Assembly (NCBI GenBank): GCA_022574675.1
Contig: JACZRO010000002.1
Span: 8,529 to 72,528 of the forward strand
Direction: 5' to 3'
From: Chloroflexota bacterium
Lineage (GTDB): Bacteria > Chloroflexota > Dehalococcoidia > Lucifugimonadales > Lucifugimonadaceae
DNA: 64,000 nt
Under the pieces are notes generated by a model that was not told where the DNA came from, ran no database searches, and worked only from the letters and a program-made list of their open reading frames with translations. Shown here piece after piece: positions 1-64,000 of this stretch. The position numbers and the translations under genes were made by a program. Each line of letters opens with the position of its first letter. Within the stretch, counting starts at the first letter, position 1.

Positions 1-335
1 GGGCCGCCCGCCAGCTCGTACACCGGGACGCCCAGCGCCTTTCCCTTGATGTCCCAGAGGGCCAGATCGATACCGGCGATCGCCTTGGCGGCGATACCGC
101 CGGGGCTCTGGCGGCCCATGCGGTACATGTCCCAGTACCGGGCTTCCACAGCACGCGGGTCCTGGCCGAGGAGTATCACCTCGAACTCTTTAGCGGTCTC
201 AACGACACCGTACGGGTTGCGGCCGTCCGAGCATTCGCCGTACCCGGTGATCCCCTCGTCGGTGCGTACTGCGACGTACTGCCAGGGACGCCATCCCGCG
301 TCTACGACAAAGGTGTCGATTCCAGTGATCTTCAT
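1..335 (-). CDS. Enolase-superfamily enzyme (mandelate racemase/muconate lactonizing enzyme-like), N-terminal part; C-terminus lies outside the window
   Basis: Hand translation of the minus strand from ATG at 335..333: MKITGIDTFVVDAGWRPWQYVAVRTDEGITGYGECSDGRNPYGVVETAKEFEVILLGQDPRAVEARYWDMYRMGRQSPGGIAAKAIAGIDLALWDIKGKALGVPVYELAGG. This is a typical MR/MLE N-terminal domain. It is missing from the ORF track because it runs off the window edge. Confidence 0.7.
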   Translation of the reverse strand, partial: MKITGIDTFVVDAGWRPWQYVAVRTDEGITGYGECSDGRNPYGVVETAKEFEVILLGQDPRAVEARYWDMYRMGRQSPGGIAAKAIAGIDLALWDIKGKALGVPVYELAGG

Positions 336-452
336 TACCGGTGCCCTTCATGTTGAAACAGGATGTGTGCGGGCGCGGCCCGAGCGATCACCGAGTGATC
401 CAGGCCGGCATGCCGGGCGCAGGTTACACGCCGCGGCGCGGTGGCGGAAGCG

Positions 453-1325
453 TCACGACGTCGCCCATGTGACCAGCCAGCCTCGCTGCGGTTCAGCCCA
501 CCGGAGCTTCACGCCATCGCCGTTCGGCACAAGGCAGGCCGGCAGCAGGCCGGCAAGCCGTTTCGCGTTCGGCGAGCCGGGGACCAGGAAGAGCCGCTGC
601 GTCGCGCGTGCCAGGGCGGCTTCCGCATCCGGGAACATTCCGTGCGGCCGGTCGTCAAGCCGGTGCGTGTCGTACTCGATTTCGAGCGTTTCGAGTAACC
701 GGCGAAACGCCGGCATCGCCGGAAGAGCGACCCGCTTCTCGCCGAAGAGCCGCTTGAAAAGCTCGTGGAAGTTCGCCTGCGGGGGACATTCTCGAAGCAT
801 TACGGTGACCCGTTTACGGGCGTGATCATGCAGCTTCTCCACGAACGGGAGGATCGGCGTCGCGTTGTACAAGACGTGCGAGCACACGACGTGGTCCGCC
901 GGAGGTATCTCGGCGGTCTCCCAGGTGCCCGGCATGATCTTCACGTTCGTCACACCGAGTTCAACCAGGGAGGATTCAAATTGCGAGCGCATCGCCGGCG
1001 ACGGCTCGATCGCGGTCACCTCGCGGCACCGGCGCGCCAGCGGGATCGCGATCCTTCCGCCCCCGGCTCCCACGTCGATGACGGTGTCGGTACCGCCGAG
1101 ATACGTCTCAACGACCGATATCGCGGGGTCTAGATCGGCCTCATCGCGATCGGGCGGGGCGAAACTCCGCGCGAGTCCGGTCCACGGATCTTGGTTTTCT
1201 GGGTCTTCCGGCGGATCGCGGAAGCGATCAGTCTGCTCACGTTCCCGAAAAATGAGCTCGTCCCATTCACGCGCGCACTCAACTGCGGCCGAGGTTACGT
1301 GCATAGTGTTTGCCGTACTCCCCAA
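453..1325 (-). CDS. Class I SAM-dependent methyltransferase
   Basis: 290-aa ORF with motif I VIDVGAGGGRIAIPLARRCREVTAIE and a downstream acidic/hydrophobic motif pattern. Confidence 0.75.
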   Translation of the reverse strand: MGSTANTMHVTSAAVECAREWDELIFREREQTDRFRDPPEDPENQDPWTGLARSFAPPDRDEADLDPAISVVETYLGGTDTVIDVGAGGGRIAIPLARRCREVTAIEPSPAMRSQFESSLVELGVTNVKIMPGTWETAEIPPADHVVCSHVLYNATPILPFVEKLHDHARKRVTVMLRECPPQANFHELFKRLFGEKRVALPAMPAFRRLLETLEIEYDTHRLDDRPHGMFPDAEAALARATQRLFLVPGSPNAKRLAGLLPACLVPNGDGVKLRWAEPQRGWLVTWATS

Positions 1326-1428
1326 TACTCCAGGGACCGGATGCGCGCGCCCCGCCTATCGACGATTGCGCCTGTTGGCCTGCCGGCAGACCGGGTCGGC
1401 CTGACCGCTCATTCAAAGATATATACAC

Positions 1429-2229
1429 ATGCCCTTCATTTCTTCCAACGGCGTCTCCATCCACTACGAGATCGAGGGCGACGATTCCGCGGCATCCCTC
1501 CTGCTCCATCACGGCTGGACGTCCGACATCGAGGCGTGGCGTGATTTCGGATACGTCGCCGCACTTCGTGACCGTTTCCGGCTGATCCTGATGGACGCAC
1601 GCGGGCACGGCTTGAGTGAGGCGCCGGTGTCACCGGACGACTACACGCCGGACCGGTTTGTCGAAGATGTAGAGGCGGTACTCGACGCCGCCGGGAGCGG
1701 TTCGGTCACGTTCTGGGGCTACTCGATGGGAGCGGCCATCGGCTTTGAGCTTGCACTCACTTCGCCGGACAGGCTGGATCGCCTCATCGCCGGGGGCATG
1801 CACCCGTACGGAAGCTCGGCAACCGGGCGGCCGCAGAAAACGAGCGCGACCGTCCTTCTTTGCAAACGGGGAATGGAGGGGTTCATCGAGGAGCGCGAGC
1901 GGGCCCTGGGCGGCAGGTTGGTGTCGAAGTTACGGAGTCGCCTGCTGGCCGCCGACGCCGCAGCCCTGTCTGCGGCGGGCGAGGCATGGGCCGGCTGGAA
2001 GGGGATCGGCGAACGGGTCGGCGAGATCGACGTAGACGCCCTGCTGTACGCAGGCGCCGCGGACTCCAGGTTTCACGATGGGGCCAGCCGGGCTGCGGTG
2101 GAGATGCCGAACGCCCGGTTCGTATCGTTGCCGGGAATGTCGCACGACGCCGCGTTCGCCTCCTCCCCGACGATACTGCCCTCGATCCACGCATTCCTCG
2201 ATGACTTTGGGGATGACTCTGGGGATTGA
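1429..2229 (+). CDS. Alpha/beta-fold hydrolase
   Basis: 266 aa. HHGW oxyanion region, nucleophile elbow GYSMGA and C-terminal SHD... region. Confidence 0.8.
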   Translation: MPFISSNGVSIHYEIEGDDSAASLLLHHGWTSDIEAWRDFGYVAALRDRFRLILMDARGHGLSEAPVSPDDYTPDRFVEDVEAVLDAAGSGSVTFWGYSMGAAIGFELALTSPDRLDRLIAGGMHPYGSSATGRPQKTSATVLLCKRGMEGFIEERERALGGRLVSKLRSRLLAADAAALSAAGEAWAGWKGIGERVGEIDVDALLYAGAADSRFHDGASRAAVEMPNARFVSLPGMSHDAAFASSPTILPSIHAFLDDFGDDSGD

Positions 2230-2315
2230 TCCCGGTTTCCGAGCCCGCCGGATTCCAGGGCCCGGCCCCACCGCGACCAGTCCGATCGTCCCGCGGGCTA
2301 CGCTGCTCCCTGGTC

Positions 2316-2756
2316 ATGGAGATCAATAGACACGCCCCCATCGTGCTCAGGCACGAAATTGACGTATTCGCGCCCCCGGAAAAGGTCTGGATGTGGATCG
2401 CGCAGGTCGAATTCTGGTCAGAGTGGCATCCGGACATCGGGACGGCGTACTGGACCGACGACGAGCCACAGGAACGGCGCGGCTTCAAGTTCGGCGTGAA
2501 GATGTTCCGGTTCACGGCCCGATTACACGTGTACGACGAGCCGTACGAGATCGGCTGGCAGGCCAGTCACCTGTTCTCCAGCCATCGCCAGGTATTCCGG
2601 CTCCGTGGTGATTATCGTCAGACCGCGCTTACGAGCGAGGCATGGTACGAAGGGCGTATAGCCGAAATGATGTCGGAGCGGCTCCGAGAGCCCCTGGATC
2701 AGTTTGGCCAGACGTGGCTCGCCGCGTTGAAGACCCGTAACGAGTCGGCACCTTAA
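2316..2756 (+). CDS. SRPBCC (START/polyketide-cyclase-like) family protein
   Basis: ORF 2226..2756. The start is placed at internal ATG 2316 (MEINRHAPIVLRHEIDVFAPPEKVWMWIAQVEFWSEWHP...), a typical SRPBCC N-terminus. The upstream 30 codons are Pro/Arg-rich and overlap the preceding gene. Confidence 0.6.
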   Translation: MEINRHAPIVLRHEIDVFAPPEKVWMWIAQVEFWSEWHPDIGTAYWTDDEPQERRGFKFGVKMFRFTARLHVYDEPYEIGWQASHLFSSHRQVFRLRGDYRQTALTSEAWYEGRIAEMMSERLREPLDQFGQTWLAALKTRNESAP

Positions 2757-2902
2757 AGCGGATAACGGAGCGCGCAGCGAACGGCGATCGAAAACCCGGT
2801 CGGGGGATCGGGGGTAGCTCACGCGTCGGAACTGCCGCTATCTCGGGGTTTCAATGCTGCCCGGGGTAGCCGGACTCACGCCCGGCGACTGGACGACGAT
2901 CA

Positions 2903-3109
2903 ATGACAGCGTCACGCGGGCGGCGCGGAATCACGGATCCCGAACGCTACCGGTACGCATCACCGGTCCGCTCAATCCTGACCGGGCACAGGGACCACTT
3001 TGAACGGACGATGGACTCGCTCGGCGACCCGGCAGGGGTCGTGGCGGTCATGGCGTTCCTCGCGAGCGACGACGCCGATCACGTCCGCGGGACTGTTTTC
3101 ACACGGTAA
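2903..3109 (+). pseudogene. Possible C-terminal remnant of a short-chain dehydrogenase/reductase
   Basis: The 68-aa ORF ends ...GDPAGVVAVMAFLASDDADHVRGTVFTR, resembling the SDR C-terminal FLASDxAxxxTG motif. No Rossmann or catalytic part lies upstream. Confidence 0.35.
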
Positions 3110-3278
3110 CGGGTTACACGGTTCCGTTATCCGGAAACGCGACGATCGCGCAACCGATATGTCAGCGCAGTCCGACCGGCGGCGTCGAATCGATTTTCGC
3201 AACCGGCATGCCGGCGACAATTCTATGTATAACGAATATCGTCTTTGTCAGATTGTTTGTTACGATTTCATTCATGGT

Positions 3279-3430
3279 CTACCTCTGGTAAACCTGTATA
3301 CTGCCGTTGTCGTCCAGATATTTCCTTATCCGGGCGATGGTAATGGGGCGGCCTTTACTGACCAGGAAGGCCCGGCTTCGACGCAATGTAGCCCCGACGA
3401 AAGGCGGTCGAGCGGTGCCACTCTTACACG
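3279..3430 (-). pseudogene. Possible decayed tyrosine-recombinase (integrase) C-terminal fragment
   Basis: The tail of ORF 3279..3701 reads CKSGTARPPFVGATLRRSRAFLVSKGRPITIARIRKYLDDNGSIQVYQR*. It is loosely alignable to GKGxKxRxVPL...LRHxFAxxLxxxGxxxxxIxxxLGHxxxxxTxxY. It lies in an A/T-richer patch. The call is weak. Confidence 0.2.
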
Positions 3431-3699
3431 TCCGGTACTGCGTATGGCAGGTTGACCTCGAAGGCCTCGCGCGGCGAACCTCACCATCGAAGACCAAGAT
3501 GCTGAGCGGGGCTACTGAAACCCATCGCACGACCCGAGATATTTGAGCCGAATCGGGCCCGCAAAGCCCGGGGGCCGTCCGGCCACAGCGCCGGGATTGA
3601 GGGGAAGCGGTGGAGTGCGGTCGGGAATGGATTTGCGACCGTCCGGGACTGCGGGAGGAAATGCCCGGGTCCCGAGGGTGGCGGGAAATGTCACAACGC

Positions 3700-3737
3700 A
3701 AGAGCCGGCGCCAGTAAGTCGCTGGCTCTTCGTTTTT
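3700..3737 (+). terminator. Intrinsic terminator-like hairpin plus T-run
   Basis: AAGAGCCGGCG-ccagtaagt-CGCTGGCTCTT followed by CGTTTTT. No recognisable plus-strand gene lies upstream. Confidence 0.45.
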
Positions 3738-3806
3738 CCGTGTACCCGGGATTCCGTTTTCTGGCGGGAGCCGCGACTCCGGACATCACCAGCCCCCGCC
3801 CGCTGA

Positions 3807-4514
3807 TTAGCCGGGTTTACGCATCCGGGCGAGGATGTGCCGGCCACCGCTCGCCGAGTAACGCCGGTTGCCCGAGTTGATCACTTCCACCAACTGCCGC
3901 GCATCGATAAAACCGGCGTCCGTCAACAGGCTGGCCTCGACTTCCTTGGCCCTGAGGAAGGCCAGCGCCAGGTCGGTGACGTCATGGGAGAGCTCAAGCT
4001 CCATCCCGTACTGGGCGGCGATCGACTCGCCGGTCACCTCGCTCGACCCGAAGTAGTCGGTCAGGAGAAACCTCCCGCCCGGCTTGAGCACGCGATAAAT
4101 CTCCGGCGGATGATAGAAGCCCTCCGTCGATAACACGACATCAAACTGCCCGTCGTCAAAGCTGAGGGCGGTGTCGCGGTCCTGGACGAACTGGCACAGG
4201 TCTGCGACGCCTTCGATCTCCGCCAGATCTTCGGCCGTCACCAGCGCCCCTTCGTCAATGTCGTAACCCCAGACCCGGCACCCGTACAACGAAGCGAGCC
4301 AGCGAGCGTTGCCGCCGATTCCGCAGGCCGCGTCCAGGACGACCGTCTCCTCCGCTATTTCGACGCCCTGGAGCAGGATCCTGACCAGGGTCTGGTTCGC
4401 GCCAACGTGTTGGAATTCACCATACGGCTCGGCGTCCGGGCGCTCCCGTTCCACAAACCATTGCTGAAGCCGCTGTGTCTTGTTGGGCATGGTGCGTACT
4501 TTACCGGCTGCCAT
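3807..4514 (-). CDS. Class I SAM-dependent methyltransferase
   Basis: 235 aa. VLDAACGIGGNARWLA (motif I), DIDEGAL, VLKPGGRFLL. Confidence 0.8.
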   Translation of the reverse strand: MAAGKVRTMPNKTQRLQQWFVERERPDAEPYGEFQHVGANQTLVRILLQGVEIAEETVVLDAACGIGGNARWLASLYGCRVWGYDIDEGALVTAEDLAEIEGVADLCQFVQDRDTALSFDDGQFDVVLSTEGFYHPPEIYRVLKPGGRFLLTDYFGSSEVTGESIAAQYGMELELSHDVTDLALAFLRAKEVEASLLTDAGFIDARQLVEVINSGNRRYSASGGRHILARMRKPG

Positions 4515-4539
4515 GGGGTTAAGGCAGCCCGGGGTAGCG

Positions 4540-4935
4540 TCATACCTTCGGCGTCCAGGCGCCTTCGCAGGGCACGGCTTCTTCGTTCCCCGGCCAGGGC
4601 GGAAAGGTGGCGATCACGATCTCCAGGGGCGTCGCTCCGTCATTCCTGAACTGGAATCGCATTCCCGTCGCGATGCTCGCTCCGGACCCGGGGACGAGAT
4701 CGATCGTCTCCTCGGTCCCGTCCTGCGACCTCCACAATCTGCCTTTGCCGGAAATGCAGAGCCACGCCTCTTCGACCGTCCGATGGTGGACCGCTTTCGT
4801 GATCGCGCCCGGTGGCAGCGTGCAATGGACCATGCTGGCGCCGGCCGTCGCCACGCTCACAAAGCGAACCTCGGATCCATCCGGTGCGATCACGTCCGGC
4901 GTGGCAGGCAACAGGCGCGACTCGAACGGCGTCAT
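4540..4935 (-). CDS. Cupin-domain protein
   Basis: 131 aa. HHRTVEEAWLCISGKG...GASIATGMRFQFRN matches the two cupin motifs. Confidence 0.7.
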   Translation of the reverse strand: MTPFESRLLPATPDVIAPDGSEVRFVSVATAGASMVHCTLPPGAITKAVHHRTVEEAWLCISGKGRLWRSQDGTEETIDLVPGSGASIATGMRFQFRNDGATPLEIVIATFPPWPGNEEAVPCEGAWTPKV

Positions 4936-5116
4936 CCGCTCTCACCTTCCCTGATTTATGTATCGGGGCGTTACGGCGTGGGAGTTACTGCACGGACCGA
5001 GCGGCCGTTCAGGCTATCGGGCGACCATCGGGAATCGGCGAATCCCGCGATGAAATCCGCTAGCAGGTAAAAACTCCTCGACCTATCTTCGGGGAAACGC
5101 CATCTTTATTCGGACG

Positions 5117-5305
5117 GTGATGATAAACCCGGTGGCGAGCCACGCAGCGATTCACGTACATGCTTCCGAGGTGCTGACCGCCCTCGGCGCACTGGCTGTC
5201 GCCCAGGAAGAGGAACGGCCGGCAGACGAGGTGGATTCACTCGCCGGCGATGTTTCGAATGCGCTGGATGACTACCGGGAATCGCGAGGCGAGCTGGCCG
5301 CCTGA
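5117..5305 (+). CDS. Small acidic hypothetical protein
   Basis: 62-aa ORF with GC3-rich codons, followed 20 nt later by a strong intrinsic terminator. No family recognised. Confidence 0.35.
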   Translation: MMINPVASHAAIHVHASEVLTALGALAVAQEEERPADEVDSLAGDVSNALDDYRESRGELAA

Positions 5306-5325
5306 CCGGCAAATTCGTCGACGTC

Positions 5326-5353
5326 AACGCCCCGTTTGCCGGGGCGTTTTTTT
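5326..5353 (+). terminator. Rho-independent terminator
   Basis: AACGCCCCG-tttgc-CGGGGCGTT followed by a run of T (5347..5353). Confidence 0.7.
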
Positions 5354-5431
5354 ATCTGGATGCGCTTCCCCGTGCCGGCGAGGCACCCGTAGCCGCCTTT
5401 CCACACATTTTTCCGATCCCGGGCGCCGGAA

Positions 5432-5944
5432 TCAGTAAGTGACCAGCGAGTGAACCTCGTGGTCTTTCAGCACAGCCCGTCCGTTCAACGCGGCCAGTTC
5501 CACGACAAACGCCATGGCGAGTACCTGCGCGCCCAACCGTTCGATAAGCAGCGCCGCCGCCGCAGCCGTGCCGCCGGTGGCCAGCAGGTCATCCACCACC
5601 AGCACACTGTCACCCTGCTTCAGGGCGTCGGTCCGAATCTCCATGTGGCCAGCGCCGTATTCAAGTTCAAAGTCGACCCCGACCACCTCCGGCGGGAGCT
5701 TGTTCTCCTTGCGTAACGGGACGAAGGGGAGTCCCAGCCCCAACGCTATGGGCACGCCAAACATGAATCCCCGCGACTCGATGCCGGCTACCGCGTCGAT
5801 CGGCGCGTCCCGGTACTTGTCCACGAGGCTATTCACTGCGTAGCTGAACGCCTCCGGCGCCTTCCACAATGGTGTGAGGTCCCGGAACAGGACGCCGGGT
5901 TGCGGGTAGTCCGGGATATCACGGATCCAGTTCTTCAGGTCCAC
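5432..5944 (-). CDS. apt: Adenine phosphoribosyltransferase
   Basis: 170 aa. IRDIPDYPQPGVLFRDLTPL, GIESRGF, PRPP-binding loop VLVVDDLLATGGTA. Confidence 0.9.
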   Translation of the reverse strand: MDLKNWIRDIPDYPQPGVLFRDLTPLWKAPEAFSYAVNSLVDKYRDAPIDAVAGIESRGFMFGVPIALGLGLPFVPLRKENKLPPEVVGVDFELEYGAGHMEIRTDALKQGDSVLVVDDLLATGGTAAAAALLIERLGAQVLAMAFVVELAALNGRAVLKDHEVHSLVTY

Positions 5945-6047
5945 GGTCGACTCCAGCCGTTACCAGGGATCTCGCACGGTCGTGTTCGGGTTCAAGCAGA
6001 GTCTAATCGTGGGCACACGAACACGCACCCGAAGGTATGGCCCGGCA

Positions 6048-7151
6048 TTACGTCAACGGGTACAGCTCGGTCTCCGGATAGAAATCGGACCAGGCGAACC
6101 AGAACGACACAATGGAGTGGACCCGCTCAAGCTGCACGCCTTCCAGTTCCCCGTCGATCCCGCGTCCGGTGAACGGCAGGAAGCGCGAGCCCGTCGCCTT
6201 ATCGCGAAGCAGGACCGTGCCATCGTCATCGACCACCTGCTCAAACTCCAGGCGCCGTCCATTCACCACCCGGTTGTATACCAGGGCGGTATCGCTGTTC
6301 GGCTGAAAAAATATGACCACGTCCTTGCCCGCCACGGTGTCGTTCACGACCGGCATAGCTTCGAGCGCGGACAGGGGAAACGCCTTCGGCCCACCATCGA
6401 AGCCGATCCCGACGACCTTGTCCTTGCGTGCCAGGCGGTCGTCGACGATGGACTCGCCAATTACGCCGGCGTCGTTATTGACGTAGTACCCGTCATACGG
6501 ATCGGAGGAACCGCGGCGGCCCTTGTCCAGGACAGCCGTGTCGGGGTGCTCACGCACCCACTGGCCGTACGTCGTCTGTACGATCGGAATGGTCTCCAGG
6601 TACCGGCCGGCGAACTCACCCTTGACCCCGCGTGACAGGAACTGGCTCCAGAGAGTGCCGCTCTGGTGGTCGTACATCACCAGCGCGTTCATGATCAGCT
6701 TTCCGGACACACCAAATGTGTGCTCGACTCCGTCTATCGTCCGGGCATACCCGATGCCGGTGAAGCAAAGCGGTCACCAGGTGACGGCTATGGGAACCCC
6801 GCCGACGGTATCGTTCACGATCTCCCGTCCGCTCAGGAATGGTATCGAGTAAACGCGACTGTCCCCGTTTATCGTTACGCCCAGCACCGGCTCGTCGTCG
6901 TCGTACGTCTCGGCCTGTTCCGGTGAAATGAACCGCGGATTGAGAATCGCCTGGATGCCGTCCCGCGGCAGCAACGTGACGATCTCCAGCGTACGGTCGA
7001 GGGACGCAGGGTCATTTGGATCGCCCGGCAACACGATGGTCTCCTTGCTCAGTAGCGCAATCCGCAACGCTCCCGGTCCGCCCAGGACGAAGAACATGAC
7101 GAGGCCCGCGGCGGCCAGTCCCATGAACAGATATGACCTGGGAATCTTCAA
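6048..7151 (-). CDS. DUF3179-family exported protein with an in-frame TGA (6774..6776) at the first Cys of the conserved CPLC motif; candidate selenoprotein or nonsense pseudogene
   Basis: Track ORFs 6774..7151 and 6048..6710 share one frame. Read-through gives ...IVNDTVGGVPIAVTW[TGA]PLCFTGIGYARTIDGVEHTFGVSGKLIMNALVMYDHQSGTLWSQ..., and there is an N-terminal TM/signal anchor. Confidence 0.7.
6741..6760 (-). other. SECIS-like hairpin 13 nt downstream of TGA 6774..6776
   Basis: mRNA CCGGCAU-CGGGU-AUG(C)CCGG. 7 bp with one bulged C and a G-rich 5-nt loop. Confidence 0.4.
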
Positions 7152-7316
7152 CTGGAATTCCAGTCCCTTTTCCGGGGCGATTCACTGCGCCCTGGCTGTT
7201 CCGGGTTAATTTCCGAACTGATCGTTTAGATGAGGCAGAGCGCATCCCGGTTCCGCGGTGACGCGATCACCGAAAGATCGAGGCGCCGATGCTAAAATCC
7301 GTGCCCTCCGCGCTCC

Positions 7317-8579
7317 GTGGACATTCCTCCCGGCGGCGCTACCTCCAGGCAGACCGAACTCGCACCCGGGATTCCGCCCATCCGCATCACGAAACTCAGC
7401 CTCTCGAACTTCCGTAACTTCTCAGAATGCTCGCTCGACCTGGAGCCCGGGATAACGGTGTTCCAGGGACCGAACGGCCACGGCAAGAGCAACCTGATGG
7501 AGGCCGTCTACCTGATCGCTATCGCCAAGTCGCCGCGATCGTCTTCCGATCGCGAGCTTCTCGGGTGGGATGTGGTGCAAAACGGGGGCCACGTACAGAT
7601 CGCCGGCGTCGCCCGGGATGACGAGCTCACCGTGCAGGTCCAGATCGATTTCGACGTGATCCCGCGGCCTCCGGAGCCGGGGAGCGGCGGCGCGAGGCCG
7701 GCGCCGTCTGTGCGGAAAGAGTTGCGCATCAACGGCGTGCAGAGGTCGGCGGCGGATTTCGTCGGTGCGGTAAACGTGGTGGCGTTCTCGGCGGACGACA
7801 TCCAACTGGTCATGGGTGGACCGTCCGTCAGGCGAAGATACCTGGATATCCTGATCTCCCAGAGCGATCCACCGTATCTGAAGATGATCCAGCGTTACAG
7901 CCGTGTCGTGAATCAACGCAATCATCTGTTGCGTCAGATGCGCGAGGGCCGGGTCGGGTCGGACGAGCTTGAGTTCTGGAACGACCGGTTGGTGAACGAA
8001 GGGGCGGCGATCATCGAGCGACGCGGGCGCGCCGTGGAGCGGCTTGCCGAGGAGGCGGCACCGCGACACCTCGCCCTGTCCGGCGGGCGTGAGCGACTAG
8101 GCGTCCAGTACCGGCCGCGCGTCTCGGCGAACGCGGAGGACGGCCCAGACCCAGTCCCCACTTCGGCGTCGGAACTGGCGTCGATCATGCGCGCCTCGCT
8201 TGAGACGGTCAGGCCCCGCGAGATCGGCCAGGGCGCTACCGTCATCGGTCCTCACAGGGACGAGATCGCACTGAGCCTGAACGACGAGCCGGCGGGCGCG
8301 TTTTCGTCCCGCGGGCAGGCGCGCACCGCCGCGCTCGCGTTGCGTCTCGCCGAGGCCGCGTTCGTCACCTCTGCGACGGGCCGGACGCCGGTGCTCGCGC
8401 TGGACGACGTGCTGTCGGAGCTGGACCAAACTCGACGCAAGCTGGTGCTGGAGAACGTGGCTTCGTACGAGCAGGTGTTGATCACAACGACCGATTTCGA
8501 CCGCGTGGAGGACTCGTTCCTCTCGGGCGCGGCCCGGATGACGGTCGAGTCCGGTTCGGTGATTCGTGTCGACGGCTGA
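7317..8579 (+). CDS. recF: DNA replication and repair protein RecF
   Basis: ITKLSLSNFRNF..., Walker A GPNGHGKSNLMEA, C-terminal signature/Walker B LALDDVLSELD. GTG start. Confidence 0.9.
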   Translation: MDIPPGGATSRQTELAPGIPPIRITKLSLSNFRNFSECSLDLEPGITVFQGPNGHGKSNLMEAVYLIAIAKSPRSSSDRELLGWDVVQNGGHVQIAGVARDDELTVQVQIDFDVIPRPPEPGSGGARPAPSVRKELRINGVQRSAADFVGAVNVVAFSADDIQLVMGGPSVRRRYLDILISQSDPPYLKMIQRYSRVVNQRNHLLRQMREGRVGSDELEFWNDRLVNEGAAIIERRGRAVERLAEEAAPRHLALSGGRERLGVQYRPRVSANAEDGPDPVPTSASELASIMRASLETVRPREIGQGATVIGPHRDEIALSLNDEPAGAFSSRGQARTAALALRLAEAAFVTSATGRTPVLALDDVLSELDQTRRKLVLENVASYEQVLITTTDFDRVEDSFLSGAARMTVESGSVIRVDG

Positions 8580-9477
8580 CGTCTCCTCCGCGATCAGCGC
8601 GGCGGCGCAGCACATCGCATCGAGCGAATACGTCGTCGCCATGACCGGGGCCGGGATCTCCGTCGAGAGCGGCATTCCACCGTTTCGGGGTCCTGACGGG
8701 TTGTGGACGAAACACGGCACGCCTTCGCACAACGGATACCAGCGTTTCCTGGAGGATCCGGCTGCGTGGTGGCGCAGGGAGATGGAACGCTCCGTCGAGC
8801 CCTGGGTCGCCGAGTTGCGTCGAGCGGTCAGGAACGCCCGGCCGAACCCCGGCCACACCGCTCTCGCCGAGATGGAACGGGCCGGTTACGTGCGCTCCGT
8901 CATCACCCAGAACATCGACGGGCTGCACACGGACGCCGGCACGGAGAACATCGTGGAGATCCACGGGTCGAGACGATATCTTCGTTGCGTAGAGTGCGGC
9001 GACAAGACGCCGCGGACGTCCCTGTTCGCCACCGAGCCTGCCCCGCCCTGCAACGTCTGCGGCGGCCCGGTCAAGTACGACTCGGTGTTGTTCGGCGAGC
9101 CGATCCCGCCACGGGTCATGGAATCGGCCCGCGAGGAAACGAACCGCGCAGATTGCGTCCTGGTGATCGGCAGCTCGTCGACGGTGCGCCCGGCCGGTGG
9201 GCTGCCCCGGATCGCGCGCGCCAACGGGGCGAAGTTGATCGAGGTGAACACCTCCGGCACGCGTCTCACACCGGTTTGCGATGTGGTGATACAAGCCCCT
9301 GCGGCGATCGCTCTGCCGGCCTTGCTGGTCGAGCTGCGCCAGGTCGGCGTACCCCGGGGTGGCTTACCGGGGACGCCCGAACCGGACGAGGAACACCCAG
9401 AGCACGTGAGGTTTCCGGGAACTCGTCCGCAAAACCCGCCCGAACGCCGGCGTCGGAGAGGGCCGGGCGCAGAGTAA
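8566..9477 (+). CDS. NAD-dependent protein deacylase (Sir2 family)
   Basis: GAGISVESGIPPFRG, TQNIDGLH, zinc ribbon CxxC...CxxC (CVECG...CNVCG), VIGSS. Overlaps the recF stop by 14 nt. Confidence 0.85.
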   Translation: MSTADVSSAISAAAQHIASSEYVVAMTGAGISVESGIPPFRGPDGLWTKHGTPSHNGYQRFLEDPAAWWRREMERSVEPWVAELRRAVRNARPNPGHTALAEMERAGYVRSVITQNIDGLHTDAGTENIVEIHGSRRYLRCVECGDKTPRTSLFATEPAPPCNVCGGPVKYDSVLFGEPIPPRVMESAREETNRADCVLVIGSSSTVRPAGGLPRIARANGAKLIEVNTSGTRLTPVCDVVIQAPAAIALPALLVELRQVGVPRGGLPGTPEPDEEHPEHVRFPGTRPQNPPERRRRRGPGAE

Positions 9478-9534
9478 TATTCCGGCGCGCGCCGCGTGGC
9501 GATCGCATTCAGAGTTAGTTTCGGGGTCGTATCG

Positions 9535-10896
9535 ATGACAACCCAGGACGCGCTAGCCCAGGACGCACTCCGGGGCGAGATAGACACCTATATCGCGCAG
9601 AACCCAAAATCTGAAGCCCTCAACGCGGAGGCGGCCCGGTACCTCCCGGGCGGCGATTCCCGAAACTCGATCTACTGGCCGCCCTACCCCGCGTACATCG
9701 TGGGCGGCGAAGGGACGCGCATCACCGACGCCGACGGCAACGTCCGGACCGATTTCATCAACAACATGACGACGCTGATCGTCGGGCACCGCCACCCTGA
9801 CGTGGTCAAGGCCCTGCAGGACCAGGTCTCAGAGGGCTGGTCATACCCGGGGCCGTCGCCGTCCCAGATCCGCTGGGCGGAGATCCTGGTCGAGCGCGTG
9901 CCGTCCGTGGAACAGGTCCGGTTCGTCAACTCCGGCACCGAGGCCACGCTCAACGCCATTCGCGCCGCCCGGGCTTTTACCGGCCGCCAGAAGCTGGGCA
10001 AGATGGAGGGCGGATATCACGGCACCCACGACTCGGTGGCGGTGAGCGTCGCACCGAAACTTGACCTCGCGGGCGACGCCCTGAATCCGAACTCGGTGCA
10101 GGACTACGAGGGCCTGCCGTCGTGGGTGACGGAAGGCGCCGTGGTGATGCCGATCAACGACATCGAGGCCTGCGAAAGGATCATCCGGGCGAATGCCGGC
10201 GACCTGGCGTGTGTAATTGTCGAGCCTGTCAACGGGCGGAACGGGTTCGTTCCCGCCGAGCCCGGTTTTCTTGAGGGGCTGCGCGCCGTCACGAAAGAGC
10301 TCGGCGTCATCCTGATCTTCGACGAGGTGATCTCGTTCCGTGTGGCGCGCGGCGGCGCTCAGGAGCACTACGGCGTCACGCCGGACATGACCACGTTCGG
10401 CAAGGTGATCGGTGGCGGGCTGCCGGTCGGCGCGTTCGGCGGCCGCGCTGACATCATGTCGCTTTACGACCCGAGCAACGGCGCTCCACGGGTGCAGCAC
10501 GCAGGCACGTTCAACGGCAACCCGATGACGGCGGCGGCCGGTGTGGCGACGCTGGAGGCGGCGACGCCGGAGGTGTACGAGTACGTGGGCCGGATGGGGG
10601 GCGTGATCCGCGAACGGTTGCGGGCGCTGATCGCAGAGGTCGAGGCGCCGATGGGCGTGACGGGCGTCGAGTCGCTCTGGTGCCTGCAGTTCACGCCGGA
10701 ACGCGTGACCGATTACCGGACCTCGATGACGAACGACAAGGTGATGACCCGGTGCATGTTCCTCGGCCTCCAGAACGAGGGCTTCCTGCTCTCACCCAGT
10801 TGCCAGGGCACGGTGTCGTCCGTGCATACCGAGGAGGATGTCGACGGGTTGATAGCCGCGATCCGAAAGGTGCTCGGAAGACTGGGTTACGCCTAA
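9535..10896 (+). CDS. Class-III (PLP) aminotransferase, glutamate-1-semialdehyde aminomutase-like
   Basis: YLPGGDSRN..., VNSGTEATLNAIRAARAFTGR, GGYHG, FDEVISFRV, TFGKVIGGGLPVGAFGG. Start taken at ATG 9535; the ORF opens at 9496. Confidence 0.8.
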   Translation: MTTQDALAQDALRGEIDTYIAQNPKSEALNAEAARYLPGGDSRNSIYWPPYPAYIVGGEGTRITDADGNVRTDFINNMTTLIVGHRHPDVVKALQDQVSEGWSYPGPSPSQIRWAEILVERVPSVEQVRFVNSGTEATLNAIRAARAFTGRQKLGKMEGGYHGTHDSVAVSVAPKLDLAGDALNPNSVQDYEGLPSWVTEGAVVMPINDIEACERIIRANAGDLACVIVEPVNGRNGFVPAEPGFLEGLRAVTKELGVILIFDEVISFRVARGGAQEHYGVTPDMTTFGKVIGGGLPVGAFGGRADIMSLYDPSNGAPRVQHAGTFNGNPMTAAAGVATLEAATPEVYEYVGRMGGVIRERLRALIAEVEAPMGVTGVESLWCLQFTPERVTDYRTSMTNDKVMTRCMFLGLQNEGFLLSPSCQGTVSSVHTEEDVDGLIAAIRKVLGRLGYA

Positions 10897-10950
10897 GAAA
10901 TGATCTCAAAAGCCACCGCCCGGCATGCATGAACGACCTCCGCACGCCAA

Positions 10951-11048
10951 CGCATCGTAGGGGCCGCTGGCTACCGGCCCGGGTGGTGCGGCAGGGCGTG
11001 GAGCCGAGCAACTGTGCCGGAAAGGGCGGATAGTCAGCCGCCCCTACA
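10951..11048 (+). repeat. 98-nt composite palindromic element, copy A (two inverted GTAGGGGCsGCTGrCTAyCsGCCC units)
   Basis: Hand alignment to the reverse complement of 21169..21266 gives about 81/98 identical positions. The terminal units are mutually complementary. Confidence 0.75.
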
Positions 11049-11237
11049 CGGGTCTGTGAAACTATCTCAAAAGCTGTAGTCCAGTGCGGTCCCACGATGC
11101 AAAATTCGCCCGCGCCCGCAATCACATTCACCGGGCGAGACGGTTTTGAGATAGTCACTAAGGGGCTGCCACAAGAGACCACCAATCACGAGCCGATCAA
11201 AACCGGGGGAAGTGTTCTTCCACCGAGCCGGGCGGTG

Positions 11238-11816
11238 TCAGCCGGTGAAAGGGAATTCGCGTATCACGCGCCGCTCCCCGTCCGGTCCCGTGCCAACACG
11301 TCCCGTCAGGCTAAGGCGGTCCACTGTGAACTCCTCGAGATCAAACTCCGCAACGAGCCGGGTTCCGAGCTTTTTCGCCGACTCGGGTATCCGCTGGAAA
11401 TAGGTCAGATGAGGGTGGTAATCGGCCGGGTCGTGATAGGCGTTGGTCGCCGTCGGCAGTACGGCCCGCGCCAGCCGGTCATGCAGCGACTGTAGTTCCG
11501 GGGTGACCTCGATCCGTGCCGTGGACAACAGGAGGCCGTCCGGCGACCCCCAGATTTCGCCCGTTGGCGTCATGGTCAAGGCCCCTGTCCCCATCACCGC
11601 TTCGGCCACCTGCTCGCAGACGCGATCCACGCTCTCGATCTCGCAGAAAGCGCCCAGGGCGGTCACGTGCGCCTGGAACATGGGCCATGCAGGACGAAGT
11701 TGATCGCGAAGGCGCTGGACCCGGGAAGCGATCGGCTCTGGCGCCGCCAGTACCAGGCCGTAGACGCTGTAACCGTGTACGTCGTTCGGACGGTAGCTTG
11801 CGTCGATTATCTGCAT
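11238..11816 (-). CDS. 2H-phosphoesterase superfamily protein (LigT / 2'-5' RNA ligase-like)
   Basis: Two HxT motifs (FQAHVTALG and HPHLTYFQ). Start moved to ATG 11816 because the upstream 39 codons consist of a repeat unit (11841..11863). Confidence 0.6.
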   Translation of the reverse strand: MQIIDASYRPNDVHGYSVYGLVLAAPEPIASRVQRLRDQLRPAWPMFQAHVTALGAFCEIESVDRVCEQVAEAVMGTGALTMTPTGEIWGSPDGLLLSTARIEVTPELQSLHDRLARAVLPTATNAYHDPADYHPHLTYFQRIPESAKKLGTRLVAEFDLEEFTVDRLSLTGRVGTGPDGERRVIREFPFTG

Positions 11817-11840
11817 CGGGCTCACCTCACCGAACCCACT

Positions 11841-11863
11841 GTAGGGACGGCTGATTATCCGCC
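11841..11863 (+). repeat. Solo unit of the GTAGGGGC...GCCC repeat family
   Basis: GTAGGGACGGCTGATTATCCGCC. Confidence 0.6.
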
Positions 11864-12021
11864 TCTGGCCGGGCGACGCCCCGCCTTCCAGGGAACGACG
11901 AGGAACCTTCACCGCGAGATCCGCCATCGACAACGCCGTTTCAGCGGGGACTGATTCGTCCGTGAACGATCTGGGCCCTTAATAGCGCGCTGGCGACTTG
12001 CCGCCCGTTGAGCGGCACACC

Positions 12022-12058
12022 CCTCACCCCAACCCTCTCCCGACTGGGAGAGGTGGCA
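12022..12058 (+). repeat. Hairpin repeat family 2 (CCTCACCCyAACCCTCTCCCG-n-CTGGGAGAGG)
   Basis: CCTCACCCCAACCCTCTCCCGACTGGGAGAGGTGGCA, with internal inverted repeat CTCTCCC/GGGAGAG. Confidence 0.7.
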
Positions 12059-12194
12059 AAGTGTGATGGGCGCGGGTTTTTTGGCGCCGGGCGCGGGTTC
12101 AGGGCACGATCGCACCGATTCCCCGATTTAGGCCGGGGGCGCAGCTGCGCTGTTTTTGCCGGCGCCTATCTCGACTTTCCTTCTGTTGCCAGAC

Positions 12195-12218
12195 GGGCGG
12201 AGCAAGCCCCGCCCCTGC
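12195..12218 (-). repeat. Solo degenerate unit of repeat family 1
   Basis: GGGCGGAGCAAGCCCCGCCCCTGC. Confidence 0.5.
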
Positions 12219-12481
12219 CATGAGAAGGATCCCGGTTGTGTTCCGCGCTTCGGGCAGGCGTCCGTCTATCTGACCCGTCTTTCTTCTAAGTGGCGGATCT
12301 GACCACCGTTTCGACGGAAATCCAACGGTGTTTCTTGTCTCGGCACTTACCGGCGGACGCCTCTCCAGCCCCGCGACCTCGCAAGCATCTGGCACCAAGA
12401 ACGTCTCCGCGACCCGGTTCATGCCGCTGAGCGACAAACTCAGAAGCCGAAGGTGGAAGTGTCTCTACGATGAGACTTCTC

Positions 12482-12517
12482 CCTCACCCTAACCCTCTCC
12501 CGCTGGGAGAGGGGGCA
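12482..12517 (+). repeat. Hairpin repeat family 2, second copy
   Basis: CCTCACCCTAACCCTCTCCCGCTGGGAGAGGGGGCA. Confidence 0.7.
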
Positions 12518-12673
12518 TTTGAAGTAGCCGCTATTTTTCGGTGCAATCGCGCCCGATGGGCCCGATATCTCTGTCGAACATAGACACCGTACGGAGAGTC
12601 CTGTCCGCCGGTCGGTGTGTCGCCCCCACGGGTACCCGTACGCTGGGAGACTATCGCCGACCCTACAAAATCA

Positions 12674-12703
12674 ATAATAGAACGTATGTTCTAGGTGTGT
12701 CAA
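12674..12703 (-). promoter_or_regulatory. Near-consensus sigma70-type promoter (TTGACA-N18-TATTAT) with a LexA/Cheo box in the spacer
   Basis: Minus strand reads TTGACA (12703..12698), 18-nt spacer, TATTAT (12679..12674). The 16-bp perfect palindrome TAGAACGTATGTTCTA (12678..12693) contains GAAC-N4-GTTC. Confidence 0.55.
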
Positions 12704-12996
12704 TGGTGTTGGTCACTGGTAAACCGGGGAGATTGGACCCGTTCGCCACAAGATCGCTCCAATGTTCTGGCGACCATGTTCTCCGCGTGGGGCGCGTTGC
12801 GAAACCGACGCGGAGTTCTGTTGCACCTTTCTGTCCGTAATGCGTGCTGGAGCTGCCTCCGCCACGATGGCGTGTCTCGCGAGACGGGGGCCGCCCGGAC
12901 GGCCCCCTGCAACATTATCGGCGGGATTGTTTTCGCCATCTCGCTCGATCAGACTCGTGTACATGGCCAGCAGATCGGGTCGCCCGGTTTTAAGTC

Positions 12997-14739
12997 CTAC
13001 AACGAAGGCGACGTTTGTGTCCGGCTCTGTAAACGTTGTTGTTCTCGGGCCATGTACTGATGTATCTGCGGGACCGCGGCCGCTCCTTCGCCCACCGCCG
13101 AGGCCACTCTTTTGATCGAGCCATCGCGCACGTCACCTGCGGCGAATACGCCTGGAATACTGGTCTGCAAAAACAGGGAGTCCGGCCAACCTTCTAGCCG
13201 ATCCCTGACGGCGTCTCCAGTAACGATGAAGCCAAAGTCATCGCATTGGAGCGTGTCTTTGAGCCACTCGGTTCGAGGACGAGCCCCGATCAGGATGAAT
13301 ACCCCATGGGCCGGTTCTGTCCAGGTCTTTCCTGTCCGGTTGTCTCGTAGTTCCAGTGATTCGAGTAAATGTTCGCCGTTGGCCCTTACCATCTCCGTGT
13401 TTGTGGCAACGTTGACGTTTGCGGTGGCATCGATCTCTCTAATCAAATAGTCGGACATCGATGTAGCAAGCGAACTGCCCCGCACCAGGATCGTGACCCT
13501 GTCCGCGAACCTGGCGAAGTACACGGCGGCCTGACCGGCAGAGTTCCCGCCTCCCACGACAAAAACTTGCCTTCCAGTCATCGCGGGCGCTTCAGTTTTC
13601 GCGGCTCCGTAATAAACGCCGCGACCGGTCAACTCATTGAGGCCAGGTTGGTCCAGTAACCGGTAGGACACTCCGCAGCAGATCAAAACGGCCCGGGTGT
13701 TTACCTGAACGCCGTCGTCCAGGGTCAACCGCTTCATCCCATCAACAACCTCCAGTTTGGCCACCTCTCGGCAGAAATCGATTTCGGAGCCGAGAAGCCA
13801 CGACTGATTTATGGCTTTTAGAGCCAGATCGGTGCCACCGATTCCGGACGGGAAACCCATGTAGTTGCGGATCCGAGTACTTGTCCCGGCCTGCCCACCG
13901 GGCGCCTCCGATTCGACCATCACCGTTTTAAGGCCTTCCGAGGCCGCGTTCACCGCCGCGCTGAGTCCCGCAGGGCCGGCGCCGACAATCACCAGGTCGT
14001 ATCCCCCGGGGTCGTATTCGATGAACGCACCCATGGCCGCGGCCAGTTCGTGTTTGTTCGGTGACAACAGTACGCGCCCGTCGAGAAACCGCAGGGCGGG
14101 CAGGTCTTCAACTGATACGTTCATGCTCTTCGCAAGTTCCTGACCGGCGGGAGACTCGTAGTCGATGAAGCCGGTGGGACAAATGGACCGATCCAGGACG
14201 TCCCGTAGCCATACGGTAAAGGAGTCATTCGCTCGGCCAAGAATCGAAACGGATTCGAACCGTGGCAGGTTAGCCTGGGCCCAGTCAGTCAGGAGAATGC
14301 TGAGCTCCCTGTGGAACTTCTCGTCAGGATTCACCAGCGGTTTCAAAAAGACGGCGTCGGCCACGCCTGAAGCCATCGCCATTAACACCCGGTCGCTGAC
14401 GGCCGAGTTTGACAACCCTCCCCATGCCGTCACCATCAACGCTCGCTTGGTGTTGGGCCAGCGTTGCCGGCACTTTTCCAGCAAGGCTGAACAGCCCGAT
14501 ATGTCGGCGGCCGACAGCCAGATCGCGACCCTCTCTTCACCCGTCGCTAGCTCGATCTCCCTTTCGGCATCCTTCGTCGTTCCGTGCACGCGGATGGAGT
14601 AGTCAGATCTGTACCTGCTCTCAAGAGCCTGCTGAAGTAACAGGCGATGCTCCGCGTTCTCGTCGATCGCGATGATGAAAGGCTTGTCCATCAGACATAT
14701 CCGTTTCTTGTGTTGATGCAAGAACTCACGGTCAGGCAC
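12997..14739 (-). CDS. Three-domain flavoprotein: receiver-like N-terminus, thioredoxin/glutaredoxin-like middle, and thioredoxin-reductase-like FAD/NAD(P) domain lacking the CxxC
   Basis: DLVIVGAGPAGLSAA, VFVVGGGNSAGQAA, GVFAAGDVRDGSIKRVASAVGEGA. Where TrxR has CATCDG this protein has YGAAKTEA. The start could instead be ATG 14691. Confidence 0.75.
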   Translation of the reverse strand: MPDREFLHQHKKRICLMDKPFIIAIDENAEHRLLLQQALESRYRSDYSIRVHGTTKDAEREIELATGEERVAIWLSAADISGCSALLEKCRQRWPNTKRALMVTAWGGLSNSAVSDRVLMAMASGVADAVFLKPLVNPDEKFHRELSILLTDWAQANLPRFESVSILGRANDSFTVWLRDVLDRSICPTGFIDYESPAGQELAKSMNVSVEDLPALRFLDGRVLLSPNKHELAAAMGAFIEYDPGGYDLVIVGAGPAGLSAAVNAASEGLKTVMVESEAPGGQAGTSTRIRNYMGFPSGIGGTDLALKAINQSWLLGSEIDFCREVAKLEVVDGMKRLTLDDGVQVNTRAVLICCGVSYRLLDQPGLNELTGRGVYYGAAKTEAPAMTGRQVFVVGGGNSAGQAAVYFARFADRVTILVRGSSLATSMSDYLIREIDATANVNVATNTEMVRANGEHLLESLELRDNRTGKTWTEPAHGVFILIGARPRTEWLKDTLQCDDFGFIVTGDAVRDRLEGWPDSLFLQTSIPGVFAAGDVRDGSIKRVASAVGEGAAAVPQIHQYMAREQQRLQSRTQTSPSL

Positions 14740-15022
14740 GCGCCCGGCCTAATCGGCGTCAGGGAACGAGGTTTACCGACATGCCCGCCAGTCTACTCAA
14801 GCGGAGGCAGCGAGGGGAGCGAACACGCCGAGAGCGGTCTCTCCAAGCGGCATCACCTGAAACCATTTCCGTGATTTTGTTTCACCGGCGACGGCGCGGA
14901 TAGCTCATAGAGCAGGCGGCGCATCTGGGCTTTAGGTCGAGCGCCACGCAGATCACATCATTGCCTGTGCGCCCAAAAACGGCGCAACACTTCCCCTTGT
15001 TTTGTTTCGCCTCCATCTGTGG

Positions 15023-15607
15023 TCAAGTGACCGGTCGGTCCATCACCATCAGGTATATGTCTACGTTTTCGACCATTGATCGAAAGGTTCGGACGTATCG
15101 AAATCCCACCTTCTCATAGGCCCGTATTGCGGGGCGATTCTCGGGATGCGGGTCGATGGTGCAGCGTTGGATCGCTGGATTCGCGAATATGACCTCATTG
15201 ACGAATTTGCGGATCAGAGCGGTTCCGACGCCACGATTGCGCCATTCAGGGAGTCCAATCAGGACATCAACGCCTGCGGCGTCCGCGATTTGCATCTCAG
15301 CGGCGTGGTCTGGGTAGTCGGCGAAATCGGATGTTTGGATAATGCCGATATCTATGGCATCGACACTGACTACGTAGCGATCGGTCTTATCTTCGTCGTT
15401 TGGCTCGCCTCGGACACGCGGTTCCCACTCAGCTCGAATCTCTTCTTCTGTTTCCTGGTGGGGATACCACCAACGTCTAACGCAGTCGTCCAGCATCCAC
15501 TGCACGATGTTCTCTAGATCAGTAATAGCGAGTGGCCTGAATGAGATGTCCACCCCAGACACCCTACTCCGCCCAGCCTCTCCTAACATAGCGGCGGCGC
15601 AATGCAA
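15023..15607 (-). CDS. GNAT-family N-acetyltransferase
   Basis: RNRGVGTALIRKF (acetyl-CoA loop) and PENRPAIRAYEKVGFRYV. Confidence 0.8.
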   Translation of the reverse strand: MHCAAAMLGEAGRSRVSGVDISFRPLAITDLENIVQWMLDDCVRRWWYPHQETEEEIRAEWEPRVRGEPNDEDKTDRYVVSVDAIDIGIIQTSDFADYPDHAAEMQIADAAGVDVLIGLPEWRNRGVGTALIRKFVNEVIFANPAIQRCTIDPHPENRPAIRAYEKVGFRYVRTFRSMVENVDIYLMVMDRPVT

Positions 15608-15698
15608 CCGTTCGCCTCGTTTTGTTGCACTTACGAGTGGATCGCCTTGACCTATACTTCCGGCCCAACGACATCACGCAAGCTCGGGAGGCATCCTA

Positions 15699-15971
15699 AT
15701 GTCAGCGGTCTTTATCCAACACAGAGTCGCCGATTTCGATACCTGGAAACCCCTATTTGATGCCGATCACGCCCGGCGTGTAGAGACTGGCCTCAAGGAC
15801 GCCCGGGTGTTCCGGCTCGATGGCGACGAGAACATGCTTCTCGTGGCCTTTCAGACCGACGATCTCTCAAGTTTTGCCAAGATGATGGCCGACCCCGAAT
15901 TGGCTGCTGCGATGAAAGAAGCTGGCGTGATCTCGGAACCTGAAGTCTGGATCGGCGAGCCGGCCGGGTAG
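15699..15971 (+). CDS. Small hypothetical protein (90 aa)
   Basis: Clean ORF with a protein-like composition. No family recognised. Confidence 0.45.
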   Translation: MSAVFIQHRVADFDTWKPLFDADHARRVETGLKDARVFRLDGDENMLLVAFQTDDLSSFAKMMADPELAAAMKEAGVISEPEVWIGEPAG

Positions 15972-16029
15972 TTCGTTCGACGGGTCGCAGGCTGCGATCG
16001 GTATACGCCTCGCACGCGCCACCACCCCG

Positions 16030-16059
16030 CTCTCTTCTCGCCGGAGAGGGTTGGGCGAG
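16030..16059 (-). repeat. Degenerate inverted copy of repeat family 2
   Basis: Reverse complement is CTCGCCCAACCCTCTCCGGCGAGAAGAGAG. Confidence 0.45.
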
Positions 16060-16274
16060 CGAACGCCCAAGTGGCGTGCACCAACGCCCGGGTGGGGGCT
16101 CTCGGCGTGGGGGAGAGAGGGCGAGTCATAGGCCGTGCTCGGCTTCTTGATCCAGTGGCCAGGAGAGCCGGGAGATCCTTCGGTTTCGGCCTCAGGATGA
16201 CAGATCAGTCGATTCAGATGGCGCGAACGGGCGTTTCGGACTGGTGAGTGTGGGCAGGGTTGCGGCTTTCTCAA

Positions 16275-16298
16275 GGGCGGATACTCAGCCGCCCCTAC
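16275..16298 (-). repeat. Solo unit of repeat family 1
   Basis: GGGCGGATACTCAGCCGCCCCTAC followed by GATGCGC, as in the copy at 21237..21266. Confidence 0.65.
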
Positions 16299-16354
16299 GA
16301 TGCGCTTGCAGTTAGAGTTCGTTCGTGCATGCCGGGTGGTTATTTCTGAGATTG

Positions 16355-16774
16355 TTATTGAGAGGCGGCCCGGCCTATCAAGCGCCGGTGCTCGATGAGT
16401 GCGCATCGGTCCATCACCACTTCTAACCCGGCGCTTGCTGCGATCTTGGCCCCCTCTTCGCTCATGACGCCGAGTTGGGTCCACAGCACCTTTGCGCCGA
16501 TCGCCACGGCGGCGCGGGCGATGTCCGGCACGTGCTCTGAGCGACGGAATACGTCGACGATCTCGATCGGGTCCGGCACGTCCTCGAGTGACGGGTAGCT
16601 GCGGAGCCCGAGCACTTCATCCACGACCGGGTTGATCGGGATCACGTTGTAGCCGTTCTCCAGCAAGTACCGCGCCACCTGGCTGCTCGGCCGGTCCGGG
16701 TCCGGAGAAAGGCCGACTACGGCCACGTTCCGGTAGTTGGCGAGGATGGCTCGAAGTTGCTCGTCACTGTTCAT
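16355..16774 (-). CDS. CoA-binding domain protein (YccU/YneT-like)
   Basis: NVAVVGLSPDPDRPS...GYNVIPINP...VDVFRRSEHVP...GAKVLWTQLG. Confidence 0.85.
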   Translation of the reverse strand: MNSDEQLRAILANYRNVAVVGLSPDPDRPSSQVARYLLENGYNVIPINPVVDEVLGLRSYPSLEDVPDPIEIVDVFRRSEHVPDIARAAVAIGAKVLWTQLGVMSEEGAKIAASAGLEVVMDRCALIEHRRLIGRAASQ

Positions 16775-17553
16775 TGCGAGTCCCCGCCCTCCTGTTCGCC
16801 GCTATCGCCTCGAACGGGCGCCCGATCCAGGCCTCGGTACCTCCCGAGAGCCCAGTTGAGCCGGACCCGGCCGATATCCAGAAACCCGGCCAGTCCCTTG
16901 AGCAGGGTCACCTTGCTGCCCGAGAAGTAGTACCAGTCGATCGCCTGCTCGCGAATCGATACCCCCATCTTCCGGGCCATGAACAGGACCTCGACGTCAA
17001 ACCCGAAGCCGTCGAGGGTCTGGGTCTGGAAAATGCGCTCGGCAACGTCGCCCCTGAAGAGCTTGAACCCGCACTGGGTGTCCTCGATCCCCCTGAAGGC
17101 CAGCATCCACACGGCGATGGTGTAGGCGCGTCCAATTATGTGCCTGCGCGATGGCTCACCGATGCGCCTGGCTCCCGGGGCTTCGCGCGAGCCGATGACG
17201 ATCTCCTCCGACGGTGGCTCGCCTCCGGGAAGGAAGCGATCCAGTTGCTCCGGCGGCATCGACAGGTCCGCGTCACACAGGAAGCGCCATTCGGCGTCCG
17301 TCGCCAGCATCCCGGCGCGGACCGCCGATCCCTTGCCCCTGTGGGGGAGGCTGATCAAGCGAACGGACGGGCTGCGCTCCGCCACGCCGGCCACGATCGA
17401 TGCGGACGCATCCGTACTACCGTCGTCGGCGACGACGATCTCCCACGTGTATGGCCGTTCAGCCAGGTACCCGGCCAGTTTTTCGAGGCTGGCCGCGATG
17501 CGTTCTTCCTCGTTGTAAACGGGTACCACCACGGCGAGGAAGGGTGCGGCCAA
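16771..17553 (-). CDS. Family 2 glycosyltransferase (dolichyl-phosphate glucosyltransferase-like)
   Basis: VVVPVYNEEERI, VVADDGSTD, CDADLS. 4-nt overlap with the downstream gene. Confidence 0.85.
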   Translation of the reverse strand: MAAPFLAVVVPVYNEEERIAASLEKLAGYLAERPYTWEIVVADDGSTDASASIVAGVAERSPSVRLISLPHRGKGSAVRAGMLATDAEWRFLCDADLSMPPEQLDRFLPGGEPPSEEIVIGSREAPGARRIGEPSRRHIIGRAYTIAVWMLAFRGIEDTQCGFKLFRGDVAERIFQTQTLDGFGFDVEVLFMARKMGVSIREQAIDWYYFSGSKVTLLKGLAGFLDIGRVRLNWALGRYRGLDRAPVRGDSGEQEGGDSQ

Positions 17554-17556
17554 CGG

Positions 17557-18810
17557 TTAGACGTCCACCGCGTCGAGTTCGAACGCGCTGTGAAGCGCGT
17601 TGGCCGCTTTCTTGACCGAGGAAGAAGCGATGACGCAGGTGATCCTGATCTCGGAAGTGGTGATCATCTCTATGTTGACGTTGGAGCTGGACAACGCATC
17701 GAACATCGTGGCGGCGTAGCCGGGGCCGTTCTGCATGCCGGTCCCGACGATGCTTACCTTCGCCAGCCCGGCGTTGCCGACCACGTCTTGAGCAATTTCA
17801 GCGCAGGTCTGCCGCGTCAGGTCGAGCGTGCGTTCAAAATCGGCCTTCGACACCGTGAAAGTTACGTCCGTCAAGCCTTCCAGGGAGGCGTTCTGGACGA
17901 TCACGTCGACGCTGATCCCGGCCTCCGCCAGGGGGACGAAGATCTGGCTGACGATACCGGGGCGGTCTTCAACGGCGCGGACAGTGATTTTGGCGACGTC
18001 GCGCTCGACGGCGACGGCGGTTACGGCCCTGCGGACCTCCATCATGTGGGGACCTCCGTGGATCAGCGTGCCTGGCACGTCTTCAAACGTGGACGCGACA
18101 AGTATCGGTACATCGTAAACGGCGGCGAGCTCGATTGAGCGCGGGTTCATCTTGGCGCCCAGCGACGCCATCTCCAGCATCTCGTCGTAACCGATCTCGG
18201 CCAGCTTCCGGGCGGAAGGCACGAGACGTGGATCGGCCGTGTAGATGCCGTCAACGTCGGTGTAGATCTCGCACCGCTCGGCGTCCAGCGCGGCGGCGAG
18301 CGCCACGGCAGTGGTGTCCGAGCCCCCTCGTCCGAGCGTGGTCACGTCCTCGTTATCGGCGAGTCCCTGGAACCCGGCGACCACGCATATGCGCCCGAGT
18401 TCCAGCTCGCGTCGCAGCCGGGCGACATCGATGTCTGCGATGCGCGCCGAGCCGTGCGTGGTGTCGGTGCGGATGCCGGCCTGCTGGCCGCTGAGGCTGA
18501 CCGCCGGGTGTCCGGCCGACGAGATGGCCATCGCCATCAAGGTGGACGCGACCAGCTCTCCGGTCGAAAGCAAAGTGTCGAGCTCGCGCGCCTCCGGGGA
18601 ACGGCCGCCCGATACTTCGCGCGCCATCTCGATCAATCGGTCGGTCGAATCGCCCATCGCCGACACCACGACCACCAGGGACGCGCCGGTCTCTGCGCGA
18701 TCGCTAATCTTGCGGGCGATCGCGCTGATCTTCGCAGCGTCGGCAACGGAGCTGCCACCGTACTTCTGGACGATAACGGGCCGGGTCTCGCCGGAGTTAG
18801 TGCTCATCAC
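17557..18810 (-). CDS. lysC: Aspartate kinase
   Basis: VQKYGGSSV, VVVVSAMGDSTD, two C-terminal ACT-like repeats. Confidence 0.9.
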   Translation of the reverse strand: MMSTNSGETRPVIVQKYGGSSVADAAKISAIARKISDRAETGASLVVVVSAMGDSTDRLIEMAREVSGGRSPEARELDTLLSTGELVASTLMAMAISSAGHPAVSLSGQQAGIRTDTTHGSARIADIDVARLRRELELGRICVVAGFQGLADNEDVTTLGRGGSDTTAVALAAALDAERCEIYTDVDGIYTADPRLVPSARKLAEIGYDEMLEMASLGAKMNPRSIELAAVYDVPILVASTFEDVPGTLIHGGPHMMEVRRAVTAVAVERDVAKITVRAVEDRPGIVSQIFVPLAEAGISVDVIVQNASLEGLTDVTFTVSKADFERTLDLTRQTCAEIAQDVVGNAGLAKVSIVGTGMQNGPGYAATMFDALSSSNVNIEMITTSEIRITCVIASSSVKKAANALHSAFELDAVDV

Positions 18811-18838
18811 GTCTACCGCCGGTCCCGGGGGCCTTTAA

Positions 18839-19759
18839 TCACCGGGCAACCACGTGAGCGCCGCGTTCGGTCGGCCGAACAACGCGCGTGGTCGCCTCGA
18901 TACCGTGAAGACGGGCCGCCTCGGTCATTTCGTAAGCGACCGTGTTCTCGCGGCCGGTCGTGAAGGCCATGACCGCGGGGCCGGCGCCGGCCAGGAACGC
19001 GCCGTGCGCGCCGCCGGTCAGCGCGGCCCGGATGATGGTGTTGAGGCCTTTGTAGATGTCCGCGCGGGCCGGCTGGTGCAGCCGGTCTTCGGTGGCGTAC
19101 CGGAGCAGGTCAAGCTGGCCCGTCGAAAGCGCGTTCACCAGCAGCGCGGAACGGCCGATGTTGAACACCGCGTCCGCGCGTTGCACTTCGTCGCGCAGAA
19201 CGCTTCTCGCATGGGCGGTCTCGCCAACATAGTCCGGGATCAGAATGACGGTGTAAAGATCGTCCGGCAGTGCGACCCGGGAAGTGATCCATTTCTCGCC
19301 GGACTTCACCCCGATCTGGCATCCGCCGAGGATGGCCGGGGCGGCGTTGTCTGGATGGCCCTCGATCTCGGCGGCGAGCTCGAGCGCCTCCGTCGGGTCG
19401 GCGCCGTCGCCCTGCAAGGCGAACCCGGCCACGATGCCGCTCACGATGGCAGCAGAGCTGCTCCCGAGACCGCGTGCGAACGGTATGCCGTTCACGCAGT
19501 GGAACCGCATCTCCGGAAACTCGGCGCCGCGGGCTTCGTAGGCGGCGCGGGCGCCGGCGACGACCAGGTTGTGCTCGTCGCGCGGGATTTCCTCGGCTCC
19601 GTCGCCTTCGATCACGACCTTGAAGGGGCCGGGCTCAACGGTCAGCTCGTTCCACAGATCGACGGCGATCCCGATCGCATCGAAGCCGGGCCCAAGGTTC
19701 GCGGCCGTCGCCGGGACGCGCACGGAAACGCGTTGTAGCGTGTTGTTCTGGGGAGTCAT
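18839..19759 (-). CDS. thrB: Homoserine kinase
   Basis: VRVPATAANLGPGFD and GHMP motif PFARGLGSSSAAIV. Start at ATG 19759 inside the longer ORF. Confidence 0.9.
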   Translation of the reverse strand: MTPQNNTLQRVSVRVPATAANLGPGFDAIGIAVDLWNELTVEPGPFKVVIEGDGAEEIPRDEHNLVVAGARAAYEARGAEFPEMRFHCVNGIPFARGLGSSSAAIVSGIVAGFALQGDGADPTEALELAAEIEGHPDNAAPAILGGCQIGVKSGEKWITSRVALPDDLYTVILIPDYVGETAHARSVLRDEVQRADAVFNIGRSALLVNALSTGQLDLLRYATEDRLHQPARADIYKGLNTIIRAALTGGAHGAFLAGAGPAVMAFTTGRENTVAYEMTEAARLHGIEATTRVVRPTERGAHVVAR

Positions 19760-19986
19760 GTAACTCAGCGGATGGCGCTCACGCCCCCAACTTTTCGGGG
19801 TTCCCGGGATTTCCCGAGGTAAGCGCCGGGCGGGCAAGGCCCGGCAGGTGACAAAAAGAATGCCCGCGCCAACGCGCAGACAACGACTAAGTATAATCCG
19901 GCGGGTTTGGGCCCCGCACGTCCGGGGCGGGCGGATTTGGGAATTAGCGTTAGCTACGGCCGGTAAAGGCCGGGAACAGGACCGGG

Positions 19987-20991
19987 ATGTCTCCGAAGAA
20001 GGTTGCGCTGGTGGGCGCTGATAACGAACGTACGCACGAGATGGTCGTCGAGTTCAAACGGCTGGCGGCAGAAGCCGGTGGCGACGCCGATATCGTGTGG
20101 GTGGATTCGGAGCAACCTGAGGCCGGTATCGTCGCTGGAATCAGCGACGCAGTGGCGATAATCCACGGCTGGGGGGCGAAATTGCCAGCCGACCTGATCC
20201 GGCAGGCGCCGAGCGTGAAGCTCGTGCAGACGATGTCCGCAGGCACCGACTATGTCGATAAGCCCGGCCTCCACGCCATCGGCGTACCGGTCGCCAACAA
20301 CGGCGGCGGCAACGCGGTGGCCGTGGCCGAGCACGCAATCTGGCTGATGATCGCCGTGTACCGTCGCCTCGATGAACAGATTCGAGATACGGCCGCCGGT
20401 CTGTGGGGGGTGAACGTCGCACCGCACCGTGACGAGGCGCACGACCTGTCGGATAAGACGGTCGGCATCGTCGGGCTGGGACGGATCGGCTCACGGGTCG
20501 CACGGCGGTTGCAGGGCTGGGAGTGCCGCGTTATCTACTACGACGTGCTGGAGTTCTCGGACGAGTACGAAAGCGAGCTGGAAGTGGAGCGGGCGCCGTT
20601 CGACGAGCTTGTGGCGATCTCAGATGTGATCACCCTCCACACGCCGCTTGAGCCGACGACGAAGCACCTGATGTCGACCGATCAGTTCAAGGCGATGAAG
20701 GACAGCGCCATCCTGATCAACTCCTGCCGCGGGCCCGTAGTGGACGAGGCGGCTTTGGTCGAGGCGCTGAAGGCGGGCGAGATCTACGGCGCCGGATTGG
20801 ATGTGTATGAGGTCGAGCCGATCGAGATGGACAACCCGCTGTTCAAGCTTGAGAACGTCGTGATGACGCCGCACCTGGCGACGCGCGCGATTGAATCGAC
20901 CTATAAGACGATGGAGTTCGCGGCGGCAAACGTGTCGCGCGTCGCACGCGGTGAGGCCCCGGAGTCGATAGTCCCGCCCGTCGAGATGTAG
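19987..20991 (+). CDS. D-isomer-specific 2-hydroxyacid dehydrogenase family protein
   Basis: GIVGLGRIGSRVARRL, NSCRGPVVDE, MTPHLA. Confidence 0.85.
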   Translation: MSPKKVALVGADNERTHEMVVEFKRLAAEAGGDADIVWVDSEQPEAGIVAGISDAVAIIHGWGAKLPADLIRQAPSVKLVQTMSAGTDYVDKPGLHAIGVPVANNGGGNAVAVAEHAIWLMIAVYRRLDEQIRDTAAGLWGVNVAPHRDEAHDLSDKTVGIVGLGRIGSRVARRLQGWECRVIYYDVLEFSDEYESELEVERAPFDELVAISDVITLHTPLEPTTKHLMSTDQFKAMKDSAILINSCRGPVVDEAALVEALKAGEIYGAGLDVYEVEPIEMDNPLFKLENVVMTPHLATRAIESTYKTMEFAAANVSRVARGEAPESIVPPVEM

Positions 20992-21168
20992 CGCGGGCGA
21001 AAATCCCTCTCCCGGCCGGGCGTATTTCGGGCGCAGGGCGCCCGCTTATGGGTCAGGGCGAAGTCTTCATCGTGGGACCGCACCCGACATCAGCGTCGGA
21101 GATGGTTTCAAGGCCGTTGTGTACGTGTACTTCCCAGACAGGTTGTAGACAACAGAGTGAGAAGAATA

Positions 21169-21266
21169 TGCAGGGGCGGCTGACTATCCGCCCTTTAGTG
21201 CGCGGTTGGTTGTCTCCAGGCCCGACCGATCCACCTGGGCCGGTAGTCAACGGCCCCTACGATGCG
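21169..21266 (-). repeat. 98-nt composite palindromic element, copy B
   Basis: The reverse complement aligns with 10951..11048 over its full length. The flank 21067..21083 also matches 11084..11100. Confidence 0.75.
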
Positions 21267-21443
21267 CTGGCAGGCGGAGATCGTTGTTCATATCAGGGGC
21301 GGAACTTTTCGGATAGCCATTAAGGCCTCCTCGGGTCCACTGCGCCCACAGATCGAGCGCGCTGGGACGTACCCGCGAAAACGGCGGGCGACCAGCGGAA
21401 ATCGCGGTATCCCGGGCCTTATAATCAGATTTCGTGCCTTTTT

Positions 21444-21520
<77 letters not shown>

Positions 21521-21644
21521 CAGGCTCAACTGACCTAGCTATTGAAGGCTCGGCCAATATGGCCGGGCCTTTCTCTGGCAAACCCTGTCGCAATCAGAAC
21601 AGATATCGGTCTCTCCCGATTCGGACGAGACCCGAGCCCCGGGC

Positions 21645-22646
21645 TCAGTCGGCGGCCACGTCCTCACCGAGCTCGTAGCCCACCGCGTGATTCCAGCAGC
21701 GCCGGCTGTGCTCCGATACGAACTGGTACGCGGCCAGCGCCGCCACGGCGCCCTGCGAGGCCGCGGTGATCGTCTGCTTGAGCGTGCCGGAGCCGTCGGT
21801 GATATCGCCGGCGGCGAAAATGCCGTCCACGTTCGTATTCATGTGCCGGTCGACGTGTATCTCGTTCGTCTCCGAATTCAACTCCACACCGAGCGTTTGC
21901 GGTATCTCGACCCGCGGATCGGCGCCGATCTCGATGAACACGCCGTCCAGCACCATCTCGTCACGACCCTCGTAGGGCTTGCTGAGCTTGACGCCTGTCA
22001 GGCCTGCGGTGTCGTCGCCGAGTAGTTCCGTGACCTCGGTCTCGAACAACACGTGGACGTTTTGTCTCTTTTCGAGCAGATCGACGAGCACCGGCTCCGG
22101 CCTGCGGAACCGGTCGCCGCGGTAGATCAGGTAGGTCTCTGTCGTGTACTTATCGAGCAGAATTGCGCCCTCAACGGCGGCGCTGCCGCCGCCCACGACA
22201 GCAACGACCTTGCCCCGGAACAGCGGGGCGTCGCAGGTCGAGCAGTAGGACACGCCCTTGCCCGTCCACGCCTCCTCATGGGGGAGGTTGAGTTTTCGGC
22301 GCTCTCGGCCGATAGCGAAGATCACGGCGCCGGCGCGTACGGTCGAGTCGTCCGAGAGCGTCGCGAGGAAGCAGTCGCCGACGTCCTCGACCGCGGTCAC
22401 CGCGGCGTCGACGATCGGCAGGTCGTACTTCTCGACCTGCTCACGGAACCTGAGCATCAGATCGAAGCCATCGATCTCCGGATAGCCCGGGTAGTTCTCG
22501 ATTCCGCCACCGATGGCGGTCTCGCCACCGAACCGGTCGCCCACGACCAGGCCGTTGAGCTTGTAGCGGGCCGTGTACAGCGCCGCGGCAAACGCAGCAG
22601 CCCCCTGTCCGGCGATAAGGACATCCGTCGTGCGGGATTCTGGCAT
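21645..22646 (-). CDS. Thioredoxin-disulfide reductase-like flavoprotein (CxxC present)
   Basis: SYCSTCDAPLFRGKVVAVVGGGSAAVEGA and GIFAAGDITDG. Confidence 0.8.
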   Translation of the reverse strand: MPESRTTDVLIAGQGAAAFAAALYTARYKLNGLVVGDRFGGETAIGGGIENYPGYPEIDGFDLMLRFREQVEKYDLPIVDAAVTAVEDVGDCFLATLSDDSTVRAGAVIFAIGRERRKLNLPHEEAWTGKGVSYCSTCDAPLFRGKVVAVVGGGSAAVEGAILLDKYTTETYLIYRGDRFRRPEPVLVDLLEKRQNVHVLFETEVTELLGDDTAGLTGVKLSKPYEGRDEMVLDGVFIEIGADPRVEIPQTLGVELNSETNEIHVDRHMNTNVDGIFAAGDITDGSGTLKQTITAASQGAVAALAAYQFVSEHSRRCWNHAVGYELGEDVAAD

Positions 22647-22807
22647 TACTTCTTCTCAGGGCCGCGAGGCCCCTTACGTTGGGGTTAAGAGGCGCGCCTG
22701 CTCATGGGTGCTGTAAGTACGATGCAATTATCGCCCGTGTGGTGCGAACATTCCGATATCGGAGGCGTTAATCGGAGCGTCGCTCGGGAGAGCCCGCGCT
22801 CTACCCC

Positions 22808-25552
22808 TCAGGCGGCGCGATGGTCCAGAGCCGCCTCGAAAGGGGGCTCCTCACCGGATACATCCCTGATCGGGGTCGGCGCCGGCGGCGCGTCAAGGAG
22901 GCCGGGGAGGTAAAACTTCACCGTGGTTCCGACACCGGCCTCACTCTCAAGGAACATCTCGCCCTCGTGGAGCTCGACGAGCGATCGGGCGATCACGAGA
23001 CCCAGTCCGGTGCCGGGCACTGACCGGGTTTCCTTGTTGGAGGCGCGGAAGAACGACGTGAACAACTGCTTCTGATCTTCAGGCGAGATGCCGATGCCGT
23101 GATCGGCGACCGAGAACCACAACCGGCCTTCCCTCGTTTCCACCGAGATGTCGACCGTCTTCCCCTCTCCCGAGTATTTCGATGCGTTTGAGATCAGGTT
23201 TGTCAGGATCTGCTCAACGCGGTCCGGATCGCCATCGACCCATAGTTCCTCGGCCGAATAACTCTCCACGACGGTCTGGCCGCGGGGTTCCATGATCGGC
23301 TCGAACGAACGGATCAGTACGCGCAAAAGGGCGATGGCGTCGAACGGCTTCCGCTCAATATGCAGCTGGCCGCTCTGGATTCTTGACATGTCCAGCAGAT
23401 CGTCGATCAGGACGGCCAAACGGCGGCCGGAACGATATATCACCTCGATGTGTTGGACCTGTTTCTCTTCGAGATTACCGTTGCGATTCCTTTTCAAAAC
23501 CTCGGCGAGCGCCATGATGCTGGCCAGGGGCGTCTTCAGCTCATGTGACACCGTCGAGAGGAACTTGTTCTTCTCCTCATTGACGCGTTCCAGTTCGCGT
23601 TTCTCCTGGTCGAGGCGCTGCCGCAGCTCGCGCTCGCGGGCGAGCCGTATTGTCTGCGCGTGAAGCCGGGCGTTTGCAAGCGCTCCAGCAATCTGGGCCC
23701 CGATACGAGCCAGGAGGTCCTGGTCGCGCCCGGTGTAGGGGACCGGACCCGTGGTAGCCAGGTCTATGACCCCGATCACGTGGTCGTCCGACACTAGCGG
23801 CACGCTCAAAGCGGCGGTGATCCGCGGTTGGCTGGCAGCTCCCCCGGAGTCGTAGCGGTACAGGCCGCGGACCTGCGACGCGTCGAGCAGCAGGGTCTCA
23901 CGTTCCCGCACCACTTTTTCCAGACCAGACCCGTCAACGGGGTGGATCGAGCCGCGATGCCAACCAGAAACGGGCGTCCCGCCCACGTACGCCGGCGAAA
24001 GTGCGTCCCGCTCTTCGTCAAGCGCTGCGATCATGATGCGGTCGAACGGCACGAGCAGCTTCACCTGTTCGACGAAGGCGGGGTATACCCGTTCAGTGTC
24101 CAGCGATGCGCTGATGACGCGCCCGATCTCGGCGATGACCGCCCGCTCGTCGGCCTCGCGTTGCGCCTGTGCATACAGGCGGGCGTTTTCCACCGTCACG
24201 GCCATGCGGTCCGCGGCGGTGGCGAGGAAACTGAGAGAATCCTGCGGATATCCGCCGCCGACGAGTCGCGGACCGAGGATCAGGATCCCGGTGAGCGTAT
24301 CCTCGGCGATCATCGGCACGAGGAGTTCAGCGTCCAGCCGGGCCAGCGCCCGTCTCTCCTGTGCGCTCATGGCCTGAAGTTCAGGATCGGAATCCACCGT
24401 TCGCAGGTCCAGCGACGTGCCGTGGCGGTCGAACCAGGATGCCACCGCGCCCGTCCGTGACAGGGCGGCCGTCGGCGGCTGTCCGCGCGTGTCCGCGATT
24501 ATCAGCAGCCGCGTCCCGCTCGGATCCGGCAACGCCATCGACGCCCAGTCACTCTGCATGGCACGTCGAACGGTCTGGACCGTGTCGTCCGCCAGAGATC
24601 TGAGGTCCGAGATGTCGCGGGCGTTCTCGTTCATTTCCACGAGCGCCGTCAGATGGTCGTAACGCTCCCGGAAAAACAGCCGGTCGATAAATCGCTGCAC
24701 GCGGTCGATCGCGGGCTGGATAAAGACGCTCGTCAGGAGAACCGTCCCTACGGACGCCAGTATCCATGCCTCAAGGCTCATCGTTCGTGTGAAGAAGAAG
24801 ACTGCGCCGAACGACGCGCCGTAGGAAGCGAAGACGAACGAACTGACCAGCGTGTACGCCAGCCCCTTACGCAACAGCAGCCGCAGGTTCATCAGGCGGT
24901 GCCGGGTGACGGCAAGGGTCGTGATCAGGGCGAAGCCGATGTTGCCGACCACCCCGAGCGGATAGATGTTGATGCCGAGGGATGGGATGAAATCAGTGGT
25001 CCCGCCGAGCACCGAGACGAAAACGCCGAACCGCAGCATCTTTAATTGGGCGCGCTCTCGTCCATTTCCGGCGTTCGGAATCGCCCGGGTCAAATCCACG
25101 ATCGATAACAGCACCGGTGGATACGAGGCAAGAAGTAGAAGCGGGAACGCCCAGCCCAGCTGGGGAGCGAAGCCGTAGAAGCGCTCTTCGACTCCGGTCA
25201 CCGTCCAACCCGCCAGTGTGGCGGCCGCGGCGACGATGCCGAGGACGTACCAAACGCCCAGTATCACGGGGCTGCGACGCGCTCCGGTCAATCCGTGAAC
25301 GAAGTGGTAAAAGATGATCCCGCTGAACGGAATCACGACGATGGCGGCTTGCTCCCACGAGTAAGCCGCTATGGCGTCCGGGAACGCGTCCCGCATGCCA
25401 AATATCAGGAAACCCCAGAACGCGATCGCGACAAGGAACCCGGCGAAGATCAGGTTAAGCCGGTCGCGCGGGTCGCTGAGCACGGCCAGGCTCGCCAGGA
25501 ACAATGCGACAACACCCTGCACAAACGGCAAGGCGATATAGATGGCGTTCAA
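22808..25552 (-). CDS. Sensor histidine kinase: N-terminal multi-TM (7TM-type) domain, two GAF-like domains, HisKA, HATPase_c
   Basis: H-box FLSTVSHELKTPL, N-box NLISNASKY, G-boxes DHGIGI and GTGLGL. About 7 hydrophobic helices in the first 270 aa. No adjacent response regulator. Confidence 0.9.
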   Translation of the reverse strand: MNAIYIALPFVQGVVALFLASLAVLSDPRDRLNLIFAGFLVAIAFWGFLIFGMRDAFPDAIAAYSWEQAAIVVIPFSGIIFYHFVHGLTGARRSPVILGVWYVLGIVAAAATLAGWTVTGVEERFYGFAPQLGWAFPLLLLASYPPVLLSIVDLTRAIPNAGNGRERAQLKMLRFGVFVSVLGGTTDFIPSLGINIYPLGVVGNIGFALITTLAVTRHRLMNLRLLLRKGLAYTLVSSFVFASYGASFGAVFFFTRTMSLEAWILASVGTVLLTSVFIQPAIDRVQRFIDRLFFRERYDHLTALVEMNENARDISDLRSLADDTVQTVRRAMQSDWASMALPDPSGTRLLIIADTRGQPPTAALSRTGAVASWFDRHGTSLDLRTVDSDPELQAMSAQERRALARLDAELLVPMIAEDTLTGILILGPRLVGGGYPQDSLSFLATAADRMAVTVENARLYAQAQREADERAVIAEIGRVISASLDTERVYPAFVEQVKLLVPFDRIMIAALDEERDALSPAYVGGTPVSGWHRGSIHPVDGSGLEKVVRERETLLLDASQVRGLYRYDSGGAASQPRITAALSVPLVSDDHVIGVIDLATTGPVPYTGRDQDLLARIGAQIAGALANARLHAQTIRLARERELRQRLDQEKRELERVNEEKNKFLSTVSHELKTPLASIMALAEVLKRNRNGNLEEKQVQHIEVIYRSGRRLAVLIDDLLDMSRIQSGQLHIERKPFDAIALLRVLIRSFEPIMEPRGQTVVESYSAEELWVDGDPDRVEQILTNLISNASKYSGEGKTVDISVETREGRLWFSVADHGIGISPEDQKQLFTSFFRASNKETRSVPGTGLGLVIARSLVELHEGEMFLESEAGVGTTVKFYLPGLLDAPPAPTPIRDVSGEEPPFEAALDHRAA

Positions 25553-25702
25553 TCCCGCGTCATCCTCCCCCGGGGCGCTCTCGGTGATTAGCGTCGGCGT
25601 CAGGCGCCGCCAACATTCTCATCTCGACGGACAGGAGAATTGTCTCGTGCGACATCAGTGTGGGCAGCCGAGTTATCCACAGCCGTCCCTGCGTGCCAAC
25701 GC

Positions 25703-27853
25703 CTACGGATCGAAGCCCAACGCCTCTTCCACCGCGGCCAATCGAGGACCGACCCTCCAGTGCTGAGGAGTGAGCAATGCGAGTCGCTCATATATGGCAT
25801 GGGTTCGGAGCGCCGCCTCAAGATCGCCCGTCCCGGCGAGTTCCCAGTCCAGGTACGCGGCGCGGAAGTTCAGGTCGCGATCGAGAGGGTTGAGAGCCAG
25901 GGCGCGTTCGGCGCTCGCCGCCGCTTCTCGCAACGCAGCGACGGGGTCGGCGGTTCCCGGCTCGAGGGCGAGCTGCTCATACAGGCCGCTCCGGATCGTA
26001 TGAAACCGGGGCACATCGGGCGCGAGGGAGATTGCTTGATCGATATCGTCAAGTCGTTCGGCGGCGGTCGATCCGCCCGGATCGGGACTCGCCGCGGCGG
26101 CCGCGCTCGCGTCCGCCCGCAGCCGCTGGACGGTCTCGGTCCAGGTGATCCAGGTCACCGTAATTGCGACCAGAGCGACGATAAATACGGCGGCCGCCCG
26201 GATAGCGCCCGACATTGCCGGGCCTGACGTTTCGCTCGCGGATCGCCCGTTCTCCTCCCCGCGGAACACCCGGGCCGTCGCCACCGCAAGGCCGGCGAGC
26301 AACCAGAACAGCACACTGTCGCCCGACTTCGGGATTCCGGTCAGCCCGGCCACGAACCACGCTACCAGCGCCGCCCCGACGGCAAGCGTGACTGCCTGCC
26401 CGGCTCCGCCAACTTTACGATTCCGCCAGAGATTGCCGAGCAGAAGGAACGCGAGCGATAGCCAGAGCGCCATCCACGCAAGCAGTCCGGCCAGGCCGGT
26501 CTCGACGAGGCGGTTCAAGGGATCGTTATGCGCTGCCGGAGTTCGGACGTCTGTCAAGGAACGCGGGGCGACGAGTGGGAACACGTCCGGGAAGGTATCC
26601 GGACCGTAACCGAACAACGAGCGAATCAGGGTCCCACGCTCAACCCCCACCGGCGGCGCCGGACGGTTGACAGCAAGATCCAGCGCACCGTCCCAGCGAA
26701 CGAGGCGCGGGTTGGCATCGGAATCGAACACTCCCGTCAACGTCGTGATCCGGTCCTGGGTCTCGTTCACGATCGCAACACCCGTGGCGCCTGGACCGTC
26801 AGCAGCGACCGCTGACGATGACCTGGTGGGGTTCGCCCAACCATCGGTCATGCCCAGGAAAGCCAGCGAGGCGAGGACGGCCACAACGGTCAATAAGCCG
26901 GTCGCTGCGGCGCGCCGCCACCCGAACAGGACCGGAGCCAACACGCCGATCGCGAACATAGCGGTGGCGACCCCGAACCACGGGCCCCGGCTCAGGGTTA
27001 TCAGCAACGCAGTTATATGAACGAACGCCACCAGGCCATACACGGAGAGCCAGCCGGCCGCCCTCCCAAAAAACCTACGCCCGGCAAGCTCACGAACGGA
27101 GAGCGAAGCGCCGGCGGCCAGCGTGAATGTCACGGCAAGGATCGTGGCAAAAAAGATCGGATTCCCGGCCGTGCCGGACACGCGCGCCGTTCCCGAGGTC
27201 GAGCGAATGCCGAACGGTTCAAGGCCGAAGTGTTGCGCGATGCCGACGAGCGCGGCAAGCGTCCCGGCGGAGACGATCGCGGCCATCAGCCGCCAGACCT
27301 GTGACCGCGTTCGCAAACGGGTCGCGACGGCAAAGAATAGGACGCCGTACGAAGCGGTCGAGTACAGCGAGTAGCTCTCGCCCCCGGGGTCAGAACCCCA
27401 TGCGCTCAACCGGGGCACGAGGGCAAAAACAGTGGCCGCCGCAATGGTTCCGATAACGACCATGACGGACGCCATGACAAGGACCCGGGCGTCTCCCCGA
27501 ACCCCAGGAATCCGAAATATTCGGGAGACCCGGGAGATCAGGCCCCTGTCCAGGCGGCGAGGAATCGCAAATCCCTGACGCCAAACGATCAGTCCGGCGT
27601 CGACGAGAAGGAGAATAAGGACCGCGCCGGCCGCGATCCGGACCGTCGCGACCTTCGGCAACTCCGTCTTCGAGAGAAATGTTTCCTCGGACAGGACGAT
27701 AAGCGGCGTGATGACCGCCGCGATGAGCCAGGCCGCCTCGATCCCGTGGCCAAGCCACGCGCGCAGATCGGTGAAACGCGCCATCTCACGCACCGTGGGC
27801 GCGCTGCGTCGCGTACGGCGTGATGCACGAGACCGGGCCGTGATAGCGGTCAC
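25703..27853 (-). CDS. O-antigen ligase/polymerase-like (Wzy_C) polytopic membrane protein with C-terminal TPR-like region
   Basis: More than 10 TM segments, TLSRGPWFG loop motif, C-terminal helical repeats (ALALNPLDRDLNFRAAYL...). Confidence 0.7.
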   Translation of the reverse strand: MTAITARSRASRRTRRSAPTVREMARFTDLRAWLGHGIEAAWLIAAVITPLIVLSEETFLSKTELPKVATVRIAAGAVLILLLVDAGLIVWRQGFAIPRRLDRGLISRVSRIFRIPGVRGDARVLVMASVMVVIGTIAAATVFALVPRLSAWGSDPGGESYSLYSTASYGVLFFAVATRLRTRSQVWRLMAAIVSAGTLAALVGIAQHFGLEPFGIRSTSGTARVSGTAGNPIFFATILAVTFTLAAGASLSVRELAGRRFFGRAAGWLSVYGLVAFVHITALLITLSRGPWFGVATAMFAIGVLAPVLFGWRRAAATGLLTVVAVLASLAFLGMTDGWANPTRSSSAVAADGPGATGVAIVNETQDRITTLTGVFDSDANPRLVRWDGALDLAVNRPAPPVGVERGTLIRSLFGYGPDTFPDVFPLVAPRSLTDVRTPAAHNDPLNRLVETGLAGLLAWMALWLSLAFLLLGNLWRNRKVGGAGQAVTLAVGAALVAWFVAGLTGIPKSGDSVLFWLLAGLAVATARVFRGEENGRSASETSGPAMSGAIRAAAVFIVALVAITVTWITWTETVQRLRADASAAAAASPDPGGSTAAERLDDIDQAISLAPDVPRFHTIRSGLYEQLALEPGTADPVAALREAAASAERALALNPLDRDLNFRAAYLDWELAGTGDLEAALRTHAIYERLALLTPQHWRVGPRLAAVEEALGFDP

Positions 27854-28122
27854 TGCGCTCCGCTCCGCGCGATGGCCGCGGGGTTCAGCCGCAGGCGCGG
27901 TGAGGTCACCGACGGGAGCCGGTCAACGCGGAATACGTCCGCCGGGCCAGTTGCATCGCCAGACATGTGACGTCAGCGTATGGCTAGAGGCCGACGACGA
28001 CGACGTTCAGGCGCGTGAAATATCTGGGAGTCCGCACCAATGCGTGCCGAGAACCGCAACGCCTTTCCGGTCCGGGGCGCGTGGCCGGTCGCGCTACGCG
28101 TCCGGCAAGGGCATGGCCGCGG

Positions 28123-29979
28123 TCAGGCGCGGGATTCCAGTCGGATCTCAAACGCTTCCAGGATGTCACCCTCCCGGAAGTCGATGAACCCCTCGACCCC
28201 GACACCACCCTCGAACCCGGCGTTCAATTCCCGGACATCGTCCTTGAAGTGACGGAGGCTTGCGATCTGGCCGGTGTAGACCGCTTCACCGTCGCGCTGG
28301 ATTCGGATGCTTGCCTGTCGCGTTATCTGGCCGTCCAGTATTCGAACGCCAGCCACACGATACCTGCGCCCGGCGGGGAAGATCGCCTGCACCACGGCGT
28401 GGCCGAGGACGACCTCCGTCTCGATCGGCGCCAGGAGACCCCGGGCGGCGGACCTCAGGTCATCGACAAGGTTGTAGATGATGTTGTATTGCCGGATATC
28501 GACGCCATGGATCGCAGCTTGTTTCTCTGCGCCGGCCTGGGTTCCGGTCTCGAAGGCCATGATCAGCGCGCCGGACGCGGAAGCCAGCATCACGTCACTC
28601 TCGTTCACGGGGCCGGTGGCGGTGTGAATCAGGTTGATCTGCACATCGGCGTCCGATATCTGTTCCGCGCTCCTGCGGACGGCGTCGATGCTGCCCTGTG
28701 TCCCGGTCTTGATGATGACAGAGAGCTCCTCGGCGTCACCGGCGTTCACGCGGCGCATCACCTCCGCCAGGGTGGCCAGGGAACGGCCCTCTCCGGCGCG
28801 ATCCGCCTTCTCCCGCTTTTCTACCATCTGGCGGGCCACCTTCTCGTTAGCGACCACATCCATCTGGACTCCGGGTTCCGGTATGGCTCCCAGGCCCATC
28901 ACTTCGACCGCGTCCGACGGCCCGGCCGATTTGACCGAGTTCCCGTTCGCGTCCACCAGTCCACGGACGCGCCCCCGTGCCTTGCCCACTACGATCTGAT
29001 CGCCAAGCTTTAAGGCACCCGATCGCATGAGGATCGTCGCCAGCGGGCCGCGAGATGAATCGATGTGCGCCTCGAGGCACACGCCAACCCCGGGCGAATT
29101 CGGGTTCGCCTTCAGTTCCTGGACTTCGGCAAGAATCACCAGGTTTTCCAGGAGTTCGTCGATCCCGTCGCCCTTCAGGGCCGAGACTTCGACGGAGACG
29201 ACTTCGCCGCCCCAGCTCTCGACGAGGATGTTTCGTTCCGCAAGCTCGCGCTTCACACGCTCCGGGTCGGCGCCGGCGAGATCGATTTTATTTATCGCGA
29301 CGACCATCGGCACCCCTGCCGCCTGCGCGTGGTCGATCGCTTCGATCGTCTGCGGCATGATGCCGTCGTCGGCAGCCACGACCAGCACCACGATATCGGT
29401 GACCTGGGCGCCGCGTGCGCGCATCATCGTGAAGGCTTCATGGCCGGGGGTGTCGATAAAGGTCAGTTTCTGACCGTCACGCTCCACCTGGTAAGCGCCG
29501 ATGCTTTGCGTGATCCCGCCGGCCTCGGTATCGACCACGGAGGTGCCGCGTATGGAGTCGAGCAGGGTGGTCTTGCCGTGGTCCACATGGCCGAGCACCG
29601 TGATCACGGGCGAACGCGGCACCGCATCTTCATCGTCCGCAGCGTCCACCTTTCCGACAGCGGTCCCGGCGATGCTCTCCACTTCTTCCTGAGGACGCAG
29701 GACCTTTACGCCGATACTGCCTGCGACCGCAGCGGCATTCGCGAAGTCCACGGGGTCGTTCACGGTCATCATGAGCCCGCGGCGCATCAGCAACTTGATC
29801 GTTTCGACGGGACCGGCGCCGATCTTCTCGGCGAGTTCGCCAACGGTCAGGATAGCCGGGATCTCGATAGGCTCGGTCGGGATCTGGCGCTCTTGCACGG
29901 CGGTCTGCGCGCCCGGCCGTGCGCGTCTGCGCCCCCGGCCCCTGGGCCTGCCTGCGAATCCGCTGCGTCGTCTGGCCAT
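28123..29979 (-). CDS. infB: Translation initiation factor IF-2
   Basis: [26 protein letters not shown]. Short Arg-rich N-terminus. Confidence 0.95.
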
Positions 29980-30033
29980 GAATCTCCGTCTTTCCGGTTT
30001 CGTCTCTGTCGGGTTACTGGCGTTCCGGTCGCA

Positions 30034-30321
30034 TCAAATGGTACTTGCAACCGCAAATTCCGCCCTGGCCCACGCCAGCAAGCTGGCCCGTGAGCGATCC
30101 GATCCCTCTCCCCTCAACGAGTGAGCCAGGCCGCCCCGATCCAGGCCTATCTCAAAGCACTTCAACCGCTGGCACAGGTAGGCCCCACGCCCGCCCGCTT
30201 CTCGCGCCCTGCTGGTGACGAAATCGGAGTTCGCATCCCGTGTGACGCGCACGAAGTCCCGCTGCGGTCCCTTACTCTTGCATGCGACACAGGTGCGCAG
30301 CGGTACATGATTCTGCCGCAT
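30034..30321 (-). CDS. ylxR: YlxR/DUF448 family RNA-binding protein
   Basis: RTCVACKSKGPQRDFVRV...GRGAYLC. Lies in the conserved position between nusA and infB. Confidence 0.8.
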   Translation of the reverse strand: MRQNHVPLRTCVACKSKGPQRDFVRVTRDANSDFVTSRAREAGGRGAYLCQRLKCFEIGLDRGGLAHSLRGEGSDRSRASLLAWARAEFAVASTI

Positions 30322-30375
30322 TTACACCTCGCTATCGCCGGACCGGCGCGTATCGTGATTTCGTCGGCTTGAACT

Positions 30376-32073
30376 TTAGCTCGACGTTCCTGCGTTGTCG
30401 CCCGATGGCGCCGGCGACTGCGCCGCCTTGCGAGCCACCGCCCGGCGCGCCTTCGCGCTCAAGTTCTCACCACCACGGCGCCCGCGCCCTCGGCGGCGAG
30501 AACCGCCCTGGTCTCGATAGCCAATGATGTCCTCGGCGAACCTGAGGGTTCCGGTTTCACCCTCGTCATCGGAAGAAGGCATCTGCCAGATGTCGTCGGA
30601 CCCGAAATCGATGATCTGCGCTGCCTCGGTTGCTGCGGCGGCTTCGGCTTGTTCCTGTTCCTCAAGGATCTTCAATTCTTCTTCCAACGCCTGAAGGGCA
30701 AGAACCTCTTCCGGAGACACGGTCGGGTCCGCTGTCGGCTTTTGCGCAACCTCGCTCACCGGCGCAGGCTCGGGGGCGGCGGCCGGCTGTTCGACTACCG
30801 GCTCAGGCTCGACGACGACTTCAGCGACGGCTGCCGGCGCGGCCTCTTCGGTCGGCTCGGCGGGCGCTTCAACTTTCGCCGCAACAGGCTCCGCTACCGG
30901 CTCCTCAACAATCTCCGCAACCTCGGCCGGCGCAGCGTCGGCAACCGGCGCCTCCTCCACGGCCGCAACGATCTCGGATATCGCATCGACGACGGCCGGT
31001 GGAGTCTCAATTTCCGGCGCCTGTGACTGCGAATATTCGGACACCGACTTGATGTCTATGCGCCAATCGGTCAGCTTCGCCGCAAGACGGGCGTTCTGCC
31101 CCTCGCGGCCGATCGCCAGTGAAAGAGCGCGGTCCGGTACGACCACGATCGCCGACCGCTCTTCTTCGTCAAGGATCACGTTGTCGACCTGGGCCGGGCT
31201 AAGCGAGTTGGCGATGTAGGTCGAAATGTCCTCGGCGAACTCAACCACGTCGATCTTCTCGCCGTGGAGTTCGCTTACGACGTTCTGGATACGGATGCCG
31301 CGCAAACCGACACACGCCCCGACGGCGTCGACACCAGTCTGGTGAGACTGGACGGCGACCTTGCTCCGGGCGCCGGGCTCGCGGGCGATGTTCTTGATCT
31401 CTACGATCCCGTTGTAGATCTCCGGGACTTCGGCCTCAAACAATCTGCGGATCAGGTCCGGGTGGGTTCGTGATGCGATGATTTCCGGGCCGCGGACGGT
31501 GCGCGCCACCTCAACGATGTAGACCTTCACCTTGTAGCCCGGACGGTACCTCTCGGACGGCACCTGCTCGGACGGTGGCATGATCGCCTCGGCACGGCCA
31601 ACGTCCAGCACGACGCCCCTCGCGTCGCCCCTCTGGACGGTCACGGTCAGAACTTCGCCGATCTTATCCTGGAACTCGTCGAAGACGATCTCCCGCTCGG
31701 CTTCGCGCAGCCGCTGCATCACCACCTGCTTGGCGGTCTGAGCAGCTATGCGGCCGGGGTTTTCGGTGATGGTCCCTGTGACGACGTACTGCCCGACGGT
31801 AGCGCTCTCGTCGATCTTGATCGCGTCGCTCAGGTACACCATCGCCAGAGGCTCTTCCATCTCGGCGCCGTCTGCGACGACGGTGCGGACGGTGTGGACC
31901 TCCATCTCGCCGGTGTCCGGGTCGAGCAGCACCGTGACATCCTGCCCTTTGGACATCGCGTCGCGCTTGTACGCGGAGACGAGAGCCTCCTGGATGGCGC
32001 TCAGTACCACGCCATGCGGGAGAGCCCTCTCGGCAGCGAGTTGTGTTACTGCAAGGAGCAGGTCACTCTTCAC
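30376..32073 (-). CDS. nusA: Transcription termination/antitermination factor NusA with a ~220-aa low-complexity C-terminal extension
   Basis: N-terminal domain, S1 and two KH domains ([24 protein letters not shown]) in residues 1-345. GTG start with GGAAGG Shine-Dalgarno. Confidence 0.95.
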
Positions 32074-32109
32074 AGTTTTACCTTCCGGTCCGACTCAAAA
32101 TTGCCCTAG

Positions 32110-32140
32110 ACAAACAAAAAAGTGGGGCAAACCCACTTCC
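32110..32140 (-). terminator. Intrinsic terminator in the nusA leader
   Basis: Minus strand AAGTGGG-tttgc-CCCACTT followed by TTTTGTTTG. It sits about 45 nt upstream of the nusA GTG. Confidence 0.6.
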
Positions 32141-32177
32141 TCAGTAGCGATCGTTACCCCGATCAAACTCATCTGTC

Positions 32178-32206
32178 AGTATATTCCAGACGGTCAGTAT
32201 TCGCAA
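32178..32206 (-). promoter_or_regulatory. Candidate sigma70-type promoter for the nusA operon
   Basis: Minus strand TTGCGA (32206..32201), 17-nt spacer, TATACT (32183..32178). Confidence 0.5.
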
Positions 32207-32345
32207 TCGTCGCCGAGGCAGGCCGCAAACGTAAAATCGGCATTCCTTTACGGATTTCGACGCGCTCACGACTAAGCTCGGCGCCGGTAGTGACTCAGCC
32301 CGCCGATCTCTTCACTTCCCAGCTTTGCTTCGGATAGCGCCCACA

Positions 32346-32999
32346 ATGAAACTTGCACTGGTCCTGGATTTCGACGGGACTATCACCACAAGAGACATCG
32401 GCGTCGAGATCATCAAGAACTTCGCTGACCCGGGCTGGGAGGAAGGGCTGCGCCGCTGGAGGGCGGGAGAAATAGGCCAGAGCCAGCTCATGGAGTGGGA
32501 GTTCGCCCGGCTGCCGGCCGGGCGGGCGATGGAGATGCGGCAGTGGGCGCTTCGTGAGGCGGAGGTCCGGCCCGGACTCGCTGGCTTGATGGAGCTGTGC
32601 CGGGCGAACGGCGTGAAGGTGGAGGTGGTCTCGAACGGGATGTCGTTCTATGTGGAAGCCGTCCTGGAGAGAGAGGGGCTCTCAGGCCTGCCATTTGTCG
32701 CGCCGATTCCGACGTTTAACCGCGTGGACGGTCCCGTCGTTGAGTTCAGTGACGGCGTCGCCACCTGCGAGCGCACCGGGTTGTGCAAGTGCGAAAGGGT
32801 TCTCAGGTTGCGATCGAGCGGGCGGAAGATCGTGTTCGTCGGGGACGGCATTTCCGACTTCTGCGTCGCGGAAGAGGCGGACTTCGTCATCGCGCGCTCG
32901 GCGTTGAAAAAGCACTGTGCAGACCACGGTATCGCCCACAGCGAGTTCCAGGATTTTGATGACGTCCGCCGTGAATTGGCGTCACTGCTCGCGATGTGA
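32346..32999 (+). CDS. HAD-IB family phosphatase (MtnX / phosphoserine-phosphatase-like)
   Basis: LVLDFDGTIT (motif I) and FVGDGISDF (motif IV). Confidence 0.75.
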   Translation: MKLALVLDFDGTITTRDIGVEIIKNFADPGWEEGLRRWRAGEIGQSQLMEWEFARLPAGRAMEMRQWALREAEVRPGLAGLMELCRANGVKVEVVSNGMSFYVEAVLEREGLSGLPFVAPIPTFNRVDGPVVEFSDGVATCERTGLCKCERVLRLRSSGRKIVFVGDGISDFCVAEEADFVIARSALKKHCADHGIAHSEFQDFDDVRRELASLLAM

Positions 33000-33109
33000 C
33001 CCGCCCTCTATTACCATCCAGAATTGAGATCCCGCGGTGCTGCGTTCGGCAATCATCGCTTTCATACCATCGGCCGGACGGCCGGGAGCGTCGCGTAGTG
33101 GCAGACGGC

Positions 33110-34276
33110 ATGTCGCCGGAATCGCTCGAACGGCGGATACGCCAGTACGAGACCTTCGGGGTCCATCGCACCGGATGGCCGGGCGACATGGAATCTGCGG
33201 AGTGGATGCGAGCGGAGTTGACTGCGGCCGGCATCGATGCGTCGCTCGAAGAGTTTGAGTTCCCGATGCTCGAGTCCCGCGCGGCCCGGTTGTCGTGGGA
33301 CGGCGGCGGCCTGGAGGGGGTCCCCCTCCACGATTGCGGCCTGACGGGACCGGGGGGAGTGTCGGGCGCGCTGGCGCCGGCCGGCGTGGCCGACACCCGG
33401 GGCAGGATAGTAATCGCCCGGGAGAACGATCCGGATTTCAGCCAGGCACACATCTATGAGCGGGTCGCCGATCTTGAGCGGTCGGGCGCCGCCGGGCTGG
33501 TGTTGCCGCGCTGCGACTCACTCGGCGCGATAAACGTGATGAACGCTTATCGCATCGGCCGGCCGCTCGGCCTTCCTGTGCTCCAGGTCGCATGCCCCGG
33601 CGAAACAGATCTGGCAGAGGCGGCCGAACACGGCGGACAAGCCGTTCTGACGATCGATGCGGATCGGGAGCCCGGCGCCGCCTTTAACGTGGTGGCTACT
33701 CTGCCGGGCGAAGACGGCGACGCCGCGCCGCTGGCGATCATGACGCCGCGCTCCGGCTGGTTCACCTGCGCCTCAGAGCGCGGCGGCGGCATCGCCATAT
33801 GGTTGGGGCTCGCCGAAGCGATCCACGCCATGCAGTCGCGACGACGCACGGTGCACATGGTGGCGTCGAGCGGGCACGAACTTGACCATTACGGACTCCA
33901 GGGTTTCCTCGGCGACCGGCAGGGCCTGGAAACGAGAGCCATCGCATGGCTGCACCTGGGAGCGTTGATCGGCAGCCGCGCGACGCCGGTCAGAATCGAG
34001 CCGAGCGACGACGAACTCGGAGCCCTGGCGGAATCAGCCTTCAGATCCTCCGGGGCCAAACGCTGGGCGATGTGGAACCAGCGAGGCGGAGAGGCGGCGA
34101 ACATTGCGGCCGCCGGAGGCCGCTACATATCGCTGCGCGGCGGACCGTCGGACACCGGCGGCGATACCTTCTTCCACAGCCCGAACGACTCTTTCGACCG
34201 CGCCTCCGACATCGAGCTGGTGGCCGCGAGCGGTCGCGCCTGCGTGGCGATGGTGGAGGAATTGATCTCGGTCTGA
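33110..34276 (+). CDS. M28-peptidase-like protein with PA-like insert; metal ligands not obviously conserved
   Basis: The layout ...AIMTPRSGW...ASERGGGIAIWLGLAEA...RRTVHMVASSGHELDHYGLQGF resembles the M28 core pattern, but with substitutions at expected His/Asp/Glu ligands. Confidence 0.4.
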   Translation: MSPESLERRIRQYETFGVHRTGWPGDMESAEWMRAELTAAGIDASLEEFEFPMLESRAARLSWDGGGLEGVPLHDCGLTGPGGVSGALAPAGVADTRGRIVIARENDPDFSQAHIYERVADLERSGAAGLVLPRCDSLGAINVMNAYRIGRPLGLPVLQVACPGETDLAEAAEHGGQAVLTIDADREPGAAFNVVATLPGEDGDAAPLAIMTPRSGWFTCASERGGGIAIWLGLAEAIHAMQSRRRTVHMVASSGHELDHYGLQGFLGDRQGLETRAIAWLHLGALIGSRATPVRIEPSDDELGALAESAFRSSGAKRWAMWNQRGGEAANIAAAGGRYISLRGGPSDTGGDTFFHSPNDSFDRASDIELVAASGRACVAMVEELISV

Positions 34277-34324
34277 ACTGTCAGCTGAGCGTGCCGCGCT
34301 ATTTTTCGTGACCTGGAGCGACGG

Positions 34325-34846
34325 CTAACTGGGATACCATCGCCGTTGCTCGATCAGGCCGCGCACGTACGATGCCTGGCCGACGTGTTGCATGTTGCCG
34401 TTGACCACCGAGATGAGGCGCTCCCCTACGGTGGCGGCCGGAGGTGGTGTGTCGACCACGCGATCAAGATCGTCCGGGTCGAGTCCCGACAGGTAGTTCC
34501 GGGTGCGATTCAGAACGGCGTCGAAATGCTCAAGCAGGGTGGCGGTGTCCGGCGCCGCAAAGGCTGACACGCGCGCCGCGTCGTGGCCCATGCCGGTGTC
34601 CTGAGGATCGGCGGGCATGCCGTAGCGTTCGTGCCAGCGGTCCCGTACCCAGATCTGATCTTCGCCGGTAACGGCCGCGATTCCGCGGTCCTGCATCCTC
34701 GCCATGTGCCAGATCAGCCATCCAACCGGGTTGGACTCAGCCCCCGGCCGGTGTGCGAGTTGTTCCGGCGTCAATCCCTCCAGGGTAAGCGCCACGGTGG
34801 AGCGGACGGTCGTCAGCGCTCCCGAGACGAAATCTGCGACGTCCAC
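34325..34846 (-). CDS. DinB-family protein
   Basis: LEGLTPEQLAHRPGAESNPVGWLIWHMARMQD plus later His residues of the DinB triad. Confidence 0.8.
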   Translation of the reverse strand: MDVADFVSGALTTVRSTVALTLEGLTPEQLAHRPGAESNPVGWLIWHMARMQDRGIAAVTGEDQIWVRDRWHERYGMPADPQDTGMGHDAARVSAFAAPDTATLLEHFDAVLNRTRNYLSGLDPDDLDRVVDTPPPAATVGERLISVVNGNMQHVGQASYVRGLIEQRRWYPS

Positions 34847-34936
34847 GGATCGACTCCTCAGGTTTTGAGAACCCTGTTTTGAGTATCAGGCCCGGCGTCC
34901 GGGCAGGTGTTCTGGCCGGGCCGGCGATAACCGGTG

Positions 34937-36352
34937 TTAGCCGGGCGACAGGTTGAGAGAGAACGGTACGTCAGGGTGCTGTTCGATCATCCGGGTCCAT
35001 GCGCGACGACCGATGCGGTCCACCTCGTCTATCAACTCCGCCTCGTTCACGGTGAGCACGCGGCCGTCGCGCATCGCCCACTTCCCATCGATCATCACCG
35101 CCTCGATGTCGCCCGGCTGGCCGTTGTGGATGAATGAAGAGACGATACGCATGGTCGGCACCAGGTGGGCGCGACGCATGTCGATCATGAAAAGGTCGGC
35201 CTTCTTGCCCGTTTCCAGGGACCCGATCCGCTCTTCCATTTGCAGGGCGCGGGCCGATCCCATCGTGGCCCATTCGACAACATCCTCGGGCTGCGGGCTG
35301 ATGGCGTTTCCGGTCGCGACGCGCTCCGTCCGAAGCGCCGTGCGCATCACCTCGAACATGTCCTGCGTGTTGTTGTCCGTTCCGAGCCCAACGATGCATC
35401 CAGCGTCACGGAGCGCCGGGATGGGCGGGTGAACCGCCCGCAGCGCCGCCATCGCCGGCTGGTGGGTGATGTGCGTACGAGCTTCGCCAAGCGCGGCGAT
35501 CTCTCCCTCGTCCACATAGCGGCAGTGCGCCGCGACGAGCCGTGGTCCCAGGAAGTCGTTTTCCGCCAGGTAGTTGGAAGGCCTCAAACCCCGCGTCGCG
35601 ATCATCGTGTCGATCTCCAGACGGCTCTGCGCCAGGTGAATCGTGTAACCCGTGTCGTAGCGCTCGGCCATCGCCCGCACTTCCGCGAGCAGTTCCGGCG
35701 AACTTGTCTCCACAAGCTGGGCCGATGCGAAACAGGTCACGCGGCCGTCCCGAGCGCCATGCCAGCTGGAGAACAGGTCCGCCGCTCGCCGCAATTTCGT
35801 GTCGCGCTGCCCGGCTGAATAGCCCGACGGCGGCTGTCCCGGTCGATAATCCGGACCCACCACGCCGTCGTCGGTGTTCTCCGCCAGGATCAATCGCAAC
35901 CCGGTGCCGGCGATCGAAGCGGCGTACACGTCGATCCCCGAGGCCATCTCCAGCAGGGTGGTGGAACCGGAGCGAATCGCCTCGACGGCGCCGAGCGTCG
36001 CCAGCGTTATGCGCTCCTCGTCGCTTATTAACGAATAGATGCTGACCGGGAACGGCAGGTCGGGCGGAAACCCGAAATCCTCTGTAATTCCCCGCGACAA
36101 CACGTTCACCAGGTGCGCGTGGCAGTTGATCAAGCCCGGGAAGACGGCCTTGCCCCGGCCGTCGATGACCTCTGCGCCCGGGTTTGACGCGATCACGTCC
36201 GCTGACGAGCCGACCGCGGAGATCACGTCGTCCGTGATCGCTATCGCGCCGCCATGGATTACGTTGCGCGCCGCGTCGCCGGTGACGATCGTGGCGTTGG
36301 CGATGATGGTTGACGGCATGTATCTGTTGCGGCGGATGCCCGGGTTGCCCAA
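34937..36352 (-). CDS. Amidohydrolase-superfamily deaminase/chlorohydrolase-like enzyme
   Basis: PGLINCHAHL, ...HLAQS..., GLGTDN. Confidence 0.8.
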   Translation of the reverse strand: MGNPGIRRNRYMPSTIIANATIVTGDAARNVIHGGAIAITDDVISAVGSSADVIASNPGAEVIDGRGKAVFPGLINCHAHLVNVLSRGITEDFGFPPDLPFPVSIYSLISDEERITLATLGAVEAIRSGSTTLLEMASGIDVYAASIAGTGLRLILAENTDDGVVGPDYRPGQPPSGYSAGQRDTKLRRAADLFSSWHGARDGRVTCFASAQLVETSSPELLAEVRAMAERYDTGYTIHLAQSRLEIDTMIATRGLRPSNYLAENDFLGPRLVAAHCRYVDEGEIAALGEARTHITHQPAMAALRAVHPPIPALRDAGCIVGLGTDNNTQDMFEVMRTALRTERVATGNAISPQPEDVVEWATMGSARALQMEERIGSLETGKKADLFMIDMRRAHLVPTMRIVSSFIHNGQPGDIEAVMIDGKWAMRDGRVLTVNEAELIDEVDRIGRRAWTRMIEQHPDVPFSLNLSPG

Positions 36353-36401
36353 TTTCTGGGCTCCGCCTACGTGGGAATGACGGTTTCTATCGGACCCGTT
36401 T

Positions 36402-36773
36402 TTAATCCCGGGAGGGAGGGAGCAGTTCCAGGAACTCGATCCGCTGGTTCTCGATCAATGGGCGTATCTCGCCCCCAAGTTCCCTCGCCGCCGGCGGAGG
36501 GGCGTGGCCTTCTCTATACGGGGACATGATGGCGTCATCTGTCCAGTCAAGAACGACGACGTTCTGGTCGCCCGGCAGCGTCGCACCGTTGTAGGAAACC
36601 CGGAATTCGCTACGGTGGCCGACGTCTCTGTACGCCTGGGCCTGTTTTTGCAGCAGCATCGCCAAATTGCGAGCCTCGCCCGGTTTGGCATTGAAGATTC
36701 TCCTGATCAGGTACAACTCTGGCTCTCCCGTGGTCAAGGTGGATGGAGCCTCCATCAGAGGCGAGCGGAGCAT
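36402..36773 (-). CDS. Hypothetical protein (123 aa)
   Basis: Protein-like ORF. No family recognised; possibly a ferredoxin-like alpha/beta fold. Confidence 0.4.
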   Translation of the reverse strand: MLRSPLMEAPSTLTTGEPELYLIRRIFNAKPGEARNLAMLLQKQAQAYRDVGHRSEFRVSYNGATLPGDQNVVVLDWTDDAIMSPYREGHAPPPAARELGGEIRPLIENQRIEFLELLPPSRD

Positions 36774-36953
36774 ACCTGACAGAGCCGCGGAACGTGGTGA
36801 TTTCTATTCGCGTGTTCTGTTAGACGAGTCTGGGGCTGACTTTTCGAACGGATTGGCGCAAGGACCATTGCCTTCATGCGCTATCATCTGACGCTCCGAC
36901 GATCGCCACCGCGTTGGCGACGCCGAAATCCGGCATATTGAGGAGGTCCATGC

Positions 36954-37430
36954 ATGCCAGCCGTCTCTGGATTGGGTCATGTGGGGATTCACGTAAACGA
37001 TCTGATGGCGCAGCGAGACTTCTACTCTCGGATCATGGGTCTCAAGATCGCCGACGAGGATCTTGAGGATCGAAAGATGGTGTTTTTCAGCGCCAACCCG
37101 GAAGAAGAGCACCACGAGTTCGTGATCGTCGCAGGCCGCACCGCGCCCGAAGACACGGTGCTGATCAACCAGATCTCGTTCAAGGTCGACACGCTTGCGG
37201 AGCTCAAGGAGTTCTACGACGTATTCCGTGCCGAAGGCGTCCGCATCGATCGTACTGTGAGCCACGGCAACGCCTTCGGGATGTACGCACGCGACCCGGA
37301 AGGCAACACCATCGAGGTGTATTACAAGACCGGGTTCCCGGTTCCGCAACCTCACGCCGACATCGTCGATTTCGACGCGCCTGAAGAAGAGTTACTGGCC
37401 GCCGCCAGGGCGCTAATACCGACATCCTGA
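36954..37430 (+). CDS. VOC-family (glyoxalase/extradiol dioxygenase-like) protein
   Basis: GLGHVGIHVNDLMAQRDFYSRIMGL...HHEFV...NTIEVY. Confidence 0.8.
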   Translation: MPAVSGLGHVGIHVNDLMAQRDFYSRIMGLKIADEDLEDRKMVFFSANPEEEHHEFVIVAGRTAPEDTVLINQISFKVDTLAELKEFYDVFRAEGVRIDRTVSHGNAFGMYARDPEGNTIEVYYKTGFPVPQPHADIVDFDAPEEELLAAARALIPTS

Positions 37431-37515
37431 ACGCCGGGTCCGGTGGACCTGGACCGAAATGGGCGTGACGATTACGCCGTTCACATGAAAGTTGCCGTAT
37501 TCAGCGCCGGGGCGT

Positions 37516-39273
37516 CTAACCCTCCAGCGCGACTTTGACCGCCTGGACGCCTTCGGACAGCGGCGCCATCGTGATCTCATCACTGTCACGACGCTTCAAC
37601 TCGATCTCGCCGTTGCGTAGTCCGCGCGCGCTTACGACCACCCGCAACGGCAGGCCTATCAGGTCGGCGTCGTTGAACTTCACACCCGGCGGCTCGTCCC
37701 TGTCGTCGAACAGCACTTCCACTCCGGCAGAAACCAGTTCGTCGTAGAACTTATCGGCGGCCGTGACGACCGTCTCGTCGTTGGTGTTCAGCCGCGCCAG
37801 GTACACCTCGTACGGCGCGATGGCGCGCGGCAGGATCATCCCTTTGTCGTCGTGGTTCGCCTCCACCGTCGCCGCCAGAAGCCGGCCGATGCCGATGCCG
37901 TAACACCCCATTATGGCCAGCTTCTCGCTGCCGTCCTCGTCGATAAAGGTGGCGCCCATCGACTCGGAGTACCTCGTGCCGAGCTTGAAGATGTGGCCCA
38001 CCTCCACGCCCCGGTGCTCGACGAGATGGCCGTTGCAATCATTCGGGCATGCGTCGCCGGCGCGCGCCATCGCAATGTCCGCCACAACGTCTGCAGAGAA
38101 ATCACGGCCGTAGTTGCCGTTCTTCAGGTGGTAGTCGGTCCGGTTGGCGCCGGCGACCAGGTTCGGGGAGTCCACGAGCGAGTCGTCGGCGATGCTCGTT
38201 ATACGGGCGCGTGAGCGCGGCCCGTTCTCATCGTCCAGCCCGATGGCGGACGCAGAGCCAGCGACTATTCCCGCCGCAGCGACCTCTTCCGGGGTGGCAA
38301 AACGCAGCTCGGCTCCGCCCATAGAGTTGCGCAGCTTCGTCTCGTTCACCTCAAGGTCGCCGCGAATCGAGACGAACACGATCTCGCCGCCCGCGGATGT
38401 TTCAGAGGGCGTCTCCGGCGTGTAGAAAACGGCCTTCACCGTCTTGCTGACCGGCACCCCGACAAACTCGGCCAGGGCCTCTATCGTCTTGATGCCCGGC
38501 GTATGTACCTCTTCCAGCTCGCGGGGTTCTTCAGGTTCTGCGGCGGGTTTCTTGAACTCCGCCTTCTCGGCGTTGGCGGCGTAACCGCAGTTCTCGTCGC
38601 TGCACACGAAGATCGTGTCCTCGCCGGAATCGGCCAGCAGCACGAACTCGTTCGAGTCCTTGCCGCCTATCGGCCCGCTGTCCGCCTCGACCATCCTGAC
38701 GTCGATGCCGACGCGGCTGAAGATGCGGCGGTAGGCGTCCGCCATCTCCCGGAAGCTGACGTCCAGCCCCTCTTCATCCTTGTCGAACGAGTAAGCGTCC
38801 TTCATCTCGAACTCACGCACACGCAACAGCCCGGCGCGCGGCCGTGCCTCGTCACGAAACTTCGTCTGTATCTGGTACAGGTTGAACGGCAGGTCGCGGT
38901 AGCTTTCCAGGTTGGCGGCCACCATCAACGTCGTCGTCTCCTCGTGCGTGGGAGCGATGATCATCTTGCGGCCACGGCGGTCGGTCAGCGTCGCCAGCGG
39001 CGGCTGGAACGTGTCTGCCCGGCCGGACTGCTCCCACAGCTCACGCGGCTGTACGACCGGCATCGACACTTCCTGCGCTCCGGTCCGGTTCATCTCCTCT
39101 CGGATGATGTTGGAGATCTTCGTCAGGCTGCGCCAGCCAAGCGGCAGGTAGCTGTAGATTCCGGCGGCGACCTGCTGCACGAACCCGGCGCGCGTCAGGT
39201 ACTTGTGCGACGCCGTCTCGGCGTCGGCAGGCGCCTGGCGCAGGGTTTTTCCGAACGAGCGGCTCAGGCGCAT
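37516..39273 (-). CDS. proS: Proline--tRNA ligase (bacterial type with editing insertion)
   Basis: YLTRAGFVQQVAAGIYSYLPLGWR, FRDEARPRAGLLRVREFEMKDAYSF, GCYGIGIGR. Confidence 0.95.
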   Translation of the reverse strand: MRLSRSFGKTLRQAPADAETASHKYLTRAGFVQQVAAGIYSYLPLGWRSLTKISNIIREEMNRTGAQEVSMPVVQPRELWEQSGRADTFQPPLATLTDRRGRKMIIAPTHEETTTLMVAANLESYRDLPFNLYQIQTKFRDEARPRAGLLRVREFEMKDAYSFDKDEEGLDVSFREMADAYRRIFSRVGIDVRMVEADSGPIGGKDSNEFVLLADSGEDTIFVCSDENCGYAANAEKAEFKKPAAEPEEPRELEEVHTPGIKTIEALAEFVGVPVSKTVKAVFYTPETPSETSAGGEIVFVSIRGDLEVNETKLRNSMGGAELRFATPEEVAAAGIVAGSASAIGLDDENGPRSRARITSIADDSLVDSPNLVAGANRTDYHLKNGNYGRDFSADVVADIAMARAGDACPNDCNGHLVEHRGVEVGHIFKLGTRYSESMGATFIDEDGSEKLAIMGCYGIGIGRLLAATVEANHDDKGMILPRAIAPYEVYLARLNTNDETVVTAADKFYDELVSAGVEVLFDDRDEPPGVKFNDADLIGLPLRVVVSARGLRNGEIELKRRDSDEITMAPLSEGVQAVKVALEG

Positions 39274-39427
39274 TGGGGCGGGCCTTTTCGTGTGATGGGC
39301 GGGGACGCGCGTCGTCAGATCGAGACGAGTAGTTTAGCGGCGCGTCACATTATCGGAGCAGACACCGGATGTCCCGCCACCGTATCCCGACCCGGCCGGT
39401 CCGAGTGCAGCGGGCGGCTCCCAACCT

Positions 39428-40552
39428 TCAGCCTCGGCGTACCTCGGCCATCAGGGCTTCGAGCATTTCGGACTCCGGGACGGTCCTCACCTTCTTTCCC
39501 TTGCGGAAGATGACGGCGCGCCCGTTCCCGCCGGCGATGCCGATATCGGCGTCCTTGGCCTCGCCCGGGCCGTTGACCTCGCAGCCCATGACGGCGACCT
39601 TCAGGTCCGTCTTCACGCCCTTGAGGGCTTCGTCGACCTCTGCCGCCAGCTTCAGGACGTCTACATCGGCGCGACCGCAGCTCGGGCACGCGATGAGCGT
39701 CGGGCCGTGCGAACGCAGGTTGAGCGACTTCAGGATCTCGAATCCGGTTTTGACTTCCTCCCGCGAGTCGCCCGCCAGCGAGACGCGGATGGTGTCTCCA
39801 ATTCCTTCAGCGAGGAGGATGCCCAGGCCCACTGCGCTGCGAATGCCGCCGCTGAACGGGGTGCCGGCCTCTGTAATGCCCAGGTGGAACGGGTACGGGA
39901 CGAGCGGAGCGAGCTTCCGGTAGGCGTCGACGGTGGTCGGCACGTCAAAGGCCTTCAACGAGATCTTGATGTCGTCGAAGTCGAGCGCTTCGAGGATGCC
40001 GATCTCCCACAGCGCCGTGGCGACCATGTGATCGGCGACCGAGTACCCGCCGTCGTTAAATCTGGCGTCGCCGGACTTGGCGAGCTCGTTGACGCCGTCC
40101 TGCAGTCGAGAGCCGCCGCGCGCCATGCCGATCTTTCCGACCGGCGGGAGGCTGCCGAAGTTGACGCCGACGCGGATCGGAATCGCAGCCTTCCTGGCCG
40201 CTCCTACCACTTCCCGGACCTTCGCCTCGTCACGGATGTTGCCGGGGTTGAGGCGGAGCATGTCCACCCCTTGCCGTACCGCCTCAATTGCGAGTTCGTG
40301 GTGAAAGTGGATATCGGCGACAAGGGGGATGCCGATGCGGCGCTTTATCTGACCCAGCGCCTCCGCTGCGACCATGTCCGGTACGGCCACGCGGATGATC
40401 TCGCAGCCGACCGCTTCCAGTCCTGCGATCTCGGAGACGGTCGCCTCGATGTCCCGCGTGTCGCCTGTCGTCATCGACTGCACGACGATCGGGTTGTTGC
40501 GGCCGCCGATCTTGACGCCGCCAATCAGGACCTCTCGCGTTGCGCGCTTCAT
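39428..40552 (-). CDS. ispG: 4-hydroxy-3-methylbut-2-en-1-yl diphosphate synthase
   Basis: IVVQSMTTGDTRD, LGITEAG, CPSCGR, VAVMGCEVNGPGE. Confidence 0.95.
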   Translation of the reverse strand: MKRATREVLIGGVKIGGRNNPIVVQSMTTGDTRDIEATVSEIAGLEAVGCEIIRVAVPDMVAAEALGQIKRRIGIPLVADIHFHHELAIEAVRQGVDMLRLNPGNIRDEAKVREVVGAARKAAIPIRVGVNFGSLPPVGKIGMARGGSRLQDGVNELAKSGDARFNDGGYSVADHMVATALWEIGILEALDFDDIKISLKAFDVPTTVDAYRKLAPLVPYPFHLGITEAGTPFSGGIRSAVGLGILLAEGIGDTIRVSLAGDSREEVKTGFEILKSLNLRSHGPTLIACPSCGRADVDVLKLAAEVDEALKGVKTDLKVAVMGCEVNGPGEAKDADIGIAGGNGRAVIFRKGKKVRTVPESEMLEALMAEVRRG

Positions 40553-40616
40553 GCCCCGGCCCCTGCGCCCGCGGGCGACGCGGTCCGCCAGATTGAACGG
40601 CTTTCGGAAATGATCA

Positions 40617-42398
40617 TCAGAAGAAGCTTTCGCCGCGGAAGATACGCATCACGTCCTGAACGCTAATCAGGGCCATGAGACCGAGCAGCATAAGTATGCC
40701 CGCCAAATGCACTATCGCCTCGCGCTCCGGCGAGATCCGCTTGCCACGGCGAACCCACTCGATCGCGACAAAGAGCAGGCGGCCGCCGTCCAGCCCGGGC
40801 AACGGGAGGATGTTGATCACGGCCAGGCTCAGGCTGATCGTCGCCGCCAGTACCGCGAACGTCCTGAGCTTCGTGATGATCGGAGCGTCAGCCGTCGCTA
40901 TCTCGCCCGTGAGTTGTCCGATGCCGATCGGGCCGACCGTGGCGGGACCGCTCAACTGAGGGTTGTTTGAAGACTGGATCAGTCCCGATATCGAGTTCTT
41001 GGTCAGCAGGATAAGGTTCCGGACCTCACCGAACGAGCCGATAAAGGCGTCCCACGGGTTTTCGCCGAAGCGCTTCGTTCTGGGGTTTTCGGTACGGATC
41101 TGGATTCCGACGGAACCGTCCTTGATGGAGGTGCTGAGTCCGAGGGAGAAGTCGTGACGACGCGCGTCGGCGAAAGCTATCTGGCTGGTCGGGTCGGTCA
41201 CGCGCGCCACCACCAGCAGTACCTGGCCGACCTGTATGCGCACGTCCAACTGGCGAGCGTCGGCGATGGAAATTTCCTCGCTGGCGTCCGATACCACCCG
41301 TACAACGCGGAGCCTGTCGTTTACTCCGGCGGTCGGGTCAAGCAGCCGCGCCTCGGCAAGAAGGAGCTGGTTATCCGGGTCGGTGACCACAAACACCACG
41401 TCACGCTCCGGCACCTGGAAGCGCGGGCTCAGCGAAACCTGCCTGTCCCGTCCCTCCAGGTACTGGAACGCCGGGCCGCCCAGCATAGGCGCCGGGTCAG
41501 GTATCCCGGGCCGCACTACCCAGTTGCTGTTGCCGCCGAGCTTCAACATGATGGCCCGCTGGAGGTCGTTCAGATCGTCGATCTCGCGGCCATCCACCTG
41601 CAGAATCCGGTCGCCGACGCGGAGGCCGGCATGGTCGGCCGGTGAATCGGGGTAGACGGCGGTAATGGTGACGTCTCCCACCGTTCGCGTCTGCGGGAGC
41701 ATCAAGACGGCCATGAACAGGAAGATCGGGAGGACGGCGTTGACCGCCGCGCCCGATGCGAGAACCAGCACCCGGGCGGCGCGGGACTTGCTGGCCAGGC
41801 TGTTGTCGGCCTCCGGGTCTTCTTCGCCAACCATCTTCACGAAGCCACCCAGCGGCAGCCAGTTGATCGACCACACCATCTCCGAAATGGTGATGCTGTC
41901 TATCCCCACCTCTCGAAGCTTGCCGTTGATCAGATCACCATCCACCGCGTCGCCCGCGTCGGAGGCCAGCGCGTTGCGCCGCTTCTTCGGACGGACAAGC
42001 AAGGCATGGAGCGAGCCGTCGGCGCGCTTCTCGACGATGGCCTCGACCTGTGTTCCCGTTTGAAGCAGGGCAAGTCTCGGGTCGGCGGAGTCGGACGGCG
42101 CATCGCGCAGGTCGGCCACATCCCCGACTTTCCAGGGGACCGACGCTGACGGGACCGGCGAGTGTGTCAGGGATTCGAGTTCTTCAAATCCATCGAAAAT
42201 CGTATCGTCCGTGACCGCAACTTCGGTCCGTCCGGTCCAGATGCCGGTGGCGCGCGGCGGAAACCCGAACCCGAACTCAACGACCTTGGTGCCGGTCCAC
42301 TTCGCGGTGAAGAAGTGGCCCAGCTCGTGGAAGATGATCAGCGGGCCCAGGACGATCAGGAACGTCAGGATGCCGAATATGAACGTGTCGGGAATCAT
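40617..42398 (-). CDS. rseP: Site-2 (M50) RIP metalloprotease RseP-like, unusually long (593 aa)
   Basis: HELGHFF, LPLGGFVKM, PDZ (GLRVGDRILQVDG), NILPLPGLDGG. Confidence 0.85.
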   Translation of the reverse strand: MIPDTFIFGILTFLIVLGPLIIFHELGHFFTAKWTGTKVVEFGFGFPPRATGIWTGRTEVAVTDDTIFDGFEELESLTHSPVPSASVPWKVGDVADLRDAPSDSADPRLALLQTGTQVEAIVEKRADGSLHALLVRPKKRRNALASDAGDAVDGDLINGKLREVGIDSITISEMVWSINWLPLGGFVKMVGEEDPEADNSLASKSRAARVLVLASGAAVNAVLPIFLFMAVLMLPQTRTVGDVTITAVYPDSPADHAGLRVGDRILQVDGREIDDLNDLQRAIMLKLGGNSNWVVRPGIPDPAPMLGGPAFQYLEGRDRQVSLSPRFQVPERDVVFVVTDPDNQLLLAEARLLDPTAGVNDRLRVVRVVSDASEEISIADARQLDVRIQVGQVLLVVARVTDPTSQIAFADARRHDFSLGLSTSIKDGSVGIQIRTENPRTKRFGENPWDAFIGSFGEVRNLILLTKNSISGLIQSSNNPQLSGPATVGPIGIGQLTGEIATADAPIITKLRTFAVLAATISLSLAVINILPLPGLDGGRLLFVAIEWVRRGKRISPEREAIVHLAGILMLLGLMALISVQDVMRIFRGESFF

Positions 42399-42419
42399 GA
42401 GGCTGAGATCGTGCGCCTA

Positions 42420-43577
42420 TCAGACGCCCTTGAACACCGGGACAGCCGACCGGACGCGCCGGGCCGTTTCCGCCACCGCCTCCATGATCTGACGCAGTGA
42501 AGGTTCCATTATCGGTTGATGGTCGCGTAGGCCCCGCTCTATCACCGGGCCGATATCCGTGAACCCGATCTTCCCGGCAAGGAATAGCTCGACGGCGGCC
42601 TCGTCCGCGCCTACCAGGGCGGCCCGCCACGTCCCGCCGCGACGCCCGACGTCAAGGGCCAGGTTGAAGCAGGGATACAGCGAGGTGTCCAGCTTTTCGA
42701 AGGTCAGGTTCCCAACCTCGACCGGATCGAACCTGGGCAGGTTCACGTTCTCTACGCGGTCCGGGTGCGTGAGGGCGCACTGGATCGGGTATCTCAAATC
42801 CGGCGGTCCCAGTTGCGCTTTCACCGAGCCGTCCTGGAACTCGACCATTGAATGGATGATGCTCTGCTTGTGCATCACCACGTCGATCTGCTCGTACGGC
42901 ATGTCGAACAGCCAGTGCGCCTCGATCACCTCAAGGGCCTTATTGATCAGGGTCGCGGAGTCGATGGTGATCTTCCGGCCCATCTGCCATGTCGGGTGTT
43001 CCAGCGCCTCTTCCGGGGACACGGAACGCAGAGCATCCCACGAGCGGTCTCGGAACGCACCCCCGGACGCGGTGATGATGAGCCGTCTGGGCGGCTGTAG
43101 TTCCCCCCGGAGGCACTGCCAGATGGCAGAAGGCTCGCTATCGACCGGGAGGATCTCTGTGCCGCCATGTTTCGCGGCGTCCCGGAGGTGCTCGCCGGCC
43201 ATCACGACCAGCTCCTTGTTGGCCAGTGCGACCGGGATCCCCGCCCGGAGTGCGGCGATCGCAGGCTCCAGGGCGTCGGCTCCAGACATCGCCGCCACCA
43301 CCAGGTCCACGTCGTTCAGCGTAGCGAGTTCGATCAGGGAAGCCGGGCGACAGTCTGCGCAGTTCACCGGCTCGCGCCCATCTGCGGTGTAGTAGCGGTA
43401 CGGCCTGAACTCGGCGATCTGCGATGACAGAAGGTCAACGTTGCGGCCCGCCGCCAGGCCAAGGACCTGGAACCGGTCGGGAAAGGTGCGGATGACGTCG
43501 AGCGTCTGGGTTCCGACCGACCCTGTCGAGCCGAGCAGCACGACGCGCTTGGGGGACCGTTTCAAGTGGCGCTCCAT
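42420..43577 (-). CDS. dxr: 1-deoxy-D-xylulose 5-phosphate reductoisomerase
   Basis: [33 protein letters not shown]. Confidence 0.95.
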
Positions 43578-44362
43578 TCGGAGACCCAGTATACGATGAC
43601 CAGGTTCGGCATCAGTGAATCCAGCCTGTCCAGTATTCCGCCGTGACCGGGGAGCAGGAACCCGGAGTCTTTCACCCCGGCATGCCGCTTGAATATCGAT
43701 TCACCGAGGTCTCCCAGAGTGCCTGCGGTGGCCATCACAATTCCAAGTACGACGGCCATCCCGGACGCGATCTCGAGATCAAACACCGCGTCGATGACCA
43801 CGGCGGCAAGGGCGCCGCCCGCCATGCCGCCGATCATGCCCTCCCACGTCTTGCTCGGGCTGATTCGCGGGGCCAGCCTGTGCCGGCCGGCCACCATCCC
43901 GGCCAGCATGGCCGCGGAGTCGGCGGCGAAGGTCACGATGAGCGTGAGCAACAGCCACCAGGCGCCGTCATCTACAGAACGCAGGATCGGCGCGTGGGCC
44001 AGGGTAAGCCCCACGTAAGGCCCGGCCGCGATCGCGTAAAGGAAGGCCCGCCGGTGTCCGGTCGCGAGCATGACGAGGGCCGGCGCGAAACCGACCCCGA
44101 ACGCCGCCAAGAACAAGGCCCATCCGGCCTGGCTTTCGGCGATGAGCCAGCCCGAGGCTACTATCGCTACGGGCCAGGCTAAAAAGTGCCAGTGGAACCA
44201 GCGCCGACGGCTCGTCCCGCGTGCCCGCGCCATGCTGGCCAGCTCCCACCCCCCGACGCCCGCGGCTACGAGGACGAGCACACCGACGGCCGGGGTCCCC
44301 AGCCAGAAAATGCCGATTAGCGCCGGAATACCTGCGGCCGCTGTAACCAGTCGGAGCGTCAT
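43562..44362 (-). CDS. cdsA: Phosphatidate cytidylyltransferase
   Basis: Polytopic. C-terminal signature [28 protein letters not shown]. Confidence 0.85.
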
Positions 44363-44402
44363 CTACAGATCAGGGCTAACGCGACGATGGCGCGTGACGC
44401 GC

Positions 44403-45161
44403 TCAATCGGCCGGCTCAACGCCGCCGAAGCGACGCTGGCGATGACGGTACGCATCCAGGGCGCGATCGACTTCGTCGCCGTCGAAATCAGGCCACTGCA
44501 CCGGTGTCGAATAGAACTCGGCGTAAGCCGATTGCCAGAGCAGGAAGTTGGAGATACGGAACTCGCCCCCGGTTCGGATCACCAGATCCGGATCGGGGGT
44601 GCTGCCGGTGGACAGGTGGCGAGCGATAAGCCGGTCGTCGATATCGTCCGGCGGCACCCCGTCAGCGACGATGCTCTTGATCGCAGACACGATGTCCGCC
44701 CGGCCGCCGTAGTCGAAGGCAATGGTGAGCGTCATGCGATCGTTATCGCGCGTCAGTTCCACCGCGTTGACGATCTCGCGGCTGAGTTCATCGGGGAGCC
44801 GGTCGAGGCGGCCTATGTGCAGAATCCGGACCCCGTTGCGGTGCAGTTCCTGGGCCTCCGAACGGATCACTTCCTGCAAAATCGCAAGGAGCGCAGAAAT
44901 CTCTTCGCCGGGGCGCGACCAGTTCTCGGTCGAGAAGGCGAACAGGGTTGCATACCGCACCCCCCTTTCGACGAGCCGGGAGATGACGGAGCGCACATTC
45001 TCGGTCCCGGCGCGATGGCCATCGGCGCGGGGGCGGCGGCGTTGGGACGCCCAACGACCGTTGCCGTCCATGATGATGGCGACGTGACGGGGCGTCGCGC
45101 CGTCGTCGTTGGCGGACGGCGACGGCGCACGGCCGGGCGAGGAACGCGGGGATACGGTCAC
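44403..45161 (-). CDS. uppS: Isoprenyl (undecaprenyl) diphosphate synthase
   Basis: HVAIIMDGNGRWA, FSTENWSRP, RTGGEFRISNFLLWQ. Confidence 0.95.
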   Translation of the reverse strand: MTVSPRSSPGRAPSPSANDDGATPRHVAIIMDGNGRWASQRRRPRADGHRAGTENVRSVISRLVERGVRYATLFAFSTENWSRPGEEISALLAILQEVIRSEAQELHRNGVRILHIGRLDRLPDELSREIVNAVELTRDNDRMTLTIAFDYGGRADIVSAIKSIVADGVPPDDIDDRLIARHLSTGSTPDPDLVIRTGGEFRISNFLLWQSAYAEFYSTPVQWPDFDGDEVDRALDAYRHRQRRFGGVEPAD

Positions 45162-45185
45162 AGGGAGCCTCCCGGTGATGGAGGT

Positions 45186-45743
45186 CTAAACCTCCATCAC
45201 CTCCTCCTGTTTCCGTTTGCTCGCCAGGTCGATATCGGCCACGGTTGAGTCGGTATGATCCTGAAGGGTATCAAGGGCGCGGCGAACCACGTCCTGCGAC
45301 TCCTCCCCGTCCCGCTCCATGTTTCGCAAAGACTCCTGCGCACCCCTGCGTACGTTCCGCGCCGCTACTTTCGCCTCTTCGACGCGACGCCCCATCTGAC
45401 GAACCAGGTCACGCCGGCGCTCTTCCGTGAGCGGAGGCAGGATGAGCCGGATAATGTGGCCGTCCACGTTGGGATTCATGCCGATGTCAGATGCCTGAAG
45501 TGCGCGTTCAACGGCCTGAACGGCGGTACGGTCCCAGGGCTGGATGATAAGCATGCGCGCATCGCCGACGGTGATCTGGGCGAGTTGATTGAGCGGCATC
45601 TCCAGGCCCTGGTAGTTCACCACAATGTTTTCGATGAGCCCCGGGGAAGCGCGGTTAGTGCGGTACCCGTTGAGGTCGCGCTCAAGGGCGTCTACCGCGC
45701 CCTTCATACGCCTGCGAGCATCCTCAAGGATCTCTGTGGTCAT
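45186..45743 (-). CDS. frr: Ribosome recycling factor
   Basis: 185 aa with a typical RRF sequence (...YRTNRASPGLIENIVVNYQG...PPLTEERRRDLV...). Confidence 0.95.
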   Translation of the reverse strand: MTTEILEDARRRMKGAVDALERDLNGYRTNRASPGLIENIVVNYQGLEMPLNQLAQITVGDARMLIIQPWDRTAVQAVERALQASDIGMNPNVDGHIIRLILPPLTEERRRDLVRQMGRRVEEAKVAARNVRRGAQESLRNMERDGEESQDVVRRALDTLQDHTDSTVADIDLASKRKQEEVMEV

Positions 45744-45797
45744 TCTGCCGCTCCCTTCGATTATGCCGGCCTCGTTGAGCGAACCAAGCCTGCGGCT

Positions 45798-46553
45798 CTA
45801 CCTGGTTACGGTCCTCGTCTTCTTCACAGATGCGGTCGCCTTGTCCGAGATTAGCGTGCCGATCTCTTCTCCGCGCAGTATCCGCAGCAGGTTCCCCGGC
45901 TTGAACATGTCAAACACAACGATCGGCAGCCCGTTGTCCATGCACATCGAGAGCGCGGTCGCGTCGAGCGCTCCCACGCGACGCTGAAGCGCGTCCAGGT
46001 GTGTTATGTGTCCCAGCTTCGAGGCGGAATTGTCCACGTTCGGGTCAGACGTGTAGATGGCGTCTATGTTGTTCTTGGCCATCCACAGTGCGTCGGCGTT
46101 GACCTCAAGCGCGCGCAGCGCCGCCGCGGTGTCGGTCGACATGTACGGACTGCCTGTGCCGCCGGCGAATATCACCAGGCGGCCCTTTTCAAAGTGCCGG
46201 ATGGCGCGCCGCCGGATGTAAGGCTCGGCGACCGCAGACATGCTGATCGCGGTCTGGGTACGCACCTCATGCCCGGTGCGTTCCAGTGCGTCCTGCAGGG
46301 CCAGGGAGTTGATGATCGTGGCGAGCATTCCAGCGCTGTCGGCGGTGGAACGGTCCATTCCCGCGGCCTCGTAGTCGGCGCCGCGCCAGATGTTTCCGCC
46401 ACCTACCACGATCCCTATCTGGAGGCCGGTATCGGCCGCCTCGGCCACCTGGCCGGCGACGTAGTCAACGGCATCCGGGTCGAGACCGAATTCACGGTCC
46501 CCTTTGAGCGATTCACCGCTCAATTTGAGCAGGACACGTTTGTACGTAGTCAC
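45798..46553 (-). CDS. pyrH: UMP kinase
   Basis: YKRVLLKLSGESL, GGGNIWRG. Start set at GTG 46553, preceded by GGGAGGAG. The longer track ORF would overlap tsf. Confidence 0.9.
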   Translation of the reverse strand: MTTYKRVLLKLSGESLKGDREFGLDPDAVDYVAGQVAEAADTGLQIGIVVGGGNIWRGADYEAAGMDRSTADSAGMLATIINSLALQDALERTGHEVRTQTAISMSAVAEPYIRRRAIRHFEKGRLVIFAGGTGSPYMSTDTAAALRALEVNADALWMAKNNIDAIYTSDPNVDNSASKLGHITHLDALQRRVGALDATALSMCMDNGLPIVVFDMFKPGNLLRILRGEEIGTLISDKATASVKKTRTVTR

Positions 46554-46605
46554 TGGCTCCTCCCGGATACTGTTTCGTTTTGCCCGAACGGGCTCGAACT
46601 GAGCG

Positions 46606-47109
46606 TTACTCCCCGAGCTCGTAGCGGACGAACCTGCCAACGTGGACATTTTCGCCGGTCCTGGCAGCCAGGTCCTTGACCAGGTCACCGATGGTCTGGC
46701 CCGGGTCCCGGATGTAGGCCTGCTCCATCAACAGATCTTCGTTCGGGATGTCTCCGGCATCGTCCGGGACGGATCCCCGGTCGACGTATTTCGGGCTCAT
46801 CGCCGCCACCTGCATGGCGAGCTCTTTCGCAAGGTGTGTGAATTCGTCCGTCCGGGCGACGAAGTCCGTCTCGGATGAGAGCTGGACGAGAGCGCCGACG
46901 CGGTTCCCGCTGTGGATGTAACTCTCGATAACGCCTTCTGAGGTCTCGCGGCCGGCGCGTCGGGCGACGGATGCCAGACCCTTCTCCCGAAGGACTTCGA
47001 CGGCCTTGGCCTCGTCGCCGTCCACTTCTACAAGCGCGCGCTTCGAGTCCATGATCCCGGCTCCGGTCATGTCCCGGAGCGACTTGACCATTGCCACTGT
47101 GATGTCCAA
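46606..47109 (-). CDS. tsf: Elongation factor Ts (short form)
   Basis: VKSLRDMTGAGIMDSKRAL..., ETDFVARTDEF. Confidence 0.9.
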   Translation of the reverse strand: MDITVAMVKSLRDMTGAGIMDSKRALVEVDGDEAKAVEVLREKGLASVARRAGRETSEGVIESYIHSGNRVGALVQLSSETDFVARTDEFTHLAKELAMQVAAMSPKYVDRGSVPDDAGDIPNEDLLMEQAYIRDPGQTIGDLVKDLAARTGENVHVGRFVRYELGE

Positions 47110-47204
47110 GTGTCCTGCATCCCCTGTCGCCAGTGTTTCCTGCTTTGATTTTTTATCGTCCCGGGCGAACCCGTAATCGGTTTCGCGGGGCAGGCGCCGA
47201 TTGA

Positions 47205-48500
47205 TTACCCGTCCGTTTTCTCTTCCGCGGCCTCGTCAGATCCCTCGTCATCAGACGCATCATCAGAGGACGTCTCGCCGGACGCCTCGTCATCAGATTC
47301 GTCATCGGAGGAAGCGTCCGTTGTTTCGGCTGAGGCCTCAGGCGCTTCGCCATCGGCGTCCGCGGCCGGGGTCTTGTCCTCGGCAGCTTCTGTAGCAGCT
47401 TCCGGTTCCTCGGACGCGACCTCCTCGGTGGGCGCCTCTGCCGTGCTCTCCTCGGTTTTCGCGTCGGCCGGCTCAGCCTTGGCCTCTGCCGCGCTCTCCT
47501 CGGTTTTCGCGTCGGCCGGCTCAGCCTTGGCTTCGGTGGCGACCTCCGGCTTCTCCACTACGGCCACAGCCTCGGGCGGAGCTTCATCGGCCGACTCTTT
47601 GGTCACTTCGGCGTCGCTCGGTTCCTTTGCCAGGCCGGCGCGTGCGGCGGCGGCCTCTGCATCGCGGCGAGTCGCCTCTGCAACGGCCTGGCGGGCTGCG
47701 GCCTCTTCCTGGGCGGCGCGACGCGCTGCCTCTTCTTGTTCTTCGATCTCGGCGTTGAGGGCCATCTGCTCTGCGACCCGCGCCTGGCGCTGCTCGTTGC
47801 CCGAGATGATGGCGTCACCGATGCGCTCGGTTATGAGGCGAACACTGCGGATGGCGTCGTCGTTGGCGGGGATCATGTAGTCAATGCCGGTCGGATCGCA
47901 GTTCGTGTCAACGATGGCGACGATCGGTATCCCGAGCCGCTTCGCCTCGGCCACGGCGATATTTTCCTTGCCGATGTCGACGATGAACAGCACCTGTGGC
48001 AGCGTGGTCATCTGCTTGATGCCGCCCAGGAACTTGTTGAGGCGGACTACCTCGGTGGCCGCCTTCTGCGCCTCACGCTTGGTCGTCGCCTGGAGGGTCC
48101 CGTGCGCGATCTCGTCCTCGAGGCGCACGAGGTATTCGATCCGTTTCTGGATCGTCTGGAAGTTTGTCAACATCCCGCCGAGCCAGCGTTGGTTGACGTA
48201 CAGGGCGCTCGTGCGCTGTCCGACGTCGGCGATCGCTTCCTGCGCTTGCTTCTTGGTGCCGACGAGCATCACCTGCCCGCCTTCTGCAACCGTCTGCTCA
48301 ATAAATGCGGCTGCGACTTCAAGCCTTTCGATGGTCGTGGCGAGGTCAAAAACGTGGATCTTGTTGCGAGCCGTGAAGATGTACGGCTTCATCTTCGGGT
48401 GCCAGCGCTTGGTGGGGTGGCCGAAGTGGGCGCCGGCTTCAAGCAGCCTGCGCAATGTAATTGGCGGGCTCTGTTCCGCCTGAGCCTGTGTAGTCGTCAT
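47205..48500 (-). CDS. rpsB: 30S ribosomal protein S2 with a ~190-aa acidic low-complexity C-terminal extension
   Basis: [19 protein letters not shown]..., [25 protein letters not shown]. Start at ATG 48500 (MTTTQAQ...). Confidence 0.9.
47435..47530. repeat. Direct tandem duplication, 2 x 48 bp, inside the rpsB 3' extension
   Basis: 47435..47482 and 47483..47530 differ at one position. They encode [15 protein letters not shown](A/T) twice. Confidence 0.9.
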
Positions 48501-48687
48501 CGGTAGGTTTTTGCTACTCCGCGGGGCGGCTGTGTTGTCGTGAAACGCCCTTCGATTTGTCCCGGGCGCGCGCAAAACGACCGGGGCGATTACATTCGCA
48601 ATCCGCACCCGGAAGTGGTGCCAAATCATAGCACGGGCCATGCTTAGTCCGGGCTTCTGGCCATCCGGGATTCTGGCTGCGCGCGAT

Positions 48688-49524
48688 TCAATCTTCTCGC
48701 AACCACCCGTACTCAAGCGCCATGGTCGCCGCCTGCGCGCGGCTTCGCGTTCCCATCTTTTTGAACACCATGGACAGGTAGTTTTTGACGGTCTGTTCAG
48801 ACAGGTCAAGGCGTCGCGCGATCTCCCGGTTCTTCACACCATCGGCCACCATGCGCAACATGCGCACCTCGCGCTCGCTGAGCGGGCTGGGCGGGCTCGA
48901 AGCGGGGGCACGGCTCCAGGCGTCTCGCAACAGGGAGAGGATTGCAGAGGCAGCGCCCGTACGCAGCGCGGCCGCCTGGAGAATCGGGCACCGTCCTTCC
49001 GAGACTTCACGTACGACACCGGCGAGGATCACGTGCGCCTCGCTTTCAGGCACCGCGGCCCAGGCGCCCACCGCAACGGCCGAGAAGAGCGCCTCGTCGC
49101 TATCGTCGGGGACGATCGCGATAAGCCTGGCCCCCGAGGCGCGGAGCGTTTCAAACGGGATCTCGGGATCGTCCGGCGCGCCGAGCCGCGCGATCACCGG
49201 CTCGTCGCGGCCGATCTTCTCCGGGACGACGGGCCAGACAGGGGCCACCGCCCATGCCTGCAAATGGGCGGACAGCTCCCAGGCGTGTTCCGCGTCAAGC
49301 GCCAGGTGCGCCCGGATCGGCGGACGTTCCTCGCGTTCCTCCTCGGGCATCCCCGGGAGCATGGGCGCTTGTTGACCGGACCGCCTTAAAGGCACCTCGT
49401 TCGTAACCGCCATCCAGAGGAATCCGCGACGCGTCGATTCCAGACCGCGCCGCATCTGAAGGGATAAGAGAAACGGCAGGGTCAAACACGCCGGGCCGAA
49501 CACCAACGTTGAGGAGACTATCAA
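48688..49524 (-). CDS. LuxR-family transcriptional regulator (C-terminal HTH; degenerate receiver-like N-terminus)
   Basis: [44 protein letters not shown]. The true start is uncertain; internal ATGs at 49413 and 49362 are possible. Confidence 0.7.
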
Positions 49525-49623
49525 CCGGATTATGCGATTTCCCGCATTCTGGATGCATCCCGGCGAAGACGCCTCAACGTAGAATCAAGATGAACCTCCA
49601 GGCCATACGGCCGGGAGGCAGAG

Positions 49624-50532
49624 TTGGAACAGTCAATGGAAATCACCGCGATAAGTCAGCCCCCGGTATGGAGAGGTTATCTCTGGCCGGCGCTGCTCAC
49701 GCTCTCCGTACTCGGGTTTGCTGCGATCGCCGGATTCATCTGGCGAGACGGCGGTGTTGTCACCGCGAACATACTCAGCCTCCAGGGTCAATCCGAGGGC
49801 CAGGTCAGCGCCCTTAGCAGCATCATCCCCCTGGGATTCGCGTTCACGGTCGGCATGGTCGCCACGCTCAACCCCTGCGGCTTCGTGATGTTGCCCGCCT
49901 ACCTTGGTCTGTACATCGGCACCGACGACGGCGACAATTCCGTCAAACTCGGTCGCCGGATGGTCAGCGCCGGAAGCGTGAGCATGTCCGTCGGTCTCGG
50001 TTTCATCGTGTTGTTCGGCGCAGTTGGGCTGATCATCACCTCCGTGACGACCTCGATCGTGCAGTACTTTGACTGGGTCGGGCTGGGCGTCGGGATCATC
50101 ATGGGTGGCACGGCGATGTACGTCCTGGCGGGCGGAAAGCTGTACAACAGGTTCGCAGCCAACACCTCGGCCAAGATCGGTGACCCGCGCGACAGCACGC
50201 TTGTCGGATACTTCCTGTTCGGGATCAGTTACGCCGTAGCATCGCTCGGCTGCACGCTTCCGCTGTTCCTGGCGGTCGTGGCCAGCTCAGCTACGGGGAG
50301 TTTCCTGTTCGGGGCCTCGCAATTCGTCTCTTACGCCCTGGGCATGACGTTTATCTTCGCGGTGCTGACCCTGAGCGTCGCCCTGTTCAAGGGCGTGATG
50401 GTCAAATGGATGCGCAAGGCGATGCCATACGTCCAGCCTGCGTCGGCGGTGCTCCTGCTCCTCGCAGGCGCTTACCTGATCTTCTACTGGCTGACGGTCG
50501 GGGGCCTCGCGGACGTTATCGCCCAGGCATGA
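49624..50532 (+). CDS. Cytochrome c biogenesis CcdA/DsbD-type transmembrane thiol-disulfide transporter
   Basis: Polytopic. VATLNPCGFVMLPAYLG and a second Cys-containing helix (VASLGCTLPLF). Confidence 0.75.
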   Translation: MEQSMEITAISQPPVWRGYLWPALLTLSVLGFAAIAGFIWRDGGVVTANILSLQGQSEGQVSALSSIIPLGFAFTVGMVATLNPCGFVMLPAYLGLYIGTDDGDNSVKLGRRMVSAGSVSMSVGLGFIVLFGAVGLIITSVTTSIVQYFDWVGLGVGIIMGGTAMYVLAGGKLYNRFAANTSAKIGDPRDSTLVGYFLFGISYAVASLGCTLPLFLAVVASSATGSFLFGASQFVSYALGMTFIFAVLTLSVALFKGVMVKWMRKAMPYVQPASAVLLLLAGAYLIFYWLTVGGLADVIAQA

Positions 50533-50661
50533 AGGATCCGGTCATCCCGGCCGGATTAACGGAAACGGATGAGAAGGCCGCCCCGATCTGATCGAGGCGG
50601 CCTTCTCGCGTGGGCGTCCGCGGGCCTTAAAGAGAGAGTTCGCGGGCCGGGAGCCGGGCTG

Positions 50662-51408
50662 CTACGCCACCACGTTCCTGAGTTCGCCGAGGCCATCGAT
50701 CGCTGTCACCAGCGTGTCTCCGGGTTGCAGGCGCGATGTCACGCCGGAAGTACCCGTGAAGACGATGTCCCCCGGCTCCAGGGTGTTCGTCTGCGAGATG
50801 AAAGAGAGGCACTCCTGCGTGTTGAATATCATCTCTTCCGTGTTGCAGTTCTGGACCTCCTCGCCGTTTACGGTGACGACGATGGACTTGCCGTTCGGGT
50901 CGTAGTCGGTCTCTATGTACGGGCCGATGGGCGAGAATGAGTCACTTCCCTTGGCGCGCCACCATGACGTGTCGCCAGACTGCCACTCCCGCGCGCTGAT
51001 GTCGTGGCCGATGGTGTATCCAAGGACGTAGCTCAATGCGTCGCCGGCCGACACCCTGCGCATGCGACGGCCGATCACGACGACCATCTCGCCCTCTTCG
51101 TCCACCTTGCCGGCCTTCGCCGGGAGGACGACCGTGGAGTCGGGTCCCACGATAGAGCTGGACGGCTTGAGAAACGGTTCGGGCTGCGTGGGCGCCGGGG
51201 CGCCGCCCGTGTGAGAGTGGAAGTTGACCGCCATCGCGTACACATCGCCGGGCGCGATCGGCGCAAGCAACTGGACCGAGGAAAGCGACGCGCTGGCGCC
51301 GGTCTCGGTGTACCGGCCGGTCGGCGGGCCGGAGATCTCGATCACGGTGTCCCCGTCGAGAATTCCGTGTGTGGCGTGGCCTCCGGCCGAGTACCTGACA
51401 AATTTCAT
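50662..51408 (-). CDS. Fumarylacetoacetate hydrolase (FAH) family protein
   Basis: MKFVRY..., EGEMVVVIG, GYTIGHDISAR, GDIVFTGT. ATG 51408 is preceded by AGGAGAG. Confidence 0.85.
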   Translation of the reverse strand: MKFVRYSAGGHATHGILDGDTVIEISGPPTGRYTETGASASLSSVQLLAPIAPGDVYAMAVNFHSHTGGAPAPTQPEPFLKPSSSIVGPDSTVVLPAKAGKVDEEGEMVVVIGRRMRRVSAGDALSYVLGYTIGHDISAREWQSGDTSWWRAKGSDSFSPIGPYIETDYDPNGKSIVVTVNGEEVQNCNTEEMIFNTQECLSFISQTNTLEPGDIVFTGTSGVTSRLQPGDTLVTAIDGLGELRNVVA

Positions 51409-51645
51409 TCGTGCTCTCCTGAAGAGTCGACCCACCTCGCGGGGACGGCGCCCGGACCAGGGGTCGTTTGGCGGGATGTAAACAGGCGGGCGCAAGTGTA
51501 CGTCCGGGCCCGGACCGTCGCCAACGGAAGCGCACTAGACTGATCGCCGTCCCCGGATGGTCTCTGGATGGTCATGGCCTGATTCGTCCCCGAGTCGTGA
51601 TGGGAAGACAAACCCGCTGATGAGTGATTTTGTTGGAGTGCCCGC

Positions 51646-53256
51646 ATGTTCGACCTGTTGATCAAGAACGGCACCGTCCTGGACGGCACGGGCGCGCCCG
51701 GCTATGCCGCCGACATCGGGATCTCGGGCGACAGCATCACGGTCGTCGGCGACCTGGACGGTGAGGCGGCCCGGAATTCAACCAGGACGATCGATGCGTC
51801 CGGGCGCGTGGTGACTCCCGGGTTCATCGATCTTCACTGTCACAGCGACATGTCGTTCCTGATCGACCCGCTCGCCGATTCAAAGTTGACGCAGGGCGTG
51901 ACGCTGGAACTCAATGGCAACTGCGGCATGAGCCCCTGCGCTCCGCTACAGTCCAAAGCGGCCCGGGAAGCGCTTGAAAGCCGTTTCTTCACGGCCGGCG
52001 CGGAGTTCAGCCCGGACTGGACCGACTTCGCCGGATACCTGGACGCCCAGGAACGTGCGGAGGGCGTGATCAACCAGGCGTTCCAGGTCGGCCACGGCAC
52101 TGTGCGCACCAACGTCCTCGGCATGGACGCCCGGGCGCCGACGATCGACGAGATGGAGCAGATGAAGCGGCTGGTGGCGGAGAGCATCGACGCCGGGGCG
52201 ATGGGCTTCGCGACCGGGCTGTTCTACGCGCCCGGGAGCTACTCGCTCACCGACGAGGTGGTGCAGCTGGCGCAGGAGGCCGCTGACCGCGGGGTGCTGT
52301 ACTCGAGCCATATCCGGTCGGAGTCGAACGATAGCGTCGGGCTGCACGTCGCGGTGAACGAGGCGATCGAGATCGGCCGCCGCACGGGCGGTCGCATCCA
52401 GATGTCACACGTCAAGGTAAAAGGCCCGTTCACCTGGGGCCGGGCCGACGAGGTCCTGGACCTGCAGGCGCGTGCCCGGCGTGAGGGTATCGACGTCGCC
52501 GGCGACCAGTACCCGTATGTTGCGTCGAGCACCTCGCTAACCGGAGGGTTGTTCCCGCGCTGGGCGCTGGTGGGCGGGCGGACCGCCACGCTGGAGATGA
52601 TGGACGACTCAGATCTCCGGGCGCGCTTGCGAGACGGCATCGACTGGAACATCAAGAGCTTCATGGGCTCTCCCGACCGTGTTCTTCTAGCCGCGTACGG
52701 GCCGGACCGAAGTCGCGAGGGTCAACGGTTGAACGAGATCGCGGACGACATGGGGTGTGAGCCAGCGGAGGCGGCGATCAGGCTTTACGAAGGGGCCGAG
52801 GCGTCTATCGTCCAGTTTTCGTTGCACGAAGACGATGTAGATCTGATCGCCCGCGACCCGTTCATCGCCGTCGCCTCCGATGGCAACTCGGTGCGCTCGG
52901 AAGGCCCGTTGTCGAGCGGCAAGCCCCACCCTCGTTCATACGGGACGTTCCCGCGTTACCTGGCAGAGATGCACCGGGATAAAGGCCTGGTTTCGCTAGA
53001 GGAGGCCGTGCGCAAGATGTGCGCATTGCCGGCGTCTCGGCTGCGTCTGACTCGACGGGGCCGGATCGCGCCCGGCTGTTTCGCGGACGTGGTGGTGTTC
53101 AACCCGGACACCGTACAGGACCGCGCCACTTTCACAGACCCGCACCAGTACACGACGGGGATCGACGCCGTCGTGGTCAACGGGCAGATCGCGCTGGAGG
53201 ACGGGTCGCCGACCGGGGTCCGGGCCGGGCGGGTGGTGCGGTCCGCAGACGGCTAG
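51646..53256 (+). CDS. N-acyl-D-amino-acid deacylase (D-aminoacylase) family amidohydrolase
   Basis: MFDLLIKNGTVLDGTG..., PGFIDLHCHSD, ...ADVVVFNPDTV... Confidence 0.85.
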   Translation: MFDLLIKNGTVLDGTGAPGYAADIGISGDSITVVGDLDGEAARNSTRTIDASGRVVTPGFIDLHCHSDMSFLIDPLADSKLTQGVTLELNGNCGMSPCAPLQSKAAREALESRFFTAGAEFSPDWTDFAGYLDAQERAEGVINQAFQVGHGTVRTNVLGMDARAPTIDEMEQMKRLVAESIDAGAMGFATGLFYAPGSYSLTDEVVQLAQEAADRGVLYSSHIRSESNDSVGLHVAVNEAIEIGRRTGGRIQMSHVKVKGPFTWGRADEVLDLQARARREGIDVAGDQYPYVASSTSLTGGLFPRWALVGGRTATLEMMDDSDLRARLRDGIDWNIKSFMGSPDRVLLAAYGPDRSREGQRLNEIADDMGCEPAEAAIRLYEGAEASIVQFSLHEDDVDLIARDPFIAVASDGNSVRSEGPLSSGKPHPRSYGTFPRYLAEMHRDKGLVSLEEAVRKMCALPASRLRLTRRGRIAPGCFADVVVFNPDTVQDRATFTDPHQYTTGIDAVVVNGQIALEDGSPTGVRAGRVVRSADG

Positions 53257-53332
53257 CGTCCCGGGTGATTCAGGAACGGCCGGGCACGCACGCGGCGTGC
53301 ATGGGCGCCCGAAACGTGACTCGCAAGGCGAA

Positions 53333-53548
53333 TCAGCCAGCGCCGGACAACGCCTCACTCTGTTTTGGCGGGCAGCGGCGGTCCGCGTAGGAGCAAAAGA
53401 CGCAGCATTCGCCTTCCTTCGGCCGGAGCAGCTCGCCGCACGACGTGCAGTCGTAGAACACCTGTCAGGTGTCGGCCGGCATTGTCTCCCGTTTCGCGGC
53501 GCCACAGGCCGGACAGGTCAGTACGGCTTCCAGAAATATCTTCGGCAT
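53333..53548 (-). CDS. GDCCVxC-type small Cys-rich protein with in-frame TGA at codon 28 (53465..53467); candidate selenoprotein
   Basis: Hand translation: MPKIFLEAVLTCPACGAAKRETMPADT[TGA]QVFYDCTSCGELLRPKEGECCVFCSYADRRCPPKQSEALSGAG*. Not in the ORF track because of the TGA. Confidence 0.7.
53440..53454 (-). other. SECIS-like hairpin 10 nt downstream of TGA 53465..53467
   Basis: mRNA ACGAC-UGCAC-GUCGU. Confidence 0.35.
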
Positions 53549-53635
53549 CGTCTCGTTCCCTCTTGCCGGTCTCCGTTGCCGGGCCGGGGAGTTGTTGTTC
53601 ATAGCTGGTGGTTAGAGGGCGGCCGTTCGCGCGCC

Positions 53636-54349
53636 TCAGCAGTCACACGCGATCTCGTCATCTGGGTCGCCGACCCTCTCCTCCGCGTCAACTCGCCACA
53701 TGGTGCCGATGAGCCGGCCGCCGGACGTCGCGACCAGGATGCGATCGACGTTACGCGCCTGCATCCGTTCCAGAATCGGCGCCGCCTCGGCGTCTGGGCG
53801 GGATGTGGTCGGGCCGAGCTCCATGATGTCCTCGACGACAGCTGCGGGGTCGCCCGCCAGCGCCGGAGCACGCAGCCGGCCGAGGATGATCCGTTGTTCG
53901 TTGACGACAATGCACTGGTCCTGGTTCGCGGCGCGCGCGCGCTCGGCCGCATCTCCGACGGTATCCTCCAGCGCGCAGGTCACGTCGTCCGTCCGAGCCA
54001 CGTCAGCAGCCCGGAGGACGGGCATTGCGTCGCCCTCGCGCGGCAATCCTGCGGCGAACCAGTCCGCCTTTCCCGCCTCGTAGTCATATACGTTTGTAAA
54101 GCCAAGGGATTCAAGCCGCGCCGCGGCTCGTAGACTCATGTCTCAAGTCGCGTCGTGTCAGTACAGGACGACCGGGCGGGCGCGATCGAGGACGGCCGCG
54201 GTGTCCCGGTTGAGCTTCTTGAGGGGGAGGTTGATGGCGCCGGGCAGACGGCCCTCGGCGTACTCGCGGGCCGGGAGCACGTCGACGAGCTGGGTATCCT
54301 CATCGTCGAGCATTCTCTGAAGTTCATCTCGTGAAACCGTCGTTGGCAT
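53636..54349 (-). CDS. Rhodanese-domain + CBS-pair protein with two in-frame TGA codons (54158..54160 and 54143..54145) in the active-site loop; candidate di-selenocysteine protein
   Basis: Track ORFs 54158..54349 and 53636..54139 are in one frame. Read-through gives ...DRARPVVLY[TGA]HDAT[TGA][34 protein letters not shown]..., followed by a CBS pair. Confidence 0.7.
54114..54128 (-). other. SECIS-like hairpin 14 nt downstream of the second TGA (29 nt from the first)
   Basis: mRNA AGCCG-CGGCG-CGGCU. Confidence 0.35.
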
Positions 54350-54382
54350 TCGATTTTCCTTCCAATCAGGCCCATCGCCGCG

Positions 54383-54925
54383 TCAGATCGCTTCTTCTAT
54401 GTACTGCGCCAATCGGTCGTACCCCACCGGGGGGCCGCTGTAGACCACTCGATGGTCACGGTCCAGCACTACCGTGTGTCCGAGAACCCGTACCCGGAAA
54501 TCCGAGACGAGTTTCCCGTCCGGCGCCACAGCCCAGGACACGTCGGCCGCCCCTTTAGACCGCCAGTACTGGACCCAGCTTTGTAGTGGATCCCCGTAGA
54601 TGTCGATCGCTACCGTTCGCAGCCCCTCGCTTCGATACTTCTCTTGAAGCGCCCCGAGGACTGGAGCCTCCAGTCCGCATGTCGGTCAGCCAACGAACGA
54701 AAAATAGATGACGAGCGGCCGGTCGGCATGGTCCACGAGGCGGAACTCGGACATCTCCAGGGTCCCTTCACCCACCGCGTCGGCGACCTGAATCGAAAAC
54801 TCCGGAGAGGGCGGCCGGCCGGAGACCAGTTCTTCTGAGGTTCTCTCCGAGCTTTGGCAGGCGATGGTCGCGATCATTCCGATTACGACCACCGCGCCTA
54901 TAAATGGCAAGCGGATCAATCTCAC
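54383..54925 (-). CDS. TlpA/ResA-like thioredoxin-fold protein (signal/lipoprotein-like N-terminus) with in-frame TGA (54686..54688) at the first Cys of CxxC; candidate selenoprotein
   Basis: Read-through gives ...DRPLVIYFSFVG[TGA]PTCGLEAPVLGALQEKYRSEGLRTVAIDIYGDPLQSWVQYWRSKGAADVSWAVAPDGKLVSDFRVRVLGHTVVLDRDHRVVYSG...*. N-terminus MRLIRLPFIGAVVVIGMIATIAC. Confidence 0.7.
54658..54676 (-). other. SECIS-like hairpin 9 nt downstream of TGA 54686..54688
   Basis: mRNA GGACUGGA-GGC-UCCAGUCC (8-bp perfect stem; or 7 bp with loop AGGCU). Confidence 0.45.
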
Positions 54926-55095
54926 CGGCTCTGCTCTTCCCCCGCCGTCAACTCCGGCGCGGGCTTCTCCGCGTCGCGTAAATCAAGCTCGGTCTCGTCA
55001 CCCTCGTGAGCCCTCGATCTCAGTCCTCTGACGGCGACCACCGCCGCAATGGCGATCGGTATGCAACATACCGCTGCGGCTAGAAAAAAAGGCAC
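54922..55095 (-). CDS. Small single-pass membrane protein with a vicinal Cys pair in the TM helix
   Basis: GTG 55095 preceded by GGGGGA. (M)PFFLAAAVCCIPIAIAAVVAVRGLRSRAHEGDETELDLRDAEKPAPELTAGEEQSR*. Its stop overlaps the GTG start of the next gene (GTGA). Not in the ORF track. Confidence 0.45.
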   Translation of the reverse strand: MPFFLAAAVCCIPIAIAAVVAVRGLRSRAHEGDETELDLRDAEKPAPELTAGEEQSR

Positions 55096-55139
55096 CTGTC
55101 ATCCCCCTAAAGTTCCCGTGTCCTCAGTCCAACTGGCGT

Positions 55140-55811
55140 TCAGGCGTACTTCAACAAGGAAGCCCAGGCTTGCTTTCCGAGATCGAACGCATCCGGCAAC
55201 GATAGGAAGACGACTTTCATGTCCCTGCCCTCGGACCACTCTTTTGCCTCAGCCTGATTCGCAAAGAAATGGACTTGCTGGCAGAACGTCATGTAGATGG
55301 ACTCGATAGAACTTCCGTCATCGCCTGCCGGGTCCAGCATGATCATGGATACGACGGCATCCGGGTGACTGCTCGACGACACGCCCTCCGGCGTGACGGT
55401 CAACGTGATCGACTCTCCCGATGACGGAGAATTGGATACGACCAGGGCTTCTTTGCCGAGGGCCGGCGGCAGGAACAACGAATCCCACGCGCACCAGGTA
55501 CTCAGTCGAACGCCGGATACGGTGAACTGGTGCGGGTGCTCGTTGAGCGACAGGCCCGCTACACCGAGGATGTTGTCGTCATCATCTCGTTCAGATATCT
55601 CCCGTACGAACGCCTCGGCGGCATCTCGATCCACGCCCAGGGCGTCGGAGATCTCGGAAACGTCGGCCGGCCGGATCGGATCGCCTTCGGCCAACCGTCG
55701 CCATATTGCGATCAGAACCCGGGCGTCGTCGGATCCAAACAAAGGCGGTATGCCGGCGGAGTTCAGATTTTCGGCGATTTCTCCGATGGTCAGCTGCGTG
55801 TTGGTCGTCAT
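55140..55811 (-). CDS. merB: Organomercurial (alkylmercury) lyase MerB
   Basis: LSTWCAWDSLFLPPALGKEALVVSNSPSSGESITLTVTP and TFCQQVHFFANQAEAKEW align with the MerB catalytic regions (YAWCALDTLIFPALIG... / SFCCHVHFFAS...). The Cys-Asp-Cys triad is conserved. Confidence 0.85.
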   Translation of the reverse strand: MTTNTQLTIGEIAENLNSAGIPPLFGSDDARVLIAIWRRLAEGDPIRPADVSEISDALGVDRDAAEAFVREISERDDDDNILGVAGLSLNEHPHQFTVSGVRLSTWCAWDSLFLPPALGKEALVVSNSPSSGESITLTVTPEGVSSSSHPDAVVSMIMLDPAGDDGSSIESIYMTFCQQVHFFANQAEAKEWSEGRDMKVVFLSLPDAFDLGKQAWASLLKYA

Positions 55812-55858
55812 TTCACGATTCTCTGTTGTTTACTCGCCTGTTAGCGCGTTTCTTTGTC

Positions 55859-56215
55859 TTACCGGAGCGTCTGGCAGGCGATGACCTGCTCGGCGTTATC
55901 TGCCAGCACTTGCTCTGCGCCTCGGAGGAGGTCCGCTACGCGGTCATCTCCGATGGAATAGATCACTCTCTTGCCGTCGCGCACGGACGCCACGAGCCCG
56001 CACCACTTGAGACAGGCGAGGTGCGTCGAAATCCTGCTCTGGGACCCTCCTGTGCCTTCCACGAGTTCGCCCACGCTTTGCGGGCCTTCGTCCAGAAGAA
56101 GTTTCAATATTCGGACCCGGGTAGGATCGCCGAGCGCCCGGAAGAACTTGGCCAGCAGGTCGGCTTGAGCCGCCAACAATTCCTGCGTGCGCTCTCGAGT
56201 TAGCGTTGTGGTCAT
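55859..56215 (-). CDS. ArsR/SmtB-family metalloregulator
   Basis: FFRALGDPTRVRILKLLLDEGPQSVGELVEGTGGSQSRISTHLACLKWCGLV. The Cys pair in the recognition helix region is a possible metal site. Confidence 0.85.
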   Translation of the reverse strand: MTTTLTRERTQELLAAQADLLAKFFRALGDPTRVRILKLLLDEGPQSVGELVEGTGGSQSRISTHLACLKWCGLVASVRDGKRVIYSIGDDRVADLLRGAEQVLADNAEQVIACQTLR

Positions 56216-56233
56216 AGTTCACTTCCATGTATT

Positions 56234-56284
56234 CGCAATTGCGGATATGAGGTACATGATGACCCAGAATTGCGATTGACGCAA
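56234..56284. promoter_or_regulatory. Candidate operator palindromes upstream of the ArsR-family gene
   Basis: CGCAATTGCG (56234..56243, perfect palindrome) and TTGCG-attga-CGCAA (56270..56284). Both contain AATTGCG. Confidence 0.3.
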
Positions 56285-56330
56285 GCGCGATCGAATTGGA
56301 GGCAGACGCTTGTCTGACGGACCAATGGCG

Positions 56331-56393
56331 TTCGAGGACGGAGCGCCGACCGGCGTCAGGGGTGGCCGGGTGGTGCGGTCCGAGGACGGCTAG
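56331..56393 (+). pseudogene. Relic copy of the D-aminoacylase 3' end (direct repeat of 53194..53256)
   Basis: 52/63 nt identical by hand alignment. Encodes FEDGAPTGVRGGRVVRSEDG* versus LEDGSPTGVRAGRVVRSADG* at the real gene end. Confidence 0.55.
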
Positions 56394-56977
56394 TCCGCGA
56401 GCTTCGACCAGGTCTCGGCCCAGGCCAGGACGGCGCTGCTGGTGGGCCGGCCGAAGCGATTCTCTTCGTACGGCTCGCCGGCCGCAAAGTCGCCGTCGAC
56501 GGTGATCCTCGCCTCACGCGCCTGCACGAAGGTCGTCCACGCGCTCAACGGTATCTGGCCTTCACCCCTGCCGCCCGGCATGTGCATCACAAAGGCGGGC
56601 TGAAGGTCGGTCCATGTCAGCGAGAACTCCTCGGCGTCTGAGGTGACGAACTCGGTCGAGTACGAGCGGGCGTCGCCCTCGCGAAGAAACTCGGCATCGC
56701 GGACCGGCAGGGATGTATCGGCGTGGCGCGGGTACAGAAACCCCTGGATATTGACCTGCAGGAAGCGTGCGAGGGCGATGTTGTCGCTGTAGACGCGCGC
56801 CTCGCCCCCGGTCATCTCGCCTTCGTAGAACAGAACGTGGCCGGGTCCGGCGGGGGTCCACAGCACACGCCAGTGGCTCGCGCGCTCCGTGATCGTCTCG
56901 CCGCCGTCGCGGCTGAGCCTGATGAACGAGTTCTCGCCGACGAGGATAACTTCGCCGTTATCGATGATGGGAGGCAT
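56390..56977 (-). CDS. Hypothetical protein (195 aa)
   Basis: Protein-like ORF. No family recognised. Confidence 0.5.
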   Translation of the reverse strand: MPPIIDNGEVILVGENSFIRLSRDGGETITERASHWRVLWTPAGPGHVLFYEGEMTGGEARVYSDNIALARFLQVNIQGFLYPRHADTSLPVRDAEFLREGDARSYSTEFVTSDAEEFSLTWTDLQPAFVMHMPGGRGEGQIPLSAWTTFVQAREARITVDGDFAAGEPYEENRFGRPTSSAVLAWAETWSKLAD

Positions 56978-57159
56978 GAACTATCTCCAGATCGCCCGCC
57001 TTCAGGCGTGCTGATCCTTCCGCAGACCTTCCCCGGAAGGACGATTCGACTCCCGTCGGCAGTTGCCGGTCGGAGCGGGCGGACCGATGATGGATATCGA
57101 TGTCGATCGGGCCGTATCTTAGCTGCCTGATGTAACAGCCAACGCCGGGAGGATTATCA

Positions 57160-57480
57160 ATGGATGAAGGGTTCGAGCGAGTTGCGGCGCTTTCCGATCT
57201 CCTGGATGGGGATCTCATGGCCGTGGATGTGCAGGGTGAGAGCATCCTGCTGGCCAATGTGGACGGACAGGTCTATGCGATTTCCGAGACCTGTTCGCAC
57301 GAAGGGGCTCCACTGTCTGAGGGTTACCTGCTCGACGGAACCTGCCTTGAGTGTCCCTGGCATGCCGGGCATTTCGATCTCACCGATGGGTCGGTGCTCG
57401 AAGCGCCCCCCATCGTCGACCTCACGGCGTACGCGGTACAGGTCGATGGCGACGACATCTACGTCGGCCCCGCCCTGTAA
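57160..57480 (+). CDS. Rieske [2Fe-2S] ferredoxin-type protein
   Basis: CSHEG...(17)...CPWHAG. Confidence 0.85.
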   Translation: MDEGFERVAALSDLLDGDLMAVDVQGESILLANVDGQVYAISETCSHEGAPLSEGYLLDGTCLECPWHAGHFDLTDGSVLEAPPIVDLTAYAVQVDGDDIYVGPAL

Positions 57481-57534
57481 CCATTTTTAACCGCTTGCAG
57501 CGAGCGATCGAGTCCACATTCTAAAAGGCCGGCA

Positions 57535-58716
57535 TTGACTTACGACCTGGTGATCAAGAACGGGACCGTGATCGACCCGTCGCAGGACCTGCACGCGCGG
57601 CGCGACGTCGCCATTGCCGGCGGGCGGATCGTGGCGGTAGATGAGCATGTCTCGGACAACGACACCCACGACGTCATAGAGGCGGACGGCCTGCTCGTGC
57701 TCCCGGGTCTCGTGGACCTCCACGTGCACGTGTGGTGGGGCGTCGCGCACCTTGCCATCGAGGCCGACGCCCATTCACTGTCGCGCGGCGCAACGACGAT
57801 CGTGGACGCCGGGTCGGCGGGCGCCAACACGATAGCCGGGTTCCGCCGCTACGTGATCGACCAGGTGGATGCGAGGACCCTCGCCTTCCTCCACATATCG
57901 GGCATGGGCCAGCTCGATCAGGAGATCGGAGAACTGGAGGACATCCGCTGGGCGCGCGTCGATAAGGCGGTCGAGGCGGCGAAGATGCATCCGGACGTCA
58001 TCGTCGGCGTCAAGGTTCGGCTGACGGAGGGGATCGTCGGCAAGAACGACCTGGTCGCGCTTGACCGGGCGATCGAAGCCGCCGGGTACCTGGACAAGCC
58101 CGTAATGATCCACATCGGCGGAACGCACCACGACCTGGAGGAGATACTCGGCCGGCTGCGCCCCGGCGACATCGTCACGCACAGCTTCACGGCCAACCCG
58201 CCGGGCATCATCACCGACGCCGGCGCGGTCCTCCCCGCCGCGCTGGAGGCGCGCGCCCGCGGCGTGAACTTTGACGTGGGACACGGAGCGGGCAGCTTCA
58301 GCTTCCGCGTGGCCGAGGCGGCGCTTGAACACGGGTTCACGCCGGCCACGGTCTCGAGCGATGTCCATCGTTACAACGTTCGCGGCCCGGTGTACGACCT
58401 GGCGACGACGCTCTCCAAGTTCCTCCATCTCGGCCTCTCGCTCGACGAAGTCGTCCGGCTCGCCACTTCGGCCCCGGCGAGCGCTGTCGGGCGCGGCGAC
58501 CAGTTCGGGACGCTCAGGGTCGGCGTCGAGGCGGACGTGAGCGTCATGCGGCTTGAAGAGGGCGCGTTCAGGTTCACCGACGCCCCGGGCGACGTGCGTA
58601 TCGGCGACAGGCTGCTCACCCCGGTCGTTACGTTGCGCGCCGGTCGGCGGCATGCGCCGACACACGGCGCCCACCCCGATCTACTGACCCAGCATCCACA
58701 TCAATCTCCCGCATGA
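57535..58716 (+). CDS. Amidohydrolase/deacetylase-family metallohydrolase
   Basis: LVIKNGTVIDP..., PGLVDLHVHVW. TTG start. Confidence 0.8.
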   Translation: MTYDLVIKNGTVIDPSQDLHARRDVAIAGGRIVAVDEHVSDNDTHDVIEADGLLVLPGLVDLHVHVWWGVAHLAIEADAHSLSRGATTIVDAGSAGANTIAGFRRYVIDQVDARTLAFLHISGMGQLDQEIGELEDIRWARVDKAVEAAKMHPDVIVGVKVRLTEGIVGKNDLVALDRAIEAAGYLDKPVMIHIGGTHHDLEEILGRLRPGDIVTHSFTANPPGIITDAGAVLPAALEARARGVNFDVGHGAGSFSFRVAEAALEHGFTPATVSSDVHRYNVRGPVYDLATTLSKFLHLGLSLDEVVRLATSAPASAVGRGDQFGTLRVGVEADVSVMRLEEGAFRFTDAPGDVRIGDRLLTPVVTLRAGRRHAPTHGAHPDLLTQHPHQSPA

Positions 58717-59477
58717 CGCTTTCTACCCAGGAACGCACGGGTCCGGGCGATCAAGCCGCGACCGGCGTCGTCGCTATCGAAGCGACTCGCCTGGAGAAGT
58801 CGTTCGGGAACGCTGCCGTGTTGCGCGGCCTTGACATGAAGGTCCGGGACGGCGAGGTGGTGGCCATCTTCGGCGCCAACGGCGCAGGTAAAACCACCCT
58901 GCTGCGGATCCTTGCGACCCTCACGAGGCCTGACCACGGCACGGTATCGATCTACGGCAACGACCTGGCGCGCGAGGCGGAGAGGGCCCGTCTCTCACTG
59001 GGCGCCGTCCTCCACTCGCCGATGCTCTACGGCGACATGACCGTGGAAGAGAACCTGAAGTTTTTCGGCCGGATGTTCCGCGTCCCGGGGCTGAGCGCGC
59101 GCGTCCTTGAGATCGCAGACCGGATGGGACTCACGCCGCGGTTGGACCAGCGCGTGCGTGAGCTGTCCCACGGATACCGGAAGCGAGCCGCGCTGGCCCG
59201 GGCGCTTCTGCACCGGCCCAGAGTCCTTCTACTCGACGAGGCCGAAACCGGGCTCGACGAGCCGGCGCGGCAGGTCCTCGACAGTGTGATCGCCGAGCAC
59301 CGCGCCGCCGGACACGCTGTCGTGATGACCACCCACTCCGTGGAAAGAGGGATCGCCGCGTCGGACCGCGTACTCGTGCTCGCGGGTGGGCGCTTTGCTC
59401 TGGACGAGCCGTCCTCCAGTGTGACGCTCACCGACGTCACCCGTTTTTACATTGAGCCCGAGCCAGGGGACGCCTGA
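58713..59477 (+). CDS. ccmA: ABC transporter ATP-binding protein, probable heme exporter CcmA
   Basis: Walker A GANGAGKTTLL, signature LSHGYRKR, Walker B LLLDEA. Lies directly upstream of ccmB/C. Confidence 0.8.
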   Translation: MTLSTQERTGPGDQAATGVVAIEATRLEKSFGNAAVLRGLDMKVRDGEVVAIFGANGAGKTTLLRILATLTRPDHGTVSIYGNDLAREAERARLSLGAVLHSPMLYGDMTVEENLKFFGRMFRVPGLSARVLEIADRMGLTPRLDQRVRELSHGYRKRAALARALLHRPRVLLLDEAETGLDEPARQVLDSVIAEHRAAGHAVVMTTHSVERGIAASDRVLVLAGGRFALDEPSSSVTLTDVTRFYIEPEPGDA

Positions 59478-60151
59478 TGGGCGCTGCGCTGGCGACGGTC
59501 TGGACCCTGGCGCGGAAGGATCTGCTGCTGGAGCTGCGCTCGCGGGACATCGTTCTCGCGATAGTGGTGTTCGCCCTCCTCGTGATCACCATCTTCACGT
59601 TCGCCATCGAACTCACGCCGTCCCGTTCCAGGGATGTCGGCCCGGGCGTCCTGTGGGCGGCCGTGGCGTTTGCCGGGGTGCTTGGCATCAACCGGTCGTT
59701 CGCCATGGAAGCGGAAGGGGACACGCTGGACGGGTTGATGCTGACGCCGGTCAGCCGGGAGCTGATCTTCTTCGGCAAGTCTCTCGCCAATTTCATCTTC
59801 ATTACCGTCGCGGAGATAGTGATCTTCCCAGTGTTCGAGGCGCTGTTCAACATCAACGTGCTGCGGATCGAGACGATCGTGATCGCGTTGCTCGCGAGCA
59901 TCGGCTTCTCCGCCGTGGGGACGGCGTTCGCCGCCGTTTCTGTAAGGGTCCGATCGCGCGAGATCATGCTGCCCTTATTGTTCTTGCCGACGGTCATTCC
60001 GCTGATAATGGCCGCTGTAGAGTCGACGTCCGTGGTCGTCAACGGCGGGAGCTGGTCGGGCTTTAGCGCGTGGTTGCAACTGGCGATCGCGTTCGACGTG
60101 ATCTTCGTCATCGCCTCGGCCGTGCTTTTCCAGTTCGTACTGGAGGAGTGA
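59477..60151 (+). CDS. ccmB: Heme exporter protein CcmB
   Basis: Six-TM protein with a CcmB-like N-terminus (LARKDLLLELRSRD...) and ...EAEGDTLDGLMLTP... Confidence 0.8.
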   Translation: MGAALATVWTLARKDLLLELRSRDIVLAIVVFALLVITIFTFAIELTPSRSRDVGPGVLWAAVAFAGVLGINRSFAMEAEGDTLDGLMLTPVSRELIFFGKSLANFIFITVAEIVIFPVFEALFNINVLRIETIVIALLASIGFSAVGTAFAAVSVRVRSREIMLPLLFLPTVIPLIMAAVESTSVVVNGGSWSGFSAWLQLAIAFDVIFVIASAVLFQFVLEE

Positions 60152-60292
60152 TCACAGGCTGGATCGTCCTGAAAATCCCGGATTCCCGGGTGCCCGCGCG
60201 GTAGATTCTCACCGAAAATCGATAGCGTGAAGTCGCGCTCGTGATAGACTGCACACAGTCTCAGCCAGTGCACGGCGGAGCAAAATCAAGCG

Positions 60293-61060
60293 ATGGTCGC
60301 CGTTCCTAAAATACGTTTGATCTGGCTCGGGCTAACCGCAGCCCTCATGGCCCTGACGCTCTGGATGATATTTATCTGGGTGCCGACCGAGGTTAACCAG
60401 GGCAACATCCAGCGATCCCTGTACTTCCATGTCCCGGTGGCGTGGACCGCGATGGTCGCGATCGTCCTGGTCGCGTTCGCGAGCGTCGCCTACTTGAAGA
60501 CGCGCAGCGAGAAGTGGGACCGCCTCGCGGTCGCCGCCGCCGAGACCGGCGTGATCTTCGCCGGATTGATGCTCATCACAGGGATGGTCTGGGCGAAACC
60601 CGTCTGGGGCGTCTGGTGGACCGGCGAGGCAAAGCTCACCACCACGCTGATCCTGTTCTTCATCTACGTTGCGTACCTGATGTTCCGGGCCTACTTTCCG
60701 CCGGGCGAACAGCGACGGAGGCTGGCTGCGGTCATTGGACTGATGGGAGCGATCGACACGCCGATCATCTACTACGGGGCGCAACTGTGGGAGCGCGCTC
60801 ACCCATCAGCGGTGGTCGGCCCGCTCTCGGATTCGGATAGCAGCGTCGACGGGCCGATCGGGATCACCCTCATCGTGGCCGTGGTGGCGTTCTCTGTCCT
60901 GTTTGCTTACGTAGCCAGCGAAAGGTATCGGCTGCGCAAACAGGAGGACGAGGTGATGGAACTCAGGCGGGCCGTATCTCTGCGACCAGCCCTTGCGATC
61001 TCGTCATCGCTGGAGACGACAGAATCAACGGCCAGCGCCCCGGCCGGAGGCGCCTACTAA
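60293..61060 (+). CDS. ccmC: Heme exporter/heme lyase subunit CcmC
   Basis: YFHVPVAW and Trp-rich motif WAKPVWGVWWTGEAKLTT. Confidence 0.85.
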   Translation: MVAVPKIRLIWLGLTAALMALTLWMIFIWVPTEVNQGNIQRSLYFHVPVAWTAMVAIVLVAFASVAYLKTRSEKWDRLAVAAAETGVIFAGLMLITGMVWAKPVWGVWWTGEAKLTTTLILFFIYVAYLMFRAYFPPGEQRRRLAAVIGLMGAIDTPIIYYGAQLWERAHPSAVVGPLSDSDSSVDGPIGITLIVAVVAFSVLFAYVASERYRLRKQEDEVMELRRAVSLRPALAISSSLETTESTASAPAGGAY

Positions 61061-61618
61061 ATGCGCAAGCGCATCATCCCGCTTCTCATCGCGATCGTCC
61101 TGCTCGCCATCCCCGGCGTTGCGCTGGCACAATCCCCCGACGCGGCGTCGAAGGCCTCCGACGGCAACACCAGCGGGGTGATTACGGTGATTCGGGTCGA
61201 CCAGGACACAAACCTGGTCGGGTTCGTACTATCCACTAAGGATGGCGAACTGGTCGAGATCGCGGTGGGCGATGCGACAAGCTTCGGCCTTGAGAACGCT
61301 GCGGGAGACCGTTGGGTAGCGGAGCTCGGTGGAGACCCGTCTGAAGCGCTTTTACGTATTCGTGATCAGAGAGAGCGGTTCTCTCCCGTTACGGTCACCG
61401 TCGTGGACGGCGTCGCGAGCGCCGTTGTCAGCCGTGAGCAGGGCGATCTCGAACAGAACCTCGGATTCCTGTTCGCCATATATCTGGTGACGTGGGCGGG
61501 GTTCTTCGTCTACATATTTATCGTGTCTCGCCGGCAGCACGACCTCGCGCGAGAGATTCAGGTCCTCAAGGGCCAGGTCTTCGGCGTGGACGCGTCTGAA
61601 GCCAGTCAGGCGGGGTAG
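61061..61618 (+). CDS. Secreted-domain protein fused to a CcmD-like C-terminal TM segment
   Basis: Signal peptide MRKRIIPLLIAIVLLAIPGVALA. C-terminal LGFLFAIYLVTWAGFFVYIFIVSRRQHDLAREIQVLK resembles CcmD. Lies between ccmC and ccmE. Confidence 0.5.
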   Translation: MRKRIIPLLIAIVLLAIPGVALAQSPDAASKASDGNTSGVITVIRVDQDTNLVGFVLSTKDGELVEIAVGDATSFGLENAAGDRWVAELGGDPSEALLRIRDQRERFSPVTVTVVDGVASAVVSREQGDLEQNLGFLFAIYLVTWAGFFVYIFIVSRRQHDLAREIQVLKGQVFGVDASEASQAG

Positions 61619-61628
61619 AAGGCCCAGA

Positions 61629-62165
61629 ATGAACAAGTACGACGACCCGATCTCAGATGGGCAGCCGGAGAACCGGCCGCAGGAAGTTGCAGCGACAGCT
61701 ACAACGTTATTCACGCCTCGGGTGAAAGTGGCGGTGGCGCTCGCGTTATTCGTGGGAGCGCTCGGCTATTTCGTGTTCACGACGTTCGACAGCGCGACCG
61801 TTTACTACATGTCTGTATCCGAGATCGAGGCCGGCGGCCCGACAGAGCCCGGCAAGTTCATCCGTCTCACCGGGACGCTGGTCGAGGAGTCGTTCGTCCG
61901 GCAGCCCAACGGCCTGGACGCCCGGTTTGAAATCCGTGACGAGGCCGGCGATATCCTTGGCGTGAACTACAGCGGCGAGATCGGGCAGGTATTTTTCAAC
62001 CCGCACTCGACGATCGACCTGGAGGGCCGGTATACGGACCAGGGCGTATTTGTGACAGAGCAACTGGTGATCAAATGCCCGTCGAAGTTCCTTACCGAAG
62101 CGGAACGGGATGAGCTTGAAGGGGGGACCGGAGCGGCGCCGTACCAGGTGGTGATCGACGCCTAG
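61629..62165 (+). CDS. ccmE: Cytochrome c maturation heme chaperone CcmE, Cys-type variant
   Basis: TM anchor plus OB-fold (FIRLTGTLVEESF...) and LVIKCPSKF in place of the canonical HxxxY heme-binding motif. Confidence 0.8.
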   Translation: MNKYDDPISDGQPENRPQEVAATATTLFTPRVKVAVALALFVGALGYFVFTTFDSATVYYMSVSEIEAGGPTEPGKFIRLTGTLVEESFVRQPNGLDARFEIRDEAGDILGVNYSGEIGQVFFNPHSTIDLEGRYTDQGVFVTEQLVIKCPSKFLTEAERDELEGGTGAAPYQVVIDA

Positions 62166-62224
62166 ATATATGTGCGTGGGCCAGCGTGACGGACCCCGCG
62201 GCGCTATATATACTCCAGACTCTT

Positions 62225-62914
62225 ATGACTGAAGGCCTGACACTCGCTGACCTGGTCCTCGCGGCCAGCGTCGCGTTCTTCCTCGGATCCATCCCGACTG
62301 CGTGGTTGGTCGCCCGATCACGCGGGGTCAGGATTTTCGCCGTCGGAACGCACCAGGCCGGTGCGACAAATGTTTACCACGAGGTCGGGCGCGCCGCCGC
62401 TGTATTTGTCGGTCTCGTGGACGCCGCCAAGGGCGGGCTGGCGATCATGATCGCCGTCTGGGCCGGGTTGGAGGGAAGCTGGCTGCTGCTGCCTGCGGTG
62501 GCAGCGATCATGGGGCACTGGAACTCACCGATGACGCGGTTCCGAGGCGGGGACGGCGTGGCGACGGCGGTCGGCGTGATGATCACCATTTCACCTGTGG
62601 GGACGGTCGTGCCGATACTGGTGGGCGGGCTCGTGGCTACGGCTCTCAAGAACCGCGTCGCCCATCCGTCTGCCTGGGGAGGAATCGCCGGGTTCGCGAC
62701 ACTGAACGTCCTCGCCGCGGTTACCGGCACTGGAATGAGCGCTGCGACCGTGGCAGGTATGACGCTCATAGCGGCGTCAATCTTCCTGCACAGCTACGTT
62801 TACCATCGCCGGCAGCCCGACGCGTACCGGATCGATGTCCTAGATGAAGTCCTGGACAGCGATCACCAGGATGCGCAGATACCCCGGACGCCGGGACCAC
62901 AGGCCCCCGCCTGA
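62225..62914 (+). CDS. plsY: Glycerol-3-phosphate acyltransferase PlsY
   Basis: FFLGSIPTAWLV, GATNVYH, DAAKGGLA, GHWNSPMTRFRGGDGVAT. The ORF opens at GTG 62186. Confidence 0.8.
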   Translation: MTEGLTLADLVLAASVAFFLGSIPTAWLVARSRGVRIFAVGTHQAGATNVYHEVGRAAAVFVGLVDAAKGGLAIMIAVWAGLEGSWLLLPAVAAIMGHWNSPMTRFRGGDGVATAVGVMITISPVGTVVPILVGGLVATALKNRVAHPSAWGGIAGFATLNVLAAVTGTGMSAATVAGMTLIAASIFLHSYVYHRRQPDAYRIDVLDEVLDSDHQDAQIPRTPGPQAPA

Positions 62915-62962
62915 CCCGGGGACCTGCGACGGCGCGATCGCGATCGGGCTTCCCCTGGACCT

Positions 62963-63253
62963 TTACTTATGGCGTGTTATCCCGCGGACCCGTTCCATCG
63001 TGGCCTCCGGAACGTCGATCTCCGGTGTCGCACGCAGGAGCCCGACCGTCATCGCCAGAGACTTAAGCCAGCCGTCACAATCACGGCACAGGCCCAGGTG
63101 TTCCATGATCCGAGACTGGATCTCTTCCTCGCACTCACCGTCGATGTAGTCAGATCCGCTCGCTCGCACTTCTTCGCAAGGGACGCCGTCACCGGAATCC
63201 GAGCCGCTCCCCCTGCGGCGGAACCTGGAGAACCAAGAACCGCTTGATGTCAT
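62963..63253 (-). CDS. Putative zinc-finger (zf-HC2) anti-sigma factor-like protein
   Basis: C-x(n)-HLGLCRDC pattern (H-x3-C-x2-C). Divergent from the ECF sigma gene. Confidence 0.55.
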   Translation of the reverse strand: MTSSGSWFSRFRRRGSGSDSGDGVPCEEVRASGSDYIDGECEEEIQSRIMEHLGLCRDCDGWLKSLAMTVGLLRATPEIDVPEATMERVRGITRHK

Positions 63254-63512
63254 GGAATACTTTCTCCGCGGGCCGTCTCAACGAACCCTTGATACGTGCC
63301 GATGCGGACGACCCGAAATCTCACAGGGTCCGCGTTACCGACGGGTAATGTACAAGATAAGATGCTACGGCTGACCATACAGATTCACCAGCGCGGCGCG
63401 CCCCTGATATTTTAGGGGGCCCACCCGATTACCGGACATAACCCCACGGGAACCGATCGACCTTCGGCCACCACGATCACCAGATCACCTTAAGTCCACT
63501 ATCACCCGACGT

Positions 63513-64000
63513 ATGACCGAAGAAGATTTCGCTGAAGTAGTCGAGAATTACACCAGTTTCGTCTACAACGTCGCCTACCGGATGATGAACTCGCCGGACG
63601 ACGCGGACGATGTCGTGCAGGACGCGTTCATCTCCGCTTACAGGGCCAAGGACCGATTCCGCGGTGACGCCCAGGTTACGACGTGGTTGTATCGAATTAC
63701 CGTGAACGCGGCGCTAATGCGCATCCGGAAGGACAAACGCCGGATACAGATGACCGCGCCCGAAGACTCGTACCTGGAACGCAACGTCGCAAACTGGGAA
63801 GACACACCTGACAAAGCCGCCCTGAACTCGGAGTTGAGCCGGGAGATCAAAAGCAAGATCGCCCTCCTCCCCGAAGATCTGCGCACGGCGGTCGTGCTCC
63901 GGGACGTGCAGGGGTTGTCGAACACCGAAGCCTCCGAAATCCTGGACATCTCTATCTCCGCACTGAAGGCACGGTTGCACCGCGGCCGCGTCTCACTGCG
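63513..64000 (+). CDS. ECF-type RNA polymerase sigma-70 family factor (3' end outside the window)
   Basis: Region 2 DDVVQDAFISAYRAKDRFRGDAQVTTWLYRITVNAALMRIRK and region 4 LPEDLRTAVVLRDVQGLSNTEASEILDISISALKARLHRGR. Confidence 0.9.
   Translation, partial: MTEEDFAEVVENYTSFVYNVAYRMMNSPDDADDVVQDAFISAYRAKDRFRGDAQVTTWLYRITVNAALMRIRKDKRRIQMTAPEDSYLERNVANWEDTPDKAALNSELSREIKSKIALLPEDLRTAVVLRDVQGLSNTEASEILDISISALKARLHRGRVSL

What the first reader, a model, noticed from the sequence alone, without database searches (positions are those of the whole stretch)
6048..7151. DUF3179 protein with TGA on the first Cys of its CPLC motif (U-P-L-C): candidate new selenoprotein
Track ORFs 6774..7151 and 6048..6710 form a single frame interrupted only by TGA 6774..6776. 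Read-through gives IVNDTVGGVPIAVTW-[TGA]-PLCFTGIGYARTIDGVEHTFGVSGKLIMNALVMYDHQSGTLWSQ. As I remember the DUF3179 family core (..VTYCPLCGSG..FGVSGxLYNSxLVMYDxxTxSLWSQ), the stop falls on the first Cys of CPLC and creates a UxxC motif, the classic Sec-for-Cys substitution. A hairpin, CCGGCAU-CGGGU-AUG(C)CCGG at 6741..6760, starts 13 nt after the TGA and has a G-rich loop, as bacterial SECIS elements do. There are no frameshifts or other stops, and three further genes in this window show the same pattern.
Basis: partly seen in the sequence, partly recalled or inferred. Interest (0 to 1): 0.7.

Follow-up and report, generated by a model that had tools for sequence, protein, structure and literature searches.

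The report
Known DUF3179 selenoprotein gene, confirmed
The stop codon inside this gene is a genuine selenocysteine codon with its own RNA signal, but DUF3179 is already on published lists of bacterial selenoprotein families, so this is a well-supported ordinary case, not a discovery.

Summary
On the minus strand, 7151..6048 is one open frame broken only by TGA 6776..6774. The read-through product matches the whole Pfam DUF3179 profile (E 1e-84). The TGA lies where most full-length homologues have the first Cys of CPLC.

It is not an error or a pseudogene. In 80 species-representative Chloroflexota genomes, 78 of 79 orthologous sites carry TGA at this codon; one has TGT. A 7-bp hairpin with a 5-nt loop and an invariant G lies 20 nt after the UGA. 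It pairs in 97.6% of cells and four of its seven pairs show compensatory changes, one of them purely synonymous. Cys-encoding paralogues, some adjacent on the same contig, have a degraded hairpin.

The window holds three more in-frame-TGA genes: GDCCVxC (seleno)protein, a redoxin and a rhodanese-CBS protein. TGA is also the commonest ordinary stop, so the organism decodes Sec.

The "new selenoprotein" claim fails. DUF3179 (PF11376, UxxC/T) is listed as a prokaryotic selenoprotein family in reviews from 2022 and 2026, credited to Zhang and Gladyshev 2007. Marine Dehalococcoidia are documented as selenoprotein-rich.

The protein's biochemical function is still unknown. selA, selB, selC and selD could not be checked from a 64-kb window.

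The parts
6048..7151 (-). DUF3179 selenoprotein gene, read through the UGA. It has 367 residues counted from TTG 7151; ATG 7124..7122 is an alternative start. The stop is TAA 6050..6048.
   Evidence: One open frame with a single internal TGA. Pfam PF11376 E 1.1e-84 over the full profile. tblastn matches in relatives run across the stop in one frame.
6774..6776 (-). In-frame UGA read as selenocysteine: the first position of the U-P-L-C motif.
   Evidence: TGA at the homologous codon in 78 of 79 sites from 80 Chloroflexota genomes, TGT in one. Full-length homologues have CPLC here.
6765..6767 (-). TGC codon for the invariant second Cys of the UxxC motif.
   Evidence: P118, L119 and C120 are invariant in the 38-sequence alignment A3. 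The codon was read.
6741..6760 (-). Bacterial SECIS hairpin inside the coding sequence. The 5' arm is CCGGCAU, the loop is CGGGU (6753..6749), and the 3' arm is AUG(C)CCGG.
   Evidence: The homologous helix (alignment columns 17-23 with 29-35) pairs in 97.6% of cells. Four of 7 pairs have compensatory changes and 0 of 500 shuffles reach the observed values. RNAalifold finds the same helix. The loop G at position 2 is invariant. Energy of the bulged register is -7.2 kcal/mol.
6069..6965 (-). DUF3179 domain, residues 63-361; the UGA lies inside it.
   Evidence: Pfam match coordinates.
7077..7133 (-). N-terminal hydrophobic segment YLFMGLAAAGLVMFFVLGG. It is probably a membrane anchor or signal sequence, which would place the domain outside the cytoplasm (inference).
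   Evidence: Read directly from the translation. Full-length homologues also begin with a hydrophobic stretch. The AlphaFold model of P0002 has an N-terminal helix followed by an all-beta domain.
53333..53548 (-). Supporting context: GDCCVxC domain (seleno)protein gene with in-frame TGA 53467..53465.
   Evidence: NCBIfam NF041374, 97.4 bits against a cut-off of 40.
53636..54349 (-). Supporting context: rhodanese-CBS gene with two in-frame TGAs (54160..54158 and 54145..54143), motif U-HDAT-U.
   Evidence: Pfam Rhodanese E 1e-18 and CBS. An 86%-identical metagenome relative, L088, keeps both TGAs. Cys homologues have CxxxxC at these positions.
54383..54925 (-). Supporting context: redoxin or thioredoxin-like gene with in-frame TGA 54688..54686, motif U-P-T-C.
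   Evidence: Translation. Pfam Redoxin E 1.1e-8. A strong hairpin follows the UGA.

Best explanation
This is a functional selenoprotein gene of the DUF3179 family in a marine Chloroflexota (Dehalococcoidia or SAR202-like) genome.

Inferred mechanism, from the established bacterial Sec pathway: the UGA at 6776..6774 is recoded co-translationally. The hairpin 13 nt downstream, with its loop 20 nt downstream and a conserved G, is the bacterial SECIS element. SelB-GTP carrying Sec-tRNA(Sec) binds it and delivers Sec to the ribosomal A site, in place of release-factor 2 termination.

The product is a protein of about 367 residues with an N-terminal hydrophobic anchor and an all-beta DUF3179 domain. 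Sec and the invariant Cys three residues later form a U-P-L-C motif in the turn between two strands. The most likely chemistry is a selenol/thiol (selenenylsulfide) redox couple acting outside the cytoplasm. Metal or metalloid binding is the alternative. The substrate is unknown.

Shown here: the conserved TGA, the conserved and covarying hairpin, the Cys homology, and the presence of other selenoprotein genes. Inferred: SelB dependence, actual selenium incorporation, the topology and the redox role.
For: 1. Single in-frame TGA inside a full-length DUF3179 domain.

2. Same codon in relatives. TGA occupies it in 78 of 79 sites from 80 species-level Chloroflexota genomes at 47-84% protein identity, and the peptide is conserved on both sides of it.

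3. Database gene calls. The nearest relatives (55-100% identity) are almost all called as 213-245-residue C-terminal fragments that start just after this site. That is the signature of an unrecognised Sec codon. More distant full-length forms have CPLC.

4. Hairpin columns 17-23 with 29-35:
- 97.6% of cells paired, against 26-47% when the partner is slid by 1-3 columns.
- 65 cells with changes on both sides.
- 0 of 500 shuffles reach the observed covariation score.
- One compensatory change is purely synonymous: Thr ACG with Arg CGN against Thr ACT with Arg AGA.

5. Fit to the published bSECIS model (PMC13188914). The loop is 5 nt with an invariant G at position 2 followed by G or U, and it starts 20 nt after the UGA. 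The stem is 7 bp.

6. Natural controls. Cys-encoding (TGT/TGC) paralogues, some in tandem with a TGA copy on the same contig (L081, L082, L085), keep only 3-6 of the 7 pairs. Sec copies keep 7 of 7 in 66 of 79.

7. Same window: a curated (seleno)protein family hit (NF041374, 97.4 bits) and two more TGA-for-Cys genes.

8. TGA ends 31 of 58 ordinary coding-like ORFs, so it is not reassigned genome-wide.

9. Literature. DUF3179 UxxC/T is a listed selenoprotein family. A Dehalococcoidia MAG with 49 selenoproteins is reported in PMC13326102.
Against: - No selA, selB, selD or tRNA-Sec gene lies in the 64-kb window. The only tRNA is tRNA-Pro, and the rest of the genome could not be searched.
- In this gene the conserved register has a C.C mismatch at pair 18-34. 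The bulged alternative gives -7.2 kcal/mol, just short of the -7.5 cut-off of the published model.
- The 65-nt fold is no more stable than shuffled sequence (z = -0.31), so on this one sequence alone the hairpin would not be convincing.
- Part of the hairpin follows from the conserved peptide FTGIVYAR: two Cys forms with that peptide still pair 6 of 7.
- There is no direct evidence of selenium incorporation.
- The redox role is inference. No solved structure or characterised homologue exists.
Confidence: 0.93

Rival explanations
1. Pseudogene, recent nonsense mutation or sequencing or assembly error: the TGA is a real premature stop and the gene is dead or mis-read.
For: A single window cannot by itself distinguish TGA from TGC/TGT. 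One relative, L087, has AGA at the site, which shows the codon can mutate.
Against: TGA sits at the identical codon in 78 of 79 sites from 80 independently assembled species-level genomes. The protein sequence is conserved in frame on both sides and no other stops or frameshifts occur. A covarying hairpin sits at a fixed distance.
Confidence: 0.01
2. Two separate genes: UGA is a true terminator and the C-terminal two-thirds is translated independently from an internal start (for example GVG at 6710, as gene callers assume).
For: Public gene calls annotate the C-terminal part alone in dozens of relatives.
Against: The Pfam domain spans the stop. Cys homologues are single polypeptides. The 22 codons between the UGA and the first possible start encode the most conserved part of the family (PLCFTG..FGVSG) in frame. 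The called starts differ from relative to relative (MCFTG.., MYGRE.., MNALV..), so they are caller artefacts.
Confidence: 0.02
3. UGA is decoded here, but not as selenocysteine. Options are genome-wide reassignment to Trp or Gly, or SECIS- and SelB-like-dependent insertion of Cys or another residue.
For: Sequence analysis cannot identify the inserted residue, and no sel genes could be examined.
Against: TGA terminates 31 of 58 ordinary ORFs in the window, and in-frame TGAs occur only at Cys-homologous redox positions. This excludes global reassignment. The hairpin matches the published SelB-type bSECIS rules. The family and the clade are catalogued as Sec-using.
Confidence: 0.03

Closest known systems
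DUF3179 domain-containing selenoprotein family (PF11376, motif UxxC/T). It is listed in PMC9312934 Table (example MBW1804167.1) and in PMC13188914 (example MDJ0986319.1), both credited to Zhang and Gladyshev 2007 (PMC1976440).
   Same: Same Pfam family, same Sec position, same UxxC motif, and a SECIS hairpin immediately downstream of the UGA.
   Different: The original description came from deltaproteobacterial symbionts of Olavius. Here the gene belongs to a large Chloroflexota clade in which the Sec form is the rule (78 of 79 sites), often next to Cys paralogues.
Bacterial SECIS consensus model (Zhang and Gladyshev; summarised in PMC13188914 Fig. 2A).
   Same: 5-nt apical loop, G at loop position 2 followed by G or U, 7-bp upper stem, loop 20 nt from the UGA, located inside the coding region.
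   Different: In this particular gene and its two nearest relatives (L001, L003) the stem has a C.C mismatch or a bulged C. The hairpin alone gives -7.2 kcal/mol, marginally weaker than the model's -7.5 cut-off.
Thioredoxin-fold UxxC selenoproteins, for example the thiol:disulfide interchange or redoxin-type gene in this same window (54383..54925).
   Same: Sec replaces the first Cys of a CxxC-type motif. There is an N-terminal hydrophobic anchor and a presumed extracytoplasmic redox role.
   Different: DUF3179 is not a thioredoxin fold. The model is all-beta, and no thioredoxin-like family is hit in Pfam.
Rieske-like or NirD small-subunit beta fold.
   Same: The best, but weak, Foldseek matches for part of the predicted structure: 3c0d, 4aiv and 5cxm, with target-normalised TM 0.44-0.61.
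   Different: No match reaches E 0.001. The profile comparison with the window's own Rieske-type protein gives probability 0.1%. No Cys/His cluster ligands are conserved.

Membership tests
Bacterial selenoprotein gene (Sec-UGA plus bSECIS) | In-frame UGA inside a conserved ORF, aligned with Cys in homologues | tested here: met
   CPLC in full-length homologues; the column is C in most, S in 4 and R in 1 of 38.
Bacterial selenoprotein gene (Sec-UGA plus bSECIS) | UGA conserved at the same codon in orthologues from other genomes | tested here: met
   78 of 79 sites TGA and 1 TGT, in 80 species-level genomes.
Bacterial selenoprotein gene (Sec-UGA plus bSECIS) | Downstream stem-loop fitting the bSECIS model: loop 3-9 nt, stem 4-16 bp, G in the first two loop positions, 16-37 nt from the UGA, MFE <= -7.5 kcal/mol | tested here: met
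   Loop 5 nt (CGGGU), G at position 2 invariant across 79 sequences, 7 bp, 20 nt spacing. Energy is -7.2 for the hairpin alone and -11.4 for the 48-nt segment, so the energy criterion is borderline for the hairpin alone.
Bacterial selenoprotein gene (Sec-UGA plus bSECIS) | Hairpin maintained by selection: compensatory changes in Sec forms and decay in Cys forms | tested here: met
   4 of 7 pairs compensatory and 0 of 500 shuffles reach the observed values. Cys forms keep 3-6 of 7 pairs; Sec forms keep 7 of 7 in 66 of 79.
Bacterial selenoprotein gene (Sec-UGA plus bSECIS) | Sec machinery (selA, selB, selC, selD) in the same genome | not testable with these tools
   None in the 64-kb window, and the rest of the genome is not available. 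Indirect support: three other TGA-for-Cys genes in the window, including NF041374, and a selenoprotein-rich Dehalococcoidia MAG in PMC13326102.
Bacterial selenoprotein gene (Sec-UGA plus bSECIS) | Selenium actually incorporated at the site | not testable with these tools
   Needs 75Se labelling or mass spectrometry.
Pfam PF11376 DUF3179 | Score above the gathering threshold over the full profile | tested here: met
   284.8 bits against 27; profile positions 1-292 of 292.
Published DUF3179 selenoprotein family (UxxC/T) | Sec at the first position of a UxxC/T motif in a PF11376 protein | tested here: met
   U-P-L-C. The family entry was read. Direct alignment with the cited accessions was not possible.
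Rieske-like / NirD fold | Significant structural or profile similarity, and conserved cluster ligands | tested here: not met
   Foldseek best E 0.015 with none at or below 0.001. hhalign probability 0.1%. No conserved Cys/His set.

The most novel reading that the evidence does not exclude
The least ordinary reading still open concerns the biology of the family, not the recoding. In Chloroflexota the Sec form of DUF3179 is the default state and has been duplicated repeatedly into tandem Sec/Cys arrays (L061, L081, L082, L085). This suggests a specialised extracytoplasmic selenol-based activity of an uncharacterised all-beta fold, distinct from its Cys paralogues. The SECIS constraint is also strong enough to have shaped the amino-acid sequence (FTG..A against FSA..S/G). 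If that activity turned out to be a new redox or metal(loid)-handling chemistry widespread in ocean SAR202-type bacteria, it would be of moderate interest.
Probability: 0.15. Interest if true: 0.45.

Novelty: already known. Interest (0 to 1): 0.15.

Why it matters
For discovery it matters little. The family, the motif and the recoding mechanism are all published, and the host clade is known to be rich in selenoproteins.

Its practical value is for annotation. Dozens of public database entries for this clade are truncated C-terminal fragments, because gene callers stop at the UGA. This window alone holds four selenoprotein genes with five Sec codons that a standard pipeline would split or truncate.

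The 79-sequence hairpin alignment, with Cys paralogues as internal controls, is a clean example of a SECIS element constraining a coding sequence. It could serve as a training or benchmark case for selenoprotein predictors.

The function of DUF3179 remains an open but modest question.

Tried and rejected
- Stability of the single sequence. The 65-nt segment after the UGA folds no better than shuffles (z = -0.31). RNAfold on 63 nt even prefers a different 5-bp hairpin. The hairpin is convincing only through comparison with relatives.
- Rfam and ARAGORN on the window. They found only tRNA-Pro: no tRNA-Sec and no SECIS family hit.
- Sec machinery in the window. None was seen among about 60 coding-like ORFs.
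- Function from gene neighbourhood. Clustering ORFs from the flanks of 80 loci gave only lineage-specific housekeeping synteny: a GNAT acetyltransferase in 29 loci, FolD, ECF sigma and anti-sigma, and a sulfatase. No conserved redox or metal partner appeared.
- Function from structure. The PDB sequence search found nothing. The AlphaFold model of the Cys homologue P0002 is confident (pLDDT 92.2), but Foldseek against PDB gives no hit at E <= 0.001. The weak Rieske/NirD-like resemblance was not backed by a profile comparison with the window's own Rieske-type protein (probability 0.1%), so it was dropped as a classification.
- NCBIfam has no model that matches DUF3179.
- Genome-wide UGA reassignment was considered and rejected, because TGA is the most frequent ordinary stop.
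- A paper on RNA-dependent Cys biosynthesis in Chloroflexi (PMC5424206) was checked for UGA-to-Cys recoding and contains nothing relevant.

Full report
**What is in the sequence.** On the minus strand, 7151..6048 is one frame of 368 codons with a single internal stop, TGA at 6776..6774. With Cys placed at the stop, the protein matches Pfam PF11376 (DUF3179) at E 1.1e-84. The match covers residues 63-361 and the whole profile, 1-292 of 292, so the stop lies inside one domain and not between two genes. The hairpin CCGGCAU-CGGGU-AUG(C)CCGG is at 6760..6741 and begins 13 nt after the UGA.

**Is the TGA real and selected?** A protein search returned 2628 relatives. The nearest ones (55-100% identity) are almost all annotated as fragments of 213-245 residues that begin a few codons after this site, for example MCFTGIVY..., MYGREING... 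and MNALVMYD.... More distant full-length proteins of about 375 residues carry CPLC there. That pattern is what gene callers produce when they meet an unrecognised Sec codon.

I then fetched DNA for the 80 best loci from one-genome-per-species bacterial and archaeal genomes. All are Chloroflexota (Dehalococcoidia, SAR202, Anaerolineae) at 47-84% protein identity. At the homologous codon, 78 of 79 sites have TGA and one has TGT. The flanking peptide is conserved in frame on both sides. A sequencing error, a pseudogene or a chance stop is therefore excluded.

**The hairpin.** I aligned the 48 nt starting at the TGA from the window and 78 relatives; no gaps were needed.
- Columns 17-23 pair with 29-35 in 97.6% of cells.
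- Four of the seven pairs show changes on both sides, in 65 cells.
- None of 500 shuffles reaches the observed pairing or covariation score.
- Sliding the 3' partner by 1-3 columns drops pairing to 26-47%.
- RNAalifold recovers the same helix independently.

One compensatory change is purely synonymous: Thr ACG with Arg CGN against Thr ACT with Arg AGA. Others link a synonymous third position to an amino-acid change on the opposite arm (FTG..A against FSA..S/G), so the RNA constraint has shaped the protein sequence. The 5-nt loop always has G at position 2, followed by G or U, and starts 20 nt after the UGA. These values fit the published bacterial SECIS model: loop 3-9 nt, stem 4-16 bp, G in the first two loop positions, and 16-37 nt spacing (PMC13188914).

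**Controls from Cys forms.** Seven Cys-encoding homologues were recovered as DNA. Several sit in tandem with a TGA copy on the same contig (L081, L082, L085). They keep only 3, 4, 4, 5, 5, 6 and 6 of the seven pairs. Sec copies keep 7 of 7 in 66 of 79 cases and 6 of 7 in 12. Two Cys forms that share the peptide FTGIVYAR still pair 6 of 7, so part of the helix follows from the peptide. Perfect pairing tracks the TGA.

**Weak points for this particular gene.** The window, L001 and L003 have a C.C mismatch at pair 18-34. The 65-nt fold is no better than shuffles (z = -0.31). On this sequence alone the SECIS would be unconvincing. The comparison with relatives carries the argument.

**Does the organism decode Sec?** The window has no selA, selB or selD gene, and its only tRNA is tRNA-Pro. 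The indirect evidence is good:
- TGA is the most frequent ordinary terminator, ending 31 of 58 coding-like ORFs, which rules out global reassignment.
- The window holds three further genes with in-frame TGA at Cys-homologous positions, clustered on the minus strand downstream of ArsR and MerB genes.
  - A redoxin...YFSFVG-U-PTCG, Pfam Redoxin.
  - A rhodanese-CBS protein with two TGAs: VVLY-U-HDAT-U-DMS. Both TGAs are kept in an 86%-identical relative and both are Cys in more distant homologues.
  - A small protein that matches the curated model NF041374, "GDCCVxC domain-containing (seleno)protein", at 97.4 bits against a cut-off of 40.
- The BSepDB paper lists a Dehalococcoidia MAG (UBA1141) with 49 selenoproteins among the richest bacterial selenoproteomes (PMC13326102). 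TGA orthologues were found here in sister UBA MAGs (L005, L010, L028).

**Comparison with what is known.** A full-text search found DUF3179 named in two reviews of prokaryotic selenoproteins. The table entry reads "DUF3179 domain-containing protein, pfam11376, UxxC/T". The example is MBW1804167.1 in PMC9312934 (2022) and MDJ0986319.1 in PMC13188914 (2026). Both credit Zhang and Gladyshev 2007 on the Olavius symbiont metagenome. By elimination in the table order, it corresponds to one of that paper's OS_HP1 and OS_HP2 families; this mapping is my inference. So the family, the Sec position and the motif are published. The gene here is one more orthologue, in a clade already known for a large selenoproteome. 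The "new selenoprotein" claim does not hold.

**What the protein may do.** No characterised relative exists. There is no NCBIfam model and no PDB sequence match. An AlphaFold model of the closest full-length Cys homologue (P0002, 64% identical) is confident, with pLDDT 92.2 and pTM 0.89. It shows an N-terminal helix followed by an all-beta domain. CPLC sits in the turn between strands 110-117 and 122-127.

Foldseek against PDB gives nothing at E <= 0.001. The best partial resemblances are to Rieske-like and NirD small-subunit folds. A profile comparison with the window's own Rieske-type protein is null, and no Cys/His ligand set is conserved. I therefore do not classify it as Rieske-like.

Gene neighbourhoods across the 80 loci show only housekeeping synteny.

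Three features guide the working hypothesis: the N-terminal hydrophobic segment, the invariant second Cys, and the tolerance of Ser at the first position in some homologues. From these I propose an extracytoplasmic selenol/thiol redox couple, with metal or metalloid binding as the alternative. This step is inference.

**Verdict.** The Sec interpretation is supported with confidence of about 0.93. Novelty is rejected, and interest is low. The main practical point is systematic mis-annotation: many public entries for this clade are truncated at the UGA, and this window alone contains four selenoprotein genes with five Sec codons.

Noticed in passing
window 53333..53548 (-), TGA 53467..53465: Small Cys-rich gene (MPKIFLEAVLTCPACG...ADT-U-QVFYDCTSCG...GECCVFCSY) that matches the curated NCBIfam model NF041374, 'GDCCVxC domain-containing (seleno)protein', at 97.4 bits against a cut-off of 40.
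   Followed up: yes
window 53636..54349 (-), TGAs 54160..54158 and 54145..54143: Rhodanese-CBS fusion with two in-frame TGAs five codons apart (VVLY-U-HDAT-U-DMS). Both are kept in an 86%-identical metagenome relative (L088), and both are Cys (CxxxxC) in more distant homologues. The 2026 review lists a UxxxxU rhodanese only for TsoB, a rhodanese/DsbD fusion, so this rhodanese-CBS architecture may be an uncatalogued form of a known kind.
   Followed up: partly
window 54383..54925 (-), TGA 54688..54686: Membrane-anchored redoxin or thioredoxin-like gene with a U-P-T-C motif and a strong hairpin (GGACUGGAG-GCU-CUCCAGUCC) after the UGA. It matches Pfam Redoxin and AhpC-TSA.
   Followed up: partly
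window 53333..56218 (-): ArsR-family regulator (55862..56218) and MerB alkylmercury lyase (55143..55829) lie directly upstream, on the same strand, of the redoxin, rhodanese-CBS and GDCCVxC selenoprotein genes. This looks like one organomercury or metal-stress gene cluster containing three selenoproteins with four Sec codons.
   Followed up: no
L081 175 and 1345; L082 575 and 1759; L085 134, 1439 and 2850; L061 4235 and 5547: DUF3179 genes occur as tandem arrays that mix Cys (TGT/TGC) and Sec (TGA) paralogues on the same contig. L081 is syntenic with the window (DUF3179, Apt, cupin) but has an extra Cys copy upstream.
   Followed up: partly
L087 466 (protein P0012): One relative has AGA (Arg) at the Sec position but keeps a perfect 7-of-7 SECIS hairpin. 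It differs from TGA by a single base, so it is either a very recent Sec-to-Arg mutation or a sequencing error.
   Followed up: no
proteins P0003-P0011, P0037, P0052-P0120: Dozens of public protein clusters for this clade are C-terminal fragments that start at arbitrary codons just after the UGA. This is systematic truncation of DUF3179 selenoproteins by gene callers.
   Followed up: partly
proteins P0050, P0051, P0068, P0070 (alignment A1, columns ~226): Some full-length DUF3179 proteins have SPLC in place of CPLC or UPLC. The first position of the motif is therefore replaceable, while the second Cys is invariant.
   Followed up: no
alignment A2 columns 19-21 and 31-33 (window 6758..6756 and 6746..6744): The SECIS stem forces correlated amino-acid choices in the protein: Thr-Gly...Ala against Ser-Ala...Ser/Gly. 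This is a clear case of an RNA structure constraining a coding sequence.
   Followed up: partly

Follow-up and report, generated by a model that had tools for sequence, protein, structure and literature searches.

A metal-resistance cassette with a predicted function in mercury handling probably entered the tail of an amidohydrolase gene of a marine Dehalococcoidia-like bacterium long ago by Campbell-type integration, with the gene's old tail left behind as a stub and the cargo remodelled later. As an insertion scar this would be of an ordinary kind; what sets the cassette apart is the probable use of selenocysteine in three of its genes. The stretch of DNA analysed, 64 kb in all and called the window here, holds the following features at the site:

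51646..53256, plus strand: intact gene for a D-aminoacylase-like amidohydrolase, 536 aa (Pfam Amidohydro_3 and Amidohydro_1; NCBIfam NF006560)
53180..53256, plus strand: left repeat copy, the functional amidohydrolase 3' end (...VNGQIALEDGSPTGVRAGRVVRSADG, then the stop)
53257..56316, minus strand: putatively inserted cargo, 3060 bp, without counterpart in the empty-site relatives L025-L028 and L033
53333..53548, minus strand: gene for a GDCCVxC-domain (seleno)protein, 71 codons (NCBIfam NF041374)
53636..54349, minus strand: rhodanese-CBS gene, 237 codons (Pfam Rhodanese and CBS)
54383..54925, minus strand: membrane-anchored Redoxin/TlpA-like gene (Pfam Redoxin, E 1e-8)
54922..55095, minus strand: gene for a small, 57-aa membrane protein whose hydrophobic helix has a vicinal Cys-Cys pair (FLAAAVCCIPIAIAAVV)
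55140..55811, minus strand: gene for MerB, an organomercurial lyase of 223 aa (97 bits to Pfam MerB, cut-off 27)
55859..56215, minus strand: gene for an ArsR/SmtB-family metalloregulator, 118 aa, first in the cargo operon (NCBIfam NF033788, Pfam HTH_5)
56230..56275, no strand assigned: operator-like palindromes ahead of arsR, TATTCGCAATTGCGGATA; AATTGCGA occurs again at a distance of 27 nt
56317..56393, plus strand: right repeat copy, 81% identical to the left, a non-coding stub read as the orphaned earlier amidohydrolase 3' end
56390..56977, minus strand: gene for a conserved 195-aa hypothetical protein with 1237 homologs, the right-hand anchor of the site

The target is the 536-aa amidohydrolase gene, whose final ~77 nt make up the left repeat copy. 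A sequence-only reading of this DNA had described an imperfect 63-nt direct repeat around the cassette, and we reproduced that repeat exactly: 53194..53256 and 56331..56393 are identical at 52 of 63 positions, both terminate in TAG, and their translations are LEDGSPTGVRAGRVVRSADG and FEDGAPTGVRGGRVVRSEDG, each followed by the stop. This agreement lies far beyond chance, since the 63-mer, scored on 127,876 positions of both window strands (mean 18.3 matches, sd 3.7), found a next-best match of only 36/63. A repeat search lengthens the two copies to 77 nt each (53180-53256 and 56317-56393, at a spacing of 3137 nt), which are 81% identical, and comparison of the sequence 5' of the 77-nt repeat and 3' of both TAGs revealed no similarity. 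Amidohydrolase orthologs in syntenic loci share 86-90% aa identity, and similarity to the relatives' genes runs out ~2 nt beyond the stop codon, at 53258. At the right-hand end, the TAG of the stub (56391-56393) overlaps, within a CTAG, the stop of the 195-aa gene on the minus strand (TAG, 56390-56392); the 195-aa protein itself had no match among Pfam or NCBIfam families. Another amidohydrolase gene, of 393 aa, is located nearby at 57535..58716.

Relatives with the amidohydrolase followed directly by the 195-aa gene, the arrangement by which the sequence-only reading had proposed to recognize an empty site, do exist. Between the amidohydrolase stop and that of the convergent 195-aa gene lie 15 nt in L025-L028 and 3 nt in L033, with synteny preserved on both sides, and these loci support the insertion that had been proposed. 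The stub adjoins the 195-aa gene in the position that the genuine amidohydrolase tail occupies in the empty sites, which marks it as the original 3' end, now orphaned, and it ends in RSEDG before its stop, as do the amidohydrolase tails of the empty-site genomes. Within the same population, neither an empty site nor a circular junction was seen in 19 and 10 contigs with identical flanking proteins, where the block was present in all places shown, and L005 shows no more than an alternative path at the junction.

The insertion is evidently ancient and no recent acquisition by this genome, since at least two other lineages (L023/L024 and L035) carry it too, with other cargo. Both possess the same junction of ArsR, spacer, stub and 195-aa gene, including the CTAG overlap; their ArsR orthologs share 88-96% aa identity with that of the window, and the spacer upstream of arsR is homologous. 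The orthologous stub measures ~81-84 nt in L023; in L035 an indel has shifted its reading frame, so the stub is free of coding constraint. Cargo at this junction is variable: other genes replace it in L021, L022, L034, L036, L039, L037, L038, L114 and L023, and in some relatives an 87-aa membrane-protein gene or the rhodanese-CBS gene stands alone at the junction without a stub. MerB and the UxxC redoxin occur in the window lineage only, both being absent from the cargo of L023 and L035, and DUF3105 and a MerR-HMA-DsbD-thioredoxin set occur in L023 only. When a tree of the 195-aa protein is rooted on L029, the two empty lineages are sisters and branch off at the base; the three lineages with ArsR plus stub follow as a grade, and the stub-less variants group together in a crown clade (bootstrap 77-99). 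The amidohydrolase tree disagrees in part, placing L033 beside L023 with low support. In the outgroup L029 the downstream gene is an unrelated one (PFK), and the cassette is absent.

We propose that the ancestral site held two convergent core genes, the amidohydrolase on the plus strand and the 195-aa gene on the minus strand, with their stops nearly touching, and that a segment with an operon for metal resistance was inserted in the amidohydrolase gene ~80 nt ahead of its stop. The incoming DNA would have brought, or generated, a second copy of the last ~80 nt; because this copy came with the insertion, the gene would have stayed intact, and the displaced tail would have been stranded against the 195-aa gene as the non-coding stub at 56317..56393. 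A repeat of this kind would be expected from single-crossover (Campbell-type) integration of a circular element bearing a look-alike of the gene's 3' end. A single insertion event would have taken place before the window lineage parted from the L023 and L035 lineages, after which the cargo would have been remodelled module by module, and the crown clade would have lost both ArsR and the stub, with no recombinase remaining. We infer the integration mechanism and the polarity of change, and we put the Campbell-type step no higher than this because no recombinase was found and the composition is barely atypical. The block had looked less GC-rich by eye, and its GC content is indeed lower but weakly so, at 61.8% compared with 63.7% on average over the window, which puts the block at the 10th percentile of windows of its size; GC3 of the cargo genes is 0.67-0.77, compared with a window mean of 0.76 (sd 0.07), and the two directly flanking genes have GC3 of 0.85-0.86. 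As the sequence-only reading had noted for integrases, no integrase, transposase or recombinase was present among the ORFs scanned across the 64-kb window, the six cargo genes having other assignments, and no recombinase was found within ~10 kb of the block in same-species contigs.

The missing recombinase and the near-native composition would also fit a local origin of the ~80-nt duplication, through staggered breaks and repair synthesis or a split tandem duplication, with two native copies and without any element bearing an att site. The same junction takes other cargo without any stub, again as a local origin would allow, and the two copies within one genome resemble each other more closely than the stubs of different genomes do. 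Each stub is slightly nearer to its own genome's tail (0.83 and 0.86) than to the other stub (0.76), and stub and tail share lineage-specific substitutions, which are GAC for the window and GCN and CTG for L023. A simple single old insertion predicts neither, so gene conversion or independent events are needed to accommodate these similarities. To our knowledge, however, target duplications of ~80 nt are atypical of transposition or end-joining, and exact keeping of the target's frame and stop is the achievement of element-borne att sites. In addition, a mer island in L116 (JGI Ga0526522_0001089) has an HTH_17 protein and a large serine recombinase at its end, beside smpB, indicating that homologous cargo travels on integrative elements. 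We thus regard a local duplication as unlikely, though it is the strongest competitor to insertion of an element.

A smaller chance still falls to the reverse polarity: an occupied ancestor, from which L025-L028 and L033 would have come to their empty sites by precise excision or by recombination between the repeat copies. Recombination between direct repeats would restore exactly the empty arrangement, and the placement of L033 beside L023 in the amidohydrolase tree, with its low support, leans the same way; against it stand the sister and basal position of the two empty lineages in the 195-aa-protein tree and the cassette-free outgroup with its downstream PFK gene, and even under this polarity the repeats remain insertion scars. 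The sequence-only reading had also offered a decayed paralog, by which a second amidohydrolase gene next to the 195-aa gene was mostly deleted and only the stub survives. The stub's intact frame and stop would in principle fit such a gene remnant, and a different amidohydrolase gene is close by, but that 393-aa gene shares only a 34-nt N-terminal motif and sits beyond the 195-aa gene. Moreover, a single amidohydrolase adjoins the 195-aa gene in the empty sites, the 5' boundary of the stub is nearly equal in three lineages (~77-84 nt), and no second amidohydrolase, full-length or otherwise, was present at the stub position in any of the ~15 related loci. Because a second copy is absent from all relatives surveyed, we reject paralog decay as highly improbable and retain the ancient insertion.

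All six genes counted between the repeats by the sequence-only reading are present, three of them interrupted by in-frame TGA codons, and all lie on the minus strand in the same direction as the 195-aa gene upstream. The first, ArsR, scores 89.5 bits against NF033788 (cut-off 55), and the palindromes ahead of it may serve as its operator. MerB scores 152 bits against the NCBIfam MerB equivalog, under the cut-off of 193; aligned to the solved MerB 3f2g, it places WCAWD opposite WCALD and FCQQVHFF opposite FCSHVHFF, motifs that we take to hold the catalytic Cys96, Asp99 and Cys159. The 57-aa membrane protein, which had no match among Pfam or NCBIfam families, contains AAAVCCIPI, and L023 and L035 have a counterpart ORF with LLIAACCAVP between ArsR and the rhodanese gene; we consider it a candidate Hg(II) carrier. 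The GDCCVxC gene matches NF041374 with an E value of 4e-28 (97 bits, cut-off 40). No MerA was found in the block or among the window ORFs scanned, the Pyr_redox_2 ORFs of the window (13000-14748 and 21648-22655) being without a Pyr_redox_dim or HMA domain. Judged from these family assignments, the cargo would be an ArsR-controlled operon with a mercury function, in which MerB would cleave organomercurials and the released Hg(II) would be handled by the CC-motif membrane protein, the UxxC redoxin, the UxxxxU rhodanese-CBS protein and the GDCCVxC protein.

Four in-frame TGA codons are spread over three cargo genes. The single TGA of the GDCCVxC gene (53465-53467) is kept in the L023 ortholog, and NF041374 defines GDCCVxC as a (seleno)protein family. 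The rhodanese-CBS gene contains two, at 54158-54160 and 54143-54145, giving the motif Y-U-HDAT-U; both are kept in six further loci (L023, L035, L037, L038, L114 and L115), and the L116 rhodanese reads Y-C-HDAQ-U, with Cys at the first Sec position. Hundreds of homologs are annotated at 177-178 aa, that is, truncated at the TGA. The TGA of the redoxin gene (54686-54688) lies in the motif VG-U-PT-C, where the L116 homolog reads CPSC. The cargo probably encodes selenoproteins, because the three TGAs with orthologs (two in the rhodanese gene, one in the GDCCVxC gene) are conserved across those orthologs at 70-86% nt identity, the redoxin TGA having no diverged ortholog; selenocysteine would then be the reading of the in-frame TGAs. 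A conserved 8-bp hairpin lies 13 nt past the second rhodanese UGA, although its changes are one-sided and it overlaps conserved codons, and another lies 9 nt past the redoxin TGA; hairpins also occur behind UGAs other than the second rhodanese one, with z-scores that are not significant, and an Rfam search returned no match. No sel genes were found among the window ORFs scanned, and the sole tRNA in the 64-kb window is tRNA-Pro.

Some integrative elements insert in the 3' end of protein-coding or tRNA genes and bring a replacement end, as do e14 and phage 21 in E. coli icd and the islands that target tRNA or tmRNA genes. The cassette resembles such elements in the direct repeat of the target gene's 3' end that flanks it, in the intact target ORF with its displaced end kept as a pseudo-fragment, and in the existence of relatives with empty sites; it differs in that neither an integrase nor an excisionase turned up in the cassette or in the scanned ORFs of the window, and in being only 3.1 kb long, old, remodelled and near-native in composition. 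With mer operons that contain MerB it shares a MerB with the catalytic-motif regions, a metal-sensing repressor, operator-like palindromes and thiol-rich accessory proteins, and relatives add MerR, HMA, DsbD and thioredoxin at the same site. Unlike those operons, it lacks a recognisable MerT or MerP as well as MerA, its regulator is ArsR-type rather than MerR-type, its MerB falls short of the equivalog cut-off, and three of its accessory genes carry an in-frame TGA.

The L116 mer island, which is from Chloroflexota, likewise contains homologs of rhodanese-CBS (57% aa identity), Redoxin and MerB in one co-directional cluster. Beyond the genes of the cassette, the island includes a MerA-like Pyr_redox protein, two MerR, two HMA, DsbD, glutaredoxin and its large serine recombinase with HTH_17, and in it Cys takes the place of Sec both at the first of the two rhodanese positions and in the CxxC of the redoxin. 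A further point of comparison is the Tso system, in which TsoB (NF045694) is a rhodanese with two Sec in a UxxxxU motif and TsoR (NF045707) is an ArsR-type regulator, as set out in a review (PMC13188914). The active-site loop of the cassette rhodanese has the same predicted spacing of two Sec, and an ArsR-family regulator belongs to the same operon; in contrast to TsoB, the cassette rhodanese is fused to a CBS pair and not to a DsbD-like membrane domain, and no TsoA, TsoC, TsoX or TsoY homologs were seen. HMM matches between the two systems are weak, with 37.9 bits for rhodanese-CBS against TsoB (cut-off 805) and 46.7 bits for ArsR against TsoR (cut-off 115).

The 3' end of the 536-aa D-aminoacylase-like amidohydrolase gene (51646..53256, plus strand) occurs twice in the window, and our analysis confirms the repeat described in the sequence-only reading. 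The gene's final 20 codons and TAG (53194..53256) are identical to 56331..56393 at 52 of 63 positions, with both translations as described; at every window position and on both strands, the next-best 63-mer match reaches 36/63 (mean 18.3, sd 3.7), which rules out chance similarity. A repeat search extended the pair to 77 nt at 81% identity (53180-53256 and 56317-56393), with no similarity left upstream of it or past either TAG downstream. The TAG of the right copy (the stub) overlaps the stop of the convergent, minus-strand 195-aa gene (56390..56977) in CTAG, and the same overlap occurs in the related loci L023 and L035. A separate 34-nt direct repeat (51651-51684 and 57543-57576, 85%) was rejected as part of an insertion scar: it pairs the 5' end of the 536-aa gene with that of another amidohydrolase gene (393 aa, 57535..58716), where both encode an N-terminal DL(L/V)IKNGTV motif. 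The cargo between the two copies of the gene end follows the 195-aa gene and is transcribed in the same direction.

Cargo features between the repeat copies, in transcription order
56230-56275, operator-like palindromes preceding the ArsR gene
55859..56215, minus, ArsR/SmtB regulator (first)
55140..55811, minus, MerB (second)
54922..55095, minus, 57-aa membrane protein with a vicinal Cys-Cys pair (third)
54383..54925, minus, membrane-anchored Redoxin/TlpA-like protein (fourth)
53636..54349, minus, rhodanese-CBS protein (fifth)
53333..53548, minus, GDCCVxC-domain protein (sixth, last transcribed)

Marine metagenome assemblies are the source of the contigs with identical flanking proteins, and these have the same arrangement at all places shown. 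In GTDB sampled at one genome per species, the sole match is L021, a Dehalococcoidia MAG from 4000 m depth, syntenic with the window along 20 kb at 76-80% nucleotide identity; elsewhere the window carries housekeeping genes (IF-2, NusA, ProRS, RseP, Dxr, RRF, PyrH, EF-Ts, cytochrome c maturation). We gathered relatives through the 195-aa protein and mapped the window proteins onto each locus, which revealed at least five alternative states at a single junction of two core genes; this junction is a hotspot.

States of the junction in related loci (percentages are identities of the 195-aa protein)
L025-L028, ~71-72%: nothing between the core genes, 15 nt stop to stop
L033, 71%: nothing between the core genes, 3 nt stop to stop
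L021, L022, L034, L036, L039, 74-86%: 300-390 bp with an 87-aa membrane protein, no stub
L037, L038, L114, 84% (L037, L038): rhodanese-CBS, no stub; L038 additionally has the start of the 87-aa gene after rhodanese-CBS
L031, 71%: rhodanese gene straight after the 195-aa gene, at the contig end, no stub
L023/L024, 81%: ~81-84-nt stub; ArsR, CC-motif protein, rhodanese-CBS, DUF3105, GDCCVxC, and also MerR, HMA, DsbD_TM, thioredoxin
L035, 78%: stub; ArsR, CC-motif protein, rhodanese-CBS

BLAST of every amidohydrolase tail gave no significant stub at the stub-less junctions (87-aa gene or rhodanese only); a ~17-nt resemblance beside the 195-aa gene of L021, seen by eye, is not counted as one. The 87-aa protein (L021 10589-10979; L022, L034, L036, L039; L038 ~7380-7460) is a membrane protein, probably with three helices. 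The CBS half of rhodanese-CBS is frameshifted in L037 (~5080-5400) and intact in the near-identical L038 and L114, which means a sequencing error or a recently formed pseudogene.

Insertion of the block into the gene's 3' end, as originally proposed, is supported because relatives with the empty site were found: in L025-L028 and L033 synteny is kept on both sides and the amidohydrolase tails end in GRVVRSEDG*. The competing proposal, that the right copy is what remains of a decayed paralog, is rejected, since none of the loci surveyed carries a second amidohydrolase at the stub position. The suggestion that the block is less GC-rich is borne out only weakly: overall content is 61.8% against 63.7% for the window, and GC3, at 0.67-0.77, falls inside the window's spread, although the two flanking genes stand at 0.85-0.86; composition is too weak to serve as a sign of foreign origin. 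Under the insertion reading, a circle bearing an ~80-nt look-alike of the gene end would, by one recombination with the chromosome, yield exactly the observed structure, in a presumed Campbell-type integration. Elements known to give this outcome include e14 and phage 21, both in E. coli icd, and tRNA-gene islands; they share their end structure with the window cassette but differ from it in that no integrase (as had been noted), transposase or other recombinase turned up in the scanned window ORFs. A purely local duplication of the repeat is a conceivable alternative origin of the two copies.

The stub sits where the genuine amidohydrolase tail sits in empty sites and ends in RSEDG* like those tails, while the window's functional tail ends in RSADG*, and in L035 an indel has shifted the stub's frame. 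These features mark the stub as a non-coding leftover of the gene's former 3' end and the left copy as its working replacement. Homology of the window amidohydrolase to its orthologs reaches ~2 nt beyond the stop codon and then ends. Over the 63-87 nt compared, two stubs are each slightly nearer to their own genome's tail (0.83, 0.86) than to each other (0.76), and each shares substitutions with that tail: GAG-GAC, against GAG-AAC elsewhere, is common to the tail and stub of the window, as GCN and CTG, against GTN and GTG elsewhere, are to those of L023. Such lineage-specific sharing over so short a stretch is a faint hint that the repeats have converted one another or that the event happened more than once. 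When the identity of the window to L035 and to L023 was followed along the 195-aa gene, stub and ArsR, no sharp step appeared of the kind that a recent recombination breakpoint would leave.

The insertion scar is old and common to several lineages. We rooted a neighbour-joining tree of the 195-aa protein on L029, which has an unrelated PFK gene downstream. The two empty lineages lie together at the base of this tree, followed in turn by L023, L035 and the window branch, all with ArsR and stub, and the stub-less variants form a crown clade, with supports of 77-99; the amidohydrolase tree is less clear, placing L033 beside L023 with low support. The simplest reading would be one insertion followed by cargo remodelling: the segment would have entered, with duplication, once the empty lineages had split off, the crown clade would later have lost ArsR and stub, and MerB, redoxin, DUF3105 and the MerR-HMA-DsbD-thioredoxin set would have come or gone. 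An empty site could also be remade if the two repeats recombined, so the polarity of change at the junction is one we infer.

Four in-frame TGA codons are spread over three of the cargo genes.

In-frame TGA codons
54686-54688, minus, redoxin, motif VG-U-PT-C
54158-54160 and 54143-54145, minus, rhodanese, motif Y-U-HDAT-U
53465-53467, minus, GDCCVxC protein, motif MPADT-U-QVFY

Orthologs exist for three of the four (both rhodanese codons and that of GDCCVxC), and the TGA is conserved in all three cases: both rhodanese TGAs and the downstream frame are kept in L023, L035, L037, L038, L114 and L115 (70-86% DNA identity), and the GDCCVxC TGA is kept in L023. The rhodanese of a further locus, L116, has Cys at the first TGA position. 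The GDCCVxC protein scores 97 bits against NCBIfam NF041374, a "(seleno)protein" family with a cut-off of 40, and an 8-bp hairpin 13 nt 3' of the second rhodanese UGA is conserved, via one-sided changes only. Searching with the 167 residues that follow the second TGA of the rhodanese retrieved hundreds of homologs, nearly all called at 177-178 aa. Together, these observations argue that the three are probably selenoprotein genes and their TGAs selenocysteine (Sec) codons; neither the tRNA search nor the scanned ORFs revealed Sec machinery within the window. Gene calls for homologs of 53636-54139 begin just past the TGA position. Hundreds of public rhodanese-CBS homologs thus appear to be cut at the same TGA in annotation, which suggests that a widespread selenoprotein family is being systematically cut short. 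Of the six cargo genes, three are broken at TGA by standard gene callers, which leaves the cassette annotated in pieces. A known UxxxxU rhodanese is TsoB, listed in PMC13188914; the window protein shares UxxxxU with it but is partnered with a CBS pair, and its HMM score is far under the TsoB cut-off.

We infer a mercury-handling function for the operon. Aligned to the solved structure 3f2g, the window MerB pairs WCAWD with WCALD and FCQQVHFF with FCSHVHFF, and we take these motifs to hold the catalytic Cys96, Asp99 and Cys159. ArsR would hold the operon repressed via the palindromes until metal is bound, MerB would cut the carbon-mercury bond, and Hg(II) would be bound or passed on by the CC-motif protein, the UxxC redoxin, the UxxxxU rhodanese-CBS protein and the GDCCVxC protein. 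Neither the block nor the scanned window ORFs contain MerA, so Hg(II) would be reduced to Hg(0) by the product of a gene elsewhere, or not at all. A 583-aa ORF (13000-14748, minus) matches Pyr_redox_2 at residues 250-555 only, its 250-aa N-terminal part being unmatched; it does not look like MerA because it has no dimerisation or HMA domain. Consensus searches for promoters and terminators in the block found nothing; Rfam returned tRNA-Pro alone for the whole window at gathering thresholds and no match for the block at E<=5.

We also looked for the block flanked by other genes. A MerB peptide-pattern scan of JGI metagenome contigs gave 600 pattern matches, none confirmed, and the MerB-bearing version was therefore not found in another genomic context. 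The nearest non-self MerB (74% identity) lies on a 1.2-kb contig, the rest being at <=54%; a 48% homolog (L117-L119) sits in an unrelated context beside transposases, without other cargo genes. A recombinase-bearing relative of the window cargo is L116 (JGI Ga0526522_0001089, 1269-11830), a large mer island on a Chloroflexota contig with MerR, MerA-like Pyr_redox, two HMA, YHS, Redoxin (CPSC in place of the window's Sec motif), DsbD, glutaredoxin, rhodanese(C..U)-CBS, MerB and MerR, ending in an HTH_17 protein and a large serine recombinase (508 aa) beside smpB.

The scar itself is textbook biology, here in a clean, dated example from an uncultured marine Dehalococcoidia-like lineage, and its multi-state junction should be useful for following flexible-genome turnover in metagenomes; the Sec-rich cargo is more noteworthy and carries more practical weight. 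It is a long shot that integrase-less cassettes use the ~80-nt tail repeat as an attachment site for a recombinase acting in trans, the window holding a MerA-less, Sec-based organomercurial module. If so, cassettes would swap cargo (87-aa membrane protein, rhodanese-CBS, ArsR sets, MerB) at one convergent-gene junction, and Sec (four in three proteins) would stand in for the usual cysteine chemistry in Hg(II) handling. Processing of organomercurials with Sec and without MerA would bear on how deep-ocean bacteria process methylmercury.

Two loci differ in further ways. L005 (ERZ23495207 scaffold_12439, 4466-4569; window 56389-56399) diverges straight after the 195-aa stop (CTAG), with 94 nt of unrelated DNA containing an RBS and ATG, a 10-N gap, then CGCGGACTAG and the stub; this path may reflect either a strain that has a different insert at the junction or an artefact of scaffolding. 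In L023 (GCA_027623795.1, JAQBUX010000032.1, 7906-9534), window homology stops 11 nt upstream of the amidohydrolase start, and the upstream neighbours are a cytidylate-kinase-like gene and a phage prohead protease (Peptidase_S78) in place of the FAA-hydrolase gene, which points to a second variable or phage-derived region on the target gene's other side.

Follow-up and report, generated by a model that had tools for sequence, protein, structure and literature searches.

A six-gene ArsR-MerB operon with three probable selenoproteins and a possible role in mercury handling in a marine Chloroflexota bacterium

MerA is missing from about half of the genomes that encode MerB, and it is an open question how such genomes deal with Hg(II) (PMC8261052). 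In a marine Chloroflexota bacterium, six co-oriented genes (g1 to g6, 53333-56215, all on the minus strand) include one of the family of the methylmercury-cleaving enzyme MerB, while no homologues of MerA, MerT, MerP, MerR or MerE were detectable by tblastn within the window, i.e. the whole 64,000-nucleotide stretch of DNA analyzed; for the first four, this agrees with the first-pass annotation, which had proposed mercury handling by selenoproteins without MerA. We favor, with modest confidence, a role of the operon in the handling of a thiophilic metal, mercury or organomercury being the most probable. In this view, a CmtR-type ArsR protein is the repressor, the operon is assembled from interchangeable modules, and selenocysteine (Sec) takes the place of the Cys of homologues in three carrier or redox proteins.

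Family assignment was based on Pfam and NCBIfam profile scans, with scores in bits compared to the model cutoffs (Table 1). The genes follow each other in the order CmtR-like ArsR, MerB, 57-aa CC membrane peptide, TlpA/redoxin-like protein, rhodanese-CBS protein and GDCCVxC protein, and the intergenic gaps from g1 to g6 are 47, 44, -4 (a GTGA overlap), 33 and 87 nt, confirming the close spacing reported before. Four in-frame TGAs are present, one in g4, two in g5 and one in g6. The sole tRNA in the window is a tRNA-Pro.

Table 1. Features of the operon and its surroundings, in window positions.
Feature	Position	Strand	Evidence or remark
g1, ArsR/SmtB metalloregulator, CmtR type	55859..56215	-	NF033788, 89.5 bits vs cutoff 55
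Candidate ArsR operator, imperfect palindrome TATCCGCAA/TTGCGAATA	56230..56247	-	15-32 nt upstream of ArsR start
g2, MerB-family organomercurial lyase (predicted), '117alt' type, no Sec	55140..55811	-	Pfam MerB, 97 bits
g3, 57-aa single-helix membrane peptide with AVCCIP	54922..55095	-	no family match
g4, TlpA/redoxin-like thioredoxin-fold selenoprotein (predicted), redox motif U-P-T-C	54383..54925	-	Pfam Redoxin, 35.5 bits vs 26.6
Predicted Sec codon (TGA) of g4	54686..54688	-	conserved, Cys-aligned
SECIS-type hairpin of g4, GGACUGGA-GGC-UCCAGUCC	54658..54676	-	loop begins 17 nt past UGA
g5, cytosolic rhodanese + CBS pair, loop U-HDAT-U, C-terminal ...IACDC tail, double selenoprotein (predicted)	53636..54349	-	Pfam Rhodanese, 68 bits, + CBS
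First predicted Sec codon of g5, catalytic-Cys position	54158..54160	-	U here in 18/90 loci
Second predicted Sec codon of g5, loop position +5	54143..54145	-	U here in 85/90 loci
Small hairpin GACUUG-AGACA-UGAGUC, 3' of first UGA of g5, encloses second	54133..54149	-	stem comparison
SECIS-type hairpin of g5, CGAGCCGC-GGC-GCGGCUUG	54112..54130	-	loop begins 20 nt past second UGA, 35 nt past first
g6, GDCCVxC-domain small cytosolic Cys-rich selenoprotein (predicted), CPxCG...U...CxxCG...CCVFC...C	53333..53548	-	NF041374, 97.4 bits vs cutoff 40
Predicted Sec codon of g6	53465..53467	-	Cys-aligned
Candidate SECIS hairpin of g6, CUGCAC-GUC-GUGCGG	53436..53450	-	loop begins 20 nt past UGA
CcdA/DsbD_TM-like membrane protein, outside operon	49624..50532	+	Pfam DsbD_TM, 25.8 bits, just below cutoff 27.1

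The regulator g1 carries the previously noted Cys pair as Cys67-x3-Cys71 in the recognition-helix region, together with a C-terminal Cys114. Its best PDB match is CmtR (Rv1994c, a Cd/Pb-sensing ArsR/SmtB repressor, PDB 2JSC), whose Cys57-x3-Cys61 aligns with the pair and which is also resembled in the C-terminal Cys, whereas the score of g1 against the CmtR model (68 bits) is below the equivalog cutoff of 150. Weak matches to BigR and TsoR were obtained as well. The inverted repeat upstream of g1 is conserved in sequence upstream of the orthologous ArsR gene in locus L002 and is a candidate for the ArsR operator. In g2, alignment to PDB 3f2g (segments WCAWD and FCQQVHFF) showed that the Cys-Asp-Cys triad is intact as claimed, with equivalents of MerB Cys96, Asp99 and Cys159 and a Ser at the Cys117 position; the NCBIfam MerB equivalog score was 151.6 bits, under the cutoff of 193. 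The protein shares every residue with MCH8816260.1 of a Chloroflexi MAG (100% identity), and its nearest other MerB homologues are located in unrelated contexts. The peptide g3, which found no match in the Pfam and NCBIfam scans, shares the CC-x-x-P motif of MerT transmembrane helix 1, in line with the earlier comparison of its vicinal CC to MerT, and in L001, L002, L005 and L018 this place in the operon is likewise taken by a CC-x-x-P peptide.

The link to mercury comes from the company these families keep elsewhere. GDCCVxC genes are usually found behind merT-merP in modules that lack merA. In annotated plasmids, the GDCCVxC gene comes after merR-merT-merP with merA missing, and among 80 metagenome loci GDCCVxC has MerR (32), MerP/HMA (30), MerT (25) and MerA (2) within 5 kb. 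Rhodanese-CBS genes at 80 genome loci have, within 7 kb, MerA in 12 cases (six at 29-160 nt), MerB in 6, ArsR in 21 and MerR-family genes in 13. A complete mer locus, L018, combines MerA, CcdA, rhodanese-CBS (C..U), a CmtR-like ArsR, a CC peptide and MerB, and L005 adds a MerE-like CPCHLP protein. Because their relatives sit in mercury-resistance loci elsewhere, the three predicted Sec proteins are candidates for handling mercury in place of MerA, the usual reductase; being without MerA is a property of the window and not of the protein families.

The mercury interpretation held in its comparative part, while the six genes are not conserved together as a block. At the same chromosomal site, the closest relatives (ArsR identity 88-95%) contain ArsR, the CC peptide, rhodanese-CBS and GDCCVxC but neither MerB nor the TlpA-like gene. 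What close relatives keep as a core is ArsR together with the CC peptide, the U-x4-U rhodanese-CBS protein and the GDCCVxC protein with its U; MerB and the TlpA-like UPTC protein are accessory modules, added in the lineage of the window. That MerB is missing from the nearest orthologous operons counts against the mercury reading, as do the 47 of 80 rhodanese-CBS loci without a recognizable metal gene nearby, the '117alt' type and sub-cutoff score of g2, and the CopZ-like HMA and generic MerR-family genes in related loci. A merA gene may be present elsewhere in the genome, which would count against mercury handling without MerA. Rhodanese and TlpA folds normally perform sulfur transfer and disulfide reduction and not metal carriage, again an argument against mercury. 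Finally, Haft and Gwadz argue that it would be odd for a resistance system to depend on selenoproteins.

Hg binding by proteins of the operon is something we infer, and on that premise the following route can be proposed. The extracytoplasmic TlpA-like protein g4, whose N-terminus is a hydrophobic signal or anchor, would bind Hg species or keep the entry site reduced in a MerP-like manner and would itself be reduced via a CcdA-type membrane protein. The probable electron donor is the CcdA-like protein encoded outside the operon, which is 43% identical to a CcdA-like gene product within the Sec-rich operon of L005; 10 of 80 rhodanese-CBS loci have CcdA nearby. The CC-x-x-P peptide would act as a minimal MerT/MerF-like transmembrane relay and cytosolic MerB would split the C-Hg bond. 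The freed Hg(II) would be captured by the selenol/thiol pair (i, i+5) of the rhodanese loop, by the Cys-rich tail of g5 and by the Cys/Sec cluster of the GDCCVxC protein, and would then be sequestered as a Se/S-Hg complex or handed to a reductase or exporter encoded elsewhere. Binding of metal by the three Cys of ArsR would derepress the operon. The AF2 model of a Cys homologue of g5 (pLDDT 93) comprises a rhodanese domain and a CBS pair.

Alternatively, metal or thiol stress might control an operon for thiol/selenol redox repair and for the trafficking of sulfur (or selenium), whose proteins mitigate soft-metal damage without carrying metal. We consider this less likely; trafficking of this kind was already offered as an alternative in the first-pass annotation. 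Rhodanese-CBS would carry persulfide or perselenide, extracytoplasmic cysteines would be re-reduced by the TlpA-like protein and CcdA, GDCCVxC would be a zinc-ribbon-type redox or regulatory protein and MerB a passenger; in a variant, the rhodanese supplies sulfide or selenide that precipitates HgS or HgSe. The rhodanese, CBS and redoxin domains fit this assignment, as do the CcdA and Trx/Grx-like genes that recur in related loci and the many rhodanese-CBS loci lacking metal genes in their vicinity. Some ArsR-family members sense sulfur species, and the weak matches of g1 were to BigR and TsoR. However, it leaves unexplained the tight merT-merP-GDCCVxC linkage, the rhodanese-CBS genes directly adjoining merA, the MerT-type CC-x-x-P peptides and MerE-like protein, and the CmtR-type three-Cys sensor. 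Loop position +5 is Cys or Sec, not the usual sulfurtransferase Arg, Thr or Ser, which would fit a dithiol/selenol site better than a classical persulfide cradle.

Less likely still, the same machinery might serve a soft metal or organometal other than mercury (Cd, Pb, Cu(I)/Ag(I), As/Sb, organotin, organolead), with the MerB-like enzyme cleaving a non-mercury carbon-metal bond. CmtR is the best relative of the regulator in both structure and sequence, and CmtR-type sensors are known for Cd and Pb, not Hg. HMA/CopZ-like proteins, MerR-family regulators and a CDF transporter in related loci point in the same direction, as does the divergent g2, and Haft and Gwadz raised this possibility for the MerB-like SaoL. 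Yet the best-characterized partners of these families elsewhere are specifically mer genes (MerA, MerT, MerP, MerE-like), and g2 retains the canonical MerB catalytic triad.

The view that no such system had been described needs qualification: GDCCVxC (the 'GOS_B' selenoprotein), redoxin/TlpA-like UxxC selenoproteins and the U-x4-U rhodanese domain of TsoB are already catalogued, and multi-selenoprotein metal/organometal operons, SAO and Tso, have been published. With classical mer operons (MerR-MerT-MerP-MerA with or without MerB/MerE/MerF) the locus shares the triad-bearing MerB-family lyase, the CC-x-x-P of MerT helix 1, extracytoplasmic and cytosolic dithiol-type carriers and control by a metal-sensing repressor, and the same accessory families occur in true MerA-containing loci of other Chloroflexota and Actinomycetota (L018 and others). 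It differs in lacking MerA, MerR, MerT and MerP, in its ArsR/CmtR-type regulator, in a transporter candidate reduced to a single-helix peptide and in its Sec-using TlpA-like, rhodanese-CBS and GDCCVxC carriers. The merA-less merR-merT-merP-GDCCVxC modules of proteobacterial plasmids and transposons (Tn5563 type), termed a 'defective mer locus' in the literature, end with a GDCCVxC gene (~58% identity) that goes unmentioned in PMC4785139; unlike g6, it has Cys in place of Sec and is paired with MerT/MerP and a true MerR, and MerB, rhodanese-CBS and TlpA-like genes are lacking. The SAO (selenocysteine-assisted organometallic) system (Haft and Gwadz, 2023) likewise combines several selenoproteins with a MerB-family protein and a thioredoxin-fold protein able to carry UPTC, and the recurrence of Sec or doubled Cys in several proteins suggests a shared soft-metal ligand. 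SAO is found only in anaerobes, however, and consists of SaoL with a CU motif, an ABC transporter and SaoC/D/E/T, whereas the MerB of the window has no Sec; none of the window proteins reached an SAO model in the NCBIfam scan. The Tso 'three selenoprotein operon' (Haft and Tolstoy, 2025, as listed in PMC13188914) resembles the locus in its multiple selenoproteins, its ArsR/SmtB-type regulator (TsoR), its U-x4-U rhodanese and its DsbD/CcdA-type membrane partner, the latter two fused in TsoB. Here, g1 scored 46.7 against a TsoR cutoff of 115 and g5 37.9 against a TsoB cutoff of 805, in the rhodanese part only, g5 having a CBS pair and not a DsbD fusion; TsoA/C/X/Y homologues are absent.

As far as sequence comparison can tell, recoding of UGA as Sec in g4, g5 (twice) and g6 is well supported by Cys-aligned, conserved TGAs, by conserved hairpins 3' of them and by a DUF3179 gene with W-U-P-L-C, a further selenoprotein gene elsewhere in the window; the three genes are very probably selenoprotein genes, as proposed. 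In Cys homologues from mer-type loci, the residue at the position of the g4 TGA is the first Cys of W-C-x-T-C. Both TGAs of g5 align with the conserved C-x4-C of Cys forms (the family being mostly C-x4-U) and that of g6 with the invariant Cys of D-A-C-Q-x-x-Y-x-C. All four are retained in diverged orthologues (35-95% identity), e.g. UPTC in L005-7 at 35% identity to g4 and the g6 TGA in L001, L002, L098 and L099. Two independent metagenome assemblies, L098 (SAMN16252660) and L099 (SAMN18835368), hold the same operon with all four TGAs (nucleotide identity 99.5-99.7%, one segment 98.6%), so that the TGAs are not errors of assembly. The genetic code is standard, since TGA is also the commonest ordinary stop (23/49 genes). 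That the TGAs are stops, sequencing errors or pseudogene lesions and the ORFs fragments is very unlikely: gene callers split these genes (called genes of 63 and 167 aa were seen), many database entries begin at the Met following the second TGA, single-sequence hairpin energies are unremarkable for such GC-rich DNA and the window revealed no Sec machinery, but against this stand the Cys alignment, the identical TGAs in independent assemblies, reading frame and protein conservation that run on past the TGAs in dozens of species, synonymous invariance of the downstream hairpin only in Sec forms and compensatory changes in the g4 hairpin.

For g5, the small hairpin may be a SECIS element of the first UGA; a stem of at least 6 bp occurs at this site in 13 of 16 U-x4-U forms vs 7 of 66 C-x4-U forms, in three sequence variants, a small sample that makes the indication weak. 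The codons of the SECIS-type hairpin of g5 are near-invariant among 81 Sec-form sequences (Ala GCC 81/81, Ala GCG 81/81, Arg CGG 80/81, Leu CTC 77/81), the flanking Ser, Pro, Leu, Gly, Thr and Val codons have a synonymous entropy of 1.4-2.0 bits, and in L008, a Cys form, the hairpin has been lost. The candidate hairpin of g6, whose model NF041374 is named 'GDCCVxC domain-containing (seleno)protein', is identical in sequence in L001 and L002, three independent sequences in all. The g4 hairpin is not significant by folding energy alone against the window background; its counterpart in the L005 orthologue, GCGCUGGA-GGC-UCCAGCGU, lies at the same distance and differs by two compensatory pair changes.

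The six minus-strand open reading frames called by the first-pass annotation, including the GTGA stop/start overlap between two of them, were confirmed at 53333-56215. They encode an ArsR regulator, a MerB, a 57-aa peptide with CC-x-x-P in a single membrane helix (CC peptide), a TlpA/redoxin-like protein, a rhodanese-CBS protein and a GDCCVxC protein, with intergenic distances of 47, 44, -4 (the overlap), 33 and 87 nt. Judged from sequence, they are predicted to form a mer-type operon that is rich in selenocysteine (Sec or U, encoded by in-frame TGA), controlled by ArsR and devoid of MerA within the window. As had been noted before, merA, merP, merT and merR are missing there: tblastn with MerA, MerT, MerP, MerR and MerE-like queries returned 0 matches in the window, and the gene set of a classical mer operon (MerA and MerR with MerT/MerP or a MerC/E/F transporter) was not found in it. 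The two Pyr_redox_2 proteins of the window are of the TrxR type. A 580-aa minus-strand protein (12997-14739) joins an N-terminal part of about 240 aa without family match to a thioredoxin-reductase-like flavoprotein domain, and was not matched by the MerA query in tblastn. The operon is flanked by chromosomal housekeeping genes, identified by their translations (RecF, IF-2, NusA, ProRS, IspG, RseP, Dxr, PyrH, RpsB, Ccm proteins), and its MerB matches MCH8816260.1 (IIC92_00775) of a Chloroflexi/Chloroflexota MAG at 100% identity. Consensus scans for promoters and terminators gave no match. The GC content is 0.58-0.60 across the ArsR, MerB, peptide and TlpA-like genes (54300-56400) versus 0.65-0.68 in the flanks and the rhodanese and GDCCVxC genes, a dip that is compatible with, and no proof of, part of the operon having been inserted later or MerB having been recruited.

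Genes and in-frame TGA codons of the operon, with two further genes of the window.
Feature	Position	Strand	Evidence or remark
ArsR	55859-56215	-	NF033788, 89.5 bits vs cutoff 55 (profile search)
MerB	55140-55811	-	Pfam MerB, 97 vs 27; NCBIfam equivalog 151.6, under cutoff 193
57-aa CC peptide	54922-55095	-	matches no family
TlpA/redoxin-like	54383-54925	-	PF08534 Redoxin, 35.5 vs 26.6
In-frame TGA of TlpA/redoxin-like gene	54686-54688	-	U-P-T-C
Rhodanese-CBS	53636-54349	-	Rhodanese, 68 bits, and CBS
In-frame TGAs of rhodanese-CBS gene	54158-54160 and 54143-54145	-	U-HDAT-U
GDCCVxC	53333-53548	-	NF041374 'GDCCVxC domain-containing (seleno)protein', 97.4 vs 40
In-frame TGA of GDCCVxC gene	53465-53467	-	
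CcdA/DsbD_TM-like membrane protein	49624-50532	+	43% identity to the CcdA inside the operon of comparison locus L005; 3 kb from the operon
DUF3179 gene	6048-7151	-	Pfam DUF3179, 285 bits, full-length match across TGA at 6774-6776 (T-W-U-P-L-C)

The ArsR protein resembles the Cd/Pb sensor CmtR most closely, and the Cys pair pointed out earlier (Cys67-x3-Cys71) aligns with the CmtR ligand residues Cys57/Cys61; a further cysteine, Cys114, is C-terminal. Because its score of 68 lies under the CmtR equivalog cutoff of 150, we call it CmtR-like and not CmtR. The Cys pattern recurs in the ArsR orthologues of the comparison loci L005 and L018, and a palindrome just upstream of the gene (TATCCGCAA followed by TTGCGAATA) is conserved in locus L002. 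Alignment of MerB to PDB 3f2g bore out the intact Cys-Asp-Cys triad (Cys96/Asp99/Cys159 in R831b numbering, within WCAWD and FCQQVHFF). With Ser at the Cys117 position and a score below the NCBIfam equivalog cutoff, it belongs to the '117alt' class of Christakis et al., whose activity is putative (PMC8261052). A metagenome scan with MerB alone yielded no close relatives. Since its nearest other homologues (47-54% identity) adjoin an alpha/beta-hydrolase-GerE regulator and no Sec genes, a general tie of this MerB clade to selenoproteins was rejected, and it looks as though MerB was recruited into the operon. The vicinal CC of the 57-aa peptide had been likened to MerT, and the likeness holds for the whole motif: the peptide has A-x-CC-x-x-P within a single hydrophobic helix, as in MerT helix 1, and so do the peptides at the corresponding position of L001, L002, L018 and L005, the last with three copies.

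The operon is modular. It occupies a shared chromosomal site, flanked by a 195-aa protein with a Rieske gene and, at the opposite end, by a 536-aa amidohydrolase. There, L001 carries four of the genes (ArsR, CC peptide, rhodanese-CBS and GDCCVxC), while L002 (Caspian MAG GCA_027623795.1) has the same four and DUF3105, followed by MerR-family, HMA, CcdA and Trx genes. Recurrence of the block in other genomes was seen for these four genes, but MerB and TlpA are absent from both loci. The Cys pattern of the MerR-family regulator beside the operon in L002 gives no assignment to Hg or Cu. L005 (ENA ERZ23486734 scaffold_19144, 240-4734) runs from ArsR through a Grx-like UHFC protein, a CC peptide, a Trx-fold UPVC protein, a rhodanese U..U-CBS protein and a TlpA UPTC protein to two more CC peptides, CcdA and a MerE-like CPCHLP protein. 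It apparently holds five Sec codons in four proteins (UHFC, UPVC, U-x4-U-CBS with a CCCC tail, UPTC), besides three CC-x-x-P peptides. L018 (CALFMN010000156.1, about 2500-11500) is a complete Chloroflexi mer locus with MerA, CcdA, rhodanese(C-x4-U)-CBS, CmtR-like ArsR, CC peptide and MerB. In its MerA, an NmerA domain is combined with CVNVGC and, at the C-terminus, with CC; upstream there is a second MerA-like paralogue. L008 (JGI Ga0131077_10000620, 4023-6669) is an all-Cys version in which MerB is divergent from the genes running from ArsR to rhodanese-CBS. Between the latter two lie a 72-aa protein, a 108-aa protein with a weak YHS match and a 103-aa protein, and a MerR-family regulator and a cation-efflux gene are neighbours; this locus can serve as a Cys-only reference system.

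Within 7 kb of rhodanese-CBS in 80 genome loci (median flank about 10 kb) we counted ArsR in 21, a MerR-family regulator in 13, MerA in 12 (six at 29-160 nt), CcdA in 10, HMA in 8 and MerB in 6, and within 5 kb of GDCCVxC in 80 metagenome loci (L100-L179) MerR in 32, MerP/HMA in 30, MerT in 25 and MerA in 2, all of these being lower bounds from short contigs, counted without a formal control set. GDCCVxC also appears in 354 plasmid records; in annotated examples it comes next after merR-merT-merP, with no merA, as in a Tn5563-type element that has been described as a 'defective mer locus' without mention of the GDCCVxC gene (PMC4785139). Its start typically lies about 10 nt past merP in such merA-less modules (L100-L179; plasmid loci L011-L013), and Tn5563-type modules with GDCCVxC occur on clinical Pseudomonas and Klebsiella plasmids.

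All our functional statements on the operon draw on sequence and gene neighbourhood, which together make it somewhat probable that the operon handles mercury. Redox repair, or sulfur or selenium trafficking under metal control, is a possibility to which we give limited credence: it agrees with the domain identities of the operon proteins and with the many rhodanese-CBS loci that lack metal genes, yet it leaves the merTP-GDCCVxC and merA-rhodanese linkages as well as the MerT-type peptides unexplained. That another soft metal or organometal is the target seems unlikely to us, although the CmtR likeness of the regulator, the HMA and CDF neighbours and the divergence of MerB speak for it.

The TlpA-like, rhodanese-CBS and GDCCVxC proteins are very probably selenoproteins, as originally proposed, given their alignment with Cys homologues, the conservation of the TGAs and comparative SECIS evidence. 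Every TGA falls on a Cys column. That of the TlpA-like gene corresponds to the leading Cys of the W-C-x-T-C seen in Cys homologues, both of the rhodanese-CBS gene match the two Cys of VYC-x4-CD[LM]S in full-length Cys-type homologues, and that of the GDCCVxC gene coincides with the invariant Cys within the D-A-C-Q-x-x-Y-x-C of proteobacterial GDCCVxC proteins. The TlpA-like UPTC is retained in L005-7 at 35% identity, both rhodanese TGAs in the orthologues of L001/L002 (81-87% identity) and L005 (56%), and the GDCCVxC TGA in L001 and L002. A reading of the TGAs as stops or errors is essentially excluded. All four, identical and with the whole operon around them, are found in two independent assemblies from different BioSamples (L098 and L099; 99.5-99.7% identity, one segment 98.6%), which disposes of the objection of read error. 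In the strain variant L098, whose two aligned segments are 99.7% and 98.6% identical, about 220 nt (5869-6089) are inserted between the CC-peptide and TlpA-like genes, altering the peptide end. TGA is the commonest ordinary stop in the window (23/49 genes), which argues for the standard genetic code with Sec recoding; the alternative that TGA codes for some other amino acid was rejected on the same ground. No selA, selB, selD or tRNA-Sec was found in the 64-kb window or the fetched loci, all of which were searched for tRNA-Sec.

The N-terminus of the TlpA-like protein is charged, then hydrophobic, and is followed by Cys23, so that the protein is probably exported or membrane-anchored; the redoxin domain and the U-x-x-C redox site assign it to the TlpA/redoxin group, and it scores 21 against a ResA model cutoff of 170. 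The rhodanese-CBS protein consists of a rhodanese domain and a CBS pair, and an AF2 model of a Cys homologue (pLDDT 93) found fold matches in the PDB to single-domain rhodaneses and CBS pairs only. It keeps the rhodanese fold and the catalytic Cys position and departs from the classical Arg/Ser/Thr at the sixth loop residue. Typing of 90 loci (80 from the genome-collection scan and the earlier ones) gave 67 C-x4-U, 18 U-x4-U, 3 C-x4-C and 1 G-x4-C loops, with 1 untypable at a contig end, the scans being seeded with window-like sequences, which favours Sec forms (as in this one) or Cys forms; in all typed loci the final loop position is Sec or Cys and not Arg/Ser/Thr. The subclade around the window protein has an added Cys-rich C-terminus (IACDC, SCCCCKD, VCCCCEP). 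NCBIfam has no model covering the rhodanese-CBS family, and most of its database members are truncated by wrong gene calls, beginning only at the Met that follows the second TGA. The GDCCVxC protein (71 aa, nine Cys/Sec) has the motif GECCVFC and Sec at the position recoded in its family, to which the NF041374 score also assigns it.

Folding energies 3' of the TGAs were not unusual (fractions 0.15-0.6 relative to 1428 coding positions of the GC-rich window), and the SECIS assignment was therefore based on comparison between sequences, single-sequence evidence being set aside. Scanning the operon region against Rfam found no SECIS or other meaningful RNA family. In the rhodanese-CBS gene the hairpin (C)GAGCCGC-GNG-GCGGCUC(G) lies 20 nt past the second UGA, and across 81 Sec-form sequences its codons are nearly fixed (Ala GCC 81/81, Ala GCG 81/81, Arg CGG 80/81, Leu CTC 77/81), compared with a synonymous-codon entropy of 1.4-2.0 bits at equally conserved Ser, Pro, Leu, Gly, Thr and Val just outside it. 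The Arg codon at the stem base varies only between G and A, either of which pairs with U, and the hairpin is lost in the Cys form L008. The hairpins of the TlpA-like genes of the window (GGACUGGA-GGC-UCCAGUCC) and L005 (GCGCUGGA-GGC-UCCAGCGU) both lie 17 nt from the UGA and differ by two compensatory pair changes. A hairpin is also present 3' of the GDCCVxC UGA, with three sequences only for comparison; given the unremarkable folding energies and the lack of an Rfam match, it is only a candidate. An extra stem of 6-7 bp follows directly on the first UGA and encloses the second in most U-x4-U forms (54133-54149 in the window, with equivalents in L001-L060); it occurs in 13/16 U-x4-U forms and is mostly missing in C-x4-U forms (7/66). 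In this small sample the pattern is suggestive, and U-x4-U forms may carry tandem SECIS elements serving two UGAs 15 nt apart.

If the operon does handle mercury, its CmtR-type three-Cys sensor would derepress it on binding a thiophilic metal. At the exterior side, the Sec-containing TlpA-like protein would be kept reduced via a CcdA-type protein, for which the CcdA-like protein encoded nearby is the likely source of reductant, and would bind or condition incoming Hg species in the manner of MerP; the CC peptide could then relay them across the membrane like the first helix of MerT/MerF, and MerB would cleave the C-Hg bond. In classical rhodaneses the i+5 side chain touches whatever atom the catalytic Cys carries. 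Hg(II) might be captured by the Sec/Cys pair that occupies positions i and i+5 of the loop in the rhodanese-CBS protein, as well as by the Cys tail of that protein and by the GDCCVxC cluster, with stable Se/S-Hg sequestration or transfer to a reductase or exporter encoded elsewhere as possible end points. A speculative and rather doubtful full version is that in pelagic Chloroflexota MerB demethylates methylmercury and the Hg(II) is trapped on U-x4-U rhodanese-CBS and the Sec/Cys cluster of GDCCVxC instead of being reduced by MerA, the exported Sec-TlpA and the mini-MerT peptide feeding the pathway. If true, selenocysteine-dependent mercury detoxification would have its first example here and microbial Hg-Se antagonism would gain a molecular basis, the route possibly ending in inert Hg-Se species.

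About half of the MerB-encoding genomes lack MerA, and the fate of the Hg(II) released by MerB is an open question (PMC8261052), which is why this operon and its relatives matter. They nominate testable proteins: the rhodanese-CBS family, mostly of predicted selenoproteins and recurrent beside merA and merB; the GDCCVxC family, last gene of merA-less merRTP modules, also on clinical plasmids; and the CC-x-x-P mini-peptides. Should these bind or pass on Hg(II), the mer paradigm would be revised and a biochemical handle on the Hg-Se interplay gained, with relevance also to methylmercury turnover in deep ocean water, the habitat of these Chloroflexota. In practical terms, public annotation systematically breaks rhodanese-CBS and TlpA-like genes into wrongly called fragments.

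The earlier view that such a system is undescribed stands in part. No paper was found that ties rhodanese-CBS or GDCCVxC to mer systems (those returned for 'rhodanese' and 'mer operon' were unrelated by title and opening of the abstract), that names GDCCVxC as such, or that joins rhodanese, mercury, selenocysteine and Chloroflexi; but several components are already published. GDCCVxC corresponds to the selenoprotein 'GOS_B' of the ocean-sampling survey and is listed as a selenoprotein (PMC13188914), Redoxin and TlpA-like UxxC proteins are catalogued, and the accessible part of the literature lists five rhodanese selenoprotein forms, among them TsoB with U-x4-U, in an operon with the ArsR-type TsoR. 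Multi-selenoprotein operons linked to organometal chemistry are SAO and, from the accessible part of its description, Tso (Haft and Gwadz 2023; Haft and Tolstoy 2025). SAO has its own MerB-like SaoL and a SaoT with UPTC, and the window proteins score under all SAO and Tso model cutoffs. For Tso, the rhodanese-CBS protein scores 37.9 against the TsoB cutoff of 805 and the regulator 46.7 against the TsoR cutoff of 115, so that, as far as that description goes, only the U-x4-U motif and the regulator class are shared. The catalogue of Haft and Gwadz holds no mercury-resistance selenoprotein, and the sole mercury-type entry in a selenoprotein review is a putative MerT-like selenoprotein. Apparently new in the searchable literature are thus C/U-x4-U rhodanese-CBS as a widespread putative selenoprotein family associated with mer loci, and GDCCVxC as the seemingly regular fourth gene of merA-less merRTP modules. 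Outside the operon, the DUF3179 gene of the window is a further selenoprotein candidate, from a family already catalogued as a UxxC selenoprotein.
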